DNA of 63,034 bases, the filler included, from Folioceros fuciformis (taxonomy: Eukaryota): NCBI GenBank assembly GCA_049999805.1. It is 13 parts of 13 records of this genome, joined end to end, with 100 filler letters (N's around TTAATTAATTAA, not from the genome) between each part and the next. Parts side by side here need not be neighbours in the genome. Positions count along the whole stretch, not along the records: positions 45,378 to 61,710 come from JBNGIO010004991.1; 12 more parts are not named here. The stretch is one strand, 5' to 3'. Shown here one piece after another: positions 1 through 63,034 of the stretch. The notes under the pieces were generated by a model. It was not told the origin of the DNA. It ran no database searches and saw only the letters and a program-made list of their open reading frames with translations. Numbering within the stretch: position 1 is the first letter of the stretch; the number at the start of each line of letters is the position of its first letter. Both the position numbers and the translations under genes were made by a program.

Positions 1-2
1 AT

Positions 3-653
3 TGGAGTTGCAAGAAGCAGACCTCCATAGCGCTCTCTTCTACGGAGGCGGAGTACAAGTTGCTCACCGATGCCTCCAAGGAAGTCGAGTGGGAGCGAGC
101 TTTCTTAGCCGACATCGGCCAGAGACAAGACCAGCCGACGGCGCTCTACTGCGACAACATGTCAGCCCTGGCCCTGATCTCAAATCCCAAGTTCCACGCC
201 AGGACGAAGCACATAGAGATCCAACATCACTACATCCGGGACGTGGTTGAGCGCAAGGTGGTGGAAGCCAACTACGTGCCAATAGAGGACAACCTGGCGG
301 ACATTCTGACAAAGGGTCTGCCCAAGCTCCGGCACTACCAGCATTTGCAGAGTATGGGGCTAGTCGACTTCGCCCCCTACCTCACCAACAACTGAAGACC
401 AGAAGTTGCTCCCTCGGCAGAGGGAGCGTTAGCCTAGGTTATGTTCCCCTTAAGAGGGAGTGTTAAGATTAATAAGAGCTACATAACCTAGCTAATAGTC
501 AAGCGAGTTAGGCTAACCCTGGCTCGTTCAGCGAATAGTCGCATCCCTACGAAGGGGTGCCTGGGTCCCCTATAAAAGGGCCTCCAATCCATGTACTTCC
601 CAATCTTTCCTAATTCATGCTTCCGTTTCGCTCCCACCTTAGGAAAGTTCACA
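3..653 (+). mobile_element. Ty1/copia 3' end: RNase H C-terminus (3-395), PPT (~452-460), short 3' LTR (461-653); inserted in a gypsy pol
   Basis: Frame from nt 3 reads WSCKKQTSIALSSTEAEY...CDNMSA...FHARTKHIEIQHHYIR...ADILTKGL. AAGAGGGAG is followed by TGTTAAG...TTCACA, with TATAAAA at 571. Gypsy RT-connection codons start at 654. Confidence 0.85.
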
Positions 654-3600
654 TTAAGGAAGGAGGAGGAATGGGTGTGGACATCAGCACGGGAGGATGT
701 GTTTCAGGATCTCAGGACCACGCTTGTAACTGCCCCAATGCTCAAAGGACCTATGGAGTGATTTCTTGCACACCCAAGAACCACCAAGGGGCCACACTTC
801 CCCTTATTATCGTTGCAGTCTTATGATTCGCTCCCAAGGGAGTGAACTAATGTCAAGGTTACCTACATCTCCCTAATCTCACCCTATCTATCAGCATATA
901 CCAAGTGCTACAACAATAGGTCAAAATTCTCGGTCCTGTCTTCGGCTCTTACCACAACACCAGCCCCAGCCTCAACAATATGAGAACTCCAGCATTGTCT
1001 TCAGCCCTCGTTTCCAACTCCAAGTATCAATCACTTCAGTGCTGAGAGGAGGCTCCAGCCCCAAGTCTGGCCTCCAACTCTCAGCACCTAGTGCTAGCTC
1101 CCTCCGCAGCTAAACGAGAACCTCAACTTCAGCTACCTCCTCACTCCAGCTTCAACACTTCATTCCACCACTTCAGCACTTCACCCCAACATTTCAGTCC
1201 TTCACTTCAGCACTTCACTTCACCCTCCAGCCCCTCACTTCAGCTCAACTCCTCGCTTCAACACTTCCACTTCCAAAATCTGCAACTCAACCCTTCTCTC
1301 CTGCAATTTGGAACACAATAGCCTTCCCTCTTGCAGCCTTCCCTTCAAGGCAGAGGCGAGGCCTAGGGCTGGGTAGCCTCCTTGGCTCACGGCCCTGCAA
1401 CCTCACCTCAGCCAGCATGCAAGGTGGTCAGCCATTGCGGATCCGGCCACACGAATCTTGGCAGTCTTGGGATCCTCCACGTTCCCCTAGTGGCAAGGGA
1501 AATCAAGACCTTGGTTTAGTCTCAACCAGCTCAGCGCCCTAAGCCAAGAGTTCTGCACCCAAGGTCCAGGGAAATCGCACCGTAGACAGCCCCCTCCTCA
1601 ATGGCAAGTCTAGCCTCTTATACTACCTTGGCCCAAACCTCCATCTCTATCTATTAGGGTTAGCCTCAGTCAACCACCTAGCAATCTTTATCTGACCTAA
1701 GCCGCCCCTAATTCTGACCTAAACCTAACTCTGACCTAACCCTAACTTTGACCCAAACCTAGTTTTGACCTAATAGGGGTTGTGTGCCATGGACACCACT
1801 GGGTGCCCTTACCAAAATTGACCAACCTCTCAAGACTACTAAAATGCTCAGTGCCTCTCAACACTCTCCCTCCTCCCTCAAATCATTCCAGCAACCCTTC
1901 AAAGACGTGTCTCGCCTCACCATTAATCTAGCTACTAATCTAACCTAATCTTTTAACCATTTCACCACAGGGTTCACTTAAAGATTCCCAAAAAGAGAAA
2001 TCCTACCATTTTCCAAGGACCTATTCAGCATGTGGAGTCCACAGGACCCGATTGGAGCAAGAAATTCCACGTATATGTCGACGTCTCAGCCTTTGCCATT
2101 GGGGTCATGCTCAGCCAACGAGATGAGAAGAAGAGGGACCACCCGATTTATTATGCAAGGCGACAACTGACCGAGGCAGAACGAAAATACTCAACCACGG
2201 AACGGGAAGCCCTCGAAATGGTGTATTCAGTCCGGAAATTTCGGCACTATCTGCTATCCTACGAATTCGTGTTCCATGTGGATCATTTCGCGCTAAAGCA
2301 TTTGGTGAACAAGGTAGATCTGTCAGGAAGGATAGCCAGGTGGGTTTTGCTATTGCAGGAGTTCACCTTTACAGTGGAGACCCGCCAGGGCCGCAAGCAC
2401 GTCAACGCCGATTACCTCTCATGACTGCAGTCGGAGGAGGTAAGCCAGGATCAGGAGGATGAGTTTCCGGATGAAGCTCTATTCACAGCAGAAATCGAGG
2501 GTGAAGCGGTTGTGCCCAATCGTAAGCGCTAGCAGAAGGGGGGCACAGCAGGAAATGAGAAGGGGAGGGTCAAGTTTGTTCGGCCCACCTATTTGGGAGT
2601 AGCGGAATTCCTGGAATCAGGGGTCATTTCTACCGATGTATCGAGACAGCGGAGGCAAGCTTGGGTGCACTACACTCGACCTTTCACCCGCAGCGGAGGG
2701 GAGCTGTATCGAACAGGGCCGGACGGACGCCCACGTTTATGGATAACAGGAGAAAGGATTGAGCAAGTGCTGAGGGGCCTGCACGACGAGGAGGCAGGTG
2801 GCCATTTCGCAGCGCATATTACTTGCAGGAAGATCCAAGAGGCAGGATACTGGTGGCCCACGATGTACCGAGATACAGCACAATACGTAAAAAATGTGAT
2901 GCCTGCCAGCGGGTGGGGAAGCCTACCCCGATGACGCAATGGCCGTTGGTGCCGATTTTGGCTTTGGCACCCTTCGAGAAGTGGGGAATCGATTTTGTGG
3001 GACCGATCCAGCCAAAGACTCGAGTTCGGCAGAATCAGTACATTTTGGTTGCGACGGATTACTGCACAAGGATGGTGGAAGCGCAACCTCTGCAAGTGGA
3101 TACTGCGCATGTGGTCGCAAAATTTCTGTTCGAGCAAGTGATTGCTCGGTATGGCTGCCCGCTGGAGTTGGTAAATGACCGGGGTACCCACTTTGTCAAT
3201 GAGGTAATCACCCATCTGGTGGACGATTTCAATGTGTAGCACAGGCGAACTACCCCCTACAATCCGAAGGCGAATGGGCTGACAGAGAAAGCGAATGGTC
3301 TTTTGTGTCGAATACTGAACAAGATGACAGTGGAGTATTCTTATGACTGGGATCTCAAGCTCCATTCGGCGCTGTGGGCGTATCGGACTACAGAGAGAGT
3401 CACCACCCAGAAAACTCCTTACTATCTTACTTATGGCCATCATCCGGTGATGCCTATGGAGTTTGAAGTGTTAACCCCGCGTTTTCAAAACAGGGATCGG
3501 ATGACAGTGGAGGAGAGTCAGCTGGAGCGCCTGGTTAGTTTTATTAAACACACTGAAGACATGGAAAAAGCTTTGGAAACAATGCAGGAGATGCAGACTA

Positions 3601-3839
3601 GGAGGAAGGAGTGGCATGACCGTAGGATGAAGCAACAGGAGTGGGTAGTGCCTGGTGATCTAGCTCTGCTATATGACAGCAGGTATATGCACTTTCCAGG
3701 GAAATTACATCTGAGGTGGATGGGACCATACAGGGTTGCTGAGGTTTTTGACAATGGCTCCATTCAGCTGCAACAGATGGACGGACAGCTGCTGCCAACC
3801 AGGGTGAATGGGTGGCGTGTGAAGAAGTATTATGTGTAG
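654..3839 (+). mobile_element. Ty3/gypsy (Athila/Phygy-like, non-chromovirus) pol fragment: RT connection, RNase H, integrase; degenerate and split by a solo LTR
   Basis: LRKEEEWVWTSAREDVFQDLRTTLVTAPMLKGP|DWSKKFHVYVD reads through once 752-2043 and one TSD copy are removed. Also YSTTEREAL, GGHF..T..KI..AGYWWP, PFEKWGIDFVGP and GKLHLRWMGPY...VNGWRVKKYY. No chromodomain. Contains stops and frameshifts. Confidence 0.92.
752..2043 (-). mobile_element. Solo LTR (family A, 1292 bp) with 5-bp TSD GGACC
   Basis: GGACC at 747-751 and 2044-2048. Termini TATGGA...TCCACA. Homologous to the LTR end at 48965 that abuts a tRNA-Asp PBS, which sets minus orientation. TATA-like TATAAG at ~1617-1622 (minus). 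Confidence 0.88.
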
Positions 3840-3861
3840 GTTGGCGAGGGCGCCAACAGAT

Positions 3862-4720
3862 GAGAAGGGGAGTATGTGAATGAAAAAAACTTTCGGAACC
3901 CCCATTTTGAGCGACGGAATGAGCAGGTTGTGATTTTTTTTGTGAAGGGACAGGCGAATCGGCTTAGTAGGTAAATGAGACCAGGGCGTTTATGCCCAAA
4001 GTCCCTCTTGGCCTTTGGGGTTTGGGGTGTACTGAAGACCAGGACAAGGAGGAGGAATGAGCGAGTGCCTCCTTGCCTCTCGGGTCATTGAGAACATTAA
4101 GGACCAGGTCTGTAGGTAGGTGAGTGGGGTATTACCGTGGCCTTTGGTGGTCCAGGGCCCCTTAGGTCTCTATACATGCTACCCCCCTCCCCTCTTTTCT
4201 TTTGAGAAATAAGGAAATAGAAATGATTAGGGAACAGGCTAGTGGTGGACTTAAGCAAAAATAAGGGCTGAGACGACGGGGCGACGGTAGTCGGCAGGGC
4301 AACCGTCGCCGGAGGGACGACTAGTGGTAGCCCGATGGGCGGTAAGGAGAGAAAGCAGGCAGGGCATAAAACCCCTAGAGAAGGGGGAGCTTTGTCTAGC
4401 ATCTGGAAGCGCGGGGAGTGGGAGTAACTTGAAGCGTGAAGCGGCTGAGGAAGGAGAAAGCGCCAGGACGACGGGATAGACGGCGCATGGCGTAAGGGTT
4501 GAGCAGGCACAGGGGAGTGGAAGACCTCCAAGGCGCGAGTGGTGGAGAGAGCTGGGCGAACAGAGGACGAGCCAGAGCGCGACCAGGACAAAAGAGATCC
4601 GAGCCCAAGCGTGAGAGGAGGAGGATAGGCAGGATGAGGACGCGGCCTGAACTGATCCTTGGAGCAGTAGCCTCTGGACAAGAGGGGGGGGCCTCCTGTC
4701 CCCCGAATTGACCTACTCCT
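3862..4720 (+). mobile_element. PPT (3862-3872) and start of the gypsy 3' LTR (TGTGAA at 3875), including the 5' end of the LTR-borne ORF (ATG 4634); cut by a copia insertion
   Basis: GAGAAGGGGAG begins 23 nt after the integrase stop. Homology with the reverse complement of 51106-50410 starts exactly at TGTGAA. GRMRTRPELILG matches GRMRSRPDLIPG. Confidence 0.75.
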
Positions 4721-5150
4721 TGTTGAGTTATCGAGCTCTATATGAGCTAAACTCATGTGGTGTTAGTTATCCCAGTTGGGTTCATACTAGACTAGTTCTA
4801 GTTATTAGTGAACTTAGGATAGTGTAGATTATCCCATATTGAACCTGGAAGTTGTGTAGCCCTAAATGTACTACTTAAATGGAGACCTCGGACCTCCATA
4901 GTAAGACAGTGGTGATGTGTATTGTTTTCATGGTTGTGATCACCAATACCACCCTCTCTTCTCTCCTCTCCTCTCCTACACTTGCACGTAGATTGGAGTC
5001 GATCCTATTGACATGGTATTAGAGCCCGGTGCAGGCGGTGCAAGATCAGCGTAGGAGGTGCTGCAAGAGGCAGCAAGAGTGCACACCAGAAGCTAGAGCA
5101 GCTACGAGAAGTTGGAGCAGCTTGGAGGGAGATCGGCAGCAAGCGTCCCG
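4721..5150 (+). mobile_element. Ty1/copia 5' LTR (4721-5013), tRNA-iMet PBS (5014-5025) and leader; same family as 10481-12488 and 40201-45042
   Basis: TGTTGAG...TTGACA followed by TGGTATTAGAGC. Nearly identical to the LTR at 44752-45042 and to 10481-10685. Confidence 0.92.
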
Positions 5151-5846
5151 NNNNNNNNNNNNNNNNNNNNNNNNNNNNNNNNNNNNNNNNNNNNTTAATT
5201 AATTAANNNNNNNNNNNNNNNNNNNNNNNNNNNNNNNNNNNNNNNNNNNNAGTGAGAGTTCCTAGGAAGCTTTAGACAGGTGAGCTAATTGCTCCCTAAA
5301 TTCAATAATCTCCTGCTCCTGTTTTGCAAGTGCCATCAGGTCTGAAACACGAAGACTCTCAAGTTTCTCTTGCCTGGATAACACGTTATCAATCCTAGAA
5401 GTATACTCCAAAACTGTACTCTTAATATTTAGAATTGAATTAAGAGTTACTTCCTACTTTGAAAATGTCTCAGGCTGAGGCTTCGGTTTCTTTATGTATT
5501 CAGTGCCTGATGATCGATCGATAGAGCTGAAATCCCTTATTTCTTGGTACAGGTTTGTCACAGGATGCGCACTTATGGTTGTTGGAGGCTGAGGCAAAAG
5601 AGTCAAGGAAGGTGCTCAGAAACTGGGCCCTCTCAACTTCTCAGTTAGAATTGCTAACGTGGAAGCAGATGCATCGAAGATCTATTAGCAACTCAATAGG
5701 TGGATACAAAGGTAGGCCTTAAATAGCGGTTTACGAAGGGGTGCGTCCTATAACTAGCTTGCTAGTTAACTAATTGCACTTATAACTAGGTCTAGTTAGA
5801 CTAACCAACGTGATACAGAACCACGTGGTCTGCCTTATATTCTAAC

Positions 5847-7809
5847 TCTCCCTCTCAGACACGTGCTGGTTGCTGTGAACTGAGAGCTCCTAAATACAAA
5901 CGGAGATCACCGCCGTTGACGCCAAGCTTCAAGCATCTTCAAATCGGCTATCACCAAGAGTCGGTCGTCCTCACTCTTGCAGAGCCTGTAGCCTATAGGA
6001 CCTCTCAAAGTAGAACACCACTCCAAAGACCAGAAGAGAAGCATGCCGTCTGCTTCGAAACACCAACCCAAGTGACGGAACATAGGTGTAGTGAAAGGTC
6101 CTACCAAATGAGTGACTTATCTAGTATCATGTAACTACTACAATCCACCAATCCAAGCCCTTCCCTGTGGTAATAGTGTTTAAACTTGGGCAAAAACTTG
6201 GTCAACATATCTGCTGTGTTGTCGTCGGTAGGTATATATTGAACCTTGACAATACCTCTCTCAGCAGCATCCCTGATATAATGATGTTGTATCTCTATAT
6301 GCTTGGTGCGTGCGTGGAAGACGGGGTTAGCAACCAAAGCAATTGCTGACATATTATCACAATGCAAAATAGTTGGCCCTACCCAAGTCTTCGCATAGCT
6401 TCCTTTCCCATTCAGCCTCCTTTGTAGCTTCGGTGAGTGCCTTGTACTCTGACTCTGTGGAAGATAAAGAGATGGCTGCTTGTTTTCTACAAGACTAGTT
6501 AACTACGGAGGAGCTGGCGAGAAAGCAAAAGGCTGATATACTTTTGTGGGTATCAGCGTCAGAAGCCCAATCTGCATCTACGTAGCAGGTGAGTTGCAGA
6601 CGCTTCTTCCCGCTGGGTTTACAGCAAAGACCATAATTGGGTGTACCCTTGAGGTACCTCACGATACGCTTGAGGGCTATCCAGTGAACCTTTTCTGGGT
6701 TCTCAGAGAACTGAGCAACTGCATTTACAGTGTTGGAGATATCGGGCCTTGTTTGATTACTCAAGAACATAAGAGTACCTATGGCCATACGGTAAGGGAT
6801 ATTCTCCATTTCTTTCTTGTCTTCTTTAGATTGTGGACATGAGGCAGAAGAGAGCTTGATGCCAAAGGCACATGGTGTGGTTGACGCCCTTGCTTTCTCC
6901 ATGTTGAAGCGTTTGAGCATACCAGCTACGTATCTACCCTGGTGAAGGTAAATAGCACCTGTACTATCTCTGTGTACATGCATGCCAAGGATATACTTAA
7001 CCTTTCCCAGGTCCTTCATCTCGAATTCCCTGCTGAGGTCAGCCTTGATCTTGTTGACTAGGTTTACGTTGTTCCCTGGAATGACCAAGTCATCCACATA
7101 GAGAGCGACTAGCACAAGAGAGCTATCCTTGCGTAGAACATAGATGTTGTTAGTGTCAGCTTCACTTTGGACAAACCCTATTTTCTTGAGATAAGAGTCC
7201 ATCCTCTCATACCACAAACGTGGGCTCTGCTTGAGTCCATAAATGGATCGATTGAGTTTACACACCTTGTGTGGGCACGCCTTGTCTACGTAGTCCTCAG
7301 GCTGATCCATGTAGATCTCTTCCTGTAAATGACCATAGAGAAAGGCCGTGCACACATCTAGCTGATAAATCTCTAAGTTTAGCTCAGCACATAGAGCAAG
7401 GAGCATCCTTACGGACGCAGCTTTAACTACGGGTGAGTAGACCTTATCGCCCTGATAATCAACTCCCTCTTTCTGACTATACCCCTTAGCCACTAATCTC
7501 ACTTTGTAGCGGATTCTAGGCTCAACTTCCTGGAACTTAGTCTTAAGAACCCATTTGCATTTGATGGTAGTTCTACCCTTGGGCAGGGTGACAAGAGACC
7601 AGGTATTGTTTTTGATTAATGAGTTATACTCATCATCGACGGCCAGCTTCCATTTAGCTGCCTTAGGTCTGGAGTAAGCCTCCTGTAAGGTTAAAGGATC
7701 TCCCTCTGCAACAGCAACACTTAAGCATCCATAGAATCACCATAGGTTAAGTGAGCTTGATTAAACTCAATGTCAAATGGTAGGTCCTTCCAGAGATGCC
7801 TAGGCTGAC
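5847..7809 (-). mobile_element. Ty1/copia RT-RNase H fragment with PPT near 5848-5857; degenerate
   Basis: RLVAKGYSQ, QLDVCTAFLYG, YGLKQSPRLW, ALYVDDL, DADWA, CDNMSAIAL...HARTKHIEIQHHYIR. GAGAGGGAG on the minus strand precedes an LTR-like segment. Confidence 0.9.
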
Positions 7810-8486
7810 TATGGAGGCAAAACCCCGGGCACTGATTGCCAACGGGTTCCACCTTTAGTGGCCACACTTATCCCACTGTCGTTGAGACATTGGGTTTCGT
7901 TCCCACGAAGGAGCGATGGGGTTCCTTGCTGCTGTGGATGGAGGGTCGGACTTGATCAACTCGATGATGGATTCGAGGGCTCCCCTCCAGCTCCGATCAG
8001 GCGTAGGACAGGCCTCGCTGTCCGGCGGTCAGCTGCACCTCTCTCGGTGCCCACAAACTCACTCTAGTCACTACAACGACCCTAACCTCTCAGATCTGCG
8101 ACTTCCCTCAAACACTTCACTCACTCTCTCACTCCAGCACCAACACCAGCAACTACTAGCAACTAGCAACTAGCAACGACACCACTACCTTGTACACTTC
8201 CCTACTGACTCCTCCTACCCGGCAAGAGTCACTAGACTAACTCCAAACAAAAGGACGAAGGGAACACACTCCCCTCTTGGGTATCTCCTCCCCACAACCT
8301 TACCAGACACCATGAGACATGGCCGGCCTACAACACTTGACCAAGCAAGGAACAAGAGTGGACAGGTCGAGAGGAAGACACACCCTTTACAATCAAGAGC
8401 TAGGGGCAAGCCCCTTCACCCTGGTCATTACACCTTGTGATCCTACCAGACACTATACAACCGGCAACACGCTACCCGCGATCCTA
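7810..8486 (-). mobile_element. Gypsy LTR family D, 3'-terminal part; runs into a gap at its tandem repeat
   Basis: Highly similar to 60259-60930 and 14933-14979. All three begin T(G/A)TGGAGGCAAAACCCCGGG in unrelated flanks. Orientation inferred from a motif shared with families A and B. Confidence 0.7.
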
Positions 8487-8586
8487 NNNNNNNNNNNNNN
8501 NNNNNNNNNNNNNNNNNNNNNNNNNNNNNNTTAATTAATTAANNNNNNNNNNNNNNNNNNNNNNNNNNNNNNNNNNNNNNNNNNNN

Positions 8587-10380
8587 AGGATACTTCCTAC
8601 GGCCTCGCTGTAAGGTACGTTGACCATCTCCCTTTGCTCCTCAGGTGTAGTTGGGCAATTTTCTGCTGATATTTTATCACCTGATGCTATGGGGGTTGCA
8701 ACAGGCTTTGCATCCTTGAGATTGAAGCGTTCCAAGAGCTGCTCGACGTAATGTGATTGATGTATGAAGAACGTGTGATTCTTTGAGTCACGCTCAAACT
8801 GCACGCCTAGGGCGTACTTCAGCTGTCCTAGATCAGAGACTTCATACTCCTTAGATAAAAGGTCTTTGATCGTCTGTATGTAAGTTGAATCGTTTCCGAA
8901 GATGAAGTTGTCATCGACATAGAGTGTCATAATTGCGAACGTCTCCCCCTCTCTCAAGAGGTAAACACTAGGATCAACAGATAGTGGAGTGAATCCGCAT
9001 TTCTTCAAATACCGATCTATGGTCTCATTCCAGACCTGAGCCGACTGCTTGAGGCCATACAGAGACTTCACAAGTCGGCAGACCTTCTTGCTGTCCTTCA
9101 CGAACCCTGGTGGCTGCAACATATAAATTCAGGGTCCCGTACAAAAAAGCTGTTTTTATGTCAACCTGATGAATGTCGAGGTGGTAATGTGTTGCGAAAG
9201 CCGAAAGAAGTCGGATGGAAGTCGACTTGACGACCGGACTGTAAAGACGGTTCTCCTCATAATCGAAGCCGGGAGTCTGTGTGAATCCTCTGGCGACGAG
9301 CCGTCCTTTGTATCTGGATACAGTTCCGTCTGGATTAAGCTTCCTCCGAAAGGTCCACTTACAAGATATGGGCTTTCTGCCCGGGGGCAAATCTATCAAT
9401 TCCCAAGTCTTATTAGCAATGAGGGAGTTATACTCATCCTGTGCAGCGGCTGTCCATTGTGAGGATTTAAAGGCTTCTTCAATTGTGAGTGGGACTCCCT
9501 GCATTTCAATAGCCGACAGTGCTTGGTGAAGAGCCATTTGAGCTTCCTGCTGGTGAGTATCAACGGGTGTGTCCGCTGTGGGAAGCTGGTTTTGAGTAAG
9601 GGTATCACCTGGAGTGTATGGAGGTTCCTTCCATTCATCACGAGGAGGCCTGTAGCGAGATGACCGTCTGGGAAGTTCCCGTTCAGGTTCGACAGCTAGT
9701 GGGGAAGGTTCAGGGATACCTGGGATGTCACGTACCTTTGGCTGCTGACTTGGAAGAAGGGTTTGAGTGGGCGGTGATGTCTGTACAGGTGCTGTAGAGT
9801 GAAGATCGTAGGTAGAAGATTGATGATGTACCTCTTGAGATTGTGAGTCATCGGGATCATATTGGGCCCCCTCAAGATCAAGAGGGGAATCAACAAAAGA
9901 GTACCCGTAAAGACTGGCGTTAGGCAGGGGGGAAGAAGTGTGGGTACTGGTGAGGTAATGGGCAAGTACACTGGTTTCGTTAAACTGGGCACTTCTTGAG
10001 TAAACGACCTGACGACTGTGAGGGTCAAATAACCGGTATGCTTTGACGTGATCTGAATATCCTATGAATAGGAGCTTACGACCTTTGTCATCCCACTTGC
10101 TACGGTTATCATCTGCAATGTGAGCGAAAGCGGGACTCCCAAATATACGTAAGTGTGAAATTCTGGGGGAACGACCTATCCATCTCTCATAAGGTGTAGT
10201 GTTTGGGAGATCTTTAGTTGGGAGTCGGTTCTTAAGATAAATGGCGGTGGAGGCTGCCTCTGCCCAGTAGCCCTTAGTCAGACCTGCAAGTTTGAGAAGA
10301 GACCTGGAAATTTCTAAAATGGAACGATTGAGCCGTTCTGCGAAAGGGTTTTGTGATGGGGTATAGGGGACAGTTAACTG
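8587..10380 (-). mobile_element. Ty1/copia integrase C-terminus and RT fragment (frameshift near 9125)
   Basis: ERLNRSILE..R, WAEAASTAIYLKNRLP, ISCKWTFRRK, YKGRLVARGFTQ, QVDIKTAFLYG, YGLKQS, LYVDD. Confidence 0.92.
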
Positions 10381-10480
10381 NNNNNNNNNNNNNNNNNNNN
10401 NNNNNNNNNNNNNNNNNNNNNNNNTTAATTAATTAANNNNNNNNNNNNNNNNNNNNNNNNNNNNNNNNNNNNNNNNNNNN

Positions 10481-12488
10481 ATACCACCCTCTCTTCTCTC
10501 CTCTCCTCTCCTACACTTGCACGTAGATTGGAGTCGATCCTATTGACATGGTATCAGAGCCCGGTGCAGGCGGTGCAAGATCGGCGTAGGAGGTGCTGCA
10601 AGAGGCAGCAAGAGTGCACACCAGAAGCTAGAGCAGCTACGAGAAGTTGGAGCAGCTTGGAGGGAGATCGGCAGCAAGCGTCCCGGCAGCTAACTCTCAT
10701 ATCGGTGTGTGCAGGAAGTGAGGAGAAGGGCGACAAGGCCCTGTCAGCTTACTGGACTAGCTGTTGATCCCCAGAGCTCTGTGGAAGGGCTGACAAGTGG
10801 AGGCAACAGCTGCAATAGCCTCAGCAGCTGCAAGAAAGTGTGCTAACCCTAGCTTGGCAGCAGGGAAGGAATTGACAGGAAATCTCACGGGAGCTTTGTG
10901 GGCAGACAGTCAAGAGTCTGTAAGGACACGGAGCATGAGACAATCTGGTTCACGCAAGGCAGCGTGATTCCGCACCAGATTGCTCTTAGGAAGAAGAGAC
11001 TTAAGGTCTTGTGAGTAAAACTCCAGTCAGAAGCAGTCTGGTTCTTTCAGACATTTATCAGGTGTGAGTACTCAAGAAAGGATTGAGTGTCAACCTTGAG
11101 TGGTGGCAAGAATGGCTAGTGACAGTATTAACCAGATCGTACAGGAGAAGCTGGACAAAAACAACTTCCATGCCTGGAAGTTTCGTTTTACAAACTTTCT
11201 TATGGGAAAGGGTTATTGGGACTACATTGAGGGGGAGCATGAAAAACCCCCTGTAGTACTTGAACGGAATGCAACAGCGGAGCAGATTAAGGCGCTGAAG
11301 GATTGGAGTCAAGGATCTCGGAAGGTCATGTATTGGCTGTCAATCAGCATTCATGACACCATGATTGGGCACATACAGGATGCAGAGTCGCCCAAAGAAG
11401 CATGGGATGAGTTGGTAAAACTCTATGAGACTAACACGAAGGCGAGAAAACTGCAGTTGAAGGATGACTTCAACACAGTTATGAAGAAGAACTTATCAAT
11501 CAATGAGTACGCGTTAAAGATCAAAGGGATAGTGGAATCCCTTGTGTCCATTGGTGTCAGTGTGGAAGATGATGACAAGGTCGAAGTTTGCTTGCGTGGG
11601 TTAACACCTGCCTACAAGCAGTTCAAGACTTCCATACAGACTCGGGAAAACATTCCCAATTTCTCAGACCTGATTTCTATGTTGATCATAGAGGAGAAAA
11701 ACCTAGGCGAGGAATCATCCTCTAAGCCTAAGGAAAACTCTGAGCAGGCCTTCTACTCTGGCAGAGGCAGAGGTAGAGCCCAAGGTGGCAGAGGGCAAAG
11801 AGGTGGTAGAGGTCGGAATCCCTACCAAAATCAACAACAGAATCAGGAGTCCCAGTACAAGAGTACACGTGGAAGAGAAGAAAATTCTCGAGGCTGGGGG
11901 AGTCAAAGAGGACGTGGAAATCAACAACAAAATGATGCAAATGCAGACAATAGTGGTTGCTGGACTTGTGGTAGGTTAGACCACTTCGAAAGAGACTGTC
12001 CAAGGAGAAATCAAGGCAACAGGAGGCAGCAGAACAATTATGCCTCTAGCAGCAGTCAGAATGACTCAGAAAACTTGTTTGTCATGCAGCATATGCTTAA
12101 CTCTGTGTCTGCTAATGGATCCAACAATGGTGAGATTGTGTGGTATGTGGACTCAGGAGCTTCGAACCACATGACATGCCATGGGGAGTGGTTCAAAGAA
12201 ATGCAAGTGCTTGACAAACCTGGATATGTAGAAACTGGAGATGACACAACACATGCAATTGTGCATACAGGAACTGTACCTCTGAAGATGCAGGATGGCA
12301 AAGTGAAGTGCCTGGTAGATGTTCTTCACGTACCCAACATCACAAAGAACTTGGTGTCAGTTGGGCAGATGGTTGAGCAAGGACTGCAGGTTAGATTTAC
12401 ACCTGCAGGACTCTTTGTTGAAGAGTGCAAGAAAGGCGGTCGCCTGATTGCTCAAGGACAGAAGGTTGGACGGATGTTCACCTTGAAC
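10481..12488 (+). mobile_element. Ty1/copia 5' part: LTR end, PBS (10549-10560), uninterrupted gag-protease ORF from ATG 11112 to the gap
   Basis: TGGTATCAGAGC PBS. KLDKNNFHAWKFR gag start, CWTCGRLDHFERDC zinc knuckle, WYVDSGASNHMT protease. Confidence 0.95.
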
Positions 12489-12588
12489 NNNNNNNNNNNN
12501 NNNNNNNNNNNNNNNNNNNNNNNNNNNNNNNNTTAATTAATTAANNNNNNNNNNNNNNNNNNNNNNNNNNNNNNNNNNNNNNNNNNNN

Positions 12589-14932
12589 GTAGTACTAGGA
12601 TTCGCTCCCAAGGGAGTGAACTAGTGTCAAGGTTCGCCACAATCTCCCCCTCACTGCCCAAATCTAACCCTATCTATCAGCCGGCTCCTAGACCTAACCA
12701 CACTATAGCAAAAAGATCAGAACCCTGTCTTCAACACCAACCACAGCCCCAGTTGAATGAGGACTCAGCATCATCTTCAGCTCCCACTTCCAGCTACGGG
12801 TATCAGCCGCCTCAGCAATTGAGAGGAGGCCCTAGCCCTGGCCTCGACCTCCACTCTCAGCCCTAAATGCCAGCCACCCCAGCAATTGATTGAGAACTTC
12901 AGCACCTAAGCTCTTCACCCCAGCACAAACAACTCCAAACTCCAGCCCTTCAAGTCTCTACTCCAGCACCTCCAGTCTCTACTCCGGCACTTCCCCAACA
13001 CTTCAAATCTCTGCTCCAGCACTTCAACTCTTCAACCCTTCACCATCACGTCTCACTCTTGGATTTTGGAACACAGTAGCTCCTCACTTGCAGTCCTTGA
13101 GGCAGGGATGTGCAGGCCCAGGCTGGATAGCCTCCTCGGCTCATAGCCCTGCAATCCGTCACGTTGGAAACCCCTTAGGGACGTCAAGGTACCCCAACCA
13201 CCCAACCAGCATGCAAGATAGACCAGCCCCTGCGGATCTGGCCACCCAGATCTCGGCGATTTTGGGAGCCGCCACGTTCCCCTAGTGGCATGGGGAATCA
13301 AGGCCAAGGCACATCTGCACACTGGGTTAAACCTCTAACCCGGCAGCCTGCACACAAGGTCAAGGGCGCTCTTCACCAAAAAAAGCCCCCCCTCAATGAC
13401 AGGCCTGGCCCCTTATACCTCCTTGGCCAAGAACCCCTGTCACTCCCAACTAGGTCAGCACGCCTCCAACAAAACCCTCCACTCGTGAAACCCTAAACCT
13501 AACTCCGACCTATTCCTAACCCTAACCCTGACCTAACCTCACTCTAACCAGAGCATCCTACACCCTTCAGAGCCTCCACCTCTTCACATTCGTTCAGCCT
13601 CCATGCTGCTGATCTGGTGCCCTCAAGGGCAGCCTTGTAAACCTGGCACCTAAAAGTGACATTCCACCATTTGGCTCCATTCCACCATGGGCCAATTGGT
13701 CAGTTCCTCGGCTTTGTCCGCATGCATTCTTCTGGCAGCCTGCGCCTCTGGCCCTTATCCAAGCCACCGTAACCCCCTGGAACTGGGAATGGATCCCGAG
13801 ACTGGCTGCAACCTTTGGAGATCCCCCAGGATGTTTAGCAAGAGCCTGAGGCAAGCCAGGCTACTTTGGGGAGGAATGCGCCACCAGCTGCCCATTGCTC
13901 GCGCTCATGGCTTCAAACCTCCTCAGAAGCACCCGTCCGCTCAACGTCATTCCCGGAGCTTTATGGACACTGTTTTCTCCCTCGTCAAATAGGAGGACTT
14001 CCACAACGGCTACTGCTGGAAAATGGGTGGCATCGAAAAGAAGTCAGACAAGTTCCCTTACAATCTTTCACGAGCTGAGGCCGTAGCTCCGTCGAAGGCC
14101 GTAGAAGGCTGGTGCAGGACAGTCTGGATATAAGACATGCAAAGGACACCCCCAGTCTAGTTATCCTGCTTCTTCAAGATCTTCACCACCGTCGACCCAT
14201 GCCCGGGACTCAACCCCTCTTGTTCCGCGCCGGCCCAGCTTTGACCGCCCGGAATCCGCAACCTTAGAATTCCGCTTTCCATCCAGCCAAATGTTGTTAG
14301 CCTTGATGGCTCTGTGGAAAATCGGGGGGCTTGCCTCGTGGTGCAGGTACGCAATCCCCAGTGTGCTCCCCAACGCAATTCGTAGTCACATTGGAAGATC
14401 CAGCTTTGACACCCCGCCATGCCCGAATCAGTTCAAACTGCTACTCCAGGCCACAACGAGCAGCAGGAGTCTCCGCACTGCTGCCCACCGCCTGCAGCCA
14501 ATCCGGCCAGCACCTGCCATTTGCCCTGCCGGGCCGCCTACCTGATTTCCTCCACGCAGCCGGCCTCCTCCCGCTTGGCGACCCAGCCCTCAACAGGAAC
14601 ACCCTGCCTGATCTGCCCCGGCCTGCCTGACCTGGTCGAATCTATTGCCCCCCTGCCCTGGCTAGGCCACCTGCCCAGCTGGATGGATCCACTTCGATCC
14701 GCTTGCCCGGCTACCTGGCCAGAGGCCCCTAGCTGGCCTTCCATTCGGATCCAACCCGAATAGCCGCCAGCTCCAGCCAATTGCCCCTAGCCGACTTCTG
14801 CCCTCAAGCTCTGGCCAGGCAGCCTGGTTGGATCTGCCCGCTTGTGGTGGCTGCCTGCCTTCCCGGCCCATCCCAGCTGCTCGCGGGCCAGCTAGGCCGC
14901 TGTGCCCAGCCGTGACCAGTCAAGTCGCCTAG
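12589..14932 (-). mobile_element. Family A LTR variant with a long, different U3-side region containing host-gene-like fragments
   Basis: 12589-13550 is collinear with 815-1770 of the solo LTR (TCGCTCCCAAGGGAGTGAAC, TATA at ~13413, CCTAAC repeats). Sequence beyond ~13550 is unrelated to the solo LTR. The far LTR terminus is not visible. Confidence 0.6.
14236..14392 (-). pseudogene. Receptor-like kinase fragment (subdomains VIa-VII, LRR-VIII-1-like), catalytically dead
   Basis: [51 protein letters not shown] matches the RLK pattern RLRIALGSA.GI.YLH.EA.PPIFHRDIKASNILLD....KVADFGLS. HRD is HRA and DFG is DSG. Confidence 0.85.
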
Positions 14933-14979
14933 TGTGGAGGCAAAACCCCGGGCACTGATTGACGACGGGTCCCACCTTT
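14933..14979 (-). mobile_element. Family D LTR terminus at contig end
   Basis: TGTGGAGGCAAAACCCCGGGCACTGATTG matches 7810 and 60259. Confidence 0.7.
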
Positions 14980-15079
14980 NNNNNNNNNNNNNNNNNNNNN
15001 NNNNNNNNNNNNNNNNNNNNNNNTTAATTAATTAANNNNNNNNNNNNNNNNNNNNNNNNNNNNNNNNNNNNNNNNNNNN

Positions 15080-15412
15080 AGACACATCCTCACCGCCGCG
15101 GTCGAGACAAGAACATTGTCTGGTCCCCTTTTGCTCTAAATGCTCTCCTGAAGAGAGCGGCTAGGACCAGAGATTGTATAAGTGCCTTGTCTTCATTGTT
15201 ATTGTAGCGGAAGGTGATAAAAGTTGTAGGATCAGATGTGCTCTGATACCATGTCAGAGTTCTTGGAAGAACATGGTTAATTAATTTTCAGGAAATTGCA
15301 ACAAGGGTTTTTAAGGTGTTTTCCTGAAACGTCGTAACTATTCGCTAAGTGGCTATTCGCTTAATTATGACATAAACGAAACGCTAACCCTAACGGGGTT
15401 TAATTTCCAACA
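15080..15412 (-). mobile_element. Copia-type 5' LTR (15252-15412, 161 bp) with tRNA-iMet PBS (15240-15251)
   Basis: Minus strand TGTTGG...GACA followed by TGGTATCAGAGC. Interrupts a copia RT that resumes at 15413. Confidence 0.8.
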
Positions 15413-18400
15413 CATTAGAATTCTTCTCGCCATCGCAGCACACCATCACATGCAAGTACACCAAGTTGACATCAAAACTGCTTTCCTTTATGGCACACTC
15501 AGTGGAGACATATATATGCTGCAACCACCGGGATTCATGAAGGACTCACAAAAGGTATGTAACCACCTCCTAGCTTGCACGTGGCTCAACAGAAACAGAA
15601 TGTTCAATCACAAATTTGGCATGCTAGGCTTGGGCATGCAAACAAGGACAAACTAGTAAAGATGTCCATGACGAACTGCTACAGAGAACCTTTGCCTAAA
15701 TGTTTTAAGGACCTGCCGTTGTGCAATGCCTGCCAACGTTGTAATCAGAAAGAGTTACCTTTTCCTATAGCACCTACCTTCAGGACTTCCAATATTCTTG
15801 ATCTGGTGCATGCTGACCTCTGTGGCAGGATCCACGTGGTTTCTTTGGGAGGTGCCCTATATTATTTGACAATTACGGACGATTACAGTCGATACTCCTG
15901 GACCTATCCTTTAAAACGGAAGTTAGACAATTTTCTTATGTTTCAAGAGAGGCTTACTATGATTCAGCAAAAGACTGGGTGTCTTCTCAAGTGCCTGTGT
16001 TCCAACAATGGCACAGAATTTGTTAATGCTCCTTTTGATCATCTGTTGGCCAAACAAGGAATTGTTAGATAGCTCACAGTTCCTTACACTCCCCAACAAA
16101 ATGGAGTGTCTGAACAGCATAATCAAACCTTACTTGGCATGACTCGAAGTATGTTGAGTTGGTCGAGTTTGAACAAGCGTTACTAGGCTGAGGCAATGGT
16201 CACTGCCACTTATATTCTTAATCATCTTCTCACAAGTGCTGTTCCTGATTATACACCCTATTAGGTTCTATGGTGCAGAAAGCCTAGCATCTTGCATCTT
16301 TGTGTGTTTGGCTCTCCAGCTTACGTATATGTTCCTACAGACTTGGGGCAAAAGTTACAAGATCGGGCTAAACCTATGGTATTTGTTGGGTATGGAGAAG
16401 AAGCTAGAGCATACAAGCTATTTGACCCCTTATCTCACCATTCTGTATTTGCTTGTTGTGTCTCATTCAACGAACTTCTTCAGCCTGCCAATCCCTCTCC
16501 TTCTTCTCCTGTTGCTTCCTCCCCTGCCTTTGTTGAACCCTCATCTTACCCCCAAGATATTTCTCCTTCTACATTAGATTTAGGGGGGGACCTGCTTTAG
16601 ACTCTGATAGCTGAAGTCCAAAATCTCGTGGTTGAAGATGCTGGGGCTAAAAGGGATGTTTTACCTCATTCACTTGCATCTAATGACACTGGAGGAGATG
16701 TTCCTGGACATGCTGCAGAGGATGTTGGGGATGCATTTGTTGCTCACAATGTACCTCTTGCTGAGGAAATTAACTCTCGTGGAGAAGATGATGTTTCTAA
16801 GGGTGATTTCCTTGCCAATGTTGTTGTTTCTGCTGATGCTGATATTTGCTCTCGAGATTGAAAGAAGATACCTTGCATGACATCGTCCTCCTAGGGATCA
16901 ATGGACAAAAATTCCATATGCTTTAATTGATTGGAGGAACCCTCGTGCTACTGTTGCAATGGACTAGCAATCAAGCAGTACCTGTCATCCTCCTGAACCT
17001 AGGTCCTATCAGGTGACCATTACATGAAGAGACAAGCACCATTAGATTCCGTCTATACAAGATGAGTAGAATTCACTCATCAAAAATCAAACTTGGAAGT
17101 TTTGCCCCTTATCTCCTGGTCGTAAGGCAATTAGTTGTAAGTGGGGTTTTAAGCATAAACTGAATGCAGCTAGGAAGATCGCACGCTACAAGTCTCGTTT
17201 AGTCACACGAGGGTTTTCTCAAGTTGCAGGTGTGGAATTTAATGAGACATTTAGCCCTGTAGTCAAAACTCAATCCATCAGAATGATCATGGCCTTGGTT
17301 GCAGCTAAAGACTGGGATCTAGAACAGATGGATGTCTCAACTGCTTTCTTGTATGGAGATTTAGAAGAGGACATTTACATGTCACACCTAGAAGGCTTTG
17401 TGAACTTAGAACACCCAGATTGGGCATGCAAGCTATAGAAAACCATCTACGAGCTTAAACAAAGTGCCCGTGAATGGTACAAGCATATTGATGCTTAACT
17501 AAAGTCCATAGGCTTTGTTCAGAATCCTACAGATGCTAATGTTTACTTGTACTTGTGAGATGGACACCTTGTCATACTTGCTTTATATGTTGACGATGCT
17601 ATATTGGCATCTGATAGTCGTGAACTTTTGGACTGGGTTAAGCAAATGCTATGCAAGAGATGTGACATGAAAGACATAGGGTAGCTTACCTTTGTGCTTG
17701 GTGTTCAGCTGCTTAGGGACGGAGCGCTAAAACACTAGTTCTGCATCAAAATAAATATATCAATCTGGAAAATGCACGACCGGTATCTACACCAGGCAGT
17801 CTAACAGTCAAGCTTACTTTTGCACAATCTCCTCAGGATGATGATGAACAGGAAGCCATGGCTATAGTTCCCTATTATCACGCCATTGGATAATTAAATT
17901 ACATCAGTATCTAGACCCATCCAGATATCCAACATGCTTTTGGCACTGTGTCTCTGTTCCTTGAAAAACCTGGCAAAGATCATTGGAGCGTAGTGAAACG
18001 CATATAACGTTATCTCACGGGCACTTCAACATATGGTTTATGTTACAGAGGGGATCTGCTATCCTCACCAATCATTTTGAAAGGATATGCTAATGTCGAT
18101 TGGGCAATTGATCCTGAGAGCCATCAAAGCCTCTTTGCTTATTGCTTCTTCCGCTCAGTTGCTGTTATCAACTGGAGTTCAAAGAAGCAAGTGTTAGTTG
18201 CACTTTCTTCAACTGAAGCGGAGTACAAAGCTTTAACAGATTCAGCCAAAGAAGCAGAGTGGGAGAGAAGTTTTCTCCATGGCCTTACCTTCTCACAATT
18301 TGAGCCAACTCCCATCTTCTGTGATAACCAGTCCACTATAGCTTTGGTAGGGAATCCTTGTTTTCATGCCCATACGAAACACATAGAACTACAGCACCAT

Positions 18401-18555
18401 TTTGTGCATCATTCTGTTGAGAGAAAAGTGGTTAGAATCGAGTATATCTCCACAGATTTGAACCCAGCTCACAAAATCCTTGCCTACTATTAAGCACAAT
18501 TTTCATTTAGAGCAAATGGGGCTAGTAGATTACCTAGCTCTTCCTTCTTCATGAG
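15413..18555 (+). mobile_element. Short copia RT fragment (15413-15560) joined to a heavily decayed copia integrase-RT-RNase H (15561-18555)
   Basis: QVDIKTAFLYG..., then IWHARLGH, LDLVHADLCG, TPQQNGVSE, ETFSPVVK, QMDVSTAFLYG, ALSSTEAEY. Many in-frame stops. Confidence 0.9.
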
Positions 18556-18758
18556 GTTAGGAGACAAAAGTTCACAGCTGCGCGTATGCACGTTTGTTCG
18601 TTTTGTCTCCTCTATTCTACAGGTGGCAGCTTTAACGAAATACGGCTGCCCTCAATATNNNNNNNNNNNNNNNNNNNNNNNNNNNNNNNNNNNNNNNNNN
18701 NNTTAATTAATTAANNNNNNNNNNNNNNNNNNNNNNNNNNNNNNNNNNNNNNNNNNNN

Positions 18759-20843
18759 CTCATAATCAAGACCATACTGTTGTGCATATCCCTTTGCAAC
18801 CAACCTAGCCTTGTAACGCTTCAGCGTTCCATCTGACTTGAACTTCAGCTTGTACACCCACTTAGAACCAATAGGAACCTTGCCATCAGGCAATTGAACC
18901 AAATCCCACGTTCCATTCTCAACTAATGCTGAGTATTCTTCATCCATGGCTTGACACCACTTATCATCTGTCACTGCCTCAGCAAACTTGGTTGGCTCCT
19001 TACAAGCTGTGACCCTTGTCATATACGCATAATGTTGCGCATTGTAGCTTGCATAGGTGTACCTGTCAATGGGTTTCCTAACCCTCTCAGATTTCCTTGG
19101 TCTTGGTTCATTTTGAACCTGCCTTGCATATTGTTGCTCCTTAGCACCTGGCGTTTCCACAGACGGAATGCCAAACTCACTGTCAATGCTCTCACTACTT
19201 GAGGATTCATATCCCTCATTTCCAGTTTTGCTGCTTTCTACTCTCCCCCTCACTGACATATCCGGGTCAGTGGTCTTCGGTTTACCATTCCGCAGTCTTC
19301 CAGACCATGGATTCACCGTTGGTGATCCACCATTGGTCACATCCTCACTCTTTGCTGGAGTACTCTTAACAGTACTCTCCCCTGTGGGTTCGTCATAGGG
19401 TAGTGCAACTGAGTTGCTATACCAGGAGGCTAACTCATCAAATACCACATCCCTGCTTATCAGGATCTCATGTGTGAATGGCACATAACACTTATATGCC
19501 TTCCTATTTCGTGCATACCCCAGAAAAACACTCTTCACTACTTTAGGATCTAGCTTCCTACGCTTCTCATCAGGTACATGCACATATGCAATGCACCCAA
19601 ACACTTTCAAGTGCCTAATATCTGGCTTATAGCCATACAGTCTCTCAATTGGTGTAGCATCATGAATTCTTGCCGTAGGAATTCGATTCAGTACATACAC
19701 TGCTGTCATCACTGCTTTTGCCCAATAATCATCAGGTAAGCACTTCTCATTCAGCATTGCCCTTGCTGTTTCCATGACTACCCTGTTCTTCCTCTCTGCA
19801 ACATCATTCTGCTGTGGTGTGTATCTGCAAGTCAGCTGTCTTCGTATACCATGATCTGCAAGATACCTGTCAAACTCATTTGAGACATATTCTCCCCCTC
19901 CATCTGATCTTAGACAAGAGATGGAGCAGCTGAATTCATTTTCAGCTGTTGCTGTTTCTAGCCCAATCCTCTTATGCCATATTTCAACATCACGTATGGC
20001 ACCTGCATCATTTGCAAACATTGCTGCATTTAGCTCTGGAATGGATGCATCCAGAGTGAACATCCGTCCATTCCTACTTCCTTTAGCAATCAGTTTGCGC
20101 CCTCTGTCATATTCTTCAATAAAGCATCCATCTTTATTGAATCGAACTTGCAGATTTTGTTCAGCCATCTATCCAACAGACAACAGGTTCTTCATAATGG
20201 TTGGAACATGCAACACATCTTGCAGACTCTTCTGCTGACCATTCGGCATCCTAAGAGGAACAATTCCTCTGTGCTTTATGTCATGTTGTGTGTCATCTCC
20301 TGTACACACATGGCCATGGGGACCTGCATCCATCTTGTTAAACCACTCGCCATGCGGAGTCATGTGGTTTGATGCTCCTGAATCAATGTACCATCTCTCA
20401 TCATTCTGCCCATCCTGTTCAGAGAGATGTTGCATGGCAAACAACCTATCCTGGTCATTTCCAGCATTACTAGAGGAGGCATAGTTCCCATGCTGCCTTC
20501 CTTTTCCTCTCATGTCTGCTTGCTGCTTATAGCAGTCCTTAGCAATATGACCAACCTTACCATAGTAGTAACACTCCTTGTCTCTATTAGAATGGTCATG
20601 AGATTGAAAAGAACCATCTCTTCTTCTTGTGGCTCTACCTGTGCCTCTAAAACTTCCAGATTCTCTCTGGCCTTGCGCATTTCCTCCATGCCAATTGTCT
20701 TGCTAATTCTGCGTGTTCCGAGCATCACCCCATCCTCGGAATGAACCACGACCTCTGTGGCCTCTCCCACGCTGGTTAGAAAACAAAACAGTGTCTCTCC
20801 CTTGAGATATACCTGAACCTGTGAAAACATCTTTCGATGTTGA
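18759..20843 (-). mobile_element. Ty1/copia gag end, protease, integrase and RT start; related to the 40-45 kb family
   Basis: WYIDSGASNHMT, LRSDGGGEY, YTPQQN.VAERKNR, LKVFGCIAYVHVPDEKRRKLDPK, KWVYKLK, YKARLVAKGYAQ. Confidence 0.93.
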
Positions 20844-22190
20844 TGTTGAAAACTCTAGAAAACAATATTAGTGATTTCAAAGAATGAATAATTAATTATA
20901 GCTCAAAGTCTTAAATACAAAAATAAGATGTCGTTTCGTTCTAGGGTAACTGCCACACCTCTACATACCAATAAATTGTAATTATCCCAAGTGACGTGGT
21001 TAACTTGACTAAATATATCAGATTAGGGCTTTAACACACCCCCTTAACCACGACACGTAACTGGAAGAAAAAAAACTTTGGCTTCAAGTGGGTGATGGCA
21101 GACAGCCTCCACCTCACTATGTGGATCAGCATGCAAGCTGCTTGTATAAGTAGGGCAGCCATGAGCTATGAGAGACACACCGCGCAAACGGAGAGCAAGT
21201 GACAGGGCAGCGGATCCCAGGATGGAGAATCAAACACAGCTGTTCAATCGCGGCAGGAATGCTGACAAGACCACAACAAACAAGCAAGGAGCTGCATCCA
21301 TCAGCTGTAGAGATTCCGCTGCCAGAGTAGGGTGAGCAGCAGGGGTGATTAGATATGAGGGAAGGCTTCATCTGCCACAAGCTGCCACTTGAAGAACAGA
21401 AGGGACAAAAAACAAAAGGTGCAGACTCCCATAGGGTTTACACCCAGGTCACTGCAACTGTGAGTGTTCTTTTGGTTTTTGTCTCCATATCTCAAGAGGA
21501 AGGAAGAGCCAGGTAATCCACCATCTGATCTGAATGAAAATTGTGCTTAACAGTAGGCAAGGCTTTCGTGAGTAGATCAGATGGATTCAAATCTGTGGAG
21601 ATATACTCGATCCTAACCACTTTTCTCTCTACAGAATGGCACACAAAATGGTGCTGGATTTCGATGTGTTTGGTACGGGCGTGAAAACGTGGATTCCCTA
21701 CCAAAGCAATAGTGGACTGATTATCACAAAATATGGGAGTTGGCTCAGACTGTGAGAAGGTAAGGCCATGGAGAAAACCTCTCTCCCATTCTGCTTCCTT
21801 GGCTGAATCTGTCAAAGCTTTATACTCCGCCTCAGTTGAGGAAAGTGCTACTGACACTTGTTTCTTAGAACTCCAGTTGACAACAGCATCTGAGAGAAAG
21901 AAACAATAAGCTGAGAGGCTCCGACGACTCTCTCAGGATCAGTCGCCCAATCGGCGTCCGCATAGCCTTTCAAGTTAACTGGTGAGGATAACAAATCCCC
22001 TCTGTAACATAATCCATATGTGGAAGTGCCTTTAAGGTAACGAAGTATGCGTTTCACTGCACTCCAGTGGTCCTTGCCAAGGTTTTCAAGGAACTGGGAC
22101 ACAATACCAACAACATGTTGTATATCTGGACGAGTCCAAATACTGATATAATTTAAACATCCAACAGCGTGACGATAAGGTATGGCAGCT
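20844..22190 (-). mobile_element. Ty1/copia 3' end: RT-RNase H tail, PPT (~21037-21046), 3' LTR (~20844-21036); inserted in the gag of the preceding element
   Basis: HWSAVKRILRYLKGT, ALSSTEAEYKALTDSAKEAEW, closely similar to 17870-18555. Minus-strand AAGGGGGTG followed by TGTTAAAG...TCAACA. Confidence 0.85.
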
Positions 22191-22485
22191 ATGAACCTCC
22201 AAAGTTTGGGGTAGTAGTTTTTTTTGGTTGAAAAAGGGTTAATAGTGGTATGGTTTGGTTTTCTTTTTCAACTTATTTTCCCTAATTTTCCTTTATTTTC
22301 TGGTCATTTTTCCTATGTTTCTTTGTGCTAATTAGGTTAATTGACCAGGAAATAGTTGGTTTGGTTATAAGAGTGGGTATAGGTTNNNNNNNNNNNNNNN
22401 NNNNNNNNNNNNNNNNNNNNNNNNNNNNNTTAATTAATTAANNNNNNNNNNNNNNNNNNNNNNNNNNNNNNNNNNNNNNNNNNNN

Positions 22486-24941
22486 ATCATTGTGTGCTGC
22501 CAATGCACAGATAGTGCGAAATGTGGCCAGCTGAACAATAGGAGCATACGTTTCAAGGTAGTCAAGGCCCGGTATTTGAGAAAAGCCTCTGGCTACAAGC
22601 CAGGCTTTATAACGATCAAAGGTACCATCTGCCTTGACCTTTAGCTTGAACACCCATTTGCAAGATATTGTCTTGCGTCTTGGAGGTAGTTTAGTTAACT
22701 CCCATGTTCCATTTTTTATCAAAGAATCATATTCAGATTGAATGGCCTTCTTCCATTCAGCAGCGTCAGGGCGACTTAAGGCTTCTTCATAAGTTTGAGG
22801 TTCCACAGGATCAAGATCAACTGCATGTATGGAAGGTCCCCTAAAGTCTTGTGATTGATAATAATCTGGTGCACGTCTGTCTCTTGCAGGATAACGACGC
22901 ACAGGGATAGGAGCTGGCTCGTCAATAGGAGCAAGAATATTCTCAGGATCACTATCCACAAGAATAGCAGGATCAGGATCAAGGTCAACATCTGCTGTAA
23001 CAATGGGTTCAGGATCCGAAAAGGCATGAGGAGGTTGGTCCTGAATATCAGCAGCAAAATCAAGTTCAGCATCTGCAGCTTCCTGCTGATTATCCTCATT
23101 ATCACTATGCTCGTTGTCTTCCCCCCTTTCAGGAGCAAACTCCTCATTAGGGTAATCAGGGAAAACAGTGATGTTAAAAAGAGCAGATAAATCAAAGTTA
23201 TCTGAAGAAGTGGGAGAAGCTCCCATTGGCTGCCAAACTTGTTGTTCATCAAAAGTAACACTGCGGGCATAAACCACAGTGTTCTCAGGTACATCATATA
23301 ATTTATATGCTTTAATACCTTCAGTGTAGCCTATCATAAGATATTTCTTGGCTTTAGCAGCTAACTTAGGACGTTTCTTCTTTGGGATAAATGCATAAGC
23401 TATGCATCCAAAGGTTCTAAGGTGTAAGATAGCTGGTTTTCTACCAAAGAATGCTTCATAGGGGGTCTGTCCTACAAGGGCATTGGTAGGCAGCCTGTTA
23501 TGCAAGTACATTGCTGTCATGAGGGCCTCAACCCAATAGCGAAGGGGCAGAGAAGCTTGATGAAGCATAGAGGAAGTCATTTCCTGCAAGGTCATTTTCA
23601 AGTGTTCTGCCACACCATTTTGCTGTGGTGTATACACAACTGTGAGTTGCCTTCCTATTCCCTCTGCTGTACAAAAAGATTGGAATTCACAAGAAGTACA
23701 TTCACCTCCATTATCTGATCTGAGGGTTTTTAACTACTTGCCATTCCAGCGTTCTGTGTACTTCATATATCCTTTGAAGAGAGAAAAGTATTCACTTTTG
23801 GCTTTGAGGATATAAGCAATGACAAACCTCGTTTTGTCATCTGTGAATGTTAGGAAATATTTGCCTCCACCAATTGAAGGCTGTGAGAGAGGTCCACAGA
23901 TGTTTGTGTGAACCAGCTCAAGAACTTCTGAAGCCCTGTAGGGAGCTTTATTCTTAAAAGCTGCCTGATGACGTTTGGAGAAAACACAGGCTTCACAAAG
24001 AGGTAAGGGTGGCAATGTTCCAATTTTTCCATCAGCATACAGGTCATTGTGTGCAAGTTTCTGTAACTTAGCACTATGCGGGTGACCTAGGCGAGCATGC
24101 CATAATTTAGCTTTGTCTTCTAACTTACTAGTAGATTCTGTAGACTTAGAAGCTAAATGTGTTTGTGCTGTGTGGCTGTCTGTATGCAAACGGAAGAGGT
24201 CATGTGAGCATGACCCATAACCTAGGATCTTACGATGGTCAAAGGCATCAATGATCCTACACTCTGTAGGAGTAAACAGGATGTAAGTATTATTATCCAT
24301 GTTGAGTCTCCTAACAGAGATGAGATTCCTAGTCATTTCTGGAACATAGTACACATCTTTCAATATGAGTGTAACTCCAGAAGGGACTGGAATTTCTACA
24401 GTGCCTCTACCTGGAGACACTAGTGATCTGTCATCACCTAAGTAAACAAACTGATTGTCTACTAACTCGTAAGTGACAAAGGCATTTTTGTCAAAGCATA
24501 TGTGCGCTGTTGCACCTGTATCAAGGTACCACTCGCTGACTGGTTTACCTTGTGTGTTTGCAGACAAACAGGTGGGGTTAACAAGAGGATATGCAAACTT
24601 CCTAATCCCTACTGTAAGGGCAGAAGGTGAGCCTTGCTTTTTCACCACAACATGTGTCTTAGAAGTAGAGTTGCCCTCCTTGCGAGGTACTCCGGCCTGC
24701 TTCTTTCGACATTCATTTTCCCAATGTCCTAGAATCTGGCACCAGTGGCATTTTCCAGACTTCTTGGGTTTCTTCTGTGCTGTCCCTCGCCGTGAGGCAC
24801 CAGCACCTTGAAAGGTATTCTGTTTACCTTTGAAGTTGGGCCTCGCGCCCTTGTTTTTATTTGTGGTGTAAAGAGCCTGCTGCTTGCCAGCACGCCTGTT
24901 TTGTCCTCTTGTAGCTTCTTCCTGAAGAAGAGCTCCCACTA
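22486..24941 (-). mobile_element. Ty1/copia gag zinc knuckle, protease, integrase and RT start
   Basis: CHWCQILGHWENEC, WYLDTGATAH, LWHARLGH, CEACVFSK, YTPQQNGVAE, CKWVFKLK, LVARGFSQ. Confidence 0.94.
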
Positions 24942-25041
24942 NNNNNNNNNNNNNNNNNNNNNNNNNNNNNNNNNNNNNNNNNNNNTTAATTAATTAANNN
25001 NNNNNNNNNNNNNNNNNNNNNNNNNNNNNNNNNNNNNNNNN

Positions 25042-26544
25042 TCCCACAGCACTTACCCAACTCTATTCCCTCAAGGATGCCTGTGTTTATCGTAAGGGCC
25101 GGTTGGTCATCCCCTCCTAGCTCACTGCTATCAAACGGGCCATCCTCCATCATCTGCATGATTCCCCAATCTCGGGGCCCTTGGGTATTGACAAAACCTA
25201 TGCCAAGGTTCGGGAACATTTCCACTGGGAAGGCATGCGCTCCGATTGCATAGAGTAGGTGCGCTCCTGTCAATCCTACCAACAAGCCAAACCTAGCCAT
25301 CAAAAATACCCAGGTCTACTCCAACCCCTCCAAATCCCCAGTGGCCGTTTCCGGTCAATAGCCATGGACTTCATTACACACCTACCTCGTACCCGCTCTG
25401 GTAAGGACAGCATCTGGGTGGTGACAAATAGGTTTTCCAAGGTCTGCCACTTCATTCCAGTCACCTCGACCATCACTGCCCCCAAACTAGCCACCCTTTT
25501 TGTCCGTGAAATCCTCCGATTACACGAAACACCAGAGGACATTGTGTCGAACAAGGACGCGAAATTCACCTTCGGGTTTTGGCGGAGCTTCATGGACACA
25601 CTAGGCATCAAACAGAACATGTCTTCAGCCTATCACCCAGAGACGGACGGCTAGACAGAGAAGCAGAATCAGGTGTTAGAAGACATGCTTCATCATTTCA
25701 CACACGAGAAGCAGACGAAGTGGGAGGAACTCCTTCCCTTATTGGAGTATGCGTACAATTTCTTGAAGCACGCAGCCATAGGGGTTACTCCCTTCAAACT
25801 CCTGTATGGTGAGACACCCCCACCTTCAGGCTTATGGCCCAACAATTAAGACAAGTGGCGAAGCGCTGTTGAAATCGCCGAGGACATCTGGCACGAGGCC
25901 AAGATGGCTCGACAAAACTCCAAGCAGCACAAGACCGGACCTGCATCACAGCAAACCGTCACCGACGCAACGTCAACTACTCCGTTGGCCAGTTTGTTTG
26001 GCTCCGAGTCAAGCCCCACAGGTATCCTGACATGATTCAGCAACGCAGCAAACTCACCTACCGCTTTGCAGGTCCTTTCCGGGTGTTGAAACGCATCAAC
26101 AAGGTCACGTACCAGCTTGAACTGCCCGCCGACTGGCGCTTCTGCTGAACATTCCATGTGTCCTTGTTGAAACTAGTGATCCACCGCTGTGCTGAACTTC
26201 CCTCATTGCCGACACCAGCTGAGTCTGTGCTAGTAACCAGCCAACCCTCAGTCACCCATTCTAGGACACAGACTCCCATTCCCTCTCTGGAGGCCAGCAA
26301 CAGTCTTCCCTTTGAACCCCTCCCAACGGTATCACCAATTCCCCACCAACGGACCCGCATCCTCCAACGTCGAGACCGGCACCTCCGGCACCGACACATC
26401 CGTGACTTCCTGGTTGCGTGGGAGGGTGAGACTGATTCAGCGGCAACATGGGAACTCGAAGATTTGTATCTACAATTCCCCCGTCTGCATGAGCAGATTC
26501 CAGATGGCCAGGAGGACCCAGCCCCAGCAAGTGGGAGAGAATGA
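25042..26544 (+). mobile_element. Chromovirus-type Ty3/gypsy integrase with chromodomain; degenerate
   Basis: YPGLLQPLQIP, IAMDFITHLPRT, SSAYHPETDG, KL..RFAGPFRVL. C-terminal ILQRR...RDFLVAWEGETDSAATWE chromodomain, followed by a purine tract. Confidence 0.9.
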
Positions 26545-26864
26545 AATGTGATGACGAGCAGGCCACTCAAGTCATCCGCCGAGGAACCGAAGCTACCACG
26601 AAATAGGTAGCAGGAACCCTACGAAACACTCATGGTTTTAGCGAATACCCAGCTGATACGAAATAATTAAACAGATACTAATTAAATAGATAAATGCCAA
26701 TATATAGGATATCCGGATAACTAAAAATTGTTATACCAGTAGAATCCCAAGAAGTAGGGTAGTTAGGCGAGCAGGCACAGCCTTCTTGGCACTGCTCGCA
26801 CACATGTATTTGTAGCGAATCCGAACATGAAGAGAACGTCCATTTTCCCAAAGCCGGAATCCAA

Positions 26865-28978
26865 AGCTGCCCCGTAACACAAGTCGTTGTTTTGTAAGGC
26901 TCCTGTAGCAAGGAGTTCCCCTTGCGGGGTTTCAATGATGCAGTGACCATCCCCGAAGCATACGTAACAGCTTGATTCATCTACCTTTCTAACTAAGAAG
27001 AGGTTCTTTGTAAGCCCTGGTACATGAAGAACGTCTGATATGTGCAAGGTAGATGTTGTTTTACGGTTAATTTTGACGGACCCATGACCCTGTATTTTGT
27101 GTCTGGAGTCATCTCCTAGACTAACATACTGAGGTGGCAGTGTAGGGTTGATCTCTGTGAAGTATTCTAGGTTCCGTGTCATGTGTTGGGAGGCACCTGA
27201 GTCAATGTACCATGTGTGATGTCCCTGAGCTGCAAGGCAGGATGCCACATAAGCTGTTGGATTAGAGGAACTTGGTTGATCTAGCTGATCTTGGGATGAT
27301 TGAGGTGTGTGTGTTAAATATGCTCTTCTATGTCTTTCCATTGTGAGGGCGAGTTGTCCTATCTGCTCACGTCGACGTTGTGGGTTGTTTGCAGCTTGTC
27401 GTTTCCGACATTCCTCATAGGTATGTCTTGGAATTTTACAGTACCCGCAGACGGGTTTCCAAGGGGGATTGTAATATCCTCTTCCTCTACTATGGTAAGT
27501 ACCCTGATAATTGCCCGGTCCACGGGGATGAGGTTGTCCTCGCATACCATGGCCCCTACCCCTGAATCTTTTGCCTGTAAAATAGGCGCTGGAGGAAGAT
27601 TCTCTAGCATAAAAAGTGTTGGATAATTTGCGTCTTGCTTCTTCTGTTAACATAGAGCTAATAACTTTGTTGACTGTCAGGGGAGTTACTCCTTGAAGGG
27701 ACTACACAACACTAACCCAGGACTCGGACAACGTGGAGAGGAGTAGGGCTGTAGAAAGATCTTTGGTAAGGGCGAATCCACTGGCCTTGAATTTTGTTGA
27801 CCAGCTACGGAAGTGCATAGTATGTTGGTCAACGAGATCTCCCTCTTGCGTGTGCAGGCCGCAGAATATTATACCCTGCAATTGCTGCCAGGCAGCTGCT
27901 GCAGTGTCTGTGTTTTCGATCTGTTGAACATTCCCATGACGCATAGCCTGGATGATCACGTTGTGTGCTTGTTGATTGGCGTCTTCCCAGTCCTCCTTTT
28001 CTTTTGCTGTTCCGTTGCTTGGGTAGGCTATGGGAACAGGGGGGTTGCCTATGCCTTCTACGTAGCCCCGTAATTTTCTCTCCTTTAGGATATTTTTATC
28101 CTAAATTTCCATGTTGGAAAGTTTTGCTACTGACCATCGAACTTGTCTTCTTTGGACAGGCTGGTGTGGGAGGACATGGTGTTGGTGGCGTTCTAAACGC
28201 TGAAGACAGTGTTTCTAATTATACTAGATACATCTAACTGCATGGTGAGGACAACTCTGTAAGTTCGTTGAGGGAATTTGATGTGGGAATGTGATTCGTC
28301 TAGACTGTTGATTTTCTGTATTATTGAGGTTTGTGTTTCTTGACTTTCCTTCGCACATGGGAGCATGAAGAGGTTGTGCTGTCTACATAGAGAACTGAGG
28401 TGAGAGAATACTTTCTCCTTGACATCTGTGAGTGAGATGGGAGCGATGATGTCTAGACATGTGGTAAATTCCCTTTTCATTGTTGATGGAAGAGGTATTC
28501 TACCTGGATGTATGAGAAGTCATAATCATAATGTTCTAGGTGACCTCTGAGGAGTAGTTCTTCGCCAATTAAAAAGTAGGACACCACAGGTCCTGAACCA
28601 GCCATAATGACCAAGGTTTTCCTGTGCCTCTTTGAGGTATCGAATCTCTCTGTTGGACCTTTGCCATTGAAGGTATTTGGCTTTTTTTTTCTGCCTTCTT
28701 TGCAAGGTGCCTTAGCCTCTGATCACCAGGCACTAGGTCGCAATTGGCGGGGCATTATGGTGTGGCTGGTATGGATGAGATCAATGACCAGAGGGAAGGG
28801 ATCCTGCTCTGATACCATGTAATTATGAGGATTAGATTTGCATTGAAACGTGATCGTTAAGTATAGAGGTGAAACGCTGCGAGCGTACTCGTAACCGTTC
28901 GCTTAAGTTCGACTTTTGGTATCTAGTCTGTAGACCGAAACGTGTCCTAACCTAGGCAGTAGATATGCATTAATAACA
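26865..28978 (-). mobile_element. Ty1/copia 5' part: LTR (28818-28978), PBS (28806-28817), degenerate gag-protease
   Basis: TGTTATT...TTACA followed by TGGTATCAGAGC. EDKFDG..NFPTWKFRI, CGYCKIPRHTYEEC, WYIDSGASQHMT, DVLHVPGLTKNL. Confidence 0.9.
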
Positions 28979-29368
28979 GGCCCACCTTTGATACCCTAGA
29001 GTCAGTGTTTGGGCAATCAGCTTGTGCACCTCCATGCTCTTCTGAAAAGTACCAATGCTGTGCACCAGCCTTTTTCAAGCACAGCAAAGTAACATGGTCA
29101 GTGAAAATGAGGCCCTTCGGCTCTAGTCGTCCACACACAACTAGCGCTTCTTGTTCGAGCAAGCCCGTGCTTGGCATGCCTAGTCTCATAGCATTCCAGA
29201 TGGAATATTCCACTCGCACCTCAAATGGACACTGAGATCAATGTACTCGTCGCTTCACAAATAAATCCTTCTTACAGACGGACACTTTCAAAACTTTGCC
29301 TCTAATTACAAAATAGGTGTAGATGTGATAATAATGAGCATCTTGGCATTCATGTATGTATTATTTGT

Positions 29369-29867
29369 TGTAGGTTTCAAAACATTCACTCATGACCATG
29401 GTGGTGTAGGGTTATTAAAGCCCATTGTGTTTAGACTAATGTGTTTAGTCTAAGATTAGTGTCTAGTTAAGTATCATTAGTTTAGATTAGCTTAAGCTAA
29501 TCTGTAGGAAGCTTCTTGCGCAGCTTCCTGTGCACTTCTTGTGAAGCTTCCTAGGGAGCTCTTCTAGAGGGTATAAATACCCCCTTGAGCTCCCTTGCAT
29601 ATTAAGACTCATTGTGAGAGTGTGACCTCTCTTTCTCCTCTCCTCCTTGCCTCCTCCTCTCCTCCTTCACCATGTAGCTCCTGGAGCGATCCTTCAAGTG
29701 GAACAACGCACATGACATTGGAGCACCATGGACCATTGGATCACTAACAGTGTGGTTTAACTTCTTACAAACATGGCATAAGGAAACCTTGTGGCCAAAC
29801 TCCTTACACACGTAGCAAAAGGGAACGTGGTGGCTGAACTTCGCACACACTGAACAAAGGGTAACAT
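29369..29867 (+). mobile_element. Probable LTR remnant
   Basis: TGTA...AACA-like ends, TATAAATACCCC at ~29571 followed by a CT-rich tract. No PBS or TSD confirmed. Confidence 0.35.
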
Positions 29868-30129
29868 ACGTTATCTACCTTTTTGGCTAAGGGCAGTTGG
29901 AGGCTTAGTGCCTTGGCATGTTGCTATTAAAACAACATCCTACTGGGATTAACATCAATTATTAGGACGAAGCAAACCTCCACTGCCCTAGTAAGGTTGG
30001 TCGTACACTATGGAATTAATAAATTGGGANNNNNNNNNNNNNNNNNNNNNNNNNNNNNNNNNNNNNNNNNNNNTTAATTAATTAANNNNNNNNNNNNNNN
30101 NNNNNNNNNNNNNNNNNNNNNNNNNNNNN

Positions 30130-30803
30130 AGTAATGGCATAAGGTGGCATAAGTGAAACAAGGTGAAAGTTAAAAGTAGAAAGGTGAAAGCTAAATCTAG
30201 AGCTGTCTTGATGAAGAAGCAAGTATGCTTCTTGCTTCCTTTGGAAACAAAATGTGTATTCTAGGCAAAACCTCCTAAGAAGGATGGAGTTGTAATGACC
30301 ACTAGTATTCTAGGATGAGTGGTGTATATCATTCCCAGTTTTAGTAGTGGCTTAGGCTGTGGAGTATAAATAGGCCAGTGTTAGGGTCTTAAGGATATAT
30401 TGTGATACACTGATACACAAAGAGGCAAACAGTGAGAAGTCTAGCCTTGAGGCATAGCTATGGAGGGCTTGAAGAGCAAGCTTGTTGGCAGACAGTGAGA
30501 ACACTGAGAAGTCTAGCCTTCAGGCATAGTTGTGGAAGGCTTGAAGAGCAAGCTTGTCAGATAGAGTTTAGGGCAGTAGCCAGTGGGGCGTAGATCGCCA
30601 GACTCTTTTGTAAGTATTGGAATAAAGAGCAGCACCTAGAAGAGGTGGTCTGTGAGTTGTCAGTGGACGGCTGGCTACTTGGAGCCTAGTACTGAGTCGT
30701 GTGTGAGGAAGTGAGTGAATTGTAAGTGGAGCGCTGCAGAGTATTTAGACGAGATTCGAGGCCGTTGCTTCCTTCTACGCTGCATAAGGAAGGGGGCGTT
30801 ACT
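30130..30803 (+). mobile_element. Probable LTR remnant with an internal ~60-bp duplication
   Basis: TATAAATAGG at 30365. TGAGAAGTCTAGCCTT...GAAGAGCAAGCTTGT occurs at ~30433 and ~30504. AATAAA at 30621. GGGGGCGTTAC terminus-like motif at ~30792-30802. Confidence 0.45.
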
Positions 30804-31074
30804 TTACAGGCTTAGGCTTCGTTTTTTGAATTATGCTTCGGTTGTTTTTTTATCTCGTAAATGTTTTGTCATATGTCTTACACTTCGTGAAACGCTTTTG
30901 GCACGATCGATGCGAGGGAATGGGATGGAGCGGAAGTGATGAATTGGTGTGGAAGGGATGAATTGGTGCGGAGGGGATGAAGGGAGGGAAGAGGCTGGAG
31001 GAGCTTCAGTCGTAGCTGGCTGGAGGAGCTAGAAACGCAGTCTGGTTGGAGCAGGCAGCGGTTTTGAATCAAGC

Positions 31075-32051
31075 ATGCCTGTGAAATGGTAATGGGTTTT
31101 CCCCTGTCGATGGAGCTTTGGATTTACAGGTTGCTCGAGCTAATGGCTGCGGCTGCTGATGTTTGTTCTGCAGGCTTCTCCATTGGCAGCCGAGCGCGGG
31201 TTCCCTGCTGGTTAGCCAGACGCTGGTGGACGTGATGAAGTGCATTGAGAGCATCAACGCGGTGAAGGCGGGGCGGTGGCTGGTGACGGCCTCGCACCAC
31301 AGGCCCATCTTGCGAGGTACTTCTCGGCTACCCTATGTTAGGACCATCCGCATGGGCGAGGACATTGGTTCTATTTTGTTGTAGTGTCTGACGCGACCCG
31401 TGGCAGATCAGGGCATGCCAGTGGATTGCACCCGGGAACTCCTGGGCGTCACTTTGTCGGATGCACCTAGCAAGTACTTCTTTGTGCTGCGGGGAGACCG
31501 CATGGTTGTGGAGGCAGACGCTACCATGCAGGACGTGATGGAGAAGCTCCAGCTCTACGCTAACAGGATGTCTCTTGTGTTTGAGGTTGGTTACCTACTG
31601 TTCCTTTGCATTCCCTGTTGCATGGTGGATGCACGGCTCTGCTTGACGCGATAGGGTTTCAGGGGTTTCAGTACCAACTTGGTGACTTCCAGCTGAAGGC
31701 TGGCAGAGCTGTTTTGTCGTACGAGACCACCCGAGGCATTGTTTTGGAGGTATGACTTTTCGCGGCCGGTGGTGGTTGTGGGTAATTTGGCGGGAGTTTG
31801 ACATGGTTGTGTCGCAGGTTGAGTATCTGCCTATATGTTCTGTGGAACAAGGGCGTGCCGTTCTGCAAGACTTCGTGTCCTCCTTGTCAGAGGTTTTTGC
31901 CGACAGCGGCTCGTTGCTCGGCCAGTTTGTGCATCTGGAGCCCGGATATGCTGAGTATGGTCTTGGTGACTCCTACTCTTGGCAGCACACAGCTCTGCAA
32001 TATGTCTCCCTCATGGCGTTCCTCATGTCACAAGCAAGAAGCGGTCTATGA
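31075..32051 (+). CDS. MED20: Mediator of RNA polymerase II transcription subunit 20; 5 exons: 31075-31088, 31174-31316, 31407-31585, 31663-31749, 31818-32051
   Basis: Spliced product MPVKWLLHWQPSAGS...CIESINAVKAGRW...KYFFVLRGDRMVVEAD...GFQYQLGDF...RGIVLEVEYLPI...YSWQHTALQY follows plant MED20 throughout. All introns are GT-AG and in phase. Confidence 0.93.
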
Positions 32052-32572
32052 AGTCGCCGAGAAGCACACAATTCGTCCCGCACACATAACCCTCCACTCT
32101 GCCACCCTCAGATCATTTCAAGATAAAGGCTCGAAGTACGCTCAAAGCCCCACTGGTGAGAAGGGTACAGCTGGTGGGAGTTGGGTCTTGAGACCAATAA
32201 TGGAGCACCTGGCCTCCCTATCTTGAACTTTATCCTGCCGGAGAAAGCAACGAAACATCTGTCGGAGGCTTCATCGCTGACCTTTGGATAGGATGATCCA
32301 ACGGAAAGCACTATCCCCGCAAATCTCTCACCTGGATTTCAGGTTGCAATTGTCAACATTGATATCGTGCCACTGGTCTCTCTTCGGTGTATGTAGTTCA
32401 GTTGTTAAGTAGTTCTCTTGGTGTACCGTTGTGCCTTTGAAATCCGGGCAGGTGGCAGTGCAATTGCAGCCAATGTTGAGAAGTCCTCATCTGAGATATG
32501 TTGTATGCAAGCGCTGCTAATTTGCGTGGACGGGTGTGGGCAATGAGTGGCCTACTGAGGTAGCTTTCGTGC

Positions 32573-35500
32573 ATGCACATCATGACGAAGCTGCAGAGTT
32601 GGGACTGCACCCTCCCGGTCGTTTGGGTGGCTCCGATTTTCAGTTTCTCCGATCATGTTCCTCGGAGGGTGCAAGTAAATTTGTCGGAAAGACGGTTGCG
32701 ACTCGCTGCACGTGGGCAGGATGGAAAATTTTGCTTGCACATTGCTTGTGGGAGATCCCTGTTGCATCTGCGATGTGGTTCAAGGGAGAGAAATCACCAA
32801 GTCCTGACAGGAAGAGGGACAATTACTGTTCAGCGAACCTATGACTTCATCAATGCTTCTCAGTTGGATGATCGACTGTCCCGCACGGGAGAAAGAACGG
32901 AGGATTGTTTGCATCATCCGAGGAATTTAGCTGAGAATGGCAAGGGATGTTGGTACAGCAGGCTTGCCAGATTGGTTGCTCAGTTATTGCCTCTGAGAAA
33001 GGAGGAAACGTCGTTGTCATTACTTCCAGCAACCGTGGAGGGACGACCAGTAAGTGCATTTCGGGGATGTTTCCAATGTGCTTTACAGGGTGTTGGTTTG
33101 GTCACCAGATCTCTGGTTTCTGTGTTTAGAAAGCCGTTTCTTGAAATCGGGGTGATGTGAGTTTCTTGCTTGTAGGATGGGAACGAGGCATTGAAGCAGT
33201 TCATCAGGCATGTGGCGTTTGCCTTTGTAGCCGCTATGGTAGGCTTTTGTGGTCACTGGAATCCAAGGACCCCTTTCCGTGCCCCTGCTATTGCAGCCAC
33301 TGCAGAGGTGATGAAGTTCTGGCCTCTGCTCATGTCATTCGTTGTAGGGAAGTTTCTATGTCGCCTGACCAGGTCCTCTATGCAGATTCTCATCAAGCGA
33401 GCTCCAGCGGATCCAAAGGCTCGAAAGCCTACAGTAAAGCAACGAGCTATATACGCACTTGATTACTTCTTCGCAACAGAACCTGCTGGCAAGGTTTAGC
33501 AACCTGGCAACAGAACCTGATCGCACATGCAATTTTGCTCTCGTGAGGAGTTCCTGAGACTCATCATCTTGAGCTTCTCTGTGCGATGGTGTTCGTGACA
33601 GGCTGTTATCCTTCTTGCCATCACTGCAATCATGACAACCATTGGAGGTATGTGCGTAGGTGTGATCCTTTGTGTGATGAGAACATTGCCCAAGGACCGA
33701 CGAAAGCTGAGGGGCTCACCCACCTCGTTTTGTTGCACAGGGGTTTTGTATTATCGAGCTGCAGTTTCAGATGATCCAGATGCCGAGTTGCCAGAATCCG
33801 TCTGGGCAGCATGGACATTTGTTGCGGATCCAGGGACACACGCTGGCGAGGTATGGGCCTCTTCCATGTGCTTTCTACTTGCTGTCTATGCTGAACCTAC
33901 TTGCTCTCTGTGCTGAACCTGAACAGGCTAACTGAACATCAGGCCTTTCTTACCTTGTACCCATTTTGCAGAACACTGTCAGGAGACGGCTGGTGGCGGT
34001 TCCCTTGACAATGGGAGGCATGCTTTTCTTCGCCTTGTTAGTCGGGTTGATGAGTGATGCTGTGAGTAGCAAGGTTGATCAGCTGCAGAAAGGAGGCACC
34101 CCAGTTATCGAAGAGAACCACACCTTAATAGTCGGTGAGCAAGCTGGTCATCTTGAAAAAACAAATTGCATATGTTGAAGTGATCCTGACGTTCCACAAA
34201 ACTGCATTCAGGATGGACGACTAAGACAATTCCCCTTGTCAAGGAGTTGACCGAAGCAAACAAGTCACGGGGCCCCAAAAGAAGCATAGTTGTCCTCGGC
34301 CATGAAGAAAAAGAACAGATGGATGAAGAGTTGTTGCAAGCTCTGCCAGTCGTAGAGCGTTCTGGATCGAAGGTAAGATTTATTCGCTGCACTTGCTAGT
34401 GTATACCTGCACACCTCTGTGGACTGCTCGGGATGAAGGTCATTGCTGCTGTAGGTCGTGACAAGGAGGGGCAGGCCTACAGCTTCAGAGGACTTGAAGC
34501 TTTGCTCTGCGTCAATGGCACGTGCGATTATAGTGTTGTCTCCAGATGGGTTACAGCCCCTCGAGGCAGATGCTCAGGTTGAAGACACCAAACGACATAC
34601 GTTGCGTCTAATTGCCTCGCAACCAATCTAGAGAAAGACGCTGACATCTAGACTTAAATTTGAAAGTGCAGGTTCTCCAAACTTGCCTTGTCCTCTGTTA
34701 TCTCTCGGAGATGCGAGGAGATATTGTGGCTGAACTGGCTCAGTTAGACAGTGTCAAGCTCATGAAGGATATGCTTTCGACTGCTCTTACTTGTGCAGCT
34801 GAGACCAGTAGAACTGGAGGGCCAAGTTCCATCGTTTCGACAACTTCTGGTCCAGAGTCTGCTAGGACGACAGAAAGGTAGAGATATGTGCACTCTTGTG
34901 TTCGCCTTCTGAGCAATGGAATTCATTTTCATTCTGATATTGACTGGCAGTGCACTCATGGTTGAGATGGCGCCAGGTTGCGGAAATTGGTGCCTGTAGC
35001 AACCGAGGACATAGTGCTCCGGATGATGGTGGACCGAGCCTTCCAGCCTGGAACAGCCGCAGTTGCTAAAGAGCTCCTCCTCTTTGAAGGCTCAGAGTTT
35101 CGCTTCAAACCCTGGTCTGGATCATGTCACTCTCCGTTCTGAATTTGGTTTCTAAGTTCTCTTCTAATCCATGTTTTGCTCCGTGCTGCGGTGAGCAGGC
35201 CTGAACTTGTGGGTAAGAGATTTGAAGAAATAATGTTTTTGTTCGAAGACGCTATTCCTTGTGGATTGAGGAAGGAATCGGGAAATGGACAGCGGGGCAA
35301 GTTCACTCTCGTGAATCCTCCGCCAAACACTATTATAGAAGTAAGCCTTAGTCCTGTTCGAAACTTGTGTGAAGGGACGTCCATGACAAAGCTGAAGAGG
35401 TATGGGTTTGAACGTTTGTGTTGTAAAGGAAGGTGATAAGGTCCTGGTGATTTCAGAAGACGATGACAGCTACCAGCCCGACGTATCTCATGAACCTTCT

Positions 35501-36533
35501 GAGAAGTTGGTCCCTACAGCCCTCCAGAAACCGAACAAGCCCGTCTTGAAAATCTTCATTTCTGGTTGGAGGCATGACCTGAAGGATGTTCTTCGGCATG
35601 TGGACTCTTCGGTATCAAGAGGTGAGACCTACTTCATGTTCTTGGGTCACTACATTGCTCTCCCCGTCTCCAGTCCGACCCTGCTCACTTTGATTGTCAC
35701 GTGGTCATGACGCGATAGGAAGCGAGGTCACAATTCTTGCTGAGGCGAATATGGAGGTTCGGAACAAGGAGCTGAAATCTGGCAGCCCCCTGCAAAACAT
35801 CAAGCTTGTGCACAGTAAGAAGCCTCAAGGTTGTTCAGTCCTTTTCTTTTTGGTCCATGACGGAGGGCATTGATCCCTTGCAGAATTCGGAGACCCTCAA
35901 TCAAGACAGGTGTTGGAGGAGTTGCCCCTTGAAACGTATGACAAAACCATCATACTCGGTAATAACAACAAAAAGGAATTAGGCTTCAACACAAGCATCA
36001 CCGCCCTGCTAGTGAGACACATACAGGTCTCCACCGTCCCCAGTATTACAGGCACTTCTGACCATGAGCAGTTCACAATTCTTCCAGTCACCAGGTGACT
36101 CTCTTGATGCTTGCAGGTTCAACGAGGACGGAGAAATAGCGTAATAGTCGCAGAGCAGGCAGCAGCACAGGACGATGCTCTTCAGAGGGTGCAGGACACA
36201 TGGATGATAAACACTATCGTGCCCGAAGAGCTCCAGGCCATGGTGCTAGCTCATTTGGCTGAAGACGCCGACGTGGGCGCTGTTCTAGATGAGGTGGTGA
36301 GTGATTCCGGCAGCAACATGCTGCTGCACGAGGTGGGTGCATATGCGGACTACGGAGAGGGCCTCAGCTTCTGGGAGCTACAATCTCGAGCCCTGCAAAA
36401 CGGGGAGATTGTTATAGCTCACAAGTGTACTGCGAATGGCGGGGAGTGGGTACTCAATCCTCCGAACAAGAGCGAAAAGCTGATTTGGAACAAAGGTGAC
36501 GAACTGCTCGTCCTGACACGGCCAGCCAGATGA
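32573..36533 (+). CDS. CASTOR/POLLUX/DMI1-family ion channel-like protein, ~14 exons, with a long N-terminal extension (start 32573 or 32582, uncertain)
   Basis: YALDYFF, VWAAWTFVADPGTHA (pore), GGMLFFALLVGLMSDAVSSKVDQLQKGGTPVIEENHTLIVGW, ARAIIVL, ELLLFEGSEF, FEDAIPCG, EGDKVLVISEDDDSY, GWRHD, ELPLETYD, VLNPPNK. GT-AG introns; no stops seen in the exons traced. Confidence 0.88.
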
Positions 36534-37366
36534 CTGTCCATCCGTGGTAAGCATTGAGCTGTGCACCCCTGGTGACACAAACAGGGAATCCAAGGAGGTG
36601 AAAAGTCGAGGAAAGGAACCAACACGGCAAAAACATGTAAGGATCTGTCACAAGGACCCAGCCCTACATATCGGCTCAAGAACGCAAACGCCAGAATCAG
36701 CAGGCAGCAGGCTCCGATCAACACTTGCGGAGTGGTGATATACTTGACATCACCCAGACGACTGTGGCATGTTCCTCATACATGGTAAACCGAAGTCACG
36801 GCTGACGACCCAGGAATTTGCCCCGACGATACTCCGCCATCTGCTACTGCGTTGACAAGGATGAACGTGGTTCTGTATTTTGCTCCTGGTATCAGCGCTG
36901 GTGCTCTGAAAGGATCCCAACTCCCAATTTCCTGCATATCTCGTGGGAATCCAAAATTTGGGTCGATTTGTGCACATGGAAACTGTGGGTCTTTGTGGAG
37001 AACCAAGATGCCCGGGCACGAGGGGATCCTGGGAGACCCAGACGAAGTCTTAGATCATCTCATAGCAGACCCTTGTCGTGGTCCTACACATTCTAGCAAT
37101 ATTACAAATAATTGAATATTTCTAATTTAACTGTACTATTGACGGACAGGCACCACGGAGTTGGGTTTCAGGCAAACGGTATGAACTAAGCTAATCAGCA
37201 CCACAGTCCTTTACCTCCATGTTCTGAAAAATGCTCGACCGTCTGGAATGACCATTTGGGAGCACGCTGTAAGGTGGAGTGGACTGGACCGACACTGGTG
37301 CATTCGGTCCGAGAGAGACGAGCGCTTCACAATCGTCCATCATCTACGAGAGACACCCAACCCAAG

Positions 37367-37403
37367 GAAGGACCGACTACCGATGCCTGGTAGTCGGTCC
37401 TTC
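37367..37403. repeat. Perfect 15-bp inverted repeat with a 7-nt loop, upstream of the GT47 gene
   Basis: GAAGGACCGACTACC-gatgcct-GGTAGTCGGTCCTTC. Confidence 0.9.
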
Positions 37404-37513
37404 ACACTGGTTTGAAGGGGCCTCTTAATTTTTGTTTAGTCGTGAGGGGAAGGAATTGTGCATCCAAATACAGTACCGTATTACGAAACAAGCGGGGATC
37501 GGATGCCGCAGGA

Positions 37514-39200
37514 ATGGTGGTCGCTTCCCAGGGTAGGGTGCGGCTACTGCAGGCAGTCTTCCTGTTCTGTCTCGTCTACTGCGCGGTCCTGCTTTGCCTG
37601 CGGTGGTCACGCGCAGGCAGCTTCCAGCTGCACACGACGGCGTTACACAACTCGCAGAACGTGAGCGCAGGGGATGTTGGGAGTTCGCACTTGTCGGGAA
37701 GCGAGGAGGAAGAGGCCCCTGCTGCGGCCATTGTTCTACCGGGGCATGAGGATTCCATCTACCATTCGCACGATTTGTTCGTATGGAACTACAGGGAAAT
37801 GGAGCAGAAGTTCAAGGTGTTTGTGTATCCGGACGGGGACGCTGACACGTACTTCCAGACGCCGCGGAAGCTGACGGGAAAGTACGCCAGCGAGGGCTTC
37901 TTCTTCAAGAATATCATGGAGAGCCGGTTTGTGACGCAGGATGCTGCGGAGGCCGACCTCTTCTTCCTCCCCATTTCCTGCCATAAGATGCGAGGCAAGG
38001 TGAGTTTGTGCATGCAAGCCAGCGCAATTGGAGGTTGGAGCCGGGGGTGGTCGAGGAGGTAATTGGTGCCTCAAATGCAGGGCATCAGCTACGAGAAGAT
38101 GGCAGGCATTGTTCAGGAGTATGTGGAATTTTTGATAGGGAAGTACCCTTACTGGAATCGGACCCTGGGAGCGGACCATTTTTTTGTGACATGTCATGAT
38201 GTCGGGGCGCGGGCAACTAACAATGTGGCACACCTGGTGAAGAATTCCATCAGAGTGGTATGCTCGCCCAGTTACAACGGGAGTTTCATCCCACACAAGG
38301 ATGTCGCAATGCCCCAGGTTCTGCAACCCTTTCCCCTTCCACCTGGTGGGAATGATATATCTAACAGGTACGACAGTTCCAGCCCCTTGTGCTAGCTGCG
38401 TAAAGCAAAGAATACAGCCCTTCTTCGTCCTCCTTGGTTGGATGATGGCCTCCTTCTGTGCGAACAGGACACTCCTTGGGTTCTGGGCTGGGCACAGGAA
38501 CTCCAAAATTCGAGTTCTGTTAGCCCGTCTTTGGGGAAATGACCCTGTTCTCTCCATCAGCAACAACCGGATAAATCGAGAGCTTGGGGAGCATATCTAC
38601 CAGGATACCTTCTACAAGACCAAATTTTGCATCTGCCCCGGTGGATCCCAAGTGAATAGTGCTAGACTTGGTGATTCCATCCACTATGGTTGTGTTCCAG
38701 GTCCGTGCTGCCTCAGTTATTGTACTGTATAAGGTCAGGTTTGATTGAGCACCTTTCCCTCATCTAACAGACCTATTCGTGTTGATGTGACAGTCATATT
38801 GGCCGATTGGTACGATCTCCCCTTCAATGATGTTATAAATTGGCATAAATGTGCGCTCATTCTTCCGGAGCACAAAGTTTACAGGCTCAGATCCGTTCTT
38901 GAATCGGTGACTCCAGACCAATACGCGGCATTGCATGCTGGTGTTCGCCAGGTGGGCTTTGTTCTGTTTCACCTCATTGCTTCAGGTGCAATACGCACAA
39001 CACTCGTCATCACGACGGACTCATCCAAAAATCAATCTTGTCCTGTGGTTGTGGCTGGAAGGATGGAAAGCCTGATACACTGTGGCCTGTTTTCGCAGGC
39101 AAGACGACACTTCGAATGGCATACACCCCCTAAAGCGTTTGATGCATTCCATATGGTCATGTATGAACTATGGCTCCGGCATTTCTCTGTGAAGTACTGA
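37514..39200 (+). CDS. Exostosin-family (GT47) glycosyltransferase, At4g38040-like; exons 37514-37999, 38081-38367, 38468-38700, 38794-38951, 39099-39200
   Basis: N-terminal TM helix. FKVFVYPDGD..TYFQTPRKLTGKYASEG, YPYWNRTLGADHFFVTCHDVG, KFCICPGGSQVNSAR, YGCVPVIL, DAFHMVMYELWLR. Confidence 0.95.
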
Positions 39201-39569
39201 GGTAACTCGATGGCACGGTCAGTGTGGTTCAAGCTGTCCACTGGTGAACCTGTGACACCATCTGAGTAAGCACATACAGGGAGTCAAACAAGTCGAGTTT
39301 GGGAGCAGCAACACTGGGATCCACTAGAAGGAGACAAAAGCTCATCGTAAACAATTCTTCATAAATACTACCATTTGCATAGCTGCCTCCAGGAGCAGAA
39401 TTGGTCAAAAGTCGATAGGGCAGGCAGCGTTAGGAACGGAGAAAGAAGACCTAAGACGAGGGGATCCTCCAGTGGCAATTTGAGGAATTCTTCAATACTT
39501 CTTTGAGGAGAATCCTTCGATGGTTTTCTTTCCCGGGGTACCTAACATGAAACACAACGAGCCGCGTTA

Positions 39570-40067
39570 TCAAGCTCCCCGGGCCTCTCGTCGAGTTGCG
39601 TCGTGCAGAATATCGACGTCCACCCCGTCCGGAGGTAGTTGCACATACCGCACCACCGAACCTCTAATGAAGCAGTTTTTCACCGACAGCTGCACATCCA
39701 AAAATCTCCCGTCAGTGTGATACGAATTCGATGAACGCCGAGAAAGCAAGATAGCATCTTCCGCAATAGAGCTGGAAACAAGAATTTTGACAGGCAACAC
39801 ACCATGTGCGGATACTTGGCTTCATCAACAACCCGTGTGTTCTCCAGCTTAATGTTCAAGTACTGATCTACTGAGTGCAACGTGCCTCTAATCGCCAAGT
39901 CATTCTTCAGCTCCACCGTAACCTCCTTCCCTACGAGCTCCTTGAAGTAGGAGAAGAACAACTGCACGCAGATTTGCCATTCCACCACAAATCAGCTCAA
40001 CGAAGATCCCAGAAGATCGCAAACCCACTTCCTGTCAGCACAACAACACTGCATCCGACCTCACCAT
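39570..40067 (-). CDS. LSM2: Sm-like protein LSm2 (93 aa); exons 40067-40065 (ATG only), 39961-39803, 39689-39570
   Basis: MLFFSYFKELVGKEVTVELKNDLAIRGTLHSVDQYLNIKLENTRVVDEAKYPHMLSVKNCFIRGSVVRYVQLP...LHDATRREARGA. Confidence 0.96.
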
Positions 40068-40200
40068 GATGCTCGGAATTGCGTAGCTCCTGCAGAAGAG
40101 NNNNNNNNNNNNNNNNNNNNNNNNNNNNNNNNNNNNNNNNNNNNTTAATTAATTAANNNNNNNNNNNNNNNNNNNNNNNNNNNNNNNNNNNNNNNNNNNN

Positions 40201-43200
40201 AGGGAAGGAATTGACAGGAAATCTCACGGGAGCTTTGTGGGCAGACAGTCAAGAGTCTGTAAGGACACGGAGCATGAGACAATTTGGTTCACGCAAGGCA
40301 GCGTGATTCCGCACCAGATTGCTCTTAGGAAGAAGAGACTTAAGGTCTTGTGAGTAAAACTCCAGTCAGAAGCAGTCTGGTTCTTTCAGACATTTATCAG
40401 GTGTGAGTACTCAAGAAAGGATTGAGTGTCAACCTTGAGTGGTGGCAAGAATGGCTAGTGACAGTATTAACCAGATCGTACAAGAGAAGCTGGACAAAAA
40501 CAACTTCCATGCCTGGAAGTTTCGTTTTACAAACTTTCTTATGGGAAAGGGTTATTGGGACTACATTGAGGGGGAGCATGAAAAACCCCCTGTAGTACTT
40601 GAACGGAATGCAACAGCGGAGCAGATTAAGGCGCTGAAGGATTGGAGTCAAGGATCTCGGAAGGTCATGTATTGGCTGTCAATCAGCATTCATGACACCA
40701 TGATTGGGCACATACAGGATGCAGAGTCGCCCAAAGAAGCATGGGATGAGTTGGTAAAACTCTATGAGACTAACACGAAGGCGAGAAAACTGCAGTTGAA
40801 GAATGACTTCAACACAGTTATGAAGAAGAACTTATCAATCAATGAGTACGCGTTAAAGATCAAAGGGATAGTGGAATCCCTTGCGTCCATTGGTGTCAGT
40901 GTGGAAGATGATGACAAGGTCGAAGTTTGCTTGCGCGGGTTAACACCTGCCTACAAGCAGTTCAAGACTTCCATACAGACTCGGGAAAACATTCCCAATT
41001 TCTCAGACCTGATTTCTATGTTGATCATAGAGGAGAAAAACCTAGGCGAGGAATCATCCTCTAAGCCTAAGGAAAACTCTGAGCAGGCCTTCTACTCTGG
41101 CAGAGGCAGAGGTAGAGCCCAAGGTGGCAGAGGGCAAAGAGGTGGTAGAGGTCGGAATCCCTACCAAAATCAACAACAGAATCAGGAGTCCCAGTACAAG
41201 AGTACACGTGGAAGAGGAGAAAATTCTCGAGGCTGGGGGAGTCAAAGAGGACGTGGAAATTAACAACAAAATGATGCAAATGCAAACAATAGTGGTTGCT
41301 GGACTTGTGGTAGGTTAGACCACTTCATACGAGACTGTCCAAGGAGAAATCAAGGCAATAGGAGGCAACAGAACAATTATGCCTCTAGAAGCAGTCAGAA
41401 TGACTCGGACAACTTGTTTGTCATGCAGCATATGCTTAACTCTATGTCTGCTAGTGGATCCACCAATGGTGAGATTGTGTGGTATGTGGAGTCATGAGCT
41501 TCAAACCCCATGACATGCCATGGGGAGTGGTTCAAAGAAATGCAGGTGCTTGACAAACCTAGTTATGTAGAAATTGGAGTTGACACAACACATGCAATTG
41601 TGCATACAGGAACTGTACCTCTAAAGATGCAGGATGGCAAAGTGAAGTGCGTGGTAGATGTTCTTCACATACCCAACATCACAAAGAACTTGGTGCCAAT
41701 TGGGCAGATGGTTGAGCAAGGACTGCAGGTTAGGTTTACACCTACAGGATTCTTCATTGAAGAGTGCAAGAAAGGCGGTCGCTTGATTGCTCAAGAACAG
41801 AAGGTTGGACGGATGCTCACCTTGAACGTGGAGGTTCCTAAGCTGAAGTCAGCCATGTTTGCGAAGGGTACAAGGGTAGTGACAAACCTAGAGATGTGGC
41901 ACAAACGCATTGGACATGTAAATGTGCAGAAGTTGAAGTCCATGCAGCATCAGAAGGTTGTCACAGGCATACCCAAGCTTACAGAAACTGGACTACAAGG
42001 TGTATGTGAAGCATGTCAACTTGGGAAATAGCCTAGGAATGCATTCCCCCATGACAAACATGTCAGCAGATATGTGTTGGATGTTGTGCGTTCAGATGTA
42101 TGGGGTCCTACACAGACTGCATCAATCGGAGGATGCAAGTACTATGTGGCCTTCATTGACGACCACACAAGGAAGGTGTGGGTCTATTTCACGAAAGAAA
42201 AAAGTGAAGTGATAACTCATTTTCATACTTTCAAGGCGATGGTTGAGAAGCAGATAAGTAGGCATATCAAATGCCTAAGATCTGATGGAGGGGGAGAGTA
42301 CTTCTCTAGAGAGTTCAGCAAATTCTTATCAAAACAGGGCATTCAACGACAGTACTCATGTCATTATACGCCACAACAAAATGGAGTTGCAGAGCGCAAG
42401 AACAGGCACATAGCAGAAGTGGCGAGAGCATTGATGACAGAGAAGAAGATGCCTCACTACTATTGGGCTGAAGCTGTAAACACAGCAGTGTACATCATGA
42501 ACAAAACTCCCACAACAGCGGTGCACAGTGTAACACCGGAGGAGAAGTTCACAGGGAAGAAACATGACTTGTCACACTTAAAGGTATTTGGTTGCATTGC
42601 TTATGTCCATATTTCAGATGAGTTGCGGACTAAGCTTGATCCAAAAGCATAAAAGTGTCTTCATTGGGTATTCTATTACACAGAAAGGATACAGGTGCTA
42701 CAATCCCAGTACACGAGCTATGAGAGTAAGCAAAGACGTAGTCTTTGATGAAATGGCTAGCTGGTACTTTGAAGTACAAGAAAGTGGTGTAGCTGATGTG
42801 CATGAAACTAAGGTAACAAGCCATGCAAGTCAACAATCACAAGTGTTGAGTGGACCGCAAGCGTCATCAAACTCGACAAATGTTCAGAATTCATGGAGTG
42901 GCAAGTTGCGAGGTAGTGTGAACCCTACGAGCTCCACAGCTCTGTCTCGCAAAGGGAAGGAAAAAGTCTAGAATTCAAAGATACCAGACCTGAGTGCAGG
43001 TGTAGATGATTCAAGCAACTCTGAGCAGAGCTTGGATGAGGAATTCGGTGTACCGAAAATCGAAACACCCGTTGCAAAAGAGGTTCAATCATCCTCTGGA
43101 AGTGGTTCAATCCCACGGAGATCTGGAAGGCAGAAGGTTCCAATATAGCGGTTGACCTATGATAGCTATGTAGCTAGGCACTGTGCCTATATGGCAAAGG

Positions 43201-45042
43201 TTATGCAGGATGTGGAACCAAGGAGCTTTGAAGAAGCTATTGGAGACACAAGGTGGGAACATGCCATGGATGAAGAAATGAATGCATTAGATCAGAATGC
43301 AACATGGGACCTAGTACAACTACCTGAAGGCAAGAAACCAATAGGTTGCAATGGGTGTACAAGGTTAAACACAATGCAGATGGTAGTGTCAGCGGGTACA
43401 AGGTAAGGCTTGTGGCCAAGGGATATGCCCAGACATATGGAATAGATTTTGAGGAGACGTTCAGCCCAGTTGCCAAAATGGCAACAATTCAAACCATGAT
43501 CGCACTAGCGGCATCGAAAGGTTGGGTCCTACATCATATGGATGTGAAGAATGTGTTCTTACATGGAGAATTGTTGGAAGAAGTATACATGAACTAGCCA
43601 CCAGGTTATGAGGATTTGGATCATCCAAATCTTGTGTGCAAGCTGAAAAAAACGTTGTACGGACTGAAGCAAGCCCCGAGGGCTTGGCATGAGCGTCTTG
43701 CTCAACATCTGATTCACATCGGATTCAACATGGCAGATGCGGATCATTCGTTGTATGTGTGTAGAAGTACAAAAGGACTGGTCTTTGTAATCATTTATGT
43801 GGATGATCTAATCGGAGGTTATCAGTTGGATCAAGTGGAGTAGATTAAGAAACTTCTACAACAAGAGTTCAACATGACGGACCTAGGTGAACTGAAATTC
43901 TTCTTGGGCATTGAAATTATACGAACCAACACAGGCATTTGGCTGTCACAGCAGAAGTATGCGTTAGATTTACTAACTAAGTACGGTATGGTTGAGTGCA
44001 AGCCAATCTCGATTCCTTTGGATCAAAATCTGAAGCTCAGTGCTCATGATGGTGAAGCACTTGAAGATCCAAGTGTACATGAAGATTGTGGGTAGCTTGA
44101 TATATCTCACTCTATTCAGACCAGATTTAAACTATACAGTGGGACTATAGAGTCAGTTTATGCAGGTGCCAAGAAAGCCACGTTTGGATGCAGTAAGGCG
44201 AATGTTGCGCTATGTGAAGGCAACTATGGATCATGCTCTCTTTTATGCTGCAGATTCAGAAATAAACTTGTGTGGGTACACATATGTAGATTGGGTAGGC
44301 AGTGTTACGGATCGTAGATCTACAAGTTGATTCATATTTTCACTTGGGAGTGCAGCAATAACATGGAGTAGCAAGAAGCAGCCTACAGTGGCTTTGTCTT
44401 GTACAGAAGCTGAATACAGAGCCGCAACAATGGCAGCGTGTGAAGTGACTTAGATTTGTAAGTTACTCGGAGATTTTGGATTGCAGGTCAACGGCAAGGT
44501 TGTTATCTACTGTGACAATCTTAGTAGCATGCAGTTGGTGCAAAACCTAGTGTTTCATGCCAAGACGAAACACATTGAGGTACATTATCATTTTCTTCGA
44601 GAAAGGATTTTATTTGGAGCTATTGATCTTGTGTATGTCAACACATACGAGCAGATAGCCGATATATTTACTAAGCCAATGGGAGCAGAGAAGCTGAAGA
44701 AATTCCGAGCTATGTTAGGCATACATATGCTATGTTGAGTTCGAGGGGGAGTGTTGAGTTATCGAGCTCTATATAAGCTAAACTCATGTGGTGTTAGTTA
44801 TCCCGGTTGGGTTCATACTAGACTAGTTCTAGTTATTAGTGAACTTAGGATAGTGTAGATTATCCCATATTGAACCTGGAAGTTGTGTAGCCCTAAATGT
44901 ACTACTTAAATGGGGACCTCGGACCTCCATAGTAAGACTGTGGTGATGTGTATTGTTTTTGGTTCTGACCACCAATACCACCCTCTCGTCTCTCCTCTCC
45001 TCTCCTACACTTGCACATAGACTGGAGTTGATCCTATTGACA
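40201..45042 (+). mobile_element. Near-complete Ty1/copia element: leader, gag (ATG 40451), PR, INT, RT, RH, PPT (~44743-44751), 3' LTR (44752-45042); pol decayed
   Basis: All copia domains in order. GAGGGGGAG followed by TGTTGAG...TTGACA. Multiple stops and frameshifts after 41260. Confidence 0.96.
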
Positions 45043-45377
45043 GCCAAAAGGGAACCAAAGTGGATTGAAAGACTGGGGAGGGGAGACATAGTGACAATCG
45101 AATCACCCAGGAGTTGCTGGAACTTGAGGAAGTTGAGCAATGAGCTATCGGATCAAGGCTAGGTGAATCAAGGGGCCAGGCCCAAGAATGTGTGCTGGAA
45201 GGCGCGCACTGAGCCAGATCCTCACCCAACGCCCTCCTCTTTGCTCCCATTTCCCCCACCGTGCTTGATCCCACCCCNNNNNNNNNNNNNNNNNNNNNNN
45301 NNNNNNNNNNNNNNNNNNNNNTTAATTAATTAANNNNNNNNNNNNNNNNNNNNNNNNNNNNNNNNNNNNNNNNNNNN

Positions 45378-48122
45378 GTAGTCATCGATAAAAGAGATAA
45401 AGTACTCAGCTCCACTGATTGACTAACTTGAGATTGGCCCACAAATATCAGCATGTACTGACTCTAATACTTCCTTTGCTCTCTCTGTAGACTTGTTTCT
45501 GAATGGGAGCTCATGTTGTTTCCCAAAAACACAAGCTTCACACAAAGGTAAGTCAGCAAGCTTGTCCTTAATCCCATCCTTATATAGATAAGATGTTGAC
45601 AGCTTGTACAGTCTTTGTGCATGGGGATGCCCTAGACGTAGGTGCCATAGCTTAGTATTGTTAGGTACAGCACTATTACTGACATGTGTTTCGGATGCAG
45701 GTTCCACTCTTGCTGTCTCCATGATAGTCCCAGCATGAGCAGTATTCACAGACTTCTTCAATGGGTGCGTGGGCTTCACATCTAATTTATACAGCTTGTT
45801 GTATTCAGTTCCACGAGTCACCACATGGTTTGTATGTCTTCTCCTAATTTCGCAGTCATCATATGAAAAATGCACTGTATATATACCAGTCTTGCATAAC
45901 TGGCGTACTGACACAAGATGTTTTGTCATAGCAGGAACATGGAGAACGTCCCCCAGCTCGACGATGCTGCCATCCGCCATTGCAACAGGTACTGAACCCT
46001 GACCTTTGATGGCAAGACCACTTTCATCCTCCTGAGTCTACAAACCAGGAATTCATCCTTATAGCTGAACTGGCTAAGCACACTGTAAGGATTACATGCG
46101 CTCCTCTGGAGGGTTTCTTTGTTGTCACATGTGTGCTTGCTGCAGGTTCCTTCTTGGGCTCACCTGCTGCCTTTTTCCGGCACTCCCTTTCCCAGTGGTT
46201 AGGAAGACCACACCACCTGCAGTTTCCTGGCCTCTTCTTCGAGGTTCCAGCTCCAGATGATGGAGATTTTGTAGCTAGGTAAGACTTGTTTCCCCACTTC
46301 TTTTTGAACTTTCCTTTCTCCGTGTACAATGCATGTGCTTTGTCACGTCCTCTTCCAAGTGTTGATCCCTCCATCTGTGCTTCCTCTTGTAGGAAATCAC
46401 CAAATATCTCGCTCAGATCCAGAGTAGGAGGATTCTGTGTTCCGCTCACTCTACTTTCAGCTTCTCGAACAAGTTGATTTTGTGTTGAAACAAAAGAGCG
46501 ATATGCGGGGGTCAGTGAATTCAAGAAAATTGCTCCAGCACAAAAATCAGAAATCACATCTCCAGTAGCATGCAGTGTATTTCTTGATGCCTTGAACGTG
46601 CTGATATATTTTTCTGCTAACTCTCGCTCCCGCATGCGCAGGGATCTCAGCTTATAATCTGCAGCAACTTGTGAGATCATGTTCGCCTTTGAGTATTGTA
46701 GAACAAATGCATCCCACATTTCCTTAGCTGTAAGGTTCCTTGCTACATTTTTCATCCATTCTGATGATATTCCACCAAGAATAACATTCAAAGCCTGATT
46801 GTTGGCTTTGGAAAATGTTGCAGCCCCTTGTGGATCAGCAACCGGATCTACGGGCATGACTAGTGTGCCAGCCACAACATCCCATAGCTCTTTACTCTTG
46901 AGAGAGATCTCCATACGCAGGGACCAGACATCAAGGTTAGTCCCATCAAACCTGTCTTTCTCCTTAAAGTCAGAAAAACTGTTTGATACAGTGCCAGCCA
47001 TTGCTACAGCTACAGGTACTGCTACACCACCTGCAGATTGTTGAGGCCCTCCAGGTCCACCAGGGGCTCCAGGTCCACCGGGTCCACCAGGTCCTCCTGG
47101 TCCTCCCGGTCCTCCTGACCCACTTGGTCCTCCCAAGGTACTTGACCAACCTGCTGTGAGTGCAGTTGAAATTTGCCTAGCAGCTCCACTTAATGCTGGA
47201 CTAGTTCTTGTCTCTTATGTGTTATGAACACCATCAATGTCTTCATCTTCTTGTTCAGCACATGAGAGCTCAGTTGCACCCCTCCACGTTGGTGTCCACA
47301 TTAATTTATTGCTGCCAATGATAGCATCGCCATTTTTTTTTTTTTTACTTCTTCTGCAAGTTCTGCAGGTGAGTATTCAGACTCATAAACTGAGCTGCTA
47401 ACTTTGACAGTGCATGAATTAACACTTGCAGTTTACTAATAACAATGTTCTCTCTCTTATGCTTAATGTGGGGCTCTCTAGGATACTGTGATACTCCTTG
47501 AATTCTATGCCGAGGAGATCTACTAGAACATCTACCCTCCCAATGTGGATTTGAAGATGAATGCCCAGGTTTCTACAATGCTGACAGCGTGCAAGTGATG
47601 GTGAGTGAATATTAAATTGACTATGATTCCTCCCAACTGCTCTTCTTTGCCAAGCCTGCTGCGCCTGCCTTGTTTGACTGTAGTAATGGTTGCTACAGTC
47701 CAAAGAATTTTGCATAGCTGACATCTATGGTGGTGTTGCCGATTCCTGCGAGGTCGTGGGTCCTCCAGGGATCTGACACACGGTTCTATTCAGTTAGGCA
47801 TTCAACAGCCTCTTAATTTCAATCTACCTACGCTCCAGCGCACGCGTCAGCATAGCTCAAATATGCTCTGATACCATGTCTATTATCTAGTAGATTCTTA
47901 GAAGAATACATTAAACATTAAGTGCATATTTACAATGTAGCAGCAGCCTCTTGTAGGTGCAGGTCTGCTGACTACCAACCAAACATCGTGTCTGCTGGCC
48001 TAGCGGTTAGGTCAGCAACACCAGTTCATATCCTCTTATTAATATATATATACATAACTTAAAGGCATGAAACGTGCCCTAACCCTAACTCTACCTATCT
48101 AGCTGAAGTACATATTCCAACA
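45378..48122 (-). mobile_element. Ty1/copia 5' part: LTR (47877-48122), PBS (47865-47876), gag, partly deleted protease, integrase N-terminus; inserted in a gypsy gag
   Basis: TGTTGG...GACA followed by TGGTATCAGAGC. DRFDGTNLDVWSLRME, CRWCGLPNHWEREC, WFVDSG, LWHLRLGH, CEACVFGK, VHADICGP. Confidence 0.93.
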
Positions 48123-51106
48123 TCCACGTAGGCCTGCAAGGTCTCCTTCCTCCTCCTCAAGGCCTCCAGTTTGGACAGCACGTAGCCCTCTACGTCTATC
48201 CCCCTGAACCTCTCACAAAAGGCCCTCTTTAGCACATCAAAAGTTGCTGGAAATGTGCCGGCCTTGAGGTACTCCCTCCTATACCACTTGGCAAGCCCTC
48301 CACGCAGTACACCATAGAAAAATTGGATGCGCTATGCATCCGCTGATTCCTGGTTAGCAAGGGTTAGCTTCTCAAACTTCTCCACAAATTCATCCGGGTC
48401 CTCATACCCCTTCTTCTCCCCATACAAGGGGTATGGCTGCTTGGTGGACATTGCAACAGCTAGGGTCGCCATGGTGCCTGCACTCACTCCTGCAGTTGCA
48501 AATCCAGCATCTCCGGCCCCAGGAATTTGGCTGATGTTGCTGAATCCCTCAGCTCTTGCACCCCTAAGCTCCTGCACAACCCCAGGTTGAGGATCAAAGG
48601 GCAGACTTGGGTTAGGTTGACCTGAATTAGGCCCCTCTCCCACAGCAGAAAGTTGGGGGTCTTGCTCTAATGTGACTAATTGCCCCCCAGCCTCCTGGTT
48701 TCTTGCCCCTCTCCTCCTCCTTGCTGGTGTATGTCCTGGTTGTGCCCGCCTCAGCTCCCTTCCACTGCTCTTTGCTCACGCTCCAATACTTGTTGTTGCC
48801 TCCTTGCTTGAGCTTGAGCTCCCCCTTCACACCTGGAGTTGAAATCTTTAGCTCCTATGCGAGGCATCCATCAGCCCTCCCACACTCGCTTGTACAATCC
48901 CCTATCCAAGTCAGACCTCTCCAACCCTTGACAACAATGTCACTCCCCGGCAACGACGCCAAAATGTGGAGTGATTCCTTACACCCAAGAACCACCAAGG
49001 GCCACACTTTCCCTTATTATCGTTGCAGTCCTATGAGTCGCTCCCAAGGGAGTGAACTAGTGTCAAGGATTCCTACTATGGCCTATTCTCACGTCCACCT
49101 ATCTGCCGGCTTGACCGCACTCCACCAAAAAGGTCAGTTCCTTATTCTATCTTCAGCTCAACCCACAAACCTCACGCTCCAACACTTCAATCCTTCAGTC
49201 CTTCAATCCTTCAACCCTTCATGATCCCCACTTCAGTCTGTCATGTCTTCACTTAAGTCATTCCCCTTTCACTTCAGCTCACACTCCTGCACTCCGGCAG
49301 CTCAGACTTCACTTCACGTCACCACAATGCTTCCCCGCTTTACTTCAGCTTACCCCTGGAATTTAGGACACAACGGTCTCACTTCTGGCAGTCTTCAAAC
49401 ATGGGTGTGGATACTAGGACTGGATAGCCCCCCTGGCTCATGGTCCTGTCACTTCACCCCCGCCAACCTGCAAAATAGTCAGCCATTACGGATCCGGCCA
49501 CACGGATCTCGGCAGTCTTGGGATCCACCACGTCCCTCTAGTGGCAAGGGGAATCAAGTCCTTGGTTCAGTCTCAAACTGGCTCAGCATCCTAGGCCGAG
49601 AGTCTGCACACAAGGTCAAGGGGAATCTGATCCTTTTCCTCCTGGTGGGAGCCTTCTTTTGTGGGGCCATCCTCTTCCTGGGCTTGGCTGGGGTTTCCTC
49701 CTGCGAGCTATCCCCATTATCAGCTTCCCAACTGCTAGAGGCAGCCCTTACTGGCTCAGCGGGCTTCCACTTCACATCATGAACTAGCTTCCACAGGTGC
49801 AGCGAGGCCAGCCTTTCTAGCTCAATGACCACGTTAGCGTAACTGTACACGTGGATTAGAAACGGGGAAATCATAGAAAGTTCAGGGGTGGGTCGGATTA
49901 GGTTCTGCCTCTCCTCATCCATCCGGGTGTATAAAATCCTTCCCCAGTCGATCTTGGTGCCCTTCACTACTTCATGCACAAACAGGAGCATCTGATCGGA
50001 CAGATAATCCTGTTTGCATACTCGGAAGAAGCTCAGGAACCACCTAGCCAATCCCAACAGCTGGGGACTTGCCATGTCGCGCACCTGCCACCCGTTCGCT
50101 TCCTTTCTCGTGCCTGCCTTGAGCAGTGTTTCCGCCGCTCCCGTTCCGCCACGCCTCTTCAGGGACTCCAGCACCAGCCCCCCTTCCTCCTGTTGGTCAC
50201 GCCCGTAGACCCTCCTGACCAACTCCAAGTTCCATTCCTGGGGTCTGCCTTTGATCCCCTCCTCGCGTACGGGCTCTATTAGCCTCAGGGCGCACTCCCT
50301 GACCAGCTGAGGTGCTGCATGGTTCCACTTCTGGGTCATAAAAGTCAGACCCAGCTCTGCCACCAATTTTCCTGCCCTGACTCTCCAATGCTCCATGTTG
50401 GGCCACAGAAGTAGGTCGATTTGGGGGACAGGAGGTCCCCTCTCCTGTCTAGAGGCTGCTGCTCCAGGGATCAAATCAGGCCGCGACCTCATCCTGCCTG
50501 TCCCCCTCCTCTCGCGTTCGGACTCAAAACTCTTCTGTCCTGGTCGCGCTCTGGCCCTTCCTCTGTTCGCCCAGATCCCTCCACCGCTTGCGCCTTGGAG
50601 GTCTTCCACTCCCCTGCGCCTGCTCGACCCTTACGCCCTGCGCCGTCTGTCCCGTCGTCCTGGCGCTTTCGCCTTCCTTAGCCACTTTATGCTTCAAGTT
50701 ACTCCCGCTCCCCACGCTTCCGGATACTGGACAAAGCTCCCCTTTCTCTAGGGTTTTTATACTCTGCCCTCTTTCTCTTCTTATCGCCCATTCGGCTACC
50801 ACCAGTCGTTCCTCCGGCGACGGTTGCCCTGCCGGCTACCGTCGCCCCGTCGTCTCGGCCCTTACTTTGGCCTACCTTAATGTTCTCAAGGACTCGAGGG
50901 TCAGGGAGGCACTCGCTGCTTCCTCCTTCCTCCTTGTCCCGATCTCCAGTACACCCCAAACCCCGAAGCCCAAGGTGGACTTTGGGTATAAACACCCTGG
51001 TCTTACTCGCTTACTAAGCCGATTCGCCTGTCCCTTCACAAAAAGAATCACAACCTGCTCATTCCGTCGCTCAAAATGGGGATTCCGAAAGTTTTTTTCG
51101 TTCACA
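48123..51106 (-). mobile_element. Athila/Phygy-like gypsy: LTR 51106-48965 (TGTGAA...TCCACA, internally deleted or chimeric), tRNA-Asp PBS (48944-48961), gag fragment
   Basis: Plus-strand TCCCCGGCAACGACGCCA has one mismatch to the plant tRNA-Asp 3' end. Gag reads YPLYGEKKGYEDPDEFVEKFE...LRGGLAKWY...FDVLKRAFCERF. Confidence 0.85.
49554..50492 (-). CDS. LTR-borne extra ORF, N-terminal domain (Athila ORF2 / PF20167 Transposase_32-like by motif pattern); truncated at ~49628
   Basis: Open frame with QLVRECALRL, IKGRPQEWNLELVRRVYG, LARWFLSFF, VKGTKIDWGRILY, MISPFLIHVY. Homologues at 55.5-55.9 kb and 59.3-60.2 kb. Domain assignment is by eye. Confidence 0.7.
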   Translation of the reverse strand: MRSRPDLIPGAAASRQERGPPVPQIDLLLWPNMEHWRVRAGKLVAELGLTFMTQKWNHAAPQLVRECALRLIEPVREEGIKGRPQEWNLELVRRVYGRDQQEEGGLVLESLKRRGGTGAAETLLKAGTRKEANGWQVRDMASPQLLGLARWFLSFFRVCKQDYLSDQMLLFVHEVVKGTKIDWGRILYTRMDEERQNLIRPTPELSMISPFLIHVYSYANVVIELERLASLHLWKLVHDVKWKPAEPVRAASSSWEADNGDSSQEETPAKPRKRMAPQKKAPTRRKRIRFPLTLCADSRPRMLSQFETEPRT

Positions 51107-54100
51107 ACCTTTCTCCCCCAACGATTTGTCTTTCGAAGTAGAGGAGTACTTCTTCTTCCCCCTCGAATTTCTTTTTTTTCCTTCACAACTCTGTTTTCCC
51201 TCCTTGCGCGTCTTCTTCCTTACCTCAGCATTGGACTCCTCATAATTCAATGCCGCCCGTATTGCCCTCTCCAGATCCTTTTCTACTTGCAGACGAACGT
51301 GCCTTCCCATTGCTGACCCCAATCCTCGCGCGAACCATCGGATAGCCATCAACTCTGAATGAGGCCCTGCTCGATCTCGCAGACTATGGAATCTTTCCAC
51401 ATACGCTTGCAGCGTCTCCTTTTACCTTCGCCGCAGCCTCTCTAGCTTGGACAGAACACACCCTTCCACGTCCACCCCTCAAAATCTTTCACATAATGCT
51501 CTTTTGAGCGCGTCGAAGGTGGCTGGCGGTGTTGCTGTCTTGAGGTATTCTCTCTTGTACCATTTGGCAGCGGCCCCCTGTAGGACTCCATAGAACAATT
51601 GTACACGCTGCGCATCGTTCGCCTCCTGGTTTGAGATGGTCAGCTGTTCAAAACGCTCCACAAGATCATCAGGATCTTCATACCCCTTTTTCTCCCCATA
51701 TAGAAGGTATGACTGTTTAGTGGTCACGGCAACTAGAGCGGTGTTCATGACTACTGTTGCGGTGCGAGCTACCAAAGTAGTTGCTATGGCTACCGCACCC
51801 TCACCAGCTTCTATACCCACAAAGTTTGTCTGAGCCAAGACGGGTTTGGGTGGACTAGGTTGAGCCACAATTTCCACCGCGGGTCGTAATTGGGAGCACC
51901 CAACCCCAAATACCTCTTCTTCCTCCTCAACTAGTTCAGGCAGCAGTTGCCTTCCCCAAGTAGCTAGACTCCTTGGCTCCCTCCGCCGTACAGCCGACAC
52001 GTGTTCTCATTGCGTCAGCTGCGTAACTCGCTACAGACGCTCTAGTGTCTGGCGTTGTTGCCTCTCTAACAGTGGTTCCCCTAAGTCAGACTTTGAGTCG
52101 CTGATCCTTTCACGAGGCATCCATCAACCACGGTTACACAAACTTTTCCCCCCAGCAAGTTCTACGCTTCCCCACTCAGCTGTTAGTCACTCCTACCTGC
52201 GTATTCTAACATCTATTCATTCCCCAGCAACGGCGCCAAAATGTGGGGGAAAATATTGCACCCGGGGGTGCTGCGAGGTCCACATAAACCCTCTTTGTCG
52301 TTATAGCACTGGGATCCGATCCCAAGGGAATGATTTGTGATAAATAACGCAGGTTGTCTCACAAAGTCAGCTACTACCCTAGGTCAGGCTCGCACGGTTA
52401 CTACTACCACATACCCGGCCACCTTGCTACCACCTGGCTACTCTGTCGCCCTAACGACTACCACTATTCTCGACTACTTTCGTCGCCCGACCGGCTACCC
52501 TAGTGGGGTCCACACACCCTCTCTCTTCTTCCCCCGGACCCATGCCTCTTTCTCTCTCCACCCCCTCTTCCTACTTATCCCATGACTCACTTTTCCGGCT
52601 TATGCCTCCTAACGATCGAGATCCGTCGTAGACCTCTCTCTTCCCTCTTACTGGCGATCACCCTTTCCTCGCAACACGCACCCCTCCGTCCGCTCACATC
52701 CACTCACTGCCCCTCTCAGAGATCTAAGGCGCTCAGCTCACACCCACGCACACACACGCACACACACACAGGGAGACACGAACCTTCACCTACGTACCCG
52801 ATCCTTAATCAGTCAACACGCTCCCCTCCACTACCGCGTTTGACTCGCATCCTCTGGACCCGACCTCTCGCATCCGCTCGTACGTCCCTGTACTTTAGTC
52901 ACATAGACACCGGTGAACTTCTCTTCACCTCATAACAATTCGTCACGGCACATAAACACATCTAGTTCTCATCACCCTCCTGCTTTATTTACTTGCTAGT
53001 CAGTCACGGTTACACCCCCGCGGCGCTCACTCTCACCACTCCAATTTTTCAGTTCCTTAGCTACACTCTCGACTCACTGCCACTCACACACAGTCAATCC
53101 AATCGTTCAGTTTCACAACTTCTTCCTTCGATCATCACCACAACCATGTTCTGCATCCAACACACAACCCTCGACACACTCTCAATCTTTAATCCACTCA
53201 CGACTCTCGTCTTCTCTCACCAATGCGCCCCGTTTGGGCCTTCTCTTCTCTCCGAAGTTTGAAGAGGTGGTGGGTCACCGAAGGCTAAGGGAAGGGTTAT
53301 CCGCTTCCACTCCGAACTTGCGGATTTGGCCTCCAGCACCTTTTCCACCCCACGCAACCGTCACAGGAATAGCTGGGGAGCTTGTCTCCCACTCAGTGAG
53401 GTCTCCCCTCCCGATTCGTTCCCGGTTTCCGATTACGAAGCATCCACCATCTGCACCCGCACCCTCAGAACACTACGTGCGCTCGCTTGCCTGGACCTCT
53501 TGTCCAGCAACGGCCATCACTAGGCTTCCACATGGTCGGAATGTCTAGTTGGTTTCTTGCTGATTTTCCCGAGGCCTCAAACTGGCCTCTTGTACACGGT
53601 AGTGGCGGTCTTTCCGCCATAAAGTTTGTCAGGAGTCAGTCAGCGCTCTTAAATTCTAAGCGGCTTAGGTCCAAGCAAAAACAATCTAAAAAAAACTAGT
53701 CTAGATTGTAATTACTATCGCCTCCCTCTTTGCCATTGGCGCCTTCCTCCTGGCCGTCGCGCTCCTCCCCCTACTGGTCCGCCTCTAGTCCTCCTGCCCC
53801 GCCGCTGGTCAGGCAGGATCTCCCACAAGACCTCCACCTCACTACTGTTGCTGCTGGCCCTTGCTGGCGGCGGCGCAGGTGGGTCCTGTTGCAGGAAATT
53901 CCTCTCCTCCCTCCGTTGCCGATTACTGAGGATGAGGACAAGCTCCCGTTCAACCCACCGCTGCACCTCCTCCTTCGTCAGTTCCTCCAAGACTGCCTCA
54001 GAATAGTAGTGAGGCAGCCCCCATACCCACCAGCGGTAGTAGTAGATGCCCCTACGGGTCTTCAATTGTAGGCTATAGCCCCGCGTCCCCCCTGTGCCCA

Positions 54101-55907
54101 CGCGTACATACGAAAACAACTTCAGAACTCGGGCTCCCTCCACATAGAGGCCTGGCACATAAGAAGCCTCCTCCTCATACTGCAGCATAACCTGACCCCC
54201 TATCATAAGGGAGGTGCTTACCCCTTCCTCCCTTGGGCTACTTCGGGCCGCCTGACCCTTGCTCTCATGGGGTACCTGAGAGTCCTCCATTCCTCCGGCT
54301 GCTACTACTTCCTCCAGCTCTGTCTGCCTGGTGCGAGTCACCCTCCAGGAGCGCCTGAGCACAGGCGCCCTTGCTCTTGCTGCTTCGGCTACCGGGGTCG
54401 TGACTTCGGCTACCGGGGTCGCACCACCCCTTCCGGTAGCCCCTTCAACTGCCTGGGCAGCACGAGACTACCAATAGCCTCGCCGGCTACCGAATCTGAC
54501 ATGCGACTACCGGTAGCCCCCCCAGCTACCGGTTGTGAAACTAGACTATCGGTAGCCCCTTCGGCTACCGGTTCTGAAATTGGACTACCGGTAGCCCCTC
54601 CGGCTACCAGCGTCGCCGTCCGACCACAGCGCCCGGCCTTGCCCTTCCCTTTTACTAGCTCCCTAGCCTCATTCTGCTCCCAATTGTACCTGTCCACCAG
54701 CTTCTGGGCTTGTTCCATCGCAACCATCTCCTGCTCCTGAGCCTCGGCCAACTCCTGCTGTATTTCCAAATTAGTTTCAAGGGCTACCCTCACCTGAGCT
54801 AGGAGCGACTCCTATTGCTCCATCAGTGCCTGGATCTCTACCTTGGCCTGGCGCGCCTCTCCCTCTGCTTGTGCCTTGTCCTCACTCAGGACCCGCCGCT
54901 CTTCTTTGAGAAGCTGTCGTGCCGTTTCAGACTCTGCCAGCCGTCTCCAGGCTTCGGATTCCTTTCCTCTTGCCTCTGCCTCTCCACTTCGGGCCTTGGC
55001 CTCCTTCTCCGCCTGCCTGCTTAGCTAGGTCAATGCCCTAGCCACCTGGTCCAACACGTCTGCCTGGGCCCGCACCACGGCTGAGGTTAGTCCTGGCAGA
55101 TCCACCTCCTGCGACTCCATAGGGGCTATTCCCCTCTTGCTTATTTGCCTCCCCATGAGCGCTCGTATCTTCTCTAGCTCCTCCGCCTGCAACCTATCCA
55201 CCTAAGGGATCTTCCTAAAAACATCTTCCCATTCTAGAAAGGCTTCCTGCTTCGGATCATGCCCTAATTCCCTCCTTCCCTCAGGAGGGGTCACTTCCAT
55301 CACTGGCTCCTGAGTTGCCTCTAGTTCCCCTTCGTTCAGTTCCTGCTCTACCGGCCCTTGATTTGCTGTTTCTCGGACGGCTTCCTGCTCCGCCTCAGTT
55401 CGTTCCAGGCCTACCTCCTATGACACCAACCCGCTCCCTTTTCTGACCACCTGACTACTGGCCCGTCTCCTCTTGGCGGGAGCTTTTTTTCCTGACCCTA
55501 CCTTTGTCTTCTACCTAGCAGGGGTCTCCTCCTCCGAACAGTCCGCATCGCCTACCTCCCAGCTGCTAGAGTCGGCTCCTGCCGGCCCGGCGGCTACCAC
55601 TTCACATCTCTTATTGGTCTCCAAATGTGTAGTGAGGCGAGGACTTCTAGCTCAGACACGAGATTAGCATAGCAGCAGATATGAATTAGAAAGGGAGAAA
55701 TCATTGAAGGTTGGGGAGAGGACAGGGTTAGATTCTGCCTTTCTTCATCCATCCTGGCGTATAAGATTTTCCCCCAGTCCACCTTGCTCCCTTTTACCAC
55801 CTCGTGCACAAACAGGAGCATTTGGTCGGACAGATAATCCTGCTTACGGACTTGCAGAAAACATAGGAACCATCTGGCCAGACCCATCAGCTGCGGGTTG
55901 GCACACT
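51107..55907 (-). mobile_element. Athila/Phygy-like gypsy: long family B LTR (from >=55907 to 52242) holding the 3' part of the extra ORF (55887-53715, decayed), tRNA-Asp PBS (52221-52238), gag (~52120-51107)
   Basis: TCCCCAGCAACGGCGCCA-AAA-TGTGGGGG. Gag YGEKKGYEDPDDLVERFE...WFARGL. ORF pieces DYLSDQMLLFVHEVVKG, a coiled coil, and YVPGLYVEG...WGLPHYYSEAVLEEL. Confidence 0.85.
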
Positions 55908-56387
55908 AAGGGGTGCCGACTTGGTGCCTGGCAAGAAACTCCCTCTATATTGAATGACCCACATCGTCCCTTCCTCATCCACATGTATGCTGATCAACAC
56001 TTAGAGCAAACGCGACACAGAAAGCAAGAAGACTGGTGCATATCACTAAGCACACCTAACCATGGTCGATGACATAACAGACCATGGGGGGAGCCATGGG
56101 AAGATGTGACCGTTCCCCGGGCTGTGAAATCAACAGCGTGCACGGTGCAATGGAGGCGAGTGTGTGCAGAAGGTGTATGCGTTCCATAATCACCAGCAAA
56201 AGGTACAATGCAAGAGCTTGGCCGCGCCTTGCGCTGCCGCCAACACACTACATGCATTGAAATTTTCATAAATTTGTGTGTGCAGTAAGACCTACGCATC
56301 ACTTTACACTAGCACGTCGTGCTGAAGCAAGGACCTTGGCAACAAAGGGACACTGGGGGAGGTTTCTATGCTAGCCTCATAACACAA

Positions 56388-59300
56388 TGTGGAGGAAAAT
56401 ATTATGCCGAGGGGCACTGCGAGGTCCACACAAACCCTCTATGTTGTTGTAGTCGTGGGATTCGATCCCAAGGGAATGATTTGTGCCAAATAACACAGGT
56501 TTCTTCTAAAATCGTCTCTTGCCTAGGTCAAGTCTTACCTACCCCCAATTCCACTACCTCCAGGTTCCACTACCACTACCCCTTAGGTGGCCTAGCTACC
56601 ACAAACTTAACTCTATGGCTCCAAGCCTCATTCCTCCACTGAGGTAGGGGTCTCTACAACTACTGGCTCCTCTGTGACCGGTAGGGGTCTCCACAACCGG
56701 CAGTAGGTTCCACCATCGTGGTGGGTCCCACATCATTTTGGCTAACACACGTTGTTTATGGTATCATCGTGGGTTTCTACTCGGGGGTTTCTGCCCGATT
56801 CCCCGGAGTAGCTAGTTGGGATTACTTATCACTCCATAGTTCACACTTAGACAGTCCGGTTCCACGAGCATGTACACCTCATGCCCGAAACCACACAACA
56901 CCTTCACACATACTTGATTCCAACCTACAGTCACTCCTTACAGCTCACTCGTATTTTCCGCAACATCCACAATTCCTCAAGCAGTCTTCCAACAGTCTCT
57001 CACACCACATACTTCAACGTCAAACTCCTTCAGCGATTCCTCAATGATTCCGTCACAGCCTCGACACACTCTCGAATACTCAACATTCATAGCACGCTCA
57101 TTCGCGGTCAACAGTTCGGGAAGTAAGGAAAGGAGAGACACCCCTTCCTCCCCGTAGTCAGCGGATTCGCCTCCCTCCCTACAGACACCGCGGTCTCTCA
57201 CCTTCACGTCTTGACACACACACTCACTTGATCTCTTATCTCCTTCTCACTCGCTCATATCTTACTCACTCATTTATACCCTCATCAGCTCCAGGTTGCA
57301 GTCAAAAGCCGGGAAATAAGGGAAGGACATGATCTCCCTCCACTCCGTGATCGGCGGATTCGTCTCCCTCCTTCGACTCCAACACACACTCAGCTCACAC
57401 CTCGTCTCACTCCTTACCTCTGTATTTGAAAAGTGGTTGGGGAGTCAGGGGATAAGAGAAGCGGGCGCGCCCTCCTTCCACTCTGCAGTCGGCAAATTTG
57501 TCCCCCTCACCTCAACCACCAAGCGCAACGCGGTCCTTCTGGAATAGTAGGGAAGTTTGGCTTCCACTTGGTGAGGACCCGCCCACCGATTCGTCCCCAA
57601 AACCACTCGTCGCAGAGCAGAGGAACCTCGCACACCACCACCCAAGAACACCGCACGCGCTCACCTGCCCGGATCTCCTTATCCGGCAGTGGCCATCGCC
57701 AAGCTTCTTGCTACTCAGTGAGGCGCCAACAGGCCTCTTGTACAGGATGGCGGGTCCGTAGCTGCCATTAAGTTTGCTCCGCGGACAGGGGGCACTCTTA
57801 ATTATGAGCGCCATTAGGTCCAAGAAAATCCTCCAGATCCTATAGGATTCTATTCTATGATGCAATTACTATGGCCTATCTTATCGCCGCGCCCGCCTCC
57901 CGTCCGGCCGTCGCGCTGCTCCTCTCGCTCCCCAACCTCGAGCCCTCCTCCCTCGCCGTTGGTAAGGCAGATCCTCCCAGAGGATTTCTACCTTGCCGCT
58001 GCTTGACCTTTCCCGTGGCGGCGTGGGTGGGTCTCGTTGAGGGGGACTCCTTCTCTCCTCCCGTCGCCTGTTGCTGAGGGTCATTACGGGCTCTCACTCA
58101 ACCCACGCTCGTGCCTCCTCCTCCGTCAACTCCTCCAGGACTGCCTCTGAATAGTAGGGAGGCAGTCCCCACACTTGGCAACAGTGGTAGAAGGGCCCCC
58201 TGCAAGTCCTCAACTGCAGGCAATAAGCCCTTGTCCCTCCTAGTTCCACACGCACATGGACAGTCACGTTTAGCACACGGTCCCCATCCACATAAAGCCC
58301 AGGAACATAAGTGGCCTCATCTGGATACTGCAATACAATCTGATCCTCTGTTGTGGATGAGGTGCTTACCCCCTCCTCCCGTGGGCTATCCCAGACTGCC
58401 TGCCTTCTGCTTTCCAGTGGCACTGGAAGATCTTCCATTCCCCCAGCTGCTGCTCTGCCCTGCTCCGTCCTCCTGGTGCGGGTTGCCATTCCAGCTCTAC
58501 GGGTTGCGGGCTCCTTGACGATTGCTGCCTCCTCTACCTTGGTCAGACTCTCCTCTACTGGCATGGTCTCTCTCCGACCTGTAGCCTCTTCGGCTACCTC
58601 CGTCGCAACTCAGCTACTTCACCGAGTCTTGGCTTTTCCCTTCACTCGGCTCTGGGCTTCGTCCCGTTCCCGCTTGTACCTGTCCGCCAACTTTTGCACC
58701 TTCTCTACTGCAACTGCCTCTTGTTCCTGGGCCCTTAGCAACTCCTACTACATTTCTTGGTTGGTCCCATGGGCTTCTCTCACTTGTGCCAGAAGCAATT
58801 CTTGTTGCTCCTTTAACGTCTGCATTTCCTCTCAGGCTTGGCGGGCTTCTTCTTCTACTTGCTCCTTGGCCGCACTCAAGGCCTGCCAAATCTCTTCCAG
58901 TTGCTGCCGACTTGCGTCAGCCTTTGTCAGCTTTTCCTTCACCTCTGCTTCCTTCTGCCCTACATACTTAACCATGTCAGTGCCTTGGCAGCTTGGTCCA
59001 ACATCTCCGCATGTGCCTGCACCATTGCCGCAGTCAGGCCAAGCAAGTCCACCTGCTGTGGCTCGCCCCCAGAAGCCATCCTCCTGTCTAGGGTCTGCCT
59101 CCCTAACAGCGCACGAACTCTGGCCAGATCCTCTGCCTGTAGCCTAGTCACCAAAGGGACACTCCTGAAAATCCCTTCCCATCCTGGAAAGGATTCCTCC
59201 TCCTGCACTTGCCTTAACTTGCCCGCCACCTCAGCCGGGCCCGCTTCGTCTCCTAGCACCTTTTCCTGAGGTGCCTCCAATGCTTTTTCGGCTAGCTCCC

Positions 59301-60258
59301 GAATGACTTCCTACTGCGCTGATTCCCTCGACACTTTGGCGACTCGCCCACCAACTTTCCTCTTCTTGGCAGGGGTCTTCCGCCTTGCTCCTGCCTTCCA
59401 CTTCCCACTGGTCGGGGCTTCCTCCTCTGAGCTTCCCGTGGCTCCCAATTCCCAACTGCTGGTGCCGGCCTCTTCCTTTGGTTCCTCCAGCTTCCACTTT
59501 ATTTCCTTGACTAGCTTCCACATACGCAGCAAGGCAACCACTTCAATCTCAGGTAAGGTGTTAGCGTGACAATACAAGTGAACAAGGAACAGGGAGATCA
59601 TCGACGGTCGGGGAGAGGGGGAGGCCAGGTTCTGCCTCTCCTCATTCAGTCTGTCATAAAGGATTTTTCCCCAATCAACCCGACTGCCCTTGACCACCTC
59701 GTGCAAAAATAAAAGCATTTGGTCAGAGAGGTAGTCTTGCTTCCTGGTCTGTAGGAAGCGTAAGAGCCACCTCGCCAGCCCCATGAGCTAGGCAGTCGCC
59801 ATCTCCCTTGCCAACCAACTGTTGGCTTCTCTCCCGATTCCTTCCTTGAACAATGCCGCCGCTACTGCTGTGGTGCTACGTTTCTTCATCGATTCGAGGA
59901 CCTGTCCCCCTGCCTCCTCTTGGCTGTGCCCATACACCGTCCGCACCAGGTCCACGCTCTAGTCTTGTGGGTTTCCTCGAATTCCCTCCTCCTTCACCGG
60001 GTCTCTCAACCGCTGAGCGCACTCCTGCACCAGGCCAGGAGCTGCGTGATTCTAGTGCTGGGCCATGAACCCGAGGCCCAGCTCTTCCACCAGCCCTCCG
60101 GCTCTGGCCTACCAGTGGTGCATGTTTGGCGAGAAGGCGACCTCGACTCGCGGCACAAGGACCTGCTCCTCGCCCGCTGGCACCCTCTCCACAGTGGACC
60201 TCTCCTTCTTCATCCTTCTCTGTCTTCTCTCCGTCCTGCTTGTCTCCACTGGGTTGGT
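56388..60258 (-). mobile_element. Second family B LTR (no PBS) containing the complete but decayed extra ORF (60213 to ~57881, ~775 codons)
   Basis: TGTGGAGGAAAATATT terminus is homologous to 52242. ORF fragments are collinear with the other copies. Cut at 60259 by a family D LTR. Confidence 0.82.
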
Positions 60259-61710
60259 TGTGGAGGCAAAACCCCGGGCATTAATTGCCAATGGGTTCCA
60301 CCTTTAGTGGCCACACTTATCCCACTGTTGTTGAGACATTGGGTTTCGTTCCCACGAAGGAGCGATGGGGTTCCTTGCTGCTGTTTAGGGTGGAGGGTCG
60401 GACTTGATCAACTCGATGATGGATTTGAGGGCTCCCCTCCAGCTCCGATCAGGCGTAGGACAGGCCTCGCTGTCCAGCGGTCAGCTGCACCTCTGTCGGT
60501 GCCCTCAAACTCACTCTAGTCACTACAACGACTCTAACCTCTTAGATCTACGACTTCCCTTACTCACTTCACTCACTCTCTTACTCCAGCACCAACACCA
60601 GCAACTACCAGCAACCAGCAACGACACCACTACCTTGTACACTTCCCTACTGACTCCTCCTACCCGGCAAGAGTCACTAGACTAACCCCAAACAAAAGGA
60701 AGAAGGGAACACACTCCCCTCTTGGATATCTCCCCCCTACAACCTTACCAAACGCCATGAAACATGGCTGGCCTACAACACTTGTCCAAGCAAGGAACAA
60801 GAGTGGACAGGTCGAGAGAAAGACACATCCTTTACAATCAAGAGCTAGGGGCAAGCCCCTACACCCTGGTCATTACACCTTGTGATCCTACCAGACACTA
60901 TACAACCGGCAACACACTGCCTGCGATCCTACCAGACACTGTACAGCCGGCAACACGCTGCCTGCGATCCTACCAGACACTGTACAGCCGGCAACACGCT
61001 GCCTGCGATCCTACTAGACATTGTACAGCCAGCAACACGCGGCTTGCGATCCTACCAGACGTTGCACAGTCGGCAACACACTGAAGGTCCTAAACCAAGC
61101 AGGGACATACCACAAGAGCTCATGAAGAGAGGACCTCCAAGAGCTCACAAAGAGATAGACTGACTCCCAAAGTGAATGACTCCCTCCTCCTATAGGCTCA
61201 CCTGATCTTATAGGAGTCTCTCTCTCTCTCTGACTTCACCTCTCTCTAACTTGAGAAATATTATTTTAATAGCCTAACCGGCTGTCACCAGCCACTTATT
61301 TAGACTTCTAGCACATCCTGCCAGCAATGAGCTGGCCCTACCACCACAAGGATCTACCACCTCTTAGACTATCCAGAGACTTCGGAGGATGTCTGATCTT
61401 CAAAGGTCTGCGGACGCCGCCTCTTCCTTGCTGGATGGTCGCCCGCTAGGTCTTCCCCTGCAACTATTCACCCTTGGTGGCTGAGCCAGCCTCTAGGGGA
61501 GGAGCATGAGCCATGGGAAAGATAGAAAAGAGGTGGGAAGGAGTGGGATCAACAGCCGGAACCTGGCCTGAAAACGGTAGCTTATTTAGCGGGATCAGCC
61601 TCCAGCCAAAATGGTTCCTCAGCCATGGAAGGCTGACCCTAGGGTGCAGGGGAAGGCCCTGAACTAAGAGGAAAAGAAAGCAGGTGAAACGGAGTTGAAA
61701 TGGAATTTCT
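60259..61710 (-). mobile_element. Family D LTR inserted in the family B LTR
   Basis: Highly similar to 7810-8486. TATA-like TATAAG on the minus strand at ~61207-61212. Confidence 0.72.
60881..61083. repeat. Tandem repeat, 41 bp x 5
   Basis: Unit TGCGATCCTACCAGACACTGTACAGCCGGCAACACGCTGCC, with no spacers. Confidence 0.95.
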
Positions 61711-62164
61711 NNNNNNNNNNNNNNNNNNNNNNNNNNNNNNNNNNNNNNNNNNNNTTAATTAATTAANNNNNNNNNNNNNNNNNNNNNNNNNNNNNNNNNN
61801 NNNNNNNNNNAAAAAGAAACCTAATTTCCTTTTGAAAGAAAGCAAAAGAGACATGATTGTGCATGAAATTAATTGCACAATCTAATGTACACTCATTTGA
61901 ATGTAACCTACATCAGATGCTCTGATACTAAGATTTATTATAAAAATAACATTGTATATATTTTAGAAAAAGAGTGTAAGTAAAACATTAAAGCTTAAAC
62001 TTAACTATTCATGAATGGGTGTGACTATTACTAACAGTCGTAACCCTAGCGAAGAGGTAAGACATTTTAAACTATACACACAATATGAAACTGGATATAA
62101 TATGTTATGCATGGTGGATCATATATCAAATCAAATGGCTTCTGGACAGCCCCATTGGTGCCTT

Positions 62165-63034
62165 CATATTCTAAGACAGCCCATCCTTCCATTCTTCGAA
62201 ATCCTATGGGCACGGGAGGTCGTAGCAACCAGGTGGGCATAGTTGCTGGTCAAGCAGCGGGGGTTGTCCAAAGCTATAATTGTCGAGGATTTGGACACTA
62301 TGCCAACAGCTGTTCATCAGCAACTAGGCAGGCCAATGGAGACTACGATAGGTTGTGCCAGGACTGCAAACAGCAGAGGTACGTGGCGGGCAGCGTGCTT
62401 TGTCAGAACCCTAGGAAGAGCGTGAGGATTGCTCAGCCAGCGGTGACAGGGGTGCTGCAAGCAGCACCTCAAGGGGCTGCAATGGCCATGCACGTGGAGG
62501 ACGCCCTCATGACTGTTTGGGAGGAGGCCGAGGCCAAGGTGCATAAGGGGCTGGAAGGGCTGGACAGCACTAAGGAGGGTTAATATGGGGAGGTTGCAGC
62601 CATGGCGGTATGTACTCGCAGTGGGAAGAGAAGGGGAAGGCAGAGGAGTGCCAAGAAGAAGGGGAAGGAAGTGGAATCTGCTGCAGGATCGGAGGAGGAG
62701 AAGGGCACCCCAAATGTGGAGGAATCATGTCGGGAGAAAGGAGACCAGGAAGGGCAGACCCCCAAGGAGGAAAAATCAAGGGCTGGAGAGGGAGCAGCCC
62801 TAGCAAAAGGGGGCAAACCTGGAATTTCCTCTAGATGTGAGGGAAGAGGTACTACACATGATCCAGGAGGAGCTGGATAGGGCAGCAAAGGAGTCAGCAC
62901 CCGTGGCTCCAAGCCTGCCACTTAGGGAGGTGGCAGCGGTGACCAAAGGCACCAATGGGGCTATCCAGAAGCCATTTGATTTGGCAAGAGCCATCATGGA
63001 CCAGCAATTTGCTGTTACCTTTGGTCAGCTCCTG
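62165..63034 (+). mobile_element. Gypsy gag C-terminus and gag-pol linker (zinc knuckles, TRSG motif); degenerate
   Basis: YNCRGFGHYANSC, CQDCKQ, AVCTRSGK, PFDLARAIMDQQFAVTFGQLL (pre-protease motif of non-chromovirus gypsy elements). Confidence 0.65.

Follow-up and report, generated by a model that had tools for sequence, protein, structure and literature searches.

The accessory ORF that accompanies a group of decayed retrotransposons in Folioceros fuciformis probably lies inside the LTR itself, in the A/E, B and C lineages. The window that we analyzed is a stretch of 63,034 nucleotides in which 13 contigs are chained by N spacers (linker form 44N-TTAATTAATTAA-44N). In copy A, TGTGAA at 51106 and CCACA at 48965 enclose the ORF (50492->49554) within 2142 bp of a single contig. 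[quoted passage not shown] In the original prediction, the LTR was said to encode a gene and to be about 4.5 kb long. A selected ORF and LTR boundaries around the ORF of A were indeed found, but the length was an extrapolation: A measures 2142 bp, and the 3.66 kb of B and 3.87 kb of C are minimum values, because these two copies break off at 55905 and 60258, respectively.

LTR ends, primer binding sites and gag

The stretch is best explained as a set of decayed Ty3/gypsy copies nested in one another, from a non-chromovirus group whose PBS is of the Athila type (tRNA-Asp/Asn). Copies A, B and C are carried by the contig at 45378-61710, which is gap-free, without N, and looks like ordinary nesting: a copia element lies in the gag of A, A lies in the gag of B, and M2 lies in C. 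Contigs of this fragmented assembly range from 1.2 to 16 kb; as the copies are at least 12% diverged, repeat-collapse chimeras are less likely. The features of the contig are as follows.

48123..48775, minus strand: gag of A, 5' part, cut at ~48123 beside a copia element
48945..48961, minus strand: PBS of A, TGGCGTCGTTGCCGGGG, behind a TTT spacer
48965..51106, minus strand: LTR of A, 2142 bp, TGTGAA at 51106 and CCACA at 48965
49554..50492, minus strand: accessory ORF of A, 312 aa, intact, ATG at 50492
50755..50761, minus strand: TATAAAA of A, a candidate element read from the sequence
51107..52006, minus strand: gag of B, with weak Ty3_capsid / Retrotrans_gag matches
52222..52238, minus strand: PBS of B, TGGCGCCGTTGCTGGGG, behind a TTT spacer
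52242..55905, minus strand: LTR of B, 5'-truncated, at least 3664 bp, ORF remnants 55905->53715
55906..56387, minus strand: filler DNA between the LTR end of C and the truncated LTR of B, from similarity search
56388..60258, minus strand: LTR of C, 5'-truncated, at least 3871 bp, ORF remnants 60276->57881, CCACA at 56388
60259..61083, minus strand: M2, 3' portion of a further related LTR, which ends CCTCCACA at 60259, directly next to C

The filler DNA has no similar sequence elsewhere in the window. M2 has a second copy at 7812-8486 and a third, of which the start is present, at 14933-14979, and the copia element adjoining the gag of A has its own gag at 46024-47214 on the minus strand.

The LTRs of A and B end in CCACA at 48965 and 52242, followed by TTT and then by TGGCGTCGTTGCC or TGGCGCCGTTGCT. 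Gag follows the PBS at 48775->48123 in A and at 52006->51107 in B, and the ORF lies upstream in both; the order ORF, LTR end, tRNA-Asp PBS and gag had been predicted at exactly these two places, and every one of its parts was located. A preprint (10.64898/2026.03.20.713144), in the portion available, describes the core TGGCGCCGTTGCC, behind a short AT-rich spacer, as the Athila PBS for tRNA-Asn/Asp. Allowing up to one mismatch, this core has two matches in the window, where 0.05 would be expected, each with one mismatch and each directly behind CCACA-TTT. Four related copies end in CCACA or CCATA, two of them continuing into a PBS and gag and two into unrelated DNA; no PBS follows the LTR end of C at 56388. 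Together, the LTR start and end give TGTG...CACA inverted ends.

Start of the LTR and its ORF-free relatives

The start of the LTR was witnessed in two copies, E and A, and because the window is chained from 13 contigs, the two sites (3875 and 51106) are on different contigs of the fragmented assembly. The features outside the contig of A, B and C are as follows.

630..751, plus strand: end of the RT connection region of E (…WVWTSAREDVFQDLRTTLVTAPMLKGP), from translation, broken by solo LTR D
752..2043, minus strand: D, solo LTR of a related family, 1292 bp, starting TGTGGACTCC and ending CACTCCATA
2049..3839, plus strand: RNase H, integrase zinc finger and integrase core of E, from Pfam and ORFs
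3859..3872, plus strand: candidate PPT of E, purine-rich, between the integrase stop and the LTR start
3875..4720, plus strand: 3' LTR of E, first 846 bp, starting TGTGAA and ending where a copia LTR cuts in at 4720
12589..13700, minus strand: F, a further D-type LTR, without ORF homolog

When D and one copy of its duplication are removed, the reading frame of E resumes at 2049. Pfam matches to RT_RNaseH (1.6e-32), Integrase_H2C2 (1.8e-10) and rve (9.1e-08) keep their order over 1957-3239, and E follows the Ty3/gypsy pol order RT-RNase H-integrase, with the RT connection motif left of D and the RT core absent from the window. The Pfam search found neither a chromodomain nor a second RNase H in the pol of E, and no family for its last ORF. 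The integrase ends in …GPYRVAEVF…VKKYYV and the stop TAG at 3837-3839.

Homology to A had been predicted to begin exactly at the TG of a TGTGAA placed behind the integrase stop and a PPT, and this was borne out: behind the stop, a purine run at 3859-3872 is followed by TGTGAA at 3875, and from there onward 83 of 86 aligned bases match A (97%), whereas upstream of the TG there are 38 matches in ~75 bases, which is shuffle level (null mean 40.6). The left contexts also differ: E has the integrase stop plus 35 nt, and A has the gag of B, whose Lys/Arg-rich end forms a basic tail directly before the LTR start of A. The sharp break in identity between unlike left contexts supports the view that TGTGAA acts as a repeat terminus. 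The purine tract of E is weak as PPT evidence when taken alone, because such tracts are common: at 6 of the 22 TGTGA sites of the purine-rich strand, 12 or more of the 15 upstream bases are purines. The LTR of E is 88% identical to 51106->50407 of A and holds CATAAAA at ~4367 and a frameshifted ORF start; residues 1-65 of the A ORF show 75% amino acid identity to E 4496-4690.

Solo LTR D is flanked by the 5-bp target-site duplication GGACC (747-751 and 2044-2048) and, as read from its termini, shows that the group truly uses TGTGGA...CCA(C/T)A ends and 5-bp duplications. D matches A over 1576-1363 (83%) and 882-754 (88%), involving the last 660 nt of A, and its TATAAG lies ~45 nt upstream of the block that it has in common with A. 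Neither D nor F has an ORF homolog. The last 24 codons of the A ORF run into the block common to D and F, whose TATA sits where A still codes; the LTR start must accordingly be placed within the ORF or 5' of it. Nothing 3' of the ORF in A, B or C corresponds to the first 200 nt of D. At 14164-14385, upstream of F, is a fragment of a kinase gene.

The LTR hallmarks are thus spread over the copies: D shows the duplication and ends, A and B have the PBS, and E has the PPT-like tract. No single ORF-bearing element in the window shows all of them together. Nowhere in the window do two LTRs of one element occur together, no solo LTR flanked by a target-site duplication contains the ORF, and no such duplication was seen for A, B or C.

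Coding content of the accessory ORF

The three diverged copies of the ORF differ at the three codon positions by 0.28, 0.24 and 0.51 (873 codon pairs). Pooled pN is 0.25 and pS 0.67 in frame, compared with 0.34/0.36 and 0.36/0.32 in the shifted frames; in-frame pN/pS ranges from 0.19 to 0.50 and is ~1 in shifted frames of the same alignments. The N-terminal domain keeps 62-74% amino acid identity, vs. 47% for gag. These values show a real coding gene that was under purifying selection while the lineages diverged, and the selection across three copies that had been proposed is reflected in both pN and pS and in the third-position excess. The strand on which the gene lies is 60% purine, both strands have long ORFs, in several frames, and B and C contain many stops, so one could suppose that a strand rich in purines and poor in T is open in these frames by chance, without coding for anything. 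We regard this as highly improbable: chance frames account neither for the pN/pS contrast between frames nor for the third-position differences, the N-terminal domain is better kept than gag, and distant liverwort homologs have the same domain order. The codon-position and pN/pS results effectively refute it.

In B and C the gene takes a longer form, combining a helical domain at the N-terminus and a conserved one at the C-terminus with a basic NLS-like patch and a coiled coil. Read through, it would give ~775 aa, and it ends ~1.5 kb before the LTR end. A protein of that length had been predicted, but no copy is open that long; B and C are each broken into 7 stop-free pieces, over three frames in B and two in C, and only A is open (312 aa). 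The ORF of A keeps a basic patch and the helical domain at the N-terminus (DYLSDQMLLFVHEVVKG…DWG.ILY…MISPFLIH); its C-terminal half is missing, and with it the coiled coil and the C-terminal domain that B and C have. From its layout, A is a deletion derivative whose ORF appears to have been cut short and its tail fused to the R-U5 block, and A is therefore a poor witness for the working form of the gene.

The sole relatives of the ORF found with phmmer were nine weak ones of the same build, all liverwort proteins. Comparison with PF20167 (Transposase_32), which the original prediction had named for a check, gave a likeness only: one of the 13 alignment members matched, at 16 bits vs. a cut-off of 45 (E 0.009-0.012), with 147 of the profile's 177 positions aligned. 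The profile search did not detect PF10536 (plant mobile domain, PMD) in the ORF, and no ORF piece matched Athila ORF-1 (PF03078) or an env-like protein. Among the relatives, one liverwort homolog is named PMD-containing in UniRef, and an Atlas lead points to a cluster in which 18% of members have PMD. Like Ogre ORF1, the gene probably encodes a nuclear accessory factor of the plant-mobile-domain / Transposase_32 type; that this factor helps the element or blunts host silencing is a guess.

Placement of the gene and comparison with known systems

Because the candidate PPT directly follows the integrase, the whole gene would fall in U3: plus-strand priming from this PPT would place it there, every new insertion would hold the gene twice, and a solo LTR would retain one copy. 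The template for translation might be the 3' part of the element RNA, a spliced or subgenomic message, or a transcript from the gene's own promoter. Within the LTR, U3 seems a somewhat better candidate than R or the leader, because a TATA (D, F) or a conserved TATA-like motif (B, C) lies just 3' of the place where the ORF ends. The stops are at 53715-53717 in B and 57881-57883 in C, and ~65-80 nt 3' of them is the conserved, weak TATA-like AATT(T/A)AAGAG, with no purine tract plus TG between. The stops, the spacing and the absence of a PPT agree with what had been predicted, but the motif is not a canonical TATA box, and a better TATAAAT is found in C ~590 nt further on. In A, TATAAAA lies upstream of the ORF, which speaks against U3 placement; it lies 345 nt into the LTR, and the 263 nt that separate it from the ORF ATG contain no other ATG. 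An unlikely extension is that the LTR is a self-contained cassette with its own TATA box, ATG-free leader, gene for a plant-mobile-domain-like nuclear protein and terminator. If so, each insertion would bring two expressible gene copies and each solo LTR would be a still-working gene, so that the retrotransposon would seed the genome with a possible silencing modulator and offer a ready path to domesticated host PMD-type genes.

The LTR placement has to be weighed against an ordinary Athila-like layout, in which an internal sense ORF lies between integrase and a downstream PPT, the LTRs are ~0.9-1.3 kb long, and the order ORF, LTR, PBS and gag in A and B comes from tandem LTR-internal arrays, rearranged or deleted copies, or contig mis-joins. 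We consider this layout possible but the less probable of the two. It is the known architecture of the lineage with this PBS; E alone fits it, with integrase followed by an ORF start; D is a related, ORF-free solo LTR of 1292 bp bounded by a target-site duplication; the assembly is in fragments of 1.2-16 kb; and a deletion in A is evident. In addition, B and C each have one candidate PPT-like tract plus TGTGA 3' of the ORF, at 53117 and 57399, both counted among those 6 of 22 sites, with a TATA-like or TATAAAT motif 112-122 nt on, and these would give LTRs of 875 and 1011 bp. Yet these sites are not conserved between B and C. The ORF stop in B is followed by ~370 nt of non-coding sequence conserved with C, ~1 kb that is unconserved and a conserved 150-nt end, and the 370 nt, ~70% conserved, contain no purine tract plus TG. 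The Athila-like layout also needs a breakpoint in A exactly at the TG where identity with E rises from chance to 97%, and needs both PBS-bearing copies to be tandem or chimeric, whereas divergence of at least 12% makes exact-repeat mis-joins less likely. The unmatched first 200 nt of D likewise argue against it. Were it to hold, the gene would simply add an Athila-like extra ORF from a non-seed plant to those known, which is of modest interest.

To our knowledge, an accessory gene inside the LTR is known from some retroviruses and undescribed for plant elements. Extra ORFs of plant LTR retrotransposons are placed in the internal region in the accessible parts of two reports (PMC7264820, PMC6317226). 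If the gene does lie in the LTR, a selected gene of ~2.3 kb would double its dosage per element, outlast LTR-LTR recombination by being kept in solo LTRs, and be missed both by LTR finders at default length limits and by annotation that treats LTRs as non-coding. It would also provide a testable route by which plant-mobile-domain-type transposon proteins spread and turn into host genes.

The elements resemble Athila in the PBS core TGGCGCCGTTGCC behind a short AT-rich spacer, the lack of a chromodomain, the single RNase H and a sense ORF 3' of pol. Athila relatives normally hold a sense ORF between pol and the PPT, according to the section available of PMC7264820. Here the extra ORF comes after the candidate PPT and LTR start, and in Athila before them; the ORF here is without a PF03078 or env-like match, and the RT core is missing from the window. 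With Ogre/Tat elements they share an extra sense ORF 5' of gag on the DNA and a weak likeness to plant-transposon protein families. Ogre ORF1 sits between the PBS and gag, in the internal region, whereas here the PBS is between the ORF and gag, PF10536 is undetected and PF20167 stays at 16 bits against a cut-off of 45. In the part of PMC6317226 that was available, 57% of the Ogre elements are reported to have PMD, and 23% of the Retand elements Transposase_28. The archaeal-type RNase H (aRH) of the Tat lineage is absent here, there being one RNase H and ~110 aa to the integrase zinc finger; since the available portion of PMC13468544 reports liverwort 'Tat Z2' elements without aRH, its absence is compatible with a basal Tat element.

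The liverwort proteins (Riccia sorocarpa KAL3698783.1, KAL3691606.1, KAL3679291.1 and KAL3698609.1; Marchantia polymorpha OAE26941.1 and OAE21223.1) share the N-terminal domain (L..LGL.FL.W.W…RG.P..WT…NGY…DP…K.DWG…PFL.H.Y), with an acidic stretch and a coiled coil behind it, but their identity to the ORF is just 21-29% (E 1e-8 to 6e-4). Retroviral genes in or overlapping U3 are MMTV sag, HIV/SIV nef and foamy virus bel/bet; they lie downstream of the PPT, hence are copied into both LTRs, and are expressed from 3' viral RNA or an LTR-internal promoter. The gene described here, likewise 3' of a candidate PPT, differs from these animal viral genes in encoding an unrelated protein and in belonging to an element without env in a plant host; if the LTR placement is correct, it would be a plant parallel of retroviral sag and nef.

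Layout of the two contigs

The 63-kb window is made up of 13 contigs of 1.2-16 kb, and each of the 12 spacers consists of 44 N, TTAATTAATTAA and 44 N. Its DNA is that of a land plant, with pieces of a GT47 exostosin gene, numerous copia elements and the gypsy group studied here. Two contigs carry the finding, contig 1 (1-5150) and contig 12 (45378-61710, without N), and the order of features on contig 12 was derived from self-comparison, ORF lists and tblastn, for which ORF pieces of the window itself served as queries.

Features of the spacers, contig 12 and contig 1

5151-5250, 8487-8586, 10381-10480 and nine more: spacers; adjoining blocks may not adjoin in the genome
Contig 12, minus strand throughout:
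60259: end of M2, the 3' part of a related LTR, reading CCTCCACA (self-comparison)
60258 to 56388: LTR copy C; ORF begins near its start and has its stop at 57881-57883; non-coding for a further 1.5 kb up to CCACA; no PBS behind it
About 480 bp between C and B: filler, unrelated DNA
55905 to 52242: LTR copy B; starts mid-ORF, stop at 53715-53717, CCACA 1.47 kb further on
52006 to 51107: gag of B, after TTT and the PBS behind the B LTR end
51106 to 48965: LTR copy A, from TGTGAA to CCACA
48775 to 48123: gag of A, after TTT and the PBS; cut beside a copia element
47214 to 46024: copia gag adjoining the cut A gag
Contig 1, plus strand throughout:
pol of element E: RT tail, RNase H, integrase zinc finger and core (Pfam); stop at 3837-3839
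3859-3872: purine-rich run of E
3875: LTR start of E, TGTGAA; first of 846 bp with 88% identity to A (51106 to 50407); a copia LTR cuts E at 4720

On this sequence, contig 12 looks like simple nesting of elements, and with copies at least 12% apart, chimeras from collapsed repeats are unlikely; both points favor an ORF inside the LTR. The M2 LTR holds tandem repeats of about 41 bp at 60881-61083 (self-matches 88-91%).

Elsewhere in the window, a GT47 exostosin-type glycosyltransferase host gene lies at 37394-39200 (plus) in three ORF pieces, presumably exons (Pfam PF03016, E 4.6e-13 to 9.8e-06). A kinase fragment at 14164-14385 (minus; Pkinase, E 9.4e-06, under the cut-off) directly upstream of F, a related ORF-less LTR, may represent a pseudogene or captured sequence. 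One copia family has two copies (10862-12488 and 40201-41827) that are 97.5% identical from gag to protease and much younger than the gypsy copies; LTR pieces of this family lie at 4721-5150, 10481-10685 and 44752-45042. ARAGORN found no tRNA genes in the window.

Boundaries of the LTR

The end of the LTR is, by alignment, a solid boundary: the last 110-150 nt or so are common to four related copies, all of which stop at CCACA or CCATA. Behind the LTR ends of A and B, TTT is followed by TGGCGTCGTTGCC and TGGCGCCGTTGCT, respectively, in which the GGGG after the PBS 13-mer continues tRNA-Asp. The 13-mer itself, TGGCGCCGTTGCC, was matched with at most one mismatch only twice in the window, at the A and B sites, against 0.05 matches expected. 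The ATHILAfinder preprint (10.64898/2026.03.20.713144) gives this 13-mer as the Athila tRNA-Asn/Asp PBS and places a short AT-rich spacer between it and the LTR. The original observation that the ORF lies upstream of an LTR end, a tRNA-Asp PBS and gag at both 52242 and 48965 held for B and A, that is, for both of the two PBS-bearing LTRs. A and B share this order in spite of saturation at their silent sites, so the order ORF, LTR end, PBS and gag is an old trait of the family.

The start of the LTR comes from a single comparison of two copies, E and A, which is clean. From the T of TGTGAA onward, 83 of 86 positions are identical, whereas the roughly 75 bases before it gave 38 matches, no better than shuffles (null mean 40.6). 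The identity breaks exactly where the LTR had been proposed to start, at TGTGAA directly behind the integrase and the candidate PPT and ahead of the ORF. To the left of this point E has the integrase stop and the purine tract, and A has the Lys/Arg-rich end of the B gag, which are the contexts expected for a 3' LTR and for a 5' LTR in target DNA, respectively. Together with the LTR end ...TCCACA, TGTGAA forms TGTG/CACA inverted termini.

We also considered whether the 51106 junction came from retrotransposed spliced RNA and rejected this, as the shared sequence is not immediately preceded by AG and the tract upstream of it is purine-rich, not pyrimidine-rich. The motif TGTGAGCTGA, common to A, B and C downstream of the ORF, was rejected as a boundary as well; its surroundings cannot be aligned, and it is therefore a repeated word.

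The ORF as an accessory gene

Judged by its pattern of substitution, the ORF is a genuine accessory gene. When A, B and C were aligned by codon, pN was 0.14-0.32 and pS 0.58-0.86. Pooled pN/pS was 0.25/0.67 in frame, against 0.34/0.36 and 0.36/0.32 in frames shifted by one and two bases (ratio about 1), and differences at codon positions 1, 2 and 3 were 0.28, 0.24 and 0.51 (873 codon pairs). The proposed selection on the ORF was thus confirmed, with pN well under pS in the true frame only. Amino acid identity was 62-74% in the N-terminal domain vs. 47% in gag. The protein of about 775 aa was not confirmed as an open frame: the long form is intact in no copy, B and C are each in seven pieces, and the sole open frame is that of A (312 aa).

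With phmmer, a search of all 1.8 billion representatives returned nine matches (E 1e-8 to 6e-4, 21-29% identity). Six of the nine come from the liverworts Riccia and Marchantia, all of them hypothetical proteins, one of these six being plant-mobile-domain-containing according to UniRef. The matches have in common a helical domain at the N-terminus, an acidic stretch and a coiled coil. The only Pfam match of the ORF, to PF20167 (Transposase_32), scores 16 bits, below the cut-off of 45, and aligns 147 of 177 profile positions. Pfam searches with the C-terminal and coiled-coil pieces, and with the nine homologs, gave no match. Look-alikes in the Atlas were streptophyte hypothetical proteins and a cluster with PMD in 18% of its members. 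The AlphaFold model (pLDDT 55 overall, 70-86 in the core) predicts an all-helical core with confidence, and Foldseek of this model against the PDB gave no match at E <= 0.001. A word-index protein search found no match for the A ORF among proteins of near lengths, nor for the B C-terminal domain among longer ones; metagenome scans with the A/B/C alignment and with P0010 gave pattern matches and no confirmed relative.

Position of the ORF and comparison with known elements

We lean toward the reading that the ORF lies inside the LTR; this location of the gene is probable, not proven. Copy A has the LTR start on one side of the ORF and the LTR end on the other, all within a single contig free of gaps. 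Downstream of the stop, about 370 nt are kept between B (53345-53715) and C (57510-57881, both minus strand) at about 70% identity, above the silent-site level, with sharp motifs CTTGGACCTAA, TGTACAAGAGGCC and GGACGAATCGG. We found no purine tract plus TG in this conserved stretch, which is likely a promoter, R or packaging signal judging from its sequence.

A rather doubtful alternative is an ordinary Athila-like layout, in which the ORF is internal and the copies are tandem, rearranged or mis-joined. In its favor, the window holds no paired-LTR element and no ORF-bearing solo LTR, no target-site duplication was seen for A, B or C, and the LTR start is known from two copies only. A purine tract ahead of TGTGA is also common (at least 12 of 15 purines at 6 of 22 sites), and one such site lies downstream of the ORF in B, at 53117, and another in C, at 57399, each with a TATA-like sequence or TATAAAT 112-122 nt beyond it; LTRs starting there would be of normal size, 875 and 1011 bp. 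However, neither site is conserved in the other copy, and the start of D (first 200 nt) has no counterpart downstream of the ORFs, with no score above shuffles.

D (752-2043, minus), a solo LTR of 1292 bp in the pol of E, served as a control. It is flanked by GGACC at 747-751 and 2044-2048, and removing D with one GGACC copy restores the E frame (...APMLKGP joined to DWSKKF...). D starts TGTGGACTCC and ends CACTCCATA; these termini and the duplication indicate that the group truly uses TGTG(G/A)A...CCA(C/T)A ends and 5-bp duplications. D has no ORF homolog and, on its sequence, counts against a simple reading of the ORF as part of the LTR. The final 660 nt of D are 83-88% like A (49627 to 48965). 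The A ORF tail extends 73 nt into the block shared with D and F, so the sequence it overlaps is LTR in both. About 45 nt upstream of this block D and F have TATAAG, and the homologous A bases are still coding. Compared with B and C, A is therefore a deletion derivative, which retains the N-terminal half of the gene, without the coiled coil, C-terminal domain and TATA region. In the U3 of D and F, just upstream of the TATA box, are degenerate telomere-like TTAGGG/TTTAGGG-type repeats (1640-1800 and 13450-13560, minus).

Placement of the ORF in U3 is plausible. Just 3' of the ORF end are TATA in D and F and a conserved AATT(T/A)AAGAG in B and C, which fits such a placement. Against it, (T/C)ATAAAA lies 345 nt from the LTR start in A and E; in A the distance from this motif to the first ATG downstream is 263 nt. 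On that reading an RNA started in the LTR would have the ORF as its first cistron, or the ORF would form a cassette under a promoter of its own.

Four public sequencing runs, none of them listed as RNA, were searched as Logan contigs (pieces listed, 222-2037 nt). Among the pieces listed, none bridged 51106, 48965 or the span from the ORF to the LTR end. Further C-type ORF copies are present in the organism's DNA reads (2037-nt contig). The junction 52241/60259 occurs in Logan contigs, with only 20-21 letters on one side, and suggests an M-type LTR end beside the PBS in other copies. Summed contig depth was higher for the A LTR than for the gags; contig depth is unfit for ranking parts, and we drew no evidence from it, nor from run X4 (RNA only by guess), which covers 48978-49627 and C-type ORF pieces and nothing elsewhere. 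Run X3 on 48100-60300 had 787 G>A differences vs. 173-336 for other transitions; a bisulfite-type library would look alike.

The RT is missing from the window; by its PBS, its single RNase H and its lack of a chromodomain, the group would belong among the non-chromoviruses on the Athila side. An alternative is a basal Tat, for example of the 'Z2' type of liverworts (PMC13468544). Ogre, Retand and Athila elements are known to carry extra ORFs with plant-transposon domains (PMC6317226), and a review (PMC7264820) places them in the internal region. No plant retrotransposon with a gene inside the LTR was found in full-text literature, which covered few subscription journals and came without supplements such as the REXdb per-lineage tables. 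The nearest functional parallels are retroviral, namely MMTV sag and nef.
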